Sequence record: SRR31156797_1185 | Strand: one strand, 5' to 3' | DNA length: 38,225 bases | Shown: positions 1 through 38,225 of the stretch, one piece after another | Numbering within the stretch: the first letter of the stretch is position 1 | Layout of the letters: the number at the start of each line of letters is the position of its first letter | Program-made: the position numbers and the translations under genes | The notes under the pieces: model-generated | Seen by the model: the letters and a program-made list of their open reading frames with translations, nothing else | Told to the model about the DNA's origin: nothing | Databases searched by the model: none

Positions 1-16
1 GTTTAGTGTTAATGTA

Positions 17-31
17 CAGGCTCACAGCCTG
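17..31. repeat. Palindrome CAGGCT-CAC-AGCCTG, copy 1 (identical copy at 239-253, degenerate copy at 127-141)
   Basis: Exact 15-mer repeated at 17-31 and 239-253; 11/15 match at 127-141. Confidence 0.75.
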
Positions 32-56
32 AAGTTTTTTCAAACATATACTCCAT

Positions 57-88
57 AAAAAAAAGCGGATCATAGGATCCGCTTTTTT
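57..88. terminator. Bidirectional intrinsic terminator
   Basis: AAAAAAGCGGATC-ATAG-GATCCGCTTTTTT perfect stem with A/T tails, downstream of the MCP gene. Confidence 0.85.
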
Positions 89-238
89 ACTTATAAAATC
101 TAATTTTTATACTGTTATTCGCTGATTAGTCTTACAGCCTTAATTTCTTTTTTACATATAGCTAGCTGTAAGTAGCTGACCAACGGGAAGCGTAACGTTT
201 GGGACTTGTTTTAACATTCACAACTTTGTGTCATTGGT

Positions 239-253
239 CAGGCTCACAGCCTG
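239..253. repeat. Palindrome CAGGCT-CAC-AGCCTG, copy abutting the MCP stop codon
   Basis: Identical to 17-31. Confidence 0.75.
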
Positions 254-1939
254 TTATTTAGTTTTAAACTTATCAACTAACAGGTGAAGATCATCCGCCT
301 GCTGCTGAAGGTCAACTACAGTTTTAGTTATCTGGTGTACTGCAGCTGAGCTCTCTTCGATACCCGCTGAGATGACCTGAGCATTATCGTTGATGTTGTT
401 TATCGCTGTTACCTGCTCCTCGATGGAACCTGTAATTATGTCGTTAGTGGTGTGTATCGCCTCAACAGAAGTTACAATCTTTTCGAATATCTCTTCAGTC
501 TCAGAGATTGTTTCCGCACCCTTAATAACCTTATCAGTTGCTTCGCTCATATCTTTGTTAGCGTTATTAGTTTCTGACTGGAGGCTTCCGATAATAGACT
601 CAATTTCCTGAGTGGCTGTCTGTGTGCGCTCTGCTAGTTTTCTAACCTCATCAGCTACAACAGCGAATCCACGTCCGTGCTCACCAGCCCTTGCCGCCTC
701 GATGGCAGCGTTAAGAGCGAGGAGGTTGGTTTGGTCTGCGATATCGTTGATTACATTAATTATATTTCCGATCTCTTCAGAGGATGTAGAGAGGTTAGTA
801 ATAGTTACGCCGAGCTTTTCAACACGCTCTTTTATAGCCATTACCTCATCTACAGAACTGATAAGTTTAGTTTTACCTTCTGAAGTGAGTTGATCTGCGT
901 TTGCGGTCTGCTCGTTCGCTTCCTGAAGAGCCATAAGCACTTCGTTAGAGGAGACACTTATCTCTTCCGTTGCGCCTGCTACAGATGTAATCTGCGCCGC
1001 CTGATCCTGCATTGTTACAGAAAGCTCTTCTGTAGCGCTAGCAAGCTCTGTGCTTCCTGATGCCACCGAGACAGAACCCTCTTTTACAACAGAGATGATA
1101 TCGTTGAGCTTATCTATGAATACATTAAAATGTTTAGACATAGCGCCGACTTCGTCTTTTGACAGAACAGGGAGAGATTTTGTAAGGTCGCCTTCACCCT
1201 CAGAAACTTCTTTGAGGAAGTCATTTGCGAGAATAATACTTTTAGTCATTACCTTAGAAAAGAAGAATGCAGAAACAACGACACCTATTAGTATTACAAG
1301 AGCAATAGTTATCACTGTCATAAAAAGTGCTTTAATTTGTTTATCTAGCTTCTTCTGTGCAATTGCAACAGCTTCCTGAATGTCGTCAATATAAAAGCCT
1401 GTACCTATGGTCCATTGCCATTTATCCAGCCCTATTGCATAGCTTAGTTTTGGTTGTATAGAATTGTTTTTAGAAGCTTTTGGCCAGACGTATTCTACGA
1501 AATCACCGCCTGCCTTTGCCGCTTTTATCAGTTCCTTAAAAAGATAAGTTCCATTTTCATCTTGGAAACCTGACATGTTTTTACCGGTAAGCTCTGGTTT
1601 AACCCTGTGGAAAACTATTCTTGAATTGTAGTCTGTACCAAAGTAGTAGCCATCTGAGCCGTAGTGAAGGTTACTTAAAATCTTAGCAGCTTCAGCCTTA
1701 GCCTCAGCCGTGTCAATCGAAGAGTTGTTGTACACCCCTTCAATAGAAGATTTTGCGATGTCTACATAGTTCTTTAACTCCGCCCGTTTCTGGATCATCA
1801 TCGATTCTTCGATCGACTTAATCTCATGCTGCCCTAGTTTTGTAATCTGGTAGTAGAAAAAACCTGTGAGGATTAATACTGTAGCCAGAAGTGGAATAAC
1901 CGACAAAAGAGTTACTTTTGTCTTAATACCTAAGTTCAT
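254..1939 (-). CDS. Methyl-accepting chemotaxis protein with periplasmic single Cache domain and HAMP
   Basis: Two TM helices flank a Cache-like region (GYYFG...KLSY...WTIGTGFY); MCP signature [38 protein letters not shown]; start moved to ATG 1939 after GGAG. Confidence 0.95.
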
Positions 1940-2189
1940 AACAATCTCCATCAAATAATAAAATTGTGTATTTCCTATGTCTATAAATTATCATGTTTAC
2001 TAAATAAAAAAAAGTTTTTTTATCTGTTAACATTTGAGTCCTGCTATAGTTTAGTAACTAAAATATGTGCAAAGATATTTATTTCAAGTAGTTTCGTATG
2101 ACAATTATTTTAAATTTAAATGATGTCATATCATAGTTTTGGTATAATATAAACATATTATTTACATAAAATTTGCATATTTTGAATAG

Positions 2190-2218
2190 TTGAAAACATT
2201 ATCAATTTGGTCTAGTAT
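2190..2218 (+). promoter_or_regulatory. sigma70-type promoter of gltX-glnS
   Basis: TTGAAA-17 nt-TAGTAT, about 30 nt upstream of the ATG. Confidence 0.5.
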
Positions 2219-2247
2219 TATCATCCGATAACAGTTCAGGAGTAACC

Positions 2248-3699
2248 ATGAGCAATAATAACGTCAGAGTGCGTTTCGCACCGTCACCAACAGGATATCT
2301 GCATGTAGGTGGAGCCAGAACAGCACTTTTTAATTACCTTTTCGCAAAAGCTACCGGAGGGAAGTTCCTCCTTAGAATAGAAGATACCGATAGGACAAGG
2401 TTTCAGGAAGACTCTCTCAGAGAGATATTTGAAAGCCTCCGCTGGATAGGTCTCGATTGGGACGAAGGTCCTGAAAAAGATGGAGGGTTTGGTCCTTACA
2501 TACAGTCTGAAAGGCTTGATAAATATAACGAACATGCTGAAAAGCTTCTTTCAGAAGGGGCAGCATATAAATGTTTCTGTACATCTGAGAGACTTGAACA
2601 GGTGCGTAAAGAGAAGGAAGCCCGCAAAGAACAGCACGGCGGATACGACAGAACTTGCCGTGACCTAACCCCTGAACAGGTTCAGGAGAAAATAGATGCC
2701 GGTATGCCGTATGTAGTGCGCCTTAAGGCTCCACTTGAAGGCTCTATAGCCTTTGAGGACATGGTTAGAGGCGTTATCGAAACTCCGGTTAATATGGTTG
2801 ACGATACTGTCCTTCTTAAAACCGACGGATTTCCTACCTATCACCTCGCTTCTGTTGTGGATGACCACTTCATGGAGATTTCTCACGTAATGCGTGGGGA
2901 CGAGTGGATAGCAAGTACACCTCGGCACGTACTCCTCTATAGAGCTTTCGGATGGGAGGCTCCTGTGTTCGCACACCTTCCGGTTATCCTCTCGCCTACA
3001 GGCGGTAAGCTTTCTAAGCGTAAGGGAGCTGCTTCTGTTATGGACTATAAGAAAGCTGGCTATCTCCCTGAGGCACTTGTTAATTTCCTCTCACTCCTAG
3101 GATGGAACCCGGGTGATGACAGAGAAATTATGCCGATAACTGAGATCATAGAAGCTTTCACAACTAAGAAGATAACTGGTAAACCAGCTGTTTTCGACGA
3201 GCAGAAGCTTGAGTGGATGAACGGTCAGTATATGGAGACCTATCCTGCAGATAAGCTCGCTGAGGAAGTTATCCCGCTCTGGAAGGGGAGGGGGCTTGAT
3301 GTTGATGATGAGGCTTATGCAACTGGTGTTGTTAAGCTTTTACAAGACAGGTGCAAGAAGGTTACGGAGCTGGCTGAGACTGCTGATTACTTCTTTGTTG
3401 ACCCAACAGAATATAATGAAAAACAGGCTAAAAAACAGTTCAAAGAAGCTGTGAAACCTGCACTGGATAAATTAGTTGAAGCACTTCCGGCACTTGGCGG
3501 TTGGCAGAGAGATATGGTTGAGGCTGTGTTTAAGGCTGTAGCGGCAGAGCTTGAGATGTCTCCGGGCAAGATAAACCCGGCGGTTAGACTCGCTGTTACA
3601 GGGGTCGGCGGCGGACCAGACCTTTTTGATATGCTCGCGCACCTCGGTAAAGCCTGCACAGTAAGAAGAATCAAAAAAGCAGCAGAATATATAGGATAA
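2248..3699 (+). CDS. gltX: Glutamate--tRNA ligase
   Basis: [14 protein letters not shown] (HIGH-like), LRIEDTD, KLSKR motifs; SD AGGAG. Confidence 0.97.
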
Positions 3700-3703
3700 T
3701 ATA

Positions 3704-5371
3704 ATGGAAGAGAATAAGCCTTCGAACTTTATAAAGAACATAATCAGAAAAGATCTTGAAGAGGGGAAGAATGACGGGCGTATCCACACTCGTTTCCCGC
3801 CTGAACCGAATGGGTATCTTCACATAGGTCACGCAAAATCTATCTGCCTCAATTTCGGTTTGGCAGAGGAATTTGGTGGAAAGTGCAATCTTAGATTTGA
3901 CGATACTAACCCTCTGAAAGAGGACACAGAATATGTTAACTCCATTAAGGAAGACGTAAAATGGCTCGGCTTCGACTGGGGCGAGACAGAATTTTACGCT
4001 TCTGATTATTTTGATAAATTCTACGCATTCGCAGTGAAATTAGTAACTAATGGAAAGGCTTACGTTGATAGCCTTAAACCGGAAGAGATAAAAGAATACC
4101 GTGGTAATCTGAAAGAGCCGGGTAAAGAGAGTCCGTACAGAACAAGAACTCCTGAAGAGAATCTGGAGCTTCTTGAGAAGATGAAGAGTGGCGAGTTTCA
4201 AGAGGGTGAGTGTGTTCTACGTGCGAAGATTGATATGTCATCGCCAAATATGAACATGCGTGATCCGATCATATATCGCATCGCTCATACAGCTCACCAC
4301 AGAACTGGCGACAAGTGGTGTATATACCCTATGTACGACTTCGCCCACGGGCTAGAAGACTCAATAGAAGGGGTAACTCACTCAGTCTGTACTCTTGAGT
4401 TCGAAGATCACAGACCGCTCTACGACTGGTTTTTAGAGCAATTAGATGTTTTTCACCCACAGCAGATAGAGTTCGCTAGGCTGAACCTAACATATATGAT
4501 GATGAGTAAGCGTAACCTTCTCACACTTGTTAACGAAGGGTATGTTACAGGTTGGGACGACCCTAGGATGCCTACTATTGCTGGTCTTCGCAGAAGGGGT
4601 TTTACAGCGGCATCGATCAGAAATTTCTCTGAAATGATAGGTGTTTCCAAAGCTAACTCTGTTGTTGACTATGCACAGCTGGAGTTTTGTGTAAGGGAGG
4701 ACCTGAACAAGATCGCCCAGCGTGTTATGGTTGTTACTGACCCGCTCAAAGTGGTTATAACTAACTATCCGGAAGGCGAGACAGAGATGCTCACCGCAGA
4801 GAATAATCCTGAAAATGAAGCTGATGGTACGAGAGAAATACCTTTCTCAAGAGAGATATACATAGAAAGAGACGATTTTATGGAAAACCCACCGAAGAAG
4901 TATTTCAGACTTTCACCGGGGAAAGAGATGCGCCTCAAACATGCTTACTACATCACATGTGACGAGGTCATTAAAGATGACAGCGGTGAAGTTGTAGAGC
5001 TCAGATGTACATACGACCCTGCAAGCCGTGGTGGCTGGACAGATGATGGGCGCCGTGTGAAAGGTACTGCTCACTGGGTTGACGCTTCAAATCATGTTGA
5101 GGCGGAAGTACGCATGTATGATCACCTCTTCACAATTCCCAACCCGTCAAGGCGCAAGAAGGGCGAGGTCTTCACTGACAATATTAACCCTGATTCGCTT
5201 AAAACTGTTAAAGCGCTTGCTGAGCCGTCACTTGGTAATGTTGAAGCTGGTCAGAGCTATCAGTTTCTTCGTATTGGATATTTTACGAGTGATAAAGACT
5301 CAGTTTCCGGTAAGCCTGTTCTTAATAAAACTGTAGGCTTGAAAGATACCTGGGCGAAAATGAATAAATAA
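3704..5371 (+). CDS. glnS: Glutamine--tRNA ligase
   Basis: [41 protein letters not shown] motifs; C-terminal beta-barrel region ending TVGLKDTW. Confidence 0.96.
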
Positions 5372-5413
5372 TATTAAGGGGCGGTATTTTTTTATAACAT
5401 ATGCACAAAATAT

Positions 5414-5494
5414 GTCATTCTGAACAAAGTTAAAAATCTGATACGACTAGGTACTCTACGGGTTAAGATCCTTTAGATAAAGCTTTAGTATGAC
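5414..5494. repeat. Degenerate REP/MITE-like palindromic element (GTCATTCTGA...AATCT...AGATCCTT...TAGTATGAC)
   Basis: Imperfect terminal inverted repeats; same layout as 16180-16264. Confidence 0.55.
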
Positions 5495-5504
5495 TTGAAA
5501 ATAT

Positions 5505-5801
5505 TTATAAGATATGCCTGAAAAGGTTGATCGCTAAGATACCTGCACCAAGGCAGATAATAAGGTTCAGTTTACGCAAACCGAGAGCTACTACAACAGC
5601 AGAGGCTAGCCATTCAGGCAGGCTTCCATCTATTATCGTCGGCACAACAATCGAAATGATGATCGCCATAGGTGCGCACGACAGAGCCGCTTTAAAGCGT
5701 GGTGTCATGGTTAATCTACTTGCGATGAAATAACCTGATGCACGAGTGATATAAGTCGCAATACACATTCCCAGAATAGTGAGAAAGCTAGTTACGGTCA
5801 T
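5505..5801 (-). CDS. azlD: AzlD-family branched-chain amino acid exporter small subunit
   Basis: Small hydrophobic protein with TYITR motif; overlaps azlC end; start set at ATG 5801. Confidence 0.8.
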   Translation of the reverse strand: MTVTSFLTILGMCIATYITRASGYFIASRLTMTPRFKAALSCAPMAIIISIVVPTIIDGSLPEWLASAVVVALGLRKLNLIICLGAGILAINLFRHIL

Positions 5802-6465
5802 AATATAACCACCCTGCGATACTGCCCGCAAATCCACCTGCGAGTATGTACCACTTTCCGTCTACTAATTTATATGTAAGTGCCGCAAATATGACTGCCG
5901 CAAAGATTACAGGAATATCCTTTCTACCTCTGAAACCGCCGGCACCGATTGTTATGAAAACCGCCGTCACAGCGAAGTCGATCCCAAGTGCCTCTGGTGA
6001 AGGGATCAGAGCACCCATAGTACGCCCGATCATCGCAGAGCAAATCCAGAAAACATAATTAATTACGCCGGTTCCAAGCAGGAAGCCGAGCCGTTCACGC
6101 CCCTTGGCAAATTCGCCCATTGAGAGTGCCCAGCCTTCATCCACAACAAAAAACATACTGAAGTATGCGAACCATTTGTTCTCTTTCATTGTGTAAGGAT
6201 AAACAGATGCAGACATGAGCATATGTCGTAAGTTTATAATAAATGTAGATAAAATGAGCATGAATATCGGAAGAGGATGCGTCCACATCTCAAGGGCTAA
6301 TATCTGGGATACCCCCGCATAAACCATCAGGCAGGAGAGTATTGTTTCCGGTGTGGTGAGAACATTCTGAGTGAGTATGCCGTAAACAACGCCGTAAGTT
6401 CCCACGCCTAAAGCTAGCGGGATACCCATAACGACACCGTTCCTGAATGATTGCAAGTTTGTCAT
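5788..6465 (-). CDS. azlC: AzlC-family amino acid exporter permease
   Basis: YAGVSQ, INLRH and VDE motifs; multi-TM. Confidence 0.9.
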   Translation of the reverse strand: MTNLQSFRNGVVMGIPLALGVGTYGVVYGILTQNVLTTPETILSCLMVYAGVSQILALEMWTHPLPIFMLILSTFIINLRHMLMSASVYPYTMKENKWFAYFSMFFVVDEGWALSMGEFAKGRERLGFLLGTGVINYVFWICSAMIGRTMGALIPSPEALGIDFAVTAVFITIGAGGFRGRKDIPVIFAAVIFAALTYKLVDGKWYILAGGFAGSIAGWLYYDRN

Positions 6466-6511
6466 GTTGCTAAGTTATACCAGAAGTGGAGAGAAGTATT
6501 GAATAAAATTG

Positions 6512-7312
6512 CTAAAACTTAATTAATCTTCCGGGTGGCGTTCCGTAAACCTTTTTATACGCCCTTGTGAAGTGCGCCTGATCGGAGAAGCCACATTCGA
6601 CTGAAATATCTGATATATTTAAGGAAGTGGTGAGCATTTTCATACGTGCACGTTCAACTCTTAGCGCATTAAGATAAGCGTGAGGCGTCATCCCTGCTGC
6701 ATCCTTGAATGTGCGTAGAAAATGAAATTTACTCATATTAGCAGTATCAGCAAGCTTGTCGAGGGTGTGCTTAACTGCTGGTTCTTCATTCATAAGCTCT
6801 ATAGTTTTCTTTATCCCGGATGTATTTGAGTATATTTTTTGAAAATTACCCTCTCTCTCTTTTGAAAAGACAAGCCCCAGCATATTCTGGAAGTGTTGCT
6901 CCTTTTCCATCTCATTGTCAGAGTTGGCGATATCATTATAGGTGCTCTGCATTTCTGTTCGGTATTGCAGATCATCTTTTATGGTTTTGCTGAAGATAAG
7001 TTCTTTTGCTTTTAGCTCATTTTCATCTATAAATTTGTCAGCTGATTTTTTATCGAAAAGTATAACTGCCTGATTCCAACCATCTTTTGTGACACTGTCG
7101 CCGTAATGTATTTCTCCGGGATTCATCGTCGCAAGGTTAGATTCGTCGAGTATTCCGTTTTCATACTTAGTGCTGAAATTCTTAGCGCCGTTTGAGAGCA
7201 TAGCTATAGAGTAGGTTTCGTGGTAGTGCTTCGGGAAGAAGTGATAGCGCTGGTCAGTAAGCAGCAGATGAGAGTTGTTACCATCCAGAGCGAGAGTTTT
7301 TACCTGTGTCAA
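6512..7312 (-). CDS. AraC-family transcriptional regulator
   Basis: N-terminal cupin (FPKHYHETY); C-terminal HTH (SKFHFLRTFK...GFSDQAHFTR); TTG start overlaps the upstream TGA. Confidence 0.92.
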   Translation of the reverse strand: MTQVKTLALDGNNSHLLLTDQRYHFFPKHYHETYSIAMLSNGAKNFSTKYENGILDESNLATMNPGEIHYGDSVTKDGWNQAVILFDKKSADKFIDENELKAKELIFSKTIKDDLQYRTEMQSTYNDIANSDNEMEKEQHFQNMLGLVFSKEREGNFQKIYSNTSGIKKTIELMNEEPAVKHTLDKLADTANMSKFHFLRTFKDAAGMTPHAYLNALRVERARMKMLTTSLNISDISVECGFSDQAHFTRAYKKVYGTPPGRLIKF

Positions 7313-7938
7313 GCTGTCCTCTTACTAAGTGCTAATGCAACTCCAAGCCCCATCAGGACTGTTCCTGCGAGCTTATTGAGCAGACCCGAGCTATTGTTTT
7401 TCTTCTTAAGCATCTCCCCTATCTGACCGGAAAAAAGAGCACAGGCGGAGAAAACTAAGAACGTACATATGATAAATTCAAAACCTAAAAGCGCCATCTG
7501 CATAGATTCGTTTCCATTCTCAGAACGTATGAACTGAGGAAATAGTGCTATGAAGAATATCGCCACCTTCGGGTTTAGGATGTTAGCTGTGACCGATTGT
7601 ATGAAAACTGTCTTTGGTGTGATGAGTTTATCGTCTTTTGATGCGCTCGCCGCACCACTTCTGAATATCTTCACACCTATGTATATGAGATAGATTGCAC
7701 CCGCTATCTTGATAGCTGTGAAGGCGATTGCAGATGCTTTTATTATAGCTGAAACGCCTATTATTGCAAAAGCTGTATGGGCAATATTACCGAGTGAAAA
7801 GCCTGCCGCTGCTGCCATTGCGGATGATCGCCCCTGAGTTATGCCACGTGTGATAACGTAAATCACGTCAGGTCCCGGTGTTGCAGCTAAAAGTATTGCA
7901 GTGGTTGCAAACAGTATTATCTGGTCAGTTTGAAGCAT
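7309..7938 (-). CDS. LysE/RhtB-family amino acid exporter
   Basis: TPGPD and NILNPK motifs; about 6 TM. Confidence 0.93.
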   Translation of the reverse strand: MLQTDQIILFATTAILLAATPGPDVIYVITRGITQGRSSAMAAAAGFSLGNIAHTAFAIIGVSAIIKASAIAFTAIKIAGAIYLIYIGVKIFRSGAASASKDDKLITPKTVFIQSVTANILNPKVAIFFIALFPQFIRSENGNESMQMALLGFEFIICTFLVFSACALFSGQIGEMLKKKNNSSGLLNKLAGTVLMGLGVALALSKRTA

Positions 7939-7940
7939 TA

Positions 7941-8966
7941 TTACTCCGGCTGTGCGAGGACAGCGTGTGTTTTATTAAAATAGTTAGAGTCAGCTTTGAG
8001 CGGGGCATAATCAGCCTCTCTGAAAAGTTCAGCACAATCACCGACAGACATGCCTCTCCCTTCTTCTGTTTTCTCTTTTGTGTCACGTGGGTTACCGCCA
8101 CTTTCAGCCCAAAAGAGGTTTGCACCAGCATATGCACCTATGACGTTCGGCTCATGTGTACAGTTACCTTTGACACTTCTAGGTGTTGCCAGTCTTGTGA
8201 CAGCGACAATCTGAGCTATGCGAAGCTCAGAGATCATTCCGTGTTTTTCAAGGTCTGAGCCAGGGATAGTTATTCTGCGCATTGCACCGCTGAAAGCAGG
8301 ATCGAATGATGCAGCAAGGAGAATATGATCAGCTATCTGCTCATTTGTGTGCTCAGGACCGATAGGCTCTACACAGGTGCCGACAATGAGTCCTTCGTCC
8401 TGAAATGTTCGTATGCTTTTAAGTCTTTGATTAATAGAAACTTTTGTAGATGTCCCTTCTCCCATTCTGATTGCGTGGTAAACACCGTGAAAGCCAACAT
8501 CTTTCATCTGCTGGACACGTTTTTGGGACATGTCGCCGACATTAGCGACCATATATGTATTTGGTTTTAAAGATTTTTTAACTTCGGATGCGATCTCCAT
8601 AAATTTACCGAAATCGTAGTTTGCAGTAGTCATAAGGAAGACAGAAGTGTTCTCAGGTGTTTCATCAAACTTAACAGCATAATCGACAGCTTGCTCTACA
8701 GTGAGCTCTATAGGGTCTTTAAAAATGTCGTATTGAGAAGCAAATGAGCAAAACTCACAGTCTACAGGGCATGGTGCGAGGTTAAGTGCGAATTGACCGT
8801 GAACCTCAGAGTTGTTATCACAAAGCTCTCTTGAGAGTTTACCAGCTTCACCCATAATGAGTGCTGTTTCTGTTGATGCGGTAGGGTAGGATAGCATTTG
8901 AACCACTTCCTCTTTAGTGAACTGGTCTCCTGATCTCACCTTGTTGAAAATATCGTGTACGTCCAC
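7941..8966 (-). CDS. Radical SAM protein related to biotin synthase (BioB/PylB/HydE-like fold), function unknown
   Basis: CPVDCEFC motif; AVTRL...AGAN C-terminal region like BATS-domain enzymes; GTG start at 8966 after GGAGG. Confidence 0.85.
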   Translation of the reverse strand: MDVHDIFNKVRSGDQFTKEEVVQMLSYPTASTETALIMGEAGKLSRELCDNNSEVHGQFALNLAPCPVDCEFCSFASQYDIFKDPIELTVEQAVDYAVKFDETPENTSVFLMTTANYDFGKFMEIASEVKKSLKPNTYMVANVGDMSQKRVQQMKDVGFHGVYHAIRMGEGTSTKVSINQRLKSIRTFQDEGLIVGTCVEPIGPEHTNEQIADHILLAASFDPAFSGAMRRITIPGSDLEKHGMISELRIAQIVAVTRLATPRSVKGNCTHEPNVIGAYAGANLFWAESGGNPRDTKEKTEEGRGMSVGDCAELFREADYAPLKADSNYFNKTHAVLAQPE

Positions 8967-9001
8967 TAAACCCTCCAATAATTAATAATATTTATTACGC
9001 A

Positions 9002-9883
9002 TTATAAGAGAGTAGGCTTTTTAGTCAAGGCTTTGGTGAGCAGGTCTAGTGAATCTGATGCGAGGCTCCATCTGTGCCAGTAAAGGGGTGCTTCAACTGT
9101 GAATGGTGCAAAAGCGTCAACTAATACACCTGCCTCGACGTATTCCCTGCATTGAATATCCGGCATCATGCCAAGCCCCATACCAAGACGCACAGAATCA
9201 AGATATTTCTGAACATCAGGAACCTGCATAGAAGGATATGAAACTGGTTGTTTTTTTAATGCAACATCAAACATTTGGGTGTGAAGAGTGTCTTTGTTGT
9301 TATATATGATCACAGGTACATGTGAGAGTGTATATTCGTCCCAGCCATTTCTAAAATATTTATCGTAAACCTCTGGGGAGCTGAACATTCTGTATTTCAT
9401 AGTACCGATATAGTCACACGTGCAGGATTGAAAAGGAGAATTTCTTGTACTTATACATGCAGAGACCTCACCATCTTTGAGCATCCTGTGCGTCTCCTCC
9501 TGATCGTCAACATATAAGTTCATCAGTATGTTATGCCTTTTGACGGTAGCTGTTACCGCCTCAAGGAACCATGTTGAAAGGCTATCTGCATTAAGGGCTA
9601 TAGACACAGAAGCGAAGGATGATTGTTTCTCATCTGAGAGGCTGTTATCAAGCTCACTCTCAAGAAGCTGTACTTTTTTAAAATGAGCGAGAAGCTCTTT
9701 GCCAGCCTCAGTAGGGGTAGGGGGCGAAGACCTGACCAGCAATATCTGTCCGAAAGCTTCTTCGAGCTGGCGAATCCTTTGCGATACCGCAGACTGTGTA
9801 AGGTATAAAGCTTTAGACGCCTTATCAAAACCTTTATGCTCTATGACGGCAGTGAACGCCTCTAATAGTTTATAATCATACAT
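9002..9883 (-). CDS. argP: LysR-family regulator, ArgP/LysG type
   Basis: DYKLLEA...LTQSAVSQRI HTH; ALNADSL and LYWH motifs; divergent from a lysE/argO gene. Confidence 0.88.
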   Translation of the reverse strand: MYDYKLLEAFTAVIEHKGFDKASKALYLTQSAVSQRIRQLEEAFGQILLVRSSPPTPTEAGKELLAHFKKVQLLESELDNSLSDEKQSSFASVSIALNADSLSTWFLEAVTATVKRHNILMNLYVDDQEETHRMLKDGEVSACISTRNSPFQSCTCDYIGTMKYRMFSSPEVYDKYFRNGWDEYTLSHVPVIIYNNKDTLHTQMFDVALKKQPVSYPSMQVPDVQKYLDSVRLGMGLGMMPDIQCREYVEAGVLVDAFAPFTVEAPLYWHRWSLASDSLDLLTKALTKKPTLL

Positions 9884-9890
9884 AAGTGAT

Positions 9891-9925
9891 ATTAGCAAAA
9901 TTAATATAATATTAAAACAATTAAT
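9891..9925. promoter_or_regulatory. Tandem LysR-type boxes (ATTA-N7-TAAT twice) between argP and lysE/argO
   Basis: ATTAGCAAAATTAAT 9891-9905 and ATTAAAACAATTAAT 9911-9925; each contains T-N11-A. Confidence 0.6.
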
Positions 9926-9986
9926 TTTACTTTCATGTGGTTTAAGGCTATTGTTTCCTCAGAGTAGTAACAACACCGGAGAGAAT

Positions 9987-10589
9987 ATGTACCACACAGC
10001 ATTTTTAACAGGGATGGGAACCAGCGCAGGGCTTATCATTGCGATAGGTGCGCAGAACGCTTATCTCCTGACACAATCCGTTAGAAGGAACCATCATCTT
10101 ACAATTGCACTTATTTGTGCATTTTTTGATGTTGTTCTAATATCTATGGGTGTTGCTGGGGTTGGTACATTTCTCAACGGAAGCCCGCTGCTTATGAAGA
10201 TCGCTGCATGGGGAGGCGCATCATTCCTTTTCTTTTACGGGCTGATGTCTTTCCGTTCGATGTTTAGTAAAAACAGTATGAACCTTTTGGACAAATCTGA
10301 TGACAGCATGAAAAAAGTAGTGGTGACAACCCTCGCTGTGACGCTCCTTAATCCGCATGTTTACATCGATACAGTAATACTTATGGGTGGAATTTCAGCT
10401 CAGTATGAATCAGTTAACAGGCTGATGTTCGGCATAGGTGCATGCATCGCATCAGTGTTATGGTTTGCGATTTTAGCTTTTGCCGGAACAAAGCTCAGGT
10501 CATTCTTTTCTCGCCCGATAACATGGAAGTTTCTCGACGGCGCAATGGGAACAATTATGTGGGGGATAGGTTTTTCATTAGTTATCTAG
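9987..10589 (+). CDS. argO: LysE/ArgO lysine/arginine exporter
   Basis: IIAIGAQNA and TLLNPHVYIDT signatures; ATG 9987 after GGAGA. Confidence 0.88.
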   Translation: MYHTAFLTGMGTSAGLIIAIGAQNAYLLTQSVRRNHHLTIALICAFFDVVLISMGVAGVGTFLNGSPLLMKIAAWGGASFLFFYGLMSFRSMFSKNSMNLLDKSDDSMKKVVVTTLAVTLLNPHVYIDTVILMGGISAQYESVNRLMFGIGACIASVLWFAILAFAGTKLRSFFSRPITWKFLDGAMGTIMWGIGFSLVI

Positions 10590-10626
10590 TCTTTTAAAGT
10601 TTGTGTGATGTGGTATATTCATATCT

Positions 10627-11976
10627 ATGACAGATATCAGACGTGAACAACAGCTTAATGAGGGTGTAACCTATTTCGGAGGGGCGGTAATCTATTGGAT
10701 GAGCCGTGACCAGCGTGTCCGCGATAACTGGGCGCTGTTGAAAGCGATCCAGCTTGCCGAGAGCAGACAGTCGTCAGTCGCCGTGGTTTTTTGCCTTACT
10801 CCCGATTATCCATCTGAACAGAAACAACATTTTCGTTTTATGACCGAAGGGCTTAGTGATGTTGATCACGAGCTTGAAAATCTGCGTATACCTTTCTTTA
10901 TGCTTAGCGGTGATCCTGTTGCGGAGCTTATTAAGTTTATCCGTCAGGTCGGCGCTGGTGCTGTTGTGACTGACTTCTCTCCGCTGAAATATCATCGTCA
11001 GCTTCGTGAAAAACTTGCTGAAAGTATTAGCATTCCGGTTATTGAGGTCGATGCACATAATATTGTCCCCTGCCGGATTGCAAGTCATAAGGTTGAGTTT
11101 GGTGCACGTACTATCCGCCCTAAAATAAACGGTATGCTCGATCAGTTTCTCGTGGAGTTTCCGGAACTTCGTAAGCAGAAATTCGAGTGGAAAGGGCATG
11201 TTGCCCACATCGACTGGGAGAGGATAATTAATTCATTTGGTGAGCCTAACAGTTTTTTCTACGCAGGTACAAAGCAGGCGGATGCCATGCTCATAAAATT
11301 TCTTACCGGCGGCATAAACGGCTATAGTAAAAAGAGAAACAATCCCACACTTGATAATATATCAAATCTTTCACCTTATCTGCATTTCGGCAATATCTCT
11401 GCCCAGAGGGTTGCTCTTGATGCTATGAACGCTTTTTGGGATAAGGAGGATATAGATTCCTTCCTTGAAGAGTTGATCATACGTAGAGAGCTTGCTGAAA
11501 ACTACTGTTGTTACAATGAAAATTACGACTCTGTTGAGGGTGCTCACGATTGGGCTAAGAAGACCATAGAGGAGCACAGAGGTGACGAACGTGAGTATAT
11601 TTACGGTTACGATCAGCTTGAGCAGGGCTTAACTCACGACGAGCTATGGAATGCAGCTCAGATGGAGATGGTTATCACAGGGAAGATGCACGGTTTTATG
11701 CGTATGTATTGGGCTAAGAAGATTCTTGAGTGGACTCCGGATGTTGAGACAGCCTTCGATACTGCGCTGACTCTGAATGATAAATACTCTCTGGATGGGC
11801 GTGACCCTAATGGTTATGTCGGTGTTGCCTGGTCTATATGTGGTGTGCACGACAGAGCCTGGCAGGAGAGACCGGTTTTCGGCAAGGTGCGCTATATGAG
11901 TTATAACGGGTGTAAGAGTAAGTTTAAGATCGCAGAGTATGTAAGGAAGATAGACGCACTAATAAAGCCCCGCTAA
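10627..11976 (+). CDS. phrB: Class II CPD photolyase
   Basis: YWMSRDQR-DNWAL, LSPYLHFG, GKMHGFMRMYWAKKILEW, DGRDPNG, HDRAW motifs. Confidence 0.95.
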   Translation: MTDIRREQQLNEGVTYFGGAVIYWMSRDQRVRDNWALLKAIQLAESRQSSVAVVFCLTPDYPSEQKQHFRFMTEGLSDVDHELENLRIPFFMLSGDPVAELIKFIRQVGAGAVVTDFSPLKYHRQLREKLAESISIPVIEVDAHNIVPCRIASHKVEFGARTIRPKINGMLDQFLVEFPELRKQKFEWKGHVAHIDWERIINSFGEPNSFFYAGTKQADAMLIKFLTGGINGYSKKRNNPTLDNISNLSPYLHFGNISAQRVALDAMNAFWDKEDIDSFLEELIIRRELAENYCCYNENYDSVEGAHDWAKKTIEEHRGDEREYIYGYDQLEQGLTHDELWNAAQMEMVITGKMHGFMRMYWAKKILEWTPDVETAFDTALTLNDKYSLDGRDPNGYVGVAWSICGVHDRAWQERPVFGKVRYMSYNGCKSKFKIAEYVRKIDALIKPR

Positions 11977-11990
11977 GGTTTGCAGGGCTT
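11965..11990. terminator. Hairpin between convergent genes
   Basis: AAGCCC...GGGCTT stem overlapping the phr stop. Confidence 0.45.
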
Positions 11991-11995
11991 AGTAA

Positions 11996-12547
11996 TTATA
12001 ATATAACCATCAAATAGATAATAGGAATTGCGAATCCAGTCACAGTGAGGATTACCCCTCGCCGCATAGTCTTTCTCCTGATCATAAACAATCCCGAAAT
12101 AGCGAGAAAACCGAGCAGGACAGCATAAGCATCAGCTATGTATGTCCACATCTTTTTAGGCTTGTTCAGGTGAAGATAGTTCAGCTCATAGAGCAGAAAC
12201 CGCTTAGTGACATTCTCCATCATCACGTGCCCCGTTGAAAGCTGAACATCGATAGTGTTACCCTCTACGAATATCCGCATCTCATCAGGTGCGATCATAG
12301 CTACATTTTTGAACTTTCTGTTTTCGTCAAGCTGACTTAGGATGCTCGAAACGAGCTCCATATCAGGCATGGTTCCTTCCGGTATAGGTTCAATCTGAGA
12401 CTTCATCTTAACTATTTTATAGCTGGGGTTAAAATCGTGTGAAATGTGGTTTACCACAACCCCGCTGATGGCGTATAAAAGTGTCAAGCCGATACAGAGG
12501 AAGCCTATATCTCTATGAAGTATATAGTTAATTCTTTTCCAGCTCAT
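11996..12547 (-). CDS. PepSY-associated TM-helix membrane protein
   Basis: LHRDIG...YAISG..NH and LNYLH motifs; 3 TM. Confidence 0.8.
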   Translation of the reverse strand: MSWKRINYILHRDIGFLCIGLTLLYAISGVVVNHISHDFNPSYKIVKMKSQIEPIPEGTMPDMELVSSILSQLDENRKFKNVAMIAPDEMRIFVEGNTIDVQLSTGHVMMENVTKRFLLYELNYLHLNKPKKMWTYIADAYAVLLGFLAISGLFMIRRKTMRRGVILTVTGFAIPIIYLMVIL

Positions 12548-12548
12548 G

Positions 12549-13007
12549 TTATTTTATCACAGCTCCGGTAGTGAAAATCTCATAAACTGTCATAGGTTTT
12601 TTTACTTTAGAAGGGTCGAATTTCTGCCCTTTCTCTTCCGCTTTGTGCTCGAGGTATTCTATAGTCTCTTCCATATCCATGTCGTATGCTTCGAAAACGC
12701 CCTCAGCCATTGCTGTGCGCCCTTTTGCGTGCATAGGAAAAACGATAACTCCGTCATCAACGGACGAAATTATATGCTGAAACGGCTTGTCACTTGCGAT
12801 AGCCATCCAGCAACCTCTGGCGGCACAAACATCAATAATCATACCTTCGATAAGGACTTTTTTCCCGTGATATTTGTCTTTGTTTGCAATTAGTTCTGAA
12901 ATCTTAGTCACTTCTGTCAGAGTGATTTTCTCACCTAGATACATAGGTTTTGCAAATGCGCATACAGCGATAAGGACTACCGCAATGCTTAGCAGGCACT
13001 TCTTCAT
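12549..13007 (-). CDS. Exported DUF4920-like protein
   Basis: Signal peptide; VCAARGCWM motif; ATG 13007 after GGAGG. Confidence 0.7.
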   Translation of the reverse strand: MKKCLLSIAVVLIAVCAFAKPMYLGEKITLTEVTKISELIANKDKYHGKKVLIEGMIIDVCAARGCWMAIASDKPFQHIISSVDDGVIVFPMHAKGRTAMAEGVFEAYDMDMEETIEYLEHKAEEKGQKFDPSKVKKPMTVYEIFTTGAVIK

Positions 13008-13083
13008 TTGTTCCTCCAATAAATTATGAAACGTGATTTTCTATATGTTTATTATATAATCTAACTAATTCTTTTTACAACAA

Positions 13084-13458
13084 TTAATGCTTCCTTTCCG
13101 GGACAATCTCAAGCCACCAGCCGTCAGGGTCGTTTATAAAGTATAGTCCCATCTTAACATTTTCGTAACAGATGCAGCCCATAGTTTTATGTTTTTCATA
13201 GTAAGCATCAAAATCGTCTACTCTGAAAGCCATATGGATTTCATTATCACCAAGGTTATACGGCTTATCCCTATCTCGGAGCCATGTGAGCTCAATCTCC
13301 ATGTCTGACTTGCCGTCTGTGAGGTATACGAGGATGAATTTCCCTTCCTCCTGCTCATATCTTCTCTTCTCTTTTAACCCAAGAGCTTCTTCGTAAAATT
13401 TAAGGCTTTTTTCAAGGTCGAACACATTAATATTCGTGTGTATGTATCTTGCTGACAT
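13084..13458 (-). CDS. gloA: Lactoylglutathione lyase (glyoxalase I, VOC family)
   Basis: HTNINVFDLEKSLKFY, ELT, HMAF, DPDG..E; start ATG 13458 after GAGGTG. Confidence 0.88.
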   Translation of the reverse strand: MSARYIHTNINVFDLEKSLKFYEEALGLKEKRRYEQEEGKFILVYLTDGKSDMEIELTWLRDRDKPYNLGDNEIHMAFRVDDFDAYYEKHKTMGCICYENVKMGLYFINDPDGWWLEIVPERKH

Positions 13459-13534
13459 TTTGTCACCTCTTAAAACATGTTGACTAGTTTTATTACTAGC
13501 ACTATTTTCATTAAATATAGCATAGGAGATTATA

Positions 13535-13981
13535 ATGCGAACAATTTTATTTTTATTAGCGTTCCTTGTTTCGTTTTCCGCATTTGCATCAGAGAGTAAG
13601 CATCCGGTAATAGGCAATACTGATCTGATGAACATAATAAAAGCACACGACGGAAAGTCTATGGTTGTCATGTGGGCGCCTTGGTGTCCGTTCTGTATTC
13701 GTGAGCTTAAAATTCTGAGGGATAACCCTGATTTTGCCAAAATTAATAACCTTCAGATAATTGGTCTGAACAAAAATTCTGACAGGCGTACATCTATTAA
13801 GTTTGCTGCGAAAGAGAAGATGAATTTTAAATTTTACACTGCTAGCAACGAGATTTATAAGAAGTACCAGAGGATAGATGCTGTTCCGTTCACTATAGTG
13901 TTCAGCAACAAAGGGGAAATTCTCGACTCTGAGTATGGTAAACAGGATATAGAAGACCTTGCATTAATGCTTGAAGACTAA
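13535..13981 (+). CDS. Exported TlpA/thioredoxin-like disulfide reductase
   Basis: Signal peptide; WAPWCPFC motif; cis-Pro AVP. Confidence 0.85.
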   Translation: MRTILFLLAFLVSFSAFASESKHPVIGNTDLMNIIKAHDGKSMVVMWAPWCPFCIRELKILRDNPDFAKINNLQIIGLNKNSDRRTSIKFAAKEKMNFKFYTASNEIYKKYQRIDAVPFTIVFSNKGEILDSEYGKQDIEDLALMLED

Positions 13982-15174
13982 CTTACTCTTAGGTAAATAC
14001 ATTTGAGATACGCCCCTTCGGGAAAGCCTATGGGGTGGTCTGTTGCGTGTGTAGTTTTGTCTATAATCTCATATCTTCTGCCGGAGGACTTGACTGCGCT
14101 TATAACAGTTTCGTAAAATTCATCTTTATTTACACGTGCTGAGCATGATGCAGCTACAAGTATGCCGTTTTTTTCGAGTAGACTTGTCGCAAGTTTATTC
14201 AGTTTATAATATGCGCTCTTTGCACCTTGAACATCTGATTGCTTGCGTGCGAAAGATGGCGGATCGACGATAACCATTCCGTATTTCTTTTTCGCCGTAA
14301 TTAGCTTATCCATCTCAGCGAAAGCATCTCCGCATATCAGCTCATGTCTGCATTTGAAGTCGTTCAGCTTAAAATTATCTATACACTCATCAAGTGCAGG
14401 CTTTGAAATATCCAGACTTGCAACGTATTTAGCTCCGCCCTTTGCCGCATAAAGTGAAAAACCGCCTGTATATGCAAATACATTCAGAACATCAAGACCA
14501 TTTGAAAGCTTGCCAACCTCCGCTCTGTTTTCACGCTGGTCAAGGAAGAAGCCAGTCTTCTGCCCGGAGGCAGGGTCGGCGTAGAACTTTATGCCGTTTT
14601 CAAAGAAGGTGACACGTTTACTGATCTTGTTTCCAAAAATGACAGAACCGTCCGCTTTATCTGAAAATTCCTTTACCGATCTGCTCATACGCAAGATTAT
14701 GCGCTCAGGTTTGATTAGTTGTATAAATATATCTGTTAATGTGTTCAGATGTGGGAGCCAGCAGGCGGAATCTAGCTTAATTACTAATGTTCCATCGTAA
14801 ATATCAGCGACAACTCCTGCGAGCCTGTCATTTTCACCACTCACAAGCCTGTATCCTGTAGTGTGACCAGACTCAATTATCTCTCTGCGAAGTTCAATTA
14901 CCTCTGAAACCCTGTCTAGTAGCCATTCTTTGTTTAAGGTTACTGGTTTGCCAGAGTGGAGAACACGAACTTTTATAGGCGATTGAGCGTCGTAGAGACC
15001 TATTCCGGCGAATTTACGTTTGTTGTCGTAAAGGACTGCGATGTCGCCTGTGGACGCATCTTTATTGATTTTCGCAATTCCACTGTCGTAAAGCCACGGG
15101 TGTGCTTTTTTCACAGCTTTCATACCGGACGGCGTAAGCGTAATTGATACGGTGTTGTCAGTGATAGCATTCAT
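13978..15174 (-). CDS. RlmI-like class I SAM-dependent rRNA methyltransferase
   Basis: PUA-like HPWLY; GQKTGFFLDQRENR, FAYTGGF, DPPSF, SCS motifs. Confidence 0.9.
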   Translation of the reverse strand: MNAITDNTVSITLTPSGMKAVKKAHPWLYDSGIAKINKDASTGDIAVLYDNKRKFAGIGLYDAQSPIKVRVLHSGKPVTLNKEWLLDRVSEVIELRREIIESGHTTGYRLVSGENDRLAGVVADIYDGTLVIKLDSACWLPHLNTLTDIFIQLIKPERIILRMSRSVKEFSDKADGSVIFGNKISKRVTFFENGIKFYADPASGQKTGFFLDQRENRAEVGKLSNGLDVLNVFAYTGGFSLYAAKGGAKYVASLDISKPALDECIDNFKLNDFKCRHELICGDAFAEMDKLITAKKKYGMVIVDPPSFARKQSDVQGAKSAYYKLNKLATSLLEKNGILVAASCSARVNKDEFYETVISAVKSSGRRYEIIDKTTHATDHPIGFPEGAYLKCIYLRVS

Positions 15175-15212
15175 CTGATGATACTAAAGTTTTTTTAGCG
15201 ATCAGACAATAG

Positions 15213-15548
15213 CTATATGGCTACGTTAGCCATCCTCAGATTTTTTAATGTCTCTGTAACCACCAGAGCGGTCTTAGCCATGGACACCATCTGTGCCAGC
15301 TCGAACTCAGGCGTGATACATACAGGGATGTCATCATGCAGGCTGATGAAAACCCATATGGAGGCATCTTCGTCAGAAGGCTTAGCTGTATATGAAGCCA
15401 TTCCGTCGTTAGATGTCTGCTGGTCGTACCTCAGAGACTGTAGTCTGTATAGATAGCCGAAAGCCAGATTGAGCTCTTCGTCCGTAAAAGATGACGTGTG
15501 AGAAACTTCTGCACCGCCAATGGTTGTATTTCTAAGTTCTTTTGTCAT
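15213..15548 (-). CDS. Hypothetical protein
   Basis: 111-aa ATG ORF filling the gap between genes; no recognisable motif. Confidence 0.6.
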   Translation of the reverse strand: MTKELRNTTIGGAEVSHTSSFTDEELNLAFGYLYRLQSLRYDQQTSNDGMASYTAKPSDEDASIWVFISLHDDIPVCITPEFELAQMVSMAKTALVVTETLKNLRMANVAI

Positions 15549-15611
15549 ATAATGAATATCGGTGAATTTTTATATATATTGAGCAGAGAAATGTTAGCGG
15601 GGTGTTAAATC

Positions 15612-16139
15612 TTGAAGATATTAGTAATTTATGCAAGCAGATACGGTGCAACCAAGGAAGTTTCAGAGCTTTTAGCGATTGATTTAAAATTAAAAGGTTG
15701 CGATGCAGAGGCGGTTAATGTCTCTGATGCGAAACTGTCAGGTGCGGATGTCTACCTGCTCGGTTCCGGCATTTATGCGAATAAATTTCTTCCAGAGATG
15801 GAAGAGTTTATCAACGTTAATAAGGAAGAGTTTGGTGGAGTAAATGTTGGCTTGTTCGCCACAGCGATGCGCACTGAGCCGTCATTGAGACAAGGTAAGA
15901 TGAGTGGTGGAGTATACCTTTTTGATAAGTATCCAGTTGACCCTTTTATCAGAAAGATGCTTCACGGTCGCATCGATTTTTCTCTTCTGAATGATGATGA
16001 CAGGATCGGGCTTGAGCGTTTTTATAATACTATCGGTCTAACCGAGGATCAGAAAGCTGAAAGACGCAAGCTGCGTGATGAGATATCTGAGGAAGAGTGT
16101 AATCTTTTTGCTGACGAGATATTATCAGTGCTGAAATAA
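15612..16139 (+). CDS. Flavodoxin-domain protein (HemG-like family)
   Basis: MKILVIYASRYGATKE FMN loop; LGSGIY. Confidence 0.8.
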   Translation: MKILVIYASRYGATKEVSELLAIDLKLKGCDAEAVNVSDAKLSGADVYLLGSGIYANKFLPEMEEFINVNKEEFGGVNVGLFATAMRTEPSLRQGKMSGGVYLFDKYPVDPFIRKMLHGRIDFSLLNDDDRIGLERFYNTIGLTEDQKAERRKLRDEISEEECNLFADEILSVLK

Positions 16140-16140
16140 A

Positions 16141-16165
16141 AAAGCCCCACCGGCTGGCAGGGCTT
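16141..16165. terminator. Probable terminator hairpin
   Basis: AAGCCC...GGGCTT stem preceded by an A-run. Confidence 0.5.
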
Positions 16166-16179
16166 GTGATTGTTAAATA

Positions 16180-16264
16180 GTCATCCTGAATGCTCAGAGT
16201 GATTGAATAATCTGATAGCCTTGATTAAGCACTGAGGTCAGATCCTTCGTAGGCTCAGGATAAC
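16180..16264. repeat. REP/MITE-like palindromic element (GTCATCCTGA...AATCTGA...TCAGATCCTTCG...TCAGGATAAC)
   Basis: Terminal inverted repeat 9/10; inner inverted repeat; relative at 5414-5494. Confidence 0.65.
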
Positions 16265-16276
16265 AGAAAGATTTTA

Positions 16277-16753
16277 CTACTTATTAGTAGCTTTGATGAT
16301 CTTCTGCTCTTCCGTAGGTCTGTCCATCATGTCTGTTTCAACCTGCTCGAGCTTAGTGATAACGTCCATACCTTCGACAACTTTTCCAAAGATGGTATGG
16401 TTGAAGTTGAGCCAGTCTGTTACAGCTGTTGTGATGAAAAACTGGCTTCCGTTTGTCTCAGGACCAGCGTTTGCCATAGCGAGAAGACCCGGTACATCGA
16501 AAACATAGTCGTCGTGGAATTCATCTTCGAATGTGTTTCCCCATATGGATTCTCCGCCCCTGCCAGTACCAGTAGGGTCGCCGCCCTGGATCATAAAACC
16601 TTCGATAATTCTGTGGAATATGAGTCCGTTATAATATCCATTCTCTACGTGAGTAGTGAAATTCTCAACTGCTTTCGGTGCAACATCAGGGAAAAGCTTG
16701 ATGGTTATCTCGCCCTGAGTTGTTTCAATAATTACAAATTTTTCGTCAGCCAT
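16277..16753 (-). CDS. Cyclophilin-type peptidyl-prolyl isomerase, cytoplasmic and acidic
   Basis: [32 protein letters not shown] motifs. Confidence 0.96.
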   Translation of the reverse strand: MADEKFVIIETTQGEITIKLFPDVAPKAVENFTTHVENGYYNGLIFHRIIEGFMIQGGDPTGTGRGGESIWGNTFEDEFHDDYVFDVPGLLAMANAGPETNGSQFFITTAVTDWLNFNHTIFGKVVEGMDVITKLEQVETDMMDRPTEEQKIIKATNK

Positions 16754-16764
16754 TTGTTTCTCCG

Positions 16765-17298
16765 TTATTTCTTAATATATGCTTTGATCAGTACCTGATC
16801 GTCGTGTGGTCTGTTTGCACGACCTGTTTTTACTTTTGATATGCGATCAACAACGTCATATCCGTCAACTACATAGCCGAATATTGTGTGTTTATAGTTG
16901 AGATGAGGCGTAGGTACAACAGTTATAAAAAACTGGCTTCCGTTTGTGTTCCTGCCTGAGTTAGCCATGGCGAGTATACCTGGTTTGTCAAACTTATAGT
17001 TCTGTCTGAATTCGTCCTCGAAAGGTCTGCCCCATATGGATTCTCCGCCCCTTCCAGTCTCAGTAGGATCACCGCCCTGAATCATAAAGTCTTTGATAAC
17101 TCTATGGAAAGCTATACCGTTGTAGTAGCCGTTTTTAACGTGAGTTTTGAAGTTTTCAACTGCTTTCGGTGCAACAAGAGGAAGGAGTTTTACGGTGAAT
17201 TTCCCCTGATTAGTTTTGAAAACCACCATGTCGTCCTTTGCGTATGCGCCGGCTGTGAGTAAAGTGAAAATTGCGATTAGTAGTAGGAATTTTTTCAT
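16765..17298 (-). CDS. Cyclophilin-type peptidyl-prolyl isomerase, exported and basic
   Basis: Same motifs plus signal peptide [20 protein letters not shown]. Confidence 0.96.
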
Positions 17299-17380
17299 TA
17301 GTCCCCTCTGCTTATTTGATTAAATGGATTCTAGCTATTCTGAGCAGAAAATCCACCAAAAAATAAGCAGAAGGACTAAT
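17297..17380 (-). other. Long hairpin covering the cyclophilin SD and start codon
   Basis: ATTAGTCCCCTCTGCTTATTT 17297-17317 versus AAATAAGCAGAAGGACTAAT 17361-17380; inner TGGATT/AATCCA stem. Confidence 0.7.
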
Positions 17381-17412
17381 TTATCACTTGGGGGTGATTT
17401 TAACTGAGATAT

Positions 17413-19023
17413 TTATATCTTTTTAACTTCAATATTAAATTTCTTTATACGATAATTCATCTGGCGCACAGTCATGTTTAGCATGCGTGCTGCTTTCGCC
17501 TGAACCCAGCCAGCTTTTTCAAGTGCCTGAACAACCTTGTCTCTCTCGCTCATATTGCCCGAGATGAGTGTTTCATCAGTTTCATTCGGAGCTGTCTGTA
17601 CTGGAACCGGAGTTATCTCAGAGCCAACCCCTGAAAGCTGCCCTTCAAGAATATGCGACATACACATCTCGCCTCGCTGACAGGATATATCTTTTATTGT
17701 GATCTCACCATTACCAGCTGAGAAAGCTGAACGCTCCAGACAGTTCTCAAGCTCACGGATGTTACCAGGATAGTTACAGTTCATCAGAGCTTTAAGAGCG
17801 TCCTGAGATATGCCGAAATATTTATTATATCTTTCGCCTAGTTTTTTAAGTATGTGCAGTGCTATCTCCGGAATGTCCTCTTTCCTCTTACGCAGAGGGG
17901 GGAGGAATATAGCAAAAACATTAAGTCTGTAGTAGAGGTCTAGCCTGAATTCTCCTGACTGGACAGCTACTTCTAGATTTTTATTAGTCGCAGCTAAAAT
18001 GCGCACGTCCACCTGTACAGGCTTATTACCGCCGAGTTTTTCAACAACCTTGTCCTGTAATACACGGAGAAGCTTACTCTGTGCTTCCATAGGCATGTCG
18101 CCTATCTCATCGAGAAATATTGTTCCGCCGTCAGCCTGCTCAAATTTACCTTTCTTTTCACCCGCAGCACCAGTAAAGGCACCTTTCGAATAGCCAAAAA
18201 GTTCGCTTTCGATCAGCTCTCCCGGTATAGCGGCGCAGTTTACTGCTATGAAAGGCTTTTTGCGCCTGTCGCTGTTATAGTGAATGGTTTTGGCTACAAC
18301 CTCTTTACCCGTACCGCTTTCGCCTCTGATGAGGACAGCCGAGTCTGAAGCTGTGACCATCTGAATCTTTTCCATCACTTTGCTCATCAGTCTGCCGGAG
18401 CCTACAAGTCCTTCGAACTGATATTTTTTAGTTACTTCGCCCATCAGTTTCAGCTTTTCAGCTTCGATCTGGCTCTTTTCTTCCTGAATAGCTTTCATCT
18501 CGCTTTCAAAGAAGTGAACTTTATGTAGGAAAGAAGCCAAAAGGGTGGCGATCATCTTTAAAATGTCCACGTCAGTTGTAATGCTGAACATTTTAGAGAC
18601 GACCTTGTCCACCGCTAGGACTCCGTATGTTTGACCTTGGTGATTTATAGGAACAGCTAAGAAGCTCACCTCTTCGCCGTCTATATCTCTCCCCAGTCTA
18701 TTTAGGAAGAGAGGTTCTTTTTTTATGTCGGGTATCATTATCGGTATGCCGTGCTTAAAAACTTTACCCACGACCCCTTCGTCAGACTTATAACTCATGT
18801 TTTTGATAGGACCGTTACTGTTTTCCATCCCTATCGATGCCTCGACAACCAGCTTGCCTGTTACCTTGTCCTGCAAAAGTATAAGCCCACGCTCCATCGA
18901 GAGGGTGTCAGACATCTGCATGAGTGACCTGTACATAGCGTGCTGAAGCTTGTTAGAGCTGTTAAGGATGACGCTTATTTCATAAATTGTGTTTAGTGCC
19001 GTTTTATAATAATTCTCATTCAT
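17413..19023 (-). CDS. nifA: Nif-specific sigma54 activator NifA (GAF-AAA+-HTH)
   Basis: GAF domain; GESGTGKE, ESELFG, GAFTGA; NifA-type HTH GWVQAKAARMLNMTVRQ; adjacent to nif genes. Confidence 0.93.
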   Translation of the reverse strand: MNENYYKTALNTIYEISVILNSSNKLQHAMYRSLMQMSDTLSMERGLILLQDKVTGKLVVEASIGMENSNGPIKNMSYKSDEGVVGKVFKHGIPIMIPDIKKEPLFLNRLGRDIDGEEVSFLAVPINHQGQTYGVLAVDKVVSKMFSITTDVDILKMIATLLASFLHKVHFFESEMKAIQEEKSQIEAEKLKLMGEVTKKYQFEGLVGSGRLMSKVMEKIQMVTASDSAVLIRGESGTGKEVVAKTIHYNSDRRKKPFIAVNCAAIPGELIESELFGYSKGAFTGAAGEKKGKFEQADGGTIFLDEIGDMPMEAQSKLLRVLQDKVVEKLGGNKPVQVDVRILAATNKNLEVAVQSGEFRLDLYYRLNVFAIFLPPLRKRKEDIPEIALHILKKLGERYNKYFGISQDALKALMNCNYPGNIRELENCLERSAFSAGNGEITIKDISCQRGEMCMSHILEGQLSGVGSEITPVPVQTAPNETDETLISGNMSERDKVVQALEKAGWVQAKAARMLNMTVRQMNYRIKKFNIEVKKI

Positions 19024-19034
19024 GTTTTAATTAA

Positions 19035-19050
19035 AGCAATGTGCGTGCCA
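19035..19050 (-). promoter_or_regulatory. sigma54 -24/-12 promoter of nifA
   Basis: TGGCACGCACATTGCT (GG-N10-GC). Confidence 0.85.
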
Positions 19051-19178
19051 TATAGACATATGTCAGGAATCTATGTATTGCAGGCTTTTTAACATCATAT
19101 TTGTATATATCCGGTTAAGAATTCACCGATAGAGCCTATTTTTTAATCACTTGTAATTAACGTGAACTATGAATTTAA

Positions 19179-19216
19179 TGTAATCTTTTTAACATTGTAA
19201 TGTTCTGATGCTTACA
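19179..19216. promoter_or_regulatory. Two NifA UAS (TGT-N10-ACA), 22 bp apart
   Basis: TGTAATCTTTTTAACA 19179-19194 and TGTTCTGATGCTTACA 19201-19216. Confidence 0.75.
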
Positions 19217-19267
19217 TTACTAAAATGCTTATCTTGTAAATAGCTGATAATAAAGCTTATGTAGAAA

Positions 19268-19283
19268 CGGCACAAAGCTTGCT
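19268..19283 (+). promoter_or_regulatory. sigma54 promoter of fdxB-nifZ
   Basis: CGGCACAAAGCTTGCT (GG-N10-GC). Confidence 0.85.
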
Positions 19284-19316
19284 TTATACGAAATCAAAAA
19301 AGGAAGGAGTATTATT

Positions 19317-19580
19317 ATGGCTTTAGTTACAGGAACAAAGAAAAACGGATCATCATGGACACCACAGTTTGTTAGCAGTATTGATAAAACGGTCTGTATC
19401 GGTTGCGCACGATGTTTTAAATCATGTGCTTACGGATGCTTAGGACCTTATGAAATAGAGGAAGAGGACGATGCGAGAATGATCATGCAGGTTACAAACG
19501 ATGGAAATTGCATCGGTTGCCGTGCATGTTCGAAAGCTTGTCCTAAAGGATGTCTCACACACGAAACAATGGAGGCTTAG
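19317..19580 (+). CDS. fdxB: Nif-specific 2[4Fe-4S] ferredoxin III
   Basis: WTPQFV..ID...CIGCARC..SC and CIGCRAC...CP. Confidence 0.88.
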   Translation: MALVTGTKKNGSSWTPQFVSSIDKTVCIGCARCFKSCAYGCLGPYEIEEEDDARMIMQVTNDGNCIGCRACSKACPKGCLTHETMEA

Positions 19581-19850
19581 ATGCTTAAAATAAACTCACT
19601 TGTGAAAGTTAATAAAATAATCAGAGATGACGGAACCTGCGCTGGGTGCAGCAGAGGCGAAGAGATCGCTTTTGTCGGACTTCAGGGGTTTATCTGTGAC
19701 ATACAGGATTTTCTTTTTGAGCCTGTTTATGTTGTTCATTTTATGGAGAGCAATAGACGTATAGGCTTCAGAGAGAAGGAGCTTGATCTTCTCGAAGATT
19801 TCGACGAAGAGACAGAGACCTGGGTGAAAGTCGCACCTTCCGTATCGTAA
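19581..19850 (+). CDS. nifZ: Nitrogen fixation protein NifZ
   Basis: IRDDGT..G..RGE, G.I.DI..FL..VY.VHF, IG.R.KEL pattern. Confidence 0.82.
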   Translation: MLKINSLVKVNKIIRDDGTCAGCSRGEEIAFVGLQGFICDIQDFLFEPVYVVHFMESNRRIGFREKELDLLEDFDEETETWVKVAPSVS

Positions 19851-19930
19851 GTTAATTTGCTGGAATGCCTTGTAATTAGTCATCATGCTGAGTGACGACG
19901 TAGGTAGGTAATTTAATTAATAAGGGTAAA

Positions 19931-20060
19931 AGATGCAGGATGCATCTCACGGAATGTGCTTGAGCTGACGTGTTAGCGAAAGTACGAATGGAGTGAAAGC
20001 GGAGCTTCAACTTGTTAATGCGTAGTGCGTGAGAAAATTTTTTAGGAGTAAAAATTTTCT
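19931..20060 (+). repeat. Intergenic array of GGA-loop hairpins, related to 30746-30834
   Basis: AGATGCA-GGA-TGCATCT, CAC-GGAAT-GTG, AAGC-GGA-GCTT; shared AAAATTTTTTAGGA...AAAATTTT tail. Confidence 0.55.
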
Positions 20061-20063
20061 TAA

Positions 20064-20882
20064 CTATAGGTAACCGTATGAGCTGTCGTATCTGCCGCCG
20101 AGGACGAGGTATTCTTTCTCTCCGGCAAATTTGACATTAGGTAGAATTTCAGAAAAGAACACTATTTTAGTGTAAGGGATATCAGATGAGAGGATGTAGT
20201 CTCCGAACTGGGAGGCTATGTCTCTGTCTGAGGTGAACGAAACAAGGGAGTTCTGCTCAATGCAGAGCTTTTTCTTTTCCAGCTCCTTTACCACAAGGTG
20301 CTCGGAGAGGTCGTTAACACCTCGAAATAGTTTAAGCTTAGGGAGACTTTCGCTGTAAAAAGTTTGAAGTATGACCTGCGTATATGTATAGAGGAGATCA
20401 AGCTGATGAAAGATCATATTTTTATTATGTCTCGCATCCATCTTCGCAACCATATACTCATAATATTCCTCAGAGTTTACGTCAGGGATTATCTCCTTAT
20501 GAAAAAATGGCGTAATGCCGAACCTGCTCTCGACCCATCCTTTCATTACAGCGCCCTCGATGCTGTTCGAGTCGAAGAGCCAACCTTTCAGAAGTCTGGT
20601 ATAGCTCCCCATTTTTTTCCCGTTATGCTTCTCGCTGAGGGAGAAGAGAGATTCCATAGAGCATGTAAATATATGAGCAGCCTCTTCGATATCGCTCGCT
20701 TTTTCGATCGCTTTGAATATGTCGCCGTAGTATTCCCATACGCCGCTAATGGTTATCGGGAGAACTTTTTGGTTGTATTCGTTGCTTACAAACATTCCGG
20801 TGGGGATGTTGATCAGGTTTGTGTAATGATAGAACCTTTTCAGGTCTTTCAGTTTACTGATACTGCTCTTTTTTATGCTCAT
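20064..20882 (-). CDS. draT: NAD+--dinitrogen-reductase ADP-ribosyltransferase DraT
   Basis: SY.RLLKGW.FDSNS.EGAV.KGWVESRFG, LFRG, SFTS, GEKEYLV.GG motifs; start moved to ATG 20882 (272 aa) to avoid overlap with draG. Confidence 0.93.
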   Translation of the reverse strand: MSIKKSSISKLKDLKRFYHYTNLINIPTGMFVSNEYNQKVLPITISGVWEYYGDIFKAIEKASDIEEAAHIFTCSMESLFSLSEKHNGKKMGSYTRLLKGWLFDSNSIEGAVMKGWVESRFGITPFFHKEIIPDVNSEEYYEYMVAKMDARHNKNMIFHQLDLLYTYTQVILQTFYSESLPKLKLFRGVNDLSEHLVVKELEKKKLCIEQNSLVSFTSDRDIASQFGDYILSSDIPYTKIVFFSEILPNVKFAGEKEYLVLGGRYDSSYGYL

Positions 20883-20918
20883 GTTAATGATAATGAAATA
20901 AGTTGAACGAGTTTGCAA

Positions 20919-21812
20919 ATGAAAAATGATATAGAGGATAAAGTTGTTGCTAGTTATGTTGGTCTTTCTGTCGGTGATGCCCTCGGTGCCACCACTGAAT
21001 TTATGACGCCAAGAGAGATTGCGGCGGACTACGGCGTGCATAACAAAATTATCGGAGGAGGCTGGCTGAGGCTTAAACCGGGTAAGGTAACAGACGATAC
21101 TGAGATGAGCCTGGCTCTCGGTAACAGCATTATTGAATCTGACGGGTTTAATGTAAATTCTGTCGGCGATCACTTCGTAACATGGATGCGCTCAAAGCCT
21201 GTTGATATAGGCTCTACAGTAAGGAAGGGCATCAGGGATTATATGCTGAAGGGGATAACCATACAGATGGAATCAGACATGGCTGCCGGTAACGGTGCGG
21301 CTATGCGTAACCTTCCCATCACCATATATTGTCTGAAAAGCTGGGATTACTTTGAGCAGATGACAAGGATTCAATCGCACCTTACACACAATAATAAAAA
21401 ATCTGACCTCATAACCTTATGTTTTGGAGAGATGACAAAGATCATGCTTGAAACAGGGGATAAGCTCAAGGCGCTTGACCTTGCTAACAGGCTTATCAGA
21501 GTTAATCCGAAATTTTCATACTCTAAATATAAGGGTGAGGCGTCGGGATATATTGTGGATACCTTTAAAACTGTTTTGCACCACTTCTCAGACAGCACTG
21601 ACTTTGAGGAGACTATTACCCGTGTGGTTAATCAGGGTGGTGACGCAGATACTAACGGGGCGATAGCGGGTATGTTGGCGGGTGCTTTATGGGGTATGGA
21701 CAGTATCCCTACGAAATGGACAAAGAGGATCGATCAACAAGTTATAAAAGACATAAAAGTTCAGACTAAGAAGCTTTTAGAGCTTCCTGTGAGGTATAAT
21801 GATGAAATTTGA
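20919..21812 (+). CDS. draG: ADP-ribosyl-[dinitrogen reductase] glycohydrolase DraG
   Basis: GDALGATTEF, GGGWLRLKPG.VTDDTEM, GNGAAMR, GGDADT motifs. Confidence 0.93.
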   Translation: MKNDIEDKVVASYVGLSVGDALGATTEFMTPREIAADYGVHNKIIGGGWLRLKPGKVTDDTEMSLALGNSIIESDGFNVNSVGDHFVTWMRSKPVDIGSTVRKGIRDYMLKGITIQMESDMAAGNGAAMRNLPITIYCLKSWDYFEQMTRIQSHLTHNNKKSDLITLCFGEMTKIMLETGDKLKALDLANRLIRVNPKFSYSKYKGEASGYIVDTFKTVLHHFSDSTDFEETITRVVNQGGDADTNGAIAGMLAGALWGMDSIPTKWTKRIDQQVIKDIKVQTKKLLELPVRYNDEI

Positions 21813-22248
21813 AACAGCGGATCTGACTGATTTTTACGGTAATTTTCCAGTGGTTATAACGACTAACGGCACTGTTAAGAAGGACGGCAAGGCTAATCTC
21901 GGGCGTGGAAACGCTAAAGAGGTGGGTAAAAGCTGTGACTGGCTCGGGGAAAAACTTGGTAAACTCATCACAGAGAAGGGTAACCATGTGCATCGTATCA
22001 GTGATAATCTTGTGAGCTTTCCTGTTGAGGAGACATGGACTTCACATGCGGAGATGAGGCTTGTTATCCGTTCCGCATATGAGCTTAGAGACCTGACTGA
22101 TGAGATGGAGTGGGACAGAGTTTACATGCCTCTTCCTGGCTGCGGCGGCGGTGGATTACGTCCTTCTGATGTGATATCCGTGCTCGCACCGATACTTGAT
22201 GACAGGTTCATTGTGCTTAATAAAGGCGAAGTTCCGGCACTCTTGTAG
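21799..22248 (+). CDS. Macrodomain (ADP-ribose-binding/processing) protein
   Basis: ITTN...LGRGNA, SFPV..W and PLPGCGGGGL Gly-rich loops; overlaps the draG stop. Confidence 0.75.
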   Translation: MMKFETADLTDFYGNFPVVITTNGTVKKDGKANLGRGNAKEVGKSCDWLGEKLGKLITEKGNHVHRISDNLVSFPVEETWTSHAEMRLVIRSAYELRDLTDEMEWDRVYMPLPGCGGGGLRPSDVISVLAPILDDRFIVLNKGEVPALL

Positions 22249-22254
22249 ATTAGG

Positions 22255-23571
22255 TTAGATACTTTTTGAGTCCATATGTCTTGCGAGAGCTTTACTTACA
22301 CGAGAGGTGATACTTTCGACAGTATCATTTTGTCGATAACAGCTAACTCCGTATGAGATGTATAAACCTTTTACCACTTGGAACTCATGGGATTCGATGA
22401 TGTTTTTCAATCTGGCAGACATTTTTTCTGCGTCTACTCTGATTATCTCAGGGCTGACAATCATAAATTCACTATCGTTCAGCCTTCCTACTGTATCTAC
22501 AACTCTGGCATTACTTTTAATCAAGCTGTAAAGTTCTTTGATCGCTTGCTCTTTTGCTTGGTTTCCATATGTCGCTTTAATCGTGTTGATACAATCGATT
22601 GATACTAGTGTTATAGAAAAGTCCCGCCCGTATCGTTCTGAATGCTGTATCATTTTTTCAATATTTGCCATGAAGTAATCTCTATTATCAGAACCTGCAA
22701 GCTCATAGGTTGTGGACTTTTTCTTCAGATCCGAATTACATAAAGAGATATCACTGTCGTATCTTCTGAGCATATTTCTTACTAGCTTTTCAAAAATTAA
22801 TGTTATTGAGAAAGCACAGCCAATAATTAAAACAGAAAAAATGTAAGTAAAATGTTTATGCTCTACATAAGTATCGTTAATGCTCTGCTTTTCATTATTG
22901 ATGTATGCTTCAAGGTTGTCGAGATTAAGCCCGGTTGCAATTATCCAGTTATAAGGTTCATACAGCTTTGCGTATGAAAGCTTTTTGATCATTTTGTCAG
23001 AGTTGATGCTCTTAAAATAATAGCTGAAAAAGAGCTCTCCGTAATTCTTTATTCCGTTTAGCTCCTCTTCGTAAGGTCTGTTACCTTTTATATCTGTAAG
23101 GTTAGTAGAGAGCATCATCCCTTCGGTGTGAGGAAGGTTAGGGTGGATAGCCCTGAATGCGTAGTTGTCGCCGCCCTCGAAGTTTATCACTTGATTTACC
23201 CATATGTACTCGTTGTTTTTACTAAGGCGTATATCTCTTATGAGCCCTTTGATTTTACTGATGTTTACTCCGTCTAGCTCTTGCTGAGTATACCCTTTCC
23301 CGTCTAGCTCCTGTCTTGTCTGTCTGCGCATGTGTTCGATCATGTATATAGTTCGTTCAATGGCAGACTTAAGAAACTGCTTCTTCTCTTCGAGAACCTT
23401 AGCCTCAAGCTGATCGAGGCTGCGCTTAAGCTCATAGTCCATGGTGTGTACATGTGCGGCTGTAATAGTTAATGAGAGTAGACATACTGGTAAGAGTACT
23501 CCTGTATAAAACATCAGACGGACTTTCTTGTTTGCGATATTGACCTTGTCTGAAAGTAACATTGTAAGCAC
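22255..23571 (-). CDS. Cache-domain membrane sensor with degenerate GGDEF domain
   Basis: TM-Cache-TM, then GGDEF-like fold with RLNDSEF; exact start uncertain (GTG 23571 or ATG 23562). Confidence 0.85.
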   Translation of the reverse strand: MLTMLLSDKVNIANKKVRLMFYTGVLLPVCLLSLTITAAHVHTMDYELKRSLDQLEAKVLEEKKQFLKSAIERTIYMIEHMRRQTRQELDGKGYTQQELDGVNISKIKGLIRDIRLSKNNEYIWVNQVINFEGGDNYAFRAIHPNLPHTEGMMLSTNLTDIKGNRPYEEELNGIKNYGELFFSYYFKSINSDKMIKKLSYAKLYEPYNWIIATGLNLDNLEAYINNEKQSINDTYVEHKHFTYIFSVLIIGCAFSITLIFEKLVRNMLRRYDSDISLCNSDLKKKSTTYELAGSDNRDYFMANIEKMIQHSERYGRDFSITLVSIDCINTIKATYGNQAKEQAIKELYSLIKSNARVVDTVGRLNDSEFMIVSPEIIRVDAEKMSARLKNIIESHEFQVVKGLYISYGVSCYRQNDTVESITSRVSKALARHMDSKSI

Positions 23572-23649
23572 CAGTATTCTAAGTGTGGATATAATTAATT
23601 ATAGATCGTACGTTAATCAATAACAACGCTATCTAGTTTATTTCGAACG

Positions 23650-23689
23650 AATGTAATGTTTGTTACATTACATTGTATCCTTCAAAACC
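23650..23689. promoter_or_regulatory. NifA UAS cluster upstream of nifH
   Basis: TGT-N10-ACA at 23652-23667 and 23657-23672; near-site TGT-N10-ACC at 23674-23689. Confidence 0.75.
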
Positions 23690-23734
23690 TTACACAAAAT
23701 TATGACAATCCTTATTTACCAATAGTTTAAAAAC

Positions 23735-23750
23735 TGGCACGGATATTGAT
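23735..23750 (+). promoter_or_regulatory. sigma54 promoter of nifH, -12 variant TTGA
   Basis: TGGCACGGATATTGAT. Confidence 0.8.
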
Positions 23751-23769
23751 ATATAGACTGCGAAGATAA

Positions 23770-24657
<888 letters not shown>

Positions 24658-24762
24658 GTAGCACCTAACTGCTTAATATAAGTTAATTCAATTTACTGCC
24701 CTGTAAATCTTTCCCTCGCTGGGGTGAGTAGGGGTAGTTCGCTAAATAAATGAGGTAATCAC

Positions 24763-26205
24763 ATGGCTGATAAGAATGTACATGAACATGGCGTCGAGGT
24801 AATGGAAGAAATCCTCGACGGATATAATGATAAAACGAAAAAAGATAGAAAGAAGAAACTGGATGTTGTTAAAGCTGATGACGTTAAATGCGGAATCAAC
24901 GCTAACAGAAAGATCCGCCCAGGTGTAATGTCTATGCGCGGTTGTGCATACGCTGGAGCGAAGGGTGTGGTTTTCGGTCCTATTAAGGATATGATCCACA
25001 TATCTCACGGTCCTGTCGGCTGCGGTCAGTATTCATGGGCTGCTAGACGTAACTTCGCAAATGGTACCGTTGGTGTTGATAACTATGTACCAATGCAGAT
25101 CACATCAGATTTTCAAGAGAAAGATATTGTATTTGGTGGAGATAAAAAACTTACTAACCTTATCGAAGAGGCTAACACACTTTTTCCACTTAATAAGGGT
25201 GTTTCAGTTCTTTCCGAGTGTCCTATCGGGCTTATCGGTGATGACATCGAGGCTGTTTCAAGAGCGACTTCTAAGTCTATCGAAAAACCTGTAATCCCTT
25301 GCCGTTGTGAAGGATTTAGAGGTGTTTCACAGTCCCTCGGTCACCACATTGCTAACGACTCACTCAGAGACTGGGTATATGAGAAAGACATCCAAGGTGC
25401 TGCTCTGGAAGGTACACCTTATGATGTAGCTCTCATCGGTGACTATAACATCGGTGGTGACGCCTGGTCTTCCCGTATGATCCTTGAGGACATGGGGCTT
25501 AACGTTGTGGCTCAGTCCACTGGTGACGCTTCTATCTCTGAGATAGCGAACACAGCAAAGGCTAAGCTTATCCTTATCCACTGCTACCGTTCAATGAACT
25601 ACATCTCAAGATACCTCGAAGAGAAACACGGTATCCCATGGGTAGAGTTTAACTTCTTCGGACCTACACAGGTTTTCAAATCTATGAGACTGATCGCTGA
25701 GAAATTCGACGACAGTATCAAAGAGAAGACTGAGAAGGTTATCAAAGAGAAGTACGAGCCTGAGTTTAAGAAGATCGTAGAGAAGTTCAAGCCTAGAATG
25801 GAAGGTAAAAACTGTATGCTCTTCGTAGGTGGACTCAGACCTCGTCACACAATCCCTGCTTTCCGTGACCTCGGTGTAGAGGTTGGAATCACAGGTTATG
25901 AATTCGCACACAATGACGACTACGCAAGAACTCTTGAGTATGTAGAAAACACTACATTCATCATCGACGACATGAACGAATACGAAATGGAAAAACTCGT
26001 AGAAAACTTCAAGCCTGACCTCGTAGGTTCCGGTATTAAAGAGAAGTATTCCACACAGAAATCCGGTATTCCGTTCCGTCAGATGCACTCTTGGGACTAC
26101 TCTGGTCCTTACCACGGGCTTGATGGCTTTGCAGTATTCGCAAGAGACATGGACATGGCTGTAAACGGTCCTGTTTGGAAAAAGCTTACACCACCATGGA
26201 AATAA
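24763..26205 (+). CDS. nifD: Mo-nitrogenase MoFe protein alpha chain
   Basis: RGCAYAG, GPVGC, SECP P-cluster Cys; HCYRS and [10 protein letters not shown] FeMoco ligands. Confidence 0.99.
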
Positions 26206-26224
26206 TTTTAGGGAGTTAATAAAA

Positions 26225-27736
26225 ATGAGTGAAAAACTAAACATTAAAGATCATATAGACCTGTTCAAACGCGAAGACTATGTCGAGCTGTTTGAAAACA
26301 AAAAGAAATACGAAAACGCTGAGACTCAGGCTAAAGTGGATGAAATTCTCGAATGGACAAAGTCTGAGGAATACAAGAAGATCAACTTTGAGAGAAAAGA
26401 CCTTGTTGTAAACCCACTTAAATCCTGTCAGCCACTTGGCGGACTTTACGCTGCTATCGGTTTTGAGAAGACTATGCCTTTTGTACACGGTTCACAAGGT
26501 TGTGCCTCTTACTTCCGTTCACACTTTATGCGTCACTTCCGTGAGCCTTTCCCAACTTCATGCGATGCCATGACAGAGGACGCAGCGGTTTTCGGTGGAC
26601 ACAACGCACTTTACCTCGGTCTCCAGAACACTTACGAGCTGTTCAAACCTGAGATGATAGCAATTGTAACATCCTGCATGTCTGAGGTTATCGGTGACGA
26701 CCTTAACAACTTCGTTAAGAATGCTAAGGATGAAGACTATATTCCGAAAGATTTTCCTGTGACATTTGCTCACACACCATCATTTGTTGGCTCCCATGTT
26801 GTGGGTTACGATGCAATGATGAACGCTATCCTCACTCAGATGGGCGAGGTTAAAGAAGAGAAGACAGACAAGATCAACGTGATCATGGGATTTGATACAT
26901 ATATCGAAAACTTCAACGAAGTTAAGCGTATCTTCGACCTGTTCGGTGCTGAGCTTACACTTCTCTCCGATCCTACAGAAACACTTAATTCACCAACTGA
27001 TGGTAATTATCAGATGTATGCTGGCGGAACTCCACTCGCTGACATCAAGGATGCTCCTAACGCTAAAGGTGCTATCCTCATGCAGAAATACTCTCTTATT
27101 AAGACAAAAGAGACTCTCGAAGGTTGGGGGCAGGACGTTAAAGTTGTAAGCCCTTACGGTATAGAAGGTACTGACGAGCTTATAATGGCTATCTCAGAGC
27201 TTACTGGAAAGCCAGTTCCTGCTGAGCTTGAGAAAGAGCGTGGTCAGCTTCTTGATGCTATCGCTGACTCATACTACTGGGTACACGGTAAAACTTTTGG
27301 AATCAATGGTGACCCTGACTTCTCACTCGCACTTACAAAATTCGTAATGGAGCTTGGCGGTGAGCCGGTACACGTTCTCTGTACTAACGGTGGTAAACCT
27401 TGGGGTAAAGAGTGTACTGAGCTTCTTGAAAGTTCAGAGTATGGTGCAGGCGGAACAGCTTACCCACAGAAAGATATGTGGCACTACCGTTCACTCCTCT
27501 TCACTGAGCCTGTGGACTACATAATTGGTAACTCATACAGCAAATTCCTCGAGCGTGATACTGGTGTGCCTCTTGTGCGTATCGGTTTCCCACTTCAGGA
27601 CAGACACCACCTCCACAGATATCCGACACTCGGATACAAAGGTGGCGTACAGATGCTCACTTGGATAGTTAACGAAATCCTCGATGATATCGATGGCAAG
27701 ACTAAAGACGGTCCAAGTTACGATCTTCTGAGATAA
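26225..27736 (+). CDS. nifK: Mo-nitrogenase MoFe protein beta chain
   Basis: CQPLG, HGSQGC, TSCMSE, HTPSF, GFP..DRH. Confidence 0.99.
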   Translation: MSEKLNIKDHIDLFKREDYVELFENKKKYENAETQAKVDEILEWTKSEEYKKINFERKDLVVNPLKSCQPLGGLYAAIGFEKTMPFVHGSQGCASYFRSHFMRHFREPFPTSCDAMTEDAAVFGGHNALYLGLQNTYELFKPEMIAIVTSCMSEVIGDDLNNFVKNAKDEDYIPKDFPVTFAHTPSFVGSHVVGYDAMMNAILTQMGEVKEEKTDKINVIMGFDTYIENFNEVKRIFDLFGAELTLLSDPTETLNSPTDGNYQMYAGGTPLADIKDAPNAKGAILMQKYSLIKTKETLEGWGQDVKVVSPYGIEGTDELIMAISELTGKPVPAELEKERGQLLDAIADSYYWVHGKTFGINGDPDFSLALTKFVMELGGEPVHVLCTNGGKPWGKECTELLESSEYGAGGTAYPQKDMWHYRSLLFTEPVDYIIGNSYSKFLERDTGVPLVRIGFPLQDRHHLHRYPTLGYKGGVQMLTWIVNEILDDIDGKTKDGPSYDLLR

Positions 27737-27739
27737 TTA

Positions 27740-27937
27740 ATGAAGGTAACTTTAAATAATAAAGGGGGCGTATACTCGGTATACGTCCCTAAAAAAGACT
27801 TAGAGGAAGAAGTCGTTTCAATTGAGGGTACGGAGTATACCCTTGCAAACGGCTGGGTGCTTGATTTTGGTGAACTGGAAGCCGATATCGAACTACCGAA
27901 AACCATGAATGCAAAACTCGTAAGCAGAGGTGACTAG
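27740..27937 (+). CDS. nifT: NifT/FixU protein
   Basis: MKV...YVPKKDLEE.V and LANGW signature. Confidence 0.9.
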   Translation: MKVTLNNKGGVYSVYVPKKDLEEEVVSIEGTEYTLANGWVLDFGELEADIELPKTMNAKLVSRGD

Positions 27938-27972
27938 AGTCACAGTTAAACAAGAGATAATATAATGTAAAA

Positions 27973-28028
27973 CCTAGCTTTTTCGCCTCGTTACACTATT
28001 TAAGGTATAGCGATACGAAAGGGTTGGG
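27973..28028 (+). other. Long intercistronic RNA hairpin between nifT and nifE
   Basis: CCTAGCTTTTTCG/CGAAAGGGTTGGG plus TCGTTA/TAGCGA stems; G-U pairs work on the + strand. Confidence 0.65.
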
Positions 28029-28056
28029 CTAAGTGAAGTTTCAATGGGAGTTGTAT

Positions 28057-29421
28057 ATGAAACTTAGTCTACAGACACTGATTAACGAGCCGGGTTGCGA
28101 CCACAATCAGGCTAAGACAGATAAACAGAAGAAAGACGCATGTAAGAAACCGACCCCAGGTGCTACAGCAGGCGGATGCGCTTTTGACGGCGCACAGATC
28201 GTTCTGCTCCCTGTGGCTGACGCCGCACACCTTATCCACGGACCAATTACATGCTGCGGTCATAGCTATAACAACCGTGGCACCCGCTCCACTGTGGGCG
28301 ACATGCACAGCTACGGTTTCACAACAGACATATCAGAAATGGACATAATATTCGGCGCTGAAAAGAAGCTTGCCGAGTCCATCAAATACATCGCAGAAAA
28401 CTATAAACCGAAAGCAATATTTGTATATTCAACCTGTGTCACAGCCATGATAGGCGAAGACATCCATCAGGTTTGTAAAGAGACTTCCAGTGAGGTTGGG
28501 CTGCCTGTTGTTCCGGTCGACTCCCCCGGTTTTGCGGGCAGCAAAAACCTCGGTAATAAGTTCGCAGGTCATTCCATAGTCGAACATGTTGTTGGAAGCA
28601 TAGAACCGAAGTCAGTTCCTGAGAAATCGATCAACCTGATAGGGGAGTACAACATAGCCGGTGAGCTATGGCAGGTTGAGCCGATACTGAAAGACCTCGG
28701 GATAAACATTCTTTCACGTATGACAGGTAACGCCACTTACGAAGAGATGGCATACGCTGACAAGGCTCACGCTTCTGTTGTCATATGCAGCCGTGCGCTC
28801 ATATCAATAGCACGTCAGCTTGAAGAGAAGTACAGCATCCCTTATGCAGAGGGGTCATTTTACAGTATGAAGCAGACGAAAGAGACTCTTTTGAGCATCG
28901 CAAAAATGCTGAAAAGTGATGAACTGAAAGGTAAAATCGAAGAATACACCGCTAAGAAAGAAGCGGAGACATATGAAAGGCTTAAACCTTATCTCCCTAT
29001 TCTAAAAGGTAAAAAAGTTCTTGTTTATACAGGCGGAGTTAAAAGCTGGTCTGTTTTACATCAGCTCGAAGAGCTCGGGATGGAAGTTATCAAATCGAGT
29101 ACAAGAAAATCCACAGAAGAGGATATCGAGAGGATTCTCGATCACTTTGAAGGTAATAAAGAAGGACTTCTTCCGAAAGCAACAGGTAAAAGCCTGCTTG
29201 CACTTATGAAAGAGCAGGGCGGAGACCTTTTCCTCGCCGGCGGACGTAATATGTATAACGCTATGAAAGGACAGGTTCCATTTCTCGATGTCAATCAGGA
29301 GCGTCTTTTCGCTTACGCAGGTTACGACGGAATGGTAGAGCTTGCGAAAAATATGGCACATTCACTTGAATCGCCCGTTTTTGAAATAGCTCATAGCAAA
29401 GCTCCGTGGGAGGTGATCTGA
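28057..29421 (+). CDS. nifE: FeMo-cofactor scaffold NifE
   Basis: GGCAFDGA, HGP..C, STCV, GEYNIAGE, YTGGVKSWS; ATG 28057 after GGGAG. Confidence 0.97.
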   Translation: MKLSLQTLINEPGCDHNQAKTDKQKKDACKKPTPGATAGGCAFDGAQIVLLPVADAAHLIHGPITCCGHSYNNRGTRSTVGDMHSYGFTTDISEMDIIFGAEKKLAESIKYIAENYKPKAIFVYSTCVTAMIGEDIHQVCKETSSEVGLPVVPVDSPGFAGSKNLGNKFAGHSIVEHVVGSIEPKSVPEKSINLIGEYNIAGELWQVEPILKDLGINILSRMTGNATYEEMAYADKAHASVVICSRALISIARQLEEKYSIPYAEGSFYSMKQTKETLLSIAKMLKSDELKGKIEEYTAKKEAETYERLKPYLPILKGKKVLVYTGGVKSWSVLHQLEELGMEVIKSSTRKSTEEDIERILDHFEGNKEGLLPKATGKSLLALMKEQGGDLFLAGGRNMYNAMKGQVPFLDVNQERLFAYAGYDGMVELAKNMAHSLESPVFEIAHSKAPWEVI

Positions 29422-30728
29422 TGGTTAAAATTATAGATAAACCCCTCAGCGTTAACCCACTGAAGAAGAGCCAGATACTCGGCGCTGTTACTGCCTTTTT
29501 AGGCATAGACGGTTGTATGCCGCTTATACATGGTTCTCAGGGGTGTATGGCGTTTACTAAAAATTTCCTTACGCAGCATTATCGTGAGGTGACACCTATG
29601 CAGTCCACCGCTGTGTTTGACATAGCGACTATCATCGGTGACGACTCTAACCTTCACGATGGTTTAAAGAATATTATCGAGAAGCAGAAACCGAAAATTA
29701 TCGGACTTTGTACATCTGGTATGACAGAGACCAGAGGGGACGATATGAAGGGTGTTCTCGATAGATTCAGAGAGCTTTACCCTGAATATGATGAAACTGT
29801 TATTGTTCCAGTAGGGACTGCTGATTTTGTCGGAGATGCTGAAACTGGCTACGGGAAAGCAGTTGCGAAGATATTAGAATTCGCAGTTAAGCCTGTGGCA
29901 CTGAAAAAATATAACGATAAACCACGTATGAACATATTAGCCGGAATGCACCTTAACGCCGCTGACATAGATTGGCTCAGGCGTTTGCTAGGTGATTTTG
30001 GCATAGACGCATTTGTTATACCTGATCTAGCTTCTACTATGGGCGGTCAGGTGACAAGGTTTTACAGCCTGCCTGAAGAGGGGAGTTCACTTGATGATAT
30101 ATCCACTGCCGGAGCGGCGGATTTCACTATAGCTGTCGGTTCGAGCATGGAGATGGCAGCTGATGTACTCCTTGAAAAGCACAGTGTACCTTATAAGAAA
30201 TTTGATACACTGACAGGTATTAAGGCTACTGATGAACTTCTTAGCTGGCTGATAGATTATACCGGCAAGCCTGTTCCTGAGTGGGTACAGATAGAGAGAA
30301 AGCGTGCTCTTGACGCTATGCTGGACGCTCACTTCAGCTTTGGCGGAAAGACTTGTTCCATCGCTGCTGAACCTGACCTTTTATACGGGCTGGGCAGATA
30401 TATCAGCGAGGAGCTCGGCATAAAGCTTGAGTGTGTTGTGACCACTGCAAAAGATGGAGTTTTTGAGGCTCTCAAGGCAGAGCACACCATTTACGGTGAT
30501 CTGCTTGATCTGGAACAGCACCTCGATGAATCTGACTTTGTGATAGGCAATTCGAACACAGGAAATATTTGTAAAAGAAAGGAATTACCTCTGTATAAAG
30601 CTGGCTATCCGATAAAGGATATGCTCGGGCATTTTCACAGGCATTTTATAGGTTACAGAGGGGCTATGCAGTTAGCTTTTGACCTTGGAAATATATGCCT
30701 CGACAAAGATATAGAAGTATCACATTAG
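29421..30728 (+). CDS. nifN: FeMo-cofactor scaffold NifN
   Basis: VNPLKKSQ.LGA, HGSQGC, DAMLDAHF; TGATG coupling to nifE. Confidence 0.96.
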   Translation: MVKIIDKPLSVNPLKKSQILGAVTAFLGIDGCMPLIHGSQGCMAFTKNFLTQHYREVTPMQSTAVFDIATIIGDDSNLHDGLKNIIEKQKPKIIGLCTSGMTETRGDDMKGVLDRFRELYPEYDETVIVPVGTADFVGDAETGYGKAVAKILEFAVKPVALKKYNDKPRMNILAGMHLNAADIDWLRRLLGDFGIDAFVIPDLASTMGGQVTRFYSLPEEGSSLDDISTAGAADFTIAVGSSMEMAADVLLEKHSVPYKKFDTLTGIKATDELLSWLIDYTGKPVPEWVQIERKRALDAMLDAHFSFGGKTCSIAAEPDLLYGLGRYISEELGIKLECVVTTAKDGVFEALKAEHTIYGDLLDLEQHLDESDFVIGNSNTGNICKRKELPLYKAGYPIKDMLGHFHRHFIGYRGAMQLAFDLGNICLDKDIEVSH

Positions 30729-30745
30729 ATTTAAGAGCATGTGTT

Positions 30746-30834
30746 ATTTCCATGGATGGAAATCGCCGTGCGGAGCGAAGGGCATTTAGATGCCCGCGAG
30801 CAGTAAGAAAAATTTTTTAGGACAATAAAATTTT
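30746..30834 (+). repeat. Intergenic hairpin array upstream of nifX, related to 19931-20060
   Basis: ATTTCCAT-GG-ATGGAAAT, GGGCAT-TTAG-ATGCCC; shared 14-mer AAAATTTTTTAGGA. Confidence 0.6.
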
Positions 30835-30846
30835 AAGGAGACAATT

Positions 30847-31215
30847 ATGAAGATAGCATTTTGTACAACAGACATGGAGAGTGTTAACCAGCACTTTGGA
30901 AAAGCTGATAAAGTAGCGATATATGATATTGATGACAAAGAGTATTCACTTTCAGAAGTGAGAGAGTTTATCCCTATAGATCCGACAAAAGATCACAAGG
31001 TAGACACAGAGACAAAGGCTCAGGCTCTCAAAGACTGTGCTATCCTATATGTGGCGGAGATCGGCGGACCTGCTTCTGCGCATGTCATCAAAAACAAGAT
31101 TCATCCGGTAAAGGTCACTGATCCTGTGCCTATTAAGGAAGTTCTTGATAATATTAGAGTAACTCTCGCCGGTAATCCCGCACCCTGGCTTAAGAAGGCC
31201 ATGTTAAAAGGGTAG
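30847..31215 (+). CDS. nifX: Nitrogen fixation protein NifX
   Basis: MKIAF.T...VNQHFG, DC..LY...IGG, IHPVK, PWL.KA. Confidence 0.93.
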   Translation: MKIAFCTTDMESVNQHFGKADKVAIYDIDDKEYSLSEVREFIPIDPTKDHKVDTETKAQALKDCAILYVAEIGGPASAHVIKNKIHPVKVTDPVPIKEVLDNIRVTLAGNPAPWLKKAMLKG

Positions 31216-31219
31216 ACCT

Positions 31220-31639
31220 ATGAACTTTATGGAAACATTAAATGCTAAGCTTCGTTCACACGACTCTTACGGAGTATGGAAAAAACTTGATGATGATACG
31301 ATTATATCCAGACATTTTGTCCTTTCAAAAGAGGATAAGAAGAAGATAGACGTATACGGAAGGATGCCTGATGAGGTGGTAGCTAAAATGCGCCTTTTCT
31401 ATGAGGCTGTTGCGCAGACCGTCGAGTGGGAAACCCAGAAGATGGCTATCACAGTTTTAGATATAAACACAGAAGGTTTCGGGCGTGCCCTGGTAACATA
31501 TGAGGACGTTATTCTCTGTCAGAGAGTGCACCGGAATGCGCACAAATTTGGGTTTAAAGATTTAGATGATATCAAAAAAGAGGGTGATAAGCTAGTCGCA
31601 GCCTGTTTAAAGAGTATAGAGAAAGTTAAAGAAGATTAA
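31220..31639 (+). CDS. NifX-associated protein (DUF269 family)
   Basis: R.HDSYG.W, FY.AVA..VE, EGFGR, HKFGF pattern; follows nifX. Confidence 0.85.
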   Translation: MNFMETLNAKLRSHDSYGVWKKLDDDTIISRHFVLSKEDKKKIDVYGRMPDEVVAKMRLFYEAVAQTVEWETQKMAITVLDINTEGFGRALVTYEDVILCQRVHRNAHKFGFKDLDDIKKEGDKLVAACLKSIEKVKED

Positions 31640-31645
31640 ACGTTT

Positions 31646-31669
31646 AAGGGGTTCGTTTGAACCCCTTTT
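31646..31669. terminator. Intrinsic terminator between convergent nif transcription units
   Basis: AAGGGGTTC-GTTT-GAACCCCTT-TT. Confidence 0.85.
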
Positions 31670-31670
31670 A

Positions 31671-32780
31671 TTATAGTGCGATTTTAGAATATAGGTCGAT
31701 TACCTGTGCTTTGTTAAGCACTGATTTGTTCTTTCTTGAAAGCTTCTTCGCCTGATGCAGAAGCCCTGTCAGCTGAAACTCTTCTAAGAATAATCCTTCC
31801 TGTTCGAGTATATATTTCAAAACAGCAGCGCCAGACTGGTTGCCAAAAACTAGGTTGCGCTCCATATTCAGCTCCGCTGGGTCAAATGGCTCGTAATTTT
31901 TAGGATTTTTGAGTACGCCGTCGGTGTGTATACCTGATTCGTGAGTGAACATAAACTCGCCAATGACAGGTCTCTGTGGGTCTATCCCTCTGCCGGCAGC
32001 TTTGGCGACATATTCTGAAAGTGAGCGCATATTCTTAGTGTCGAAGTGGTCTTCCATACTGTAGATATGCCTTGATGCCATAATCACCTCTTCAAGAGGG
32101 GTGTTGCCAGCACGTTCACCAAGCCCGATTACGGTGGTGTTCACGTGGGTTGCACCTGCTTTGACAGCCGCCATAGCATTTGCAGTAGCCATGCCGAAGT
32201 CGTTATGCGTGTGTACTTCTATATCCATATCTGTGATTGAACGTATCTGTTTAATTATATCATGTGTTTTGAATGGATCGAGAATGCCGACTGTATCACA
32301 GAATCTGAATCTGTCAGCTCCGTGCGCCTCGATGGTTTTTACATATTCAGCAATGAATTCAAAGTCAGCCCTTGAGGCATCCTCACCGCCAACTGATACA
32401 TAAATATCCTGTGTAGCACAGTAATCGAGCACGGACTTAACCTGATCAAGAACCCACTCTCTCGTTTTGTTCAGCTTTGTATGTATCTGTATATCTGACA
32501 TAGGGAGGGAAATCTCTATAGCTTTCGCCCCAGCCGCAACAGATGCTTCTACGTCACCGATAAGTGCTCTGTTCCATGCGATAATTCTCGCATCAAGGTC
32601 AAGCTCCAGTATAGCCTCAAACATGGCGGATTCTGCCACACCCATTACAGGTATGCCAGCCTCTATCTCCTGAACACCGATAGCGTCAAGGTGCTTAGCT
32701 ATCGTCAGCTTCTCTGTTTTTGTGAATGCTACGCCAGGTGTCTGTTCTCCGTCTCTTAGTGTAGTGTCGTCAATAATCAT
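31671..32780 (-). CDS. nifV: Homocitrate synthase
   Basis: DTTLRDGEQ, EAGIP.MG, EDASRA, HTHNDFG, GLGERAGN, FTHESGIH; no LeuA regulatory domain; ATG 32780 after GGGAG. Confidence 0.93.
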   Translation of the reverse strand: MIIDDTTLRDGEQTPGVAFTKTEKLTIAKHLDAIGVQEIEAGIPVMGVAESAMFEAILELDLDARIIAWNRALIGDVEASVAAGAKAIEISLPMSDIQIHTKLNKTREWVLDQVKSVLDYCATQDIYVSVGGEDASRADFEFIAEYVKTIEAHGADRFRFCDTVGILDPFKTHDIIKQIRSITDMDIEVHTHNDFGMATANAMAAVKAGATHVNTTVIGLGERAGNTPLEEVIMASRHIYSMEDHFDTKNMRSLSEYVAKAAGRGIDPQRPVIGEFMFTHESGIHTDGVLKNPKNYEPFDPAELNMERNLVFGNQSGAAVLKYILEQEGLFLEEFQLTGLLHQAKKLSRKNKSVLNKAQVIDLYSKIAL

Positions 32781-32802
32781 ATTTAACTCCCGGTAATGTA
32801 TA

Positions 32803-32818
32803 TGCAAAGAGCGTGCCA
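32803..32818 (-). promoter_or_regulatory. sigma54 promoter of nifV
   Basis: TGGCACGCTCTTTGCA. Confidence 0.88.
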
Positions 32819-32842
32819 CATCAACGAAGCCTATATATAGTG

Positions 32843-32905
32843 TGTTACAAAGATTACATTACACAGAATTTGTCTGGTTTGTCTCTGATTGTAATAAACC
32901 TTACA
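32843..32905. promoter_or_regulatory. Two NifA UAS between divergent nifV and nifB
   Basis: TGTTACAAAGATTACA 32843-32858 and TGTAATAAACCTTACA 32890-32905. Confidence 0.75.
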
Positions 32906-32949
32906 CTTACAAAATTAGAACAATCCGCTGTTTATAGGGGTTTCAGAAC

Positions 32950-32965
32950 TGGCATACGGGTTGCT
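32950..32965 (+). promoter_or_regulatory. sigma54 promoter of nifB
   Basis: TGGCATACGGGTTGCT. Confidence 0.85.
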
Positions 32966-32986
32966 TTATAAAAGGCGGAGGCGAAC

Positions 32987-34327
32987 ATGCATAAAGACGA
33001 AGTAAGAGAAAAGATTGAAAAGCACCCTTGCTACTGTAAGGATGCTCACGATAAATACGCGAGGATTCACCTTCCGGTTGCCCCTGCGTGCAACATTCAG
33101 TGCAACTACTGTAATAGAAAATACGACTGTTCAAACGAGTCAAGACCTGGTGTAACCAGCGGTATACTCAACCCTGAGCAGGCACTTGAAAAAGTGATAA
33201 TGATAGAACAGGCACTCGACAACCTAAGTGTTGTTGGTATCGCAGGCCCTGGGGATGCACTTGCAAATCCGGCACAAACTTTCGAGACCCTGCGTCTGCT
33301 TAAGGCGTATAAGTCTGAGCTTATCCCTTGTATCAGCACCAACGGACTTAACCTCCCTGATTATGTGGACGAGATAAAAGAGCTAGGCATCAGCCACGTA
33401 ACAGTGACAATGAATGCTGTTGACCCTGAGATAGGGCAGCACATATATAGCTGGATTCACCATGAGGGGAAAACCTATCACGGCGTTGAAGCGGCTGCAA
33501 AGCTCCTTGAAAGACAGCTACAGGGCATTAAGATGCTCGTAGAGAGAGACATCCTTGTAAAAATTAATACTGTCCTCATACCGGGGATAAACGACGAACA
33601 CATAACAGAAGTCGCTAAAAAGATTAAAGAGCTTGGTGTTTTCATACATAACATTCTACCGCTGATGAGTAAGCCTGAATACGGCACAAAGTTCGCCAAA
33701 GACGGTGTACCTGAGCCGGATATCAAGATGGTTGCTAAAGCACGTTTTAACTGTGCAGAGATAATGGGCGGATTCGATAATGTTATGCAGCACTGCCGTC
33801 AATGCAGGGCTGATGCTATTGGTAAACTAGGACAGGATTTCGATATCAACTCGCTTAGCGATGAAATCATAGACAACTCTTCGGCTGTGAAGACGCAGGT
33901 TATGAATAACCACCGTACTTTTGTCAGCCAGTCAGTACAGGAGAATTCATCTAAACAATCCCGTAATAAAATGGTGCTTGTGGCTGTGGCGACAGAGAAT
34001 AACTATCTCTCTGATGTTACATTTAAAAACGCCAGAACATTTTATGTTTACGAGGTTTCTGGGTGGGGCGCTCACCTGCGTGAGATCAGAACTCTCCAGT
34101 ATGACGAGCACGATGCATGTATCAAGCTTTCCGGACACCTTAAGAATGTGTTGGATTTACTTAAGGACTGTTCGGTTATGGTTTGTTCTATCGCTGGAAA
34201 GAGTGCTGTGGATGAGATGCGCAGAAGGGGAATTATTATAGATACTTCTGTGGCTCATAAAGGTCTTGAGCACGCTGCCTGGCATTCAGGTATGAAGAGG
34301 CTCGAAGAGAGTAAGGTTACAGCTTAA
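32987..34327 (+). CDS. nifB: FeMo-cofactor biosynthesis radical SAM protein NifB with C-terminal NifX-like domain
   Basis: HPC, RIHLPVAPACNIQCNYC, ESRPG, AGPGD, HCRQCRADA. Confidence 0.97.
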   Translation: MHKDEVREKIEKHPCYCKDAHDKYARIHLPVAPACNIQCNYCNRKYDCSNESRPGVTSGILNPEQALEKVIMIEQALDNLSVVGIAGPGDALANPAQTFETLRLLKAYKSELIPCISTNGLNLPDYVDEIKELGISHVTVTMNAVDPEIGQHIYSWIHHEGKTYHGVEAAAKLLERQLQGIKMLVERDILVKINTVLIPGINDEHITEVAKKIKELGVFIHNILPLMSKPEYGTKFAKDGVPEPDIKMVAKARFNCAEIMGGFDNVMQHCRQCRADAIGKLGQDFDINSLSDEIIDNSSAVKTQVMNNHRTFVSQSVQENSSKQSRNKMVLVAVATENNYLSDVTFKNARTFYVYEVSGWGAHLREIRTLQYDEHDACIKLSGHLKNVLDLLKDCSVMVCSIAGKSAVDEMRRRGIIIDTSVAHKGLEHAAWHSGMKRLEESKVTA

Positions 34328-34350
34328 ATAAGTATGATGGGAGTCATAAA

Positions 34351-34659
34351 ATGATACAGCAAAATTTATCTGGAAATTCGACATCTGCGGACATCGCCGC
34401 ACTACTGAAAAACGATGGTTACAAGCTTATAAAAGGAGTTTGTGACGATATCGATGTTGGTAATATTACAACTAGTATGACAATTCGCTCAGGGAAGAGA
34501 CTTGTTTCACTTCTTATACCTAACGGTGAGGCGAAAACATCTGGAGCTGAAATCGGAAAACCTATCTATTGCCTTGTTAAAGGTAAGGATATCTACGTTT
34601 TCAGAGACATTAACTATATGATGAATCATATGATGGATACTAAAAAGATAATAATGTAG
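34351..34659 (+). CDS. Small protein with divergent TOBE (Mop/ModE-like) fold
   Basis: G.V..I..G.I...M.I......V..LI...A...G...G..I..LVK...I pattern resembles TOBE; 23 bp after nifB. Confidence 0.55.
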   Translation: MIQQNLSGNSTSADIAALLKNDGYKLIKGVCDDIDVGNITTSMTIRSGKRLVSLLIPNGEAKTSGAEIGKPIYCLVKGKDIYVFRDINYMMNHMMDTKKIIM

Positions 34660-34938
34660 AAATCTAAGCAGTAACGAGGCTTTAGCTAAGTTCCTGCCGA
34701 TATAAAGTAATTGCGGGGTAGTGTATGGACACTGTGTCACCCCAATCAAGCCCAATGTCTGTACACATAGGGGGGCGGTTCACCCCCCTCCCCGATTTTT
34801 TCGGTCAGTCAGGACTGACAGCCAAAACACTAACTCACGGAATATTCTATAGATTACTAGTCTTGGCGTTCCCGTTGGTCACACCAGTAGGGACTGGTAA
34901 CCGAATCACAAAGCCTTGAAATGTTCTTAAGATTTCTA
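34657..34938 (+). other. 282-bp structured element with terminal inverted repeats (ncRNA or MITE candidate)
   Basis: TAGAAATCT/AGATTTCTA ends, CGAGGCTTT/AAAGCCTTG inner stem, at least five internal hairpins. Confidence 0.55.
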
Positions 34939-34971
34939 GTTTAACCGTTTCCGTTGGTATCTAGCTATATT

Positions 34972-36381
34972 TTATATTTCGTAAACTCTTATAACGTTTG
35001 TTGAGCCTTTTTCTCCGAGAGGGATTCCAGACGTGATGATAATCCTATCACCCTTTTTGGCAAGCCCCTTAGCAACGGCTAGCTCTGCTGCACTGGAGAA
35101 CATCTCCTCAGCTTCGTCGTAGTTAGGCGAAAGAGAAGGGACAACACCCCATGATATATTCAGTTTTCTATAAGTGCTTTCGCTCGGCGTTATTCCGAGG
35201 ATAGGGCATTCCGGTCTGAACCTTGCAACACTTTTAGCTGTAAATCCTGAGTTTGTATAAGCGACAATCGCCTTAGCGTCCAGGTCTTTCGCGAGCCAGC
35301 TTGCGGAGCGTCCGACAGCCCATGCGACAGTTTTATCTGAAACATGCTCAAAGCTTGAAAGATCGAGCTCATATTTAACATTCGGTTCAGTGGAGAGAGC
35401 AATCCTGCTCATCACAGAAACAGCCTCCACAGGGTATTCACCTGATGCTGTCTCCTCTGATAGCATGACAGCGCAGGTTCCGTCGAAAATAGCGTTGGCA
35501 ACGTCTGTACATTCAGCTCTGGTCGGGCGATAGTTAGACACCATACTTTTAAGCATCTGTGTCGCAGTGATGATAACTTTTCCAGCTTTACGTGCTTTTT
35601 TGATTATCTTCTTCTGGATGACAGGCACTTCGTAAAGTGACATCTCAACACCCAGATCACCTCTTGCTACCATTACACCGTCTACCATCTCGAGTATCTC
35701 ATCAATATTATCCACTGCTTGCGGTTTCTCTATTTTAGCTATGAGCATCGGCTGTTTTAAATCTTTCTGTATCAGTGCCCTGATTTTTACAAGGTCGGCT
35801 GCGTTGCGGACAAAGGAGAGTGCGACAATATCTACACCTCTGCTCAGCCCGAACATAAGGTCAGCTCTGTCTTTTTCGGTGAATGCTACGATGCTGAGGT
35901 TAGTGGAAGGCATGTTTACACCTTTTTTAGAGAGTGCAATCCCACCGTTTAAAACTCTGCACGTTACAGCTTCGGCGTTGAAATCTTCTACCATAAGGTC
36001 CATAGCACCATCAGCTAAAAGGATTCTGTCGCCTATAGAGAGGTCTTTTTCGAGTCCGTCGTACTGGACCGGGATCATATCACCTGTAGCGTACTGTTCA
36101 GAAGCGAGAATGCATGTGTCTCCGGGGTTGAGCTTTATCCCTTCTTCGGGAAGCATACCAAGCCTAATCTTCGGTCCGCATAGATCCTGAAGGATACTGA
36201 CACAGACACCTTTCTCTTCCGCTAGTTCTCTAACCATATCTATCATTTCACCGTGGCTTTCGTGTGAACCGTGTGAAAAGTTAAGGCGGACAACGTCCAT
36301 ACCTGAATCGATCATATCGGAGATGGTCTCTCTGTCAAATGATGTGGGACCGAGAGTCGCTACAATCTTAGTTTTTCTCAT
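34972..36381 (-). CDS. pyk: Pyruvate kinase
   Basis: RKTKIVATLGP, RLNFSHG, AKIE, MVARGDLG, ATQML, MLS.ETA. Confidence 0.98.
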   Translation of the reverse strand: MRKTKIVATLGPTSFDRETISDMIDSGMDVVRLNFSHGSHESHGEMIDMVRELAEEKGVCVSILQDLCGPKIRLGMLPEEGIKLNPGDTCILASEQYATGDMIPVQYDGLEKDLSIGDRILLADGAMDLMVEDFNAEAVTCRVLNGGIALSKKGVNMPSTNLSIVAFTEKDRADLMFGLSRGVDIVALSFVRNAADLVKIRALIQKDLKQPMLIAKIEKPQAVDNIDEILEMVDGVMVARGDLGVEMSLYEVPVIQKKIIKKARKAGKVIITATQMLKSMVSNYRPTRAECTDVANAIFDGTCAVMLSEETASGEYPVEAVSVMSRIALSTEPNVKYELDLSSFEHVSDKTVAWAVGRSASWLAKDLDAKAIVAYTNSGFTAKSVARFRPECPILGITPSESTYRKLNISWGVVPSLSPNYDEAEEMFSSAAELAVAKGLAKKGDRIIITSGIPLGEKGSTNVIRVYEI

Positions 36382-36541
36382 CCTTGCCTCCGTGGCATTA
36401 ATACAAAAATGATATGTGATGTTTGTCTAATAAACAACACGAGTTTCGTAAGTTTATGAAAATATTACCTACTAATATGCTATTCAGATAGTAAAATACA
36501 ACACCATGTGCAGTTTAAAGTGAAATAATTGTGGTTTTTAT

Positions 36542-36832
36542 TCAAAAGCGCTGCTGTTGGTAAAAGGTGGTATGTGGATGGTAATAATAAAGCCCCCCGA
36601 GTGCTGATGAGAATTTTATATAATAAGCATCAGATTCTAGGTCTGCTCCACTAGAGGTGAGCTGAGCGTAAATACACCCTTTCTCATCCGAATCGTAAGC
36701 CTGACCTGAATAGGTAACTGTAAGGTAAGGATCAGCAGAGATTGTTATGCCGTTCGGTGTCGGAGCGGCTGCTGCAAAAGATGTTGTGTGATTGTAAGTA
36801 TTTCCAACGGGATACAAACGCAAGAAGATCAA
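36542..36832 (-). pseudogene. Possible fragment of a secreted beta-rich protein
   Basis: 96-aa T/S/Y/A-rich ORF with TTG start, no SD and no motif. Confidence 0.3.
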
Positions 36833-36867
36833 GTATTAGTTTAAGGGATTTAACAATAGGTAGTTGA

Positions 36868-36895
36868 TTGACATAAAGAATTTCACGTATATAAT
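36868..36895 (+). promoter_or_regulatory. sigma70 promoter of the MarR gene (leaderless)
   Basis: TTGACA-16 nt-TATAAT, 6 nt before the ATG. Confidence 0.8.
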
Positions 36896-36901
36896 ATTTG
36901 G

Positions 36902-37360
36902 ATGGATAAAGAAAAAAATGTCTGTGTTCAGACGATATTACAAATCAGACAACTTTCACGATTTCTTGATAAATACTCTAAGTATTTGAATAATAACTAT
37001 AATATTACTCTACCTCAGCTTTTATGTCTCTACGAAATAAGCGAAAATGAAGAGATGAATCTATCTCAGCTCACCAAGCTGGTCAATCTCAACAATTCTG
37101 CTGTAACAGGTATAGTCGACAGGCTGGAGACCAAAGGATTTGTGTGTAGAATCAAGAAGGGGACCGACAGGAGAACAATCTATTTAGAGCTTACTGAGGC
37201 TGGTCAGGAGTATGTTCTTTTGCTATTTAAAATCCTTGAGAGTGATTGCTTTTTCGACAACCAAAAACTAAGTATCGAGCAGATCAAAGACATCAATGTC
37301 TCTCTTGATAAGGTTATAAAGTCTTTTGTGCCTGAGGTTAAAGAGATAGAGTTGACTTGA
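36902..37360 (+). CDS. MarR-family regulator
   Basis: ITLPQL.CL, VTGIVDRLE.KG, DRR...L.LT..G winged helix. Confidence 0.93.
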   Translation: MDKEKNVCVQTILQIRQLSRFLDKYSKYLNNNYNITLPQLLCLYEISENEEMNLSQLTKLVNLNNSAVTGIVDRLETKGFVCRIKKGTDRRTIYLELTEAGQEYVLLLFKILESDCFFDNQKLSIEQIKDINVSLDKVIKSFVPEVKEIELT

Positions 37361-37387
37361 TTGTACTTGATTAAACTATTGTCAAAT

Positions 37388-37409
37388 CAGGCTATATGCC
37401 TGTTTTTTT
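37388..37409 (+). terminator. Intrinsic terminator after the MarR gene
   Basis: CAGGC-TATAT-GCCTG-TTTTTTT. Confidence 0.7.
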
Positions 37410-37421
37410 ATGTCTGGATAT

Positions 37422-37450
37422 TTGACATATGAAATATATTAATATACAAT
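37422..37450 (+). promoter_or_regulatory. sigma70 promoter of proV
   Basis: TTGACA-17 nt-TACAAT. Confidence 0.8.
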
Positions 37451-37499
37451 TTTTATGTAAGTTTATTTTATATAAGTTTGTTTTAAACAAGGAAGATTT

Positions 37500-38225
37500 A
37501 TGAGTGAAGAAGAGAAGTTACGGGTCGAGAATTTATACAAAATTTTTGGTCCTAAACCTAAGATAGCATTGAAGATGTTAGAAGAGGGGAAGGATAAAGA
37601 AAAAATTCTCGAAGAGACTGGTATGACAGTTGGTGTTCAAAACGCCAGCTTTTCGGTAAATAAAGGTGAAATTTTTGTGGTTATGGGGCTATCAGGCTCA
37701 GGTAAATCCACACTGGTTCGTATGCTTAACAGGCTTATTGAGCCGACAAGCGGTTCTGTTTACATCGATGGTGAGAATATTTCGACAATGAATATGGAAG
37801 AGCTTACTGAAGTTCGCCGTAAGAAGATGTGCATGGTTTTTCAGTCATTTGCCCTGATGCCACACATGAACGTTATCGACAATGTCTCCTTTGGACTTGA
37901 GCTATCTGGAACTGATAAAACGGAGAGATATGCCCGTGCGCAGGACGCTCTTGAGCAGGTGGGGCTTTCGCAGTATGCAGAGAATTACCCTGACGAACTT
38001 TCAGGCGGAATGCAGCAGAGGGTTGGTTTGGCTAGAGCTTTGGCGGTTGACCCGCACATATTGCTTATGGACGAGGCTTTTAGTGCTCTCGACCCACTTA
38101 TCAGATGTGAGATGCAGGATGAGCTTATCGCTCTTCAGGAGAAATCCCAGAGGACCATCATTTTCATCTCCCACGATCTGGACGAAGCGATTAAAATTGG
38201 CGACCGTATCGCCATCATGGAAGGG
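37500..38225 (+). CDS. proV: Glycine betaine/proline ABC transporter ATP-binding subunit (partial, runs off the window)
   Basis: Not in the ORF track; translated by hand from ATG 37500: [49 protein letters not shown]. Confidence 0.93.

What the first reader, a model, noticed from the sequence alone, without database searches (positions are those of the whole stretch)
21799..22248. Macrodomain protein coupled to draG: a possible third component of nitrogenase ADP-ribosylation control
Seen: the ORF overlaps the draG stop and has macrodomain-like loops (TTN...LGRGNA; FPV..W; PLPGCGGGGL), similar by eye to DarG/TARG1-like macros. Established: the classical switch is DraT (writer) plus DraG (eraser), with an ArsC-like DraB in some species; macrodomains bind or remove ADP-ribose. 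Inference: a reader of ADP-ribosylated NifH, a handler of released ADP-ribose, or an eraser of off-target modification. FPVE in place of the DarG-type FPTK suggests binding rather than catalysis.
Basis: partly seen in the sequence, partly recalled or inferred. Interest (0 to 1): 0.7.

Follow-up and report, generated by a model that had tools for sequence, protein, structure and literature searches.

The report
Macrodomain partner of nitrogenase-reactivating enzyme DraG
A small ADP-ribose-binding-type (macrodomain) protein is encoded overlapping the nitrogenase-reactivating enzyme DraG, is fused to DraG in some other bacteria, and is probably an undescribed third part of the ADP-ribosylation switch that turns nitrogen fixation off and on.

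Summary
ORF 21799-22248 (149 aa) starts 14 nt before the draG stop and carries the quoted motifs. Its AF2 model (pLDDT 91.9) and its sequence profile match DarG and TARG1 macrodomains best.

It belongs to a clade (support 0.988) inside a large, partly phage-borne macro family. In this clade the catalytic Lys of DarG/TARG1 is always Glu (FPVE against FPVK/FPTK), and GCGNGGL has become GCGGGGL.

Three lines of evidence link the clade to the DraT/DraG switch.
- **Neighbourhood:** draG-macro overlap in Deferribacterales; nif or dra genes in 48 of 80 related loci.
- **Co-occurrence:** 18 of 18 macro-positive Deferribacterota genomes and 122 of 124 macro-positive Desulfuromonadia genomes also carry DraT, often at an unlinked site.
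- **Fusion:** natural single-frame DraG::macro proteins, about 443 aa, scoring above the DraG equivalog cut-off.

Most likely it is an ADP-ribose-moiety-binding accessory of DraG that has lost Lys-type hydrolysis. Whether the invariant Glu binds ligand or catalyses is open, because a related enzyme without that Lys (SCO6735) is still active.

Seven literature searches found no description of it; NCBI calls its relatives only 'ADP-ribose-binding protein'. I rate it a new variant of a known kind, interest about 0.65.

The parts
21799..22248 (+). Macrodomain protein, 149 aa, Glu-type ('E-type') subfamily of the DarG/TARG1 (ALC1-like) class
   Evidence: ORF. AF2 model pLDDT 91.9, pTM 0.88. Foldseek hits DarG 5m3e E 1.1e-8 and TARG1 4j5q E 3.3e-7. 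Profile against PDB sequences: 5m3i E 3.9e-8. NCBIfam DarG model only 22 bits against a cut-off of 250. Pfam gives no hit.
21799..21812 (+). 14-nt overlap of the macro start with the draG 3' end, preceded by GAGG at 21791-21794; suggests translational coupling
   Evidence: Sequence read directly. The same overlap geometry is seen in L001-L005: draG match ends at 8008-8011 and macro starts at 8001, or 1762 and 1755 in L003.
21859..21870 (+). TTNG (residues 21-24). Asn23 corresponds by motif position to the conserved Asn that is N22 in T. aquaticus DarG
   Evidence: T21, T22 and G24 are invariant in A1. Position 23 is N in 113 and S in 16 of the 133-row Glu group, and N in 136 of 136 K-type rows. 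DarG N22A strongly reduces activity (passages of PMC5179494). The residue-to-residue equivalence is inferred from motif position, not from a structural superposition.
21898..21915 (+). LGRGNA, phosphate-binding loop 1 (G-x-G)
   Evidence: Aligns with MGKG(I/V)A of DarG. G35 and G37 are invariant.
21979..21993 (+). GNHVH motif; both His residues are much more conserved in the nif-linked clade than in Lys-type relatives
   Evidence: H63 is conserved in 122 of 133 E-group rows against 67 of 136 K-type rows. H65 is conserved in 126 of 133 against 48 of 136.
22027..22029 (+). Glu77 codon (GAG), at the position of the catalytic Lys80 of DarG and Lys84 of TARG1
   Evidence: Alignments FPTKKHW against FPVEETW. 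Glu is present in the window protein and all 120 nearest homologues; Lys is present in the other relatives.
22129..22158 (+). PLPGCGGGGL, diphosphate/distal-ribose loop 2
   Evidence: Aligns with PPLGVGNGGL of DarG and PRIGCGLDRL of TARG1. Position 117 is G in 101 of 133 E-group rows and N in 104 of 136 K-type rows.
20913..21812 (+). draG, the ADP-ribosyl-[dinitrogenase reductase] hydrolase; the likely true start is ATG 20919
   Evidence: TIGR02662 E 5.5e-112, above cut-off. PF03747. Start region read.
20064..20882 (-). draT, the dinitrogenase reductase ADP-ribosyltransferase, divergent from draG; its ATG is about 36 bp from the draG ATG
   Evidence: PF07357 E 1.6e-91, matching from residue 118 of the over-long ORF. 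Met98 of that ORF gives 272 aa, the same length as the homologue in L001.
23788..24657 (+). nifH, the Fe protein and presumed target; Arg101 lies in GCAGRGVI (codon 24088-24090)
   Evidence: ORF. Position of the Arg. That Arg101 is the DraT site comes from passages of PMC8120803.

Best explanation
The ORF encodes a stand-alone macrodomain that works with DraG in the DraT/DraG ADP-ribosylation switch of nitrogenase Fe protein (NifH Arg101).

It descends from a widespread, partly phage-borne family of Lys-dependent macro hydrolases of the DarG/TARG1 class. It keeps both ADP-ribose-binding loops but has replaced the catalytic Lys with an invariant Glu.

The most likely mechanism is that it binds the ADP-ribose moiety, either ADP-ribosyl-Arg101 on NifH or the ADP-ribose that DraG releases. 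It does this next to DraG, as a co-translated partner here and as a C-terminal domain of DraG in some Desulfuromonadia. In that position it would target, hold or gate DraG's access to modified NifH. Glu77 would sit beside C1'' of the distal ribose, where it could pair with the positively charged ribosyl-guanidinium linkage.

Shown: the fold, the class, the residue swap and the genomic coupling to DraG, DraT and nif. Inferred: ADP-ribose binding, the ligand's identity, the role of Glu77, and the effect on DraG.
For: **Fold and class.** The AF2 model has pLDDT 91.9. Foldseek's best hits are DarG macro 5m3e/5m3i (E about 1e-8, TM 0.77-0.78) and TARG1. The family profile hits DarG at 3.9e-8 and TARG1 at 2e-5.

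**Binding loops.** LGRG and PGCGGGGL are retained.

**Lys to Glu.** Glu is present in the window protein and all 120 nearest homologues. By motif, 127 proteins are Glu-type and 139 Lys-type among 269. The Glu-type proteins form one clade: 42 tips, none Lys-type, support 0.988. DarG K80A is inactive (PMC5179494 passages).

**Coupling to DraG.** There is a 14-nt gene overlap here and in L001-L005. draG lies within the flank in 25 of 80 loci, and within 1.5 kb in 17. One-frame DraG::macro fusions occur in 4 of 6 regions fetched. Seven of 8 'longer' database hits carry PF03747, and three of these fusions, the three scanned, score 422-427 bits on the DraG equivalog against a cut-off of 337.

**Coupling to DraT and nif.** In Deferribacterota, 18 of 68 genomes have the macro and all 18 have DraT and NifH; none of the 44 DraT-negative genomes has it. 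In Desulfuromonadia, 122 of 124 macro-positive genomes have DraT, against 2 of 51 DraT-negative genomes. In many genomes the two genes are unlinked. Forty-eight of 80 loci hold at least one core nif or dra gene.

**Precedent.** Macro domains can bind Arg-ADP-ribosylated proteins: pull-downs are cited in a passage of PMC3102197.
Against: - No binding or activity data exist for any member.
- NifH is reported to be modified at a single Arg101 (recalled: on one subunit of the dimer), so macro and DraG could not hold the same ADP-ribose at once. A simple recruiting reader therefore needs a hand-off step.
- A pure loss of catalysis would not need Glu to be invariant across two phyla. The invariant Glu, the more conserved His63 and His65, and the active Lys-less SCO6735 leave room for catalysis.
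- The protein is optional: 6 of 24 DraT-positive Deferribacterota and 78 of 200 DraT-positive Desulfuromonadia lack it.
- Thirty-two of 80 loci show no core nif or dra neighbour within the flank.
- Co-occurrence is confounded by phylogeny. In Desulfuromonadia it cannot be separated from diazotrophy, because NifH is in 194 and DraT in 200 of the same 251 genomes.
- The AF2 model of a fusion has pTM 0.71, which does not establish a fixed DraG-macro interface.
Confidence: 0.5

Rival explanations
1. It is an active hydrolase with a new, Glu-dependent chemistry: a second eraser working beside DraG. Possible substrates are ADP-ribosyl-arginine forms that DraG handles poorly (for example the other anomer, a recalled idea not supported by any search), DraT off-target or auto-modification, or a processed ADP-ribose product.
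For: - Glu77 is strictly invariant, and His63 and His65 are far more conserved than in Lys-type relatives.
- Asn23, the counterpart of an Asn important for DarG activity, is kept in 113 of the 133-row Glu group.
- The class already cleaves an N-glycosidic link: DarG acts on thymidine-ADPr.
- SCO6735 shows that the class can be active without the Lys.
- Two erasers in tandem would fit a DraG::macro fusion.
Against: - The only catalytic residue known for DarG is gone, and TARG1's acidic partner is also absent; that position is Gly, as in DarG.
- In SCO6735, placing Glu at this very position (Q85E) abolished activity on DNA substrate.
- Asn23 is relaxed to Ser in 16 of 133 E-group rows but in none of 136 Lys-type relatives.
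- I know of no macrodomain that cleaves arginine-linked ADP-ribose. This is my own recollection; the reviews read assign that activity to DraG/ARH enzymes.
Confidence: 0.25
2. It is a small-molecule sensor that regulates DraG. The macro pocket would bind a free NAD-derived metabolite (ADP-ribose, NAD+, ADP) reporting energy or nitrogen status, and switch DraG on or off. This would stand in for, or add to, the PII/AmtB sequestration known from alpha-proteobacteria.
For: - Fusion to the C-terminus of DraG through a very short linker: the DraG helix ends near residue 295 and the first macro strand starts at 301. That is typical of a regulatory domain.
- Gene overlap with draG.
- Binding loops kept while catalytic residues changed.
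- The gene is optional among DraT-bearing genomes, as expected of a lineage-specific regulatory add-on.
Against: - Nothing computed here distinguishes a free ligand from a protein-bound one.
- An invariant Glu next to C1'' is better explained by a ligand that carries something at C1''.
- PII and AmtB were not surveyed in these genomes.
Confidence: 0.15
3. It is a domesticated remnant of a phage or conflict-system macro gene that merely sits near nif genes and has no role in nitrogenase control.
For: - Its nearest non-nif relatives are phage or conflict-system proteins. They match phrog_335, P0124 finds 108 phage records, and some are fused to NADAR, SLOG or DUF4326 domains.
- Thirty-two of 80 loci have no core nif or dra neighbour in the flank.
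Against: - A clade conserved over two phyla, with 28 invariant columns.
- Fusions to bona fide DraG.
- Near-exclusive occurrence in DraT-bearing genomes even where the genes are unlinked.
Confidence: 0.05

Closest known systems
DarG macrodomain (antitoxin of DarTG; PDB 5M3E/5M31 T. aquaticus, 5M3I M. tuberculosis, 7OMU Thermosipho)
   Same: Best structural match (TM 0.77-0.78) and best sequence-profile match (E 3.9e-8). It is the same minimal macro fold with the same two ligand loops, and FPTK aligns with FPVE. Like this protein, it is paired with an ADP-ribosyltransferase.
   Different: - The catalytic Lys80 is Glu here.
- There is no C-terminal DarT-binding domain (149 aa against about 340-400 aa).
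- The partner transferase is DraT, which the review's table lists as R-S-E type acting on NifH Arg, not DarT, which acts on DNA thymidine.
- The NCBIfam DarG model scores 22 bits against a cut-off of 250.
- The clade is mildly acidic, median pI 6.1, whereas DarG has a basic DNA-binding surface (figure legend in PMC7050489).
TARG1 / C6orf130 (PDB 4J5Q-S)
   Same: Same ALC1-like class. Foldseek E 3e-7, TM 0.70; profile E 2e-5. The GCG of loop 2 is shared.
   Different: Both residues of TARG1's catalytic dyad are missing: Lys84 is replaced by Glu, and the acidic residue 125 by Gly (mechanism from passages of PMC7050489 and PMC9411070).
Phage and conflict-system 'ADP-ribose-binding protein' / phrog_335 macro family (Lys-type, SFPVK...PRPGCGNGGL)
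   Same: This is the true parent family. The profile of the nif-linked clade finds 527 clusters at E<=1e-30. Length is the same, about 150 aa, and TTNG, GRG, SFPV and PGCG..GGL are shared. NCBI gives both the same name.
   Different: - These relatives keep the catalytic Lys and the Asn of GCGNGGL.
- They occur in phages: P0124 finds 108 records.
- They are fused to NADAR, SLOG or DUF4326 domains, not to DraG.
- The nif-linked proteins form a separate clade.
SCO6735 of Streptomyces coelicolor (PDB 5E3B)
   Same: An ALC1-like macrodomain that also lacks the catalytic Lys; it has Gln85 (passages of PMC9411070). It is a weak profile hit, E 0.17.
   Different: SCO6735 is a demonstrated hydrolase of Glu-linked protein ADPr and thymidine-linked DNA ADPr, and it is under DNA-damage control. 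Its Q85E mutant is dead. It has no link to DraG or nif.
DraB / nitrogenase-associated ArsC-like protein (TIGR01616), the known third gene of some dra operons
   Same: An accessory gene found next to draT/draG or nifH. A TIGR01616 protein lies directly downstream of the macro gene in some Geobacter-type loci, for example 48 nt downstream in L023.
   Different: It has an unrelated fold (ArsC/Spx-like thioredoxin fold, not macro). That draB follows draTG in Rhodospirillum is recalled, not taken from a call.

Membership tests
Macrodomain superfamily | Three-layer alpha/beta/alpha macro fold | tested here: met
   AF2 model pLDDT 91.9. 141 PDB matches at E<=1e-3; of the listed hits, all but a few (a de novo designed serine hydrolase, an uncharacterised Bacteroides protein) are named macrodomains. 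Top hits have TM 0.70-0.78.
Macrodomain superfamily | Sequence-profile homology to solved macrodomains | tested here: met
   Profile A1 against PDB sequences: DarG 3.9e-8, DarTG 5e-8, TARG1 2e-5, macroH2A 0.06-0.2.
Macrodomain superfamily | Pfam PF01661 (Macro) above its gathering score | tested here: not met
   The window protein gives 0 Pfam hits at E<=1. Six of 13 Lys-type relatives pass (23.2-32.3 bits against a cut-off of 22), 3 score below it and 4 give no hit. The model is simply insensitive to this branch.
Macrodomain superfamily | Conserved ADP-ribose-binding loops (loop 1 G-x-G; loop 2 G-x-G-x-G-G) | tested here: met
   LGRG (G35 and G37 invariant) and PGCGGGGL (G114, G116, G118, G119 invariant), aligned to the DarG and TARG1 loops.
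Macrodomain superfamily | Binds ADP-ribose or a derivative | not testable with these tools
   Needs ITC or another binding assay.
ALC1-like class hydrolases (TARG1/DarG type) | Catalytic Lys in the FPTK-type motif (Lys84 of TARG1, Lys80 of DarG) | tested here: not met
   Glu77 occupies this position in the window protein and all 120 nearest homologues.
ALC1-like class hydrolases (TARG1/DarG type) | Acidic partner residue of the TARG1 dyad (position 125) | tested here: not met
   It aligns to Gly118, and also to Gly in DarG.
DarG antitoxin (NF048014) | Equivalog score, adjacent darT, and a C-terminal DarT-binding domain | tested here: not met
   22.2 bits against a cut-off of 250. The protein is only 149 aa. 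Its neighbours are draG and draT (PF07357), not darT.
DraT/DraG nitrogenase switch (as an accessory component) | Conserved operon or neighbourhood with draG, draT and nif genes | tested here: met
   Overlap with draG here and in L001-L005. draG is in the flank in 25 of 80 loci, and at least one core nif or dra gene in 48 of 80. Thirty-two of 80 loci have none.
DraT/DraG nitrogenase switch (as an accessory component) | Domain fusion with a system component | tested here: met
   DraG::macro in one frame in L081, L082, L083 and L085. Seven database proteins of 443-445 aa carry PF03747. TIGR02662 scores 422-427 bits in the 3 scanned.
DraT/DraG nitrogenase switch (as an accessory component) | Phyletic co-occurrence with DraT | tested here: met
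   18 of 18 and 122 of 124 macro-positive genomes have DraT. The macro is found in 0 of 44 and 2 of 51 DraT-negative genomes. This is not corrected for phylogeny and is not separable from NifH in Desulfuromonadia.
DraT/DraG nitrogenase switch (as an accessory component) | Effect on NifH modification or on nitrogenase switch-off and recovery | not testable with these tools
   Needs genetics and biochemistry.

The most novel reading that the evidence does not exclude
This is the first macrodomain specialised for arginine-linked ADP-ribose. The invariant Glu replaces the ancestral Lys so that the pocket accepts the cationic ribosyl-guanidinium of ADP-ribosyl-Arg101 of NifH.

The module would then act either as the first natural in-vivo reader of arginine ADP-ribosylation, built into an eraser (DraG::macro), or as a new Glu/His-dependent enzyme that clears or converts ADP-ribosyl-arginine species DraG cannot process.

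In either case the textbook two-component DraT/DraG switch would be a three-component system in Deferribacterota and Desulfuromonadia.
Probability: 0.3. Interest if true: 0.85.

Novelty: new variant of a known kind. Interest (0 to 1): 0.65.

Why it matters
DraT/DraG is the textbook example of regulatory ADP-ribosylation in bacteria, and the reviews whose passages I read describe it as a writer-eraser pair. A conserved macrodomain that overlaps draG, is fused to DraG in some lineages, and occurs almost only in DraT-bearing diazotrophs points to an unrecognised third component in two phyla. Those phyla include the environmentally important Geobacter-type metal reducers.

It also bears on an open question in the ADP-ribosylation field: whether macrodomains read or reverse arginine-linked ADP-ribose in vivo. 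A 2010 review states this as undetermined (passage of PMC3102197).

The Lys-to-Glu swap is a clean natural experiment. It can be tested with a 149-aa soluble protein, DraT-modified NifH, and an E77K back-mutation.

Tried and rejected
- **Pfam on the ORF:** no hit. phmmer of the single sequence against PDB gave only E about 1; the profile was needed.
- **The window's own genome:** none is held, so co-occurrence was measured in genomes reached through related loci.
- **Complex prediction for DraG plus macro:** As a substitute I folded a natural DraG::macro fusion. Both domains are confident, but pTM 0.71 without PAE or coordinates does not show a defined interface, so this is inconclusive.
- **My crude ORF caller:** it missed the macro gene in 19 of 80 GC-rich loci. 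Neighbour counts were therefore redone by tblastn with cluster representatives.
- **First hmmalign column mapping:** it was off by one because of trimming and was redone. Five Lys-motif proteins with insertions were still mis-binned as Glu there, so the classes were re-derived by motif.
- **Small ORFs c3 and c20/c26 upstream of the macro gene in Desulfuromonadia:** no Pfam or NCBIfam family, and no counterpart in the window.
- **Separating DraT from diazotrophy in Desulfuromonadia:** not possible, because the NifH and DraT sets nearly coincide (194 and 200 of 251).
- **Literature:** seven searches and targeted passages of seven papers turned up no description of a macrodomain in the dra system. 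Subscription journals are outside the library, including de Souza and Aravind 2012 on NAD-utilising systems, which I recall but did not see.
- **Earlier findings of this scan near this place:** none.
- **Rejected reading, DarG-type antitoxin:** rejected on score, length and neighbours.
- **Rejected reading, chance ORF:** rejected on conservation.
Full report
**1. The observation**

The ORF at 21799..22248 (+) encodes 149 aa. Its ATG lies inside the 3' end of the upstream gene, whose TGA stop is at 21810-21812. That gives a 14-nt overlap, with GAGG at 21791-21794.

The upstream gene is DraG: TIGR02662, E 5.5e-112, 373.7 bits against a cut-off of 337. The gene diverging from it is DraT: PF07357, E 1.6e-91. 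The DraT match begins at residue 118 of an over-long ORF, so the real gene is probably 20064..20882. That leaves about 36 bp between the two start codons.

The whole region is a nif cluster:

| Gene | Coordinates |
|---|---|
| NifA-like sigma-54 activator | 17413-19023 (-) |
| nif-specific ferredoxin III | 19317-19580 |
| draT | divergent from draG |
| draG-macro | see above |
| Cache-GGDEF gene | 22255-23571 (-) |
| nifHDK | 23788-27736 |
| nifEN | 28033-30728 |
| nifX | 30847 |
| DUF269 | 31220 |
| nifV | 31671-32819 (-) |
| nifB | 32987-34327 |

NifH has Arg101 in GCAGRGVI.

**2. What the protein is**

Pfam finds nothing. NCBIfam gives only a sub-threshold DarG hit of 22 bits.

The protein has 325 homologues at E<=1e-3 in the 5.8-billion-protein collection. 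Several are named 'ADP-ribose-binding protein' by NCBI, in Denitrovibrio, Geovibrio, Geobacter, Geomonas and Desulfuromonas. A 46-sequence alignment (A1) has 28 invariant columns.

The AF2 model is confident, with pLDDT 91.9 and pTM 0.88. Foldseek against the PDB puts DarG macrodomains first (5m3e E 1.1e-8, TM 0.78; 5m3i), then TARG1 (E 3e-7, TM 0.70), then coronavirus Mac1 (TM about 0.65).

Sequence alone agrees. The A1 profile hits M. tuberculosis DarG at 3.9e-8, Thermosipho DarTG at 5e-8, T. aquaticus DarG at 5e-6 and TARG1 at 2e-5.

In those alignments three correspondences stand out:
- LGRG aligns with the MGKG phosphate loop.
- PLPGCGGGGL aligns with PPLGVGNGGL of DarG and PRIGCGLDRL of TARG1.
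- FPVE aligns with FPTK, so Glu77 takes the place of Lys80 of DarG and Lys84 of TARG1.

That Lys is the main catalytic residue. DarG K80A is inactive and cannot rescue cells from DarT (passages of PMC5179494). The TARG1 mechanism runs through a lysyl-ADP-ribose intermediate (passages of PMC7050489).

**3. A Glu-type clade inside a large Lys-type family**

The A1 profile, run against 1.84 billion cluster representatives, finds 6480 proteins at E<=1e-3, 3258 at <=1e-10 and 527 at <=1e-30.

The window protein and all 120 nearest homologues have Glu at position 77. The more distant relatives have SFPVK, TFPVK or SFPTK together with PRPGCGNGGL. By motif, 127 of 269 proteins are Glu-type, 139 are Lys-type and 3 are unclear.

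I built a FastTree from 157 tips. I kept proteins of 120-200 aa with at most 25% gaps, and every third Glu-type sequence. The 42 Glu-type tips form one clade with no Lys-type member, support 0.988.

The Lys-type relatives are phage or conflict-system macrodomains:
- They match phrog_335.
- Six of 13 pass Pfam Macro weakly, and some are fused to NADAR, SLOG/YpsA or DUF4326 domains.
- One of them, P0124, finds 108 phage records annotated 'ADP-ribose-binding protein', 'phosphatase' or 'Macro domain-like'.

Besides Lys to Glu, several other positions differ between the two types. The counts below come from the alignment, whose 133-row Glu group includes about five mis-binned Lys-motif proteins.

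| Position | Glu-type clade | Lys-type relatives |
|---|---|---|
| 117 | G in 101 of 133 | N in 104 of 136 |
| His63 | 122 of 133 | 67 of 136 |
| His65 | 126 of 133 | 48 of 136 |
| Asn23 | N 113, S 16 of 133 | N in 136 of 136 |

The clade is also mildly acidic, with median pI 6.1 against 7.8.

**4. Link to DraG, DraT and nif**

*(a) Neighbourhood.* A scan of one genome per GTDB species found 96 relatives, of which 80 loci were kept. These are Deferribacterales, Desulfuromonadales/Geobacterales and several MAGs labelled only 'Deltaproteobacteria', plus one MAG labelled Gammaproteobacteria.

Three arrangements recur:
- L001-L005 (Deferribacterales) repeat the window's arrangement: draT divergent from draG, draG overlapping the macro gene, then nifHDK.
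- Geobacter-type loci show draG(-) | nifB | GNAT | nifV | two small ORFs | macro. This is followed by a nitrogenase-associated ArsC-like gene (TIGR01616), nifH, cowN or modABC-nifHDK. In seven of these loci draG is directly divergent from the macro gene.
- Desulfuromonas-type loci show draT-draG-small ORFs-macro-FKBP.

Counted by tblastn, 48 of 80 loci have at least one core nif or dra gene in the available flank of up to 8 kb. draG is present in 25 (17 within 1.5 kb) and draT in 10. Thirty-two loci have none.

*(b) Co-occurrence.*

| Group | Genomes | Macro | DraT | NifH (above cut-off) | Overlap | Fisher p |
|---|---|---|---|---|---|---|
| Deferribacterota | 68 | 18 (E<1e-50) | 24 | 27 | all 18 macro genomes are within the 24 DraT genomes, and those within the 27 NifH genomes | 1e-11 |
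| Desulfuromonadia (sample) | 251 | 124 | 200 | 194 | 122 have both, 2 macro only, 78 DraT only, 49 neither | 6e-15 |

(for the first row; for the second.)

In seven of the Deferribacterota genomes the macro gene is on another contig or more than 100 kb from draT.

Two caveats apply. The tests ignore phylogeny. In Desulfuromonadia NifH (194 of 251) nearly coincides with DraT, so DraT cannot be separated from diazotrophy there. One of the two macro-only genomes has NifH (G210). In the other (G302) the macro match is split into two adjacent pieces.

*(c) Fusion.* Several macro matches lay in open frames of about 450 aa. Of six regions fetched, four (L081, L082, L083, L085) encode DraG and the Glu-type macrodomain in one frame with no stop, just downstream of draT. 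The other two were long spurious frames.

The 'longer' search of the protein collection found 8 proteins. Seven are 443-445 aa and carry PF03747, and one of them is named ADP-ribosyl-[dinitrogen reductase] hydrolase. The three I scanned score 422-427 bits on the DraG equivalog (cut-off 337) over residues about 7-290, and hit the DarG model over residues about 353-435. All carry TTNG, GNHVH, SFPVEH and GCGGGGL.

The domain order in the fusions, DraG then macro, is the same as the gene order in the window.

**5. How it most likely works**

Shown:
- A macro fold of the DarG/TARG1 class with both ligand loops intact.
- The ancestral catalytic Lys replaced by an invariant Glu.
- Genomic, phyletic and fusion coupling to DraG and DraT.

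Inferred: the protein binds the ADP-ribose moiety and works next to DraG on the NifH Arg101 ADP-ribosylation cycle. The Lys-type hydrolysis of its ancestors is probably lost.

A Glu beside C1'' of the distal ribose would suit a ligand with a cationic group there. That is exactly the ribosyl-guanidinium of ADP-ribosyl-arginine. Macro domains can bind Arg-ADP-ribosylated proteins in pull-downs (passage of PMC3102197).

The module might do any of the following, and this cannot be decided here:
- Hand modified NifH to DraG.
- Shield modified NifH from DraG until a signal arrives.
- Take the released ADP-ribose from DraG.
- Sense a free nucleotide.

A fold of a natural fusion shows two confident domains joined by about 5 residues, but pTM 0.71 does not fix their mutual orientation.

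**6. Why catalysis is not excluded**

SCO6735, an ALC1-like macrodomain with Gln at the Lys position, is an active hydrolase. [quoted passage not shown] Their Q85E mutant, however, was dead on DNA substrate (passages of PMC9411070).

Here Glu is invariant across two phyla, two nearby His residues gained conservation, and Asn23 is mostly kept. These are signs of a specific new role rather than decay. DarG already cleaves an N-glycosidic bond. I therefore give a Glu-dependent hydrolase 0.25.

**7. Comparison with what is known, and novelty**

The protein is a member of the macrodomain superfamily (fold, profile and loops all met) and of the ALC1-like branch by similarity.

It is not a DarG antitoxin, judged by score, length and partner. 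It also fails the class's catalytic-Lys criterion.

It is not DraB, the ArsC-like accessory gene; a TIGR01616 protein of that type sits next to the macro gene in some loci.

The reviews and papers whose passages I read describe DraT/DraG as a pair, and none mentions a macrodomain partner. Public annotation stops at 'ADP-ribose-binding protein'.

I class it as a new variant of a known kind: a nif-dedicated, Lys-to-Glu macrodomain subfamily and a candidate third component of the DraT/DraG switch. The gene is optional, since 61-75% of DraT-bearing genomes in the two groups have it. It is therefore a lineage-specific elaboration, not a core part of the switch.

**8. Verdict**

- 'Binding rather than catalysis' remains a plausible but unproven inference.
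- Interest 0.65.

Noticed in passing
L009-L080 (e.g. L013:7459-8004, L070:6073-6700); not present in the window: In Desulfuromonadia two small conserved ORFs sit directly upstream of the macro gene. One, 'c3', is about 96-104 aa with no Pfam or NCBIfam family, and lies within 600 nt in 30 of 80 loci. The other, 'c20/c26', is about 80-100 aa: an HTH_17-like N-terminus plus a Cys/Gly-rich tail such as GCGGGCGSGCGGH. The two c20/c26 clusters are homologous by hhalign (probability 99.2). These may be further members of the module.
   Followed up: partly
L008, L021, L022, L025, L028, L030, L035, L036, L042, L048, L051, L056 (downstream of the macro gene): In 12 of 80 loci the macro gene is followed within about 30-80 nt by a conserved operon: circularly permuted ATP-grasp, Alpha-E, transglutaminase-like, two AstE/AspA-like genes, and a class-I glutamine amidotransferase. 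Its relation to nitrogen metabolism or to the macro gene is unexplained.
   Followed up: no
window 22255-23571 (-): A Cache-GGDEF (diguanylate cyclase-type) sensor gene is wedged between draG-macro and nifH. It converges on the macro gene with only 6 bp between the two stop codons. A weakly similar gene occupies the same place in L004 but not in L001-L003 or L005.
   Followed up: partly
window 20882-20919: The draT and draG start codons are only about 36 bp apart on opposite strands, so each gene's promoter must lie inside the other gene. The long ORFs 20064..21173 (-) and 20364..20906 (+) are artefacts of this arrangement.
   Followed up: no
window 19035-19050 (-), 32803-32818 (-), 32950-32965 (+), 24315-24330 (+): There are four matches to a sigma-54 promoter-like pattern (TGGYRY-N5-TTGCW) against 0.31 expected by chance. 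Three lie just upstream of the nifA-like gene, nifV and nifB. The fourth is inside nifH. None lies in front of draG or nifH at this stringency.
   Followed up: no
Genomes G035-G039 and G041 (Deferribacterota): Six genomes carry two DraT genes, each near a NifH above cut-off. Only one of the two dra loci has the macro gene nearby. This suggests two separately regulated nitrogenase systems.
   Followed up: no
window 19581-19850 (+): An 89-aa ORF directly after the nif-specific ferredoxin III gene is conserved in L001, L002, L004 and L005 (59-83% identity) but matches no Pfam or NCBIfam family.
   Followed up: no
G003 and many other Geobacter-type genomes: In Geobacterales draT is usually far from draG, on another contig or hundreds of kb away, while draG stays in the nifB-nifV-macro cluster. 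The classical draTG operon is therefore split in this lineage.
   Followed up: partly
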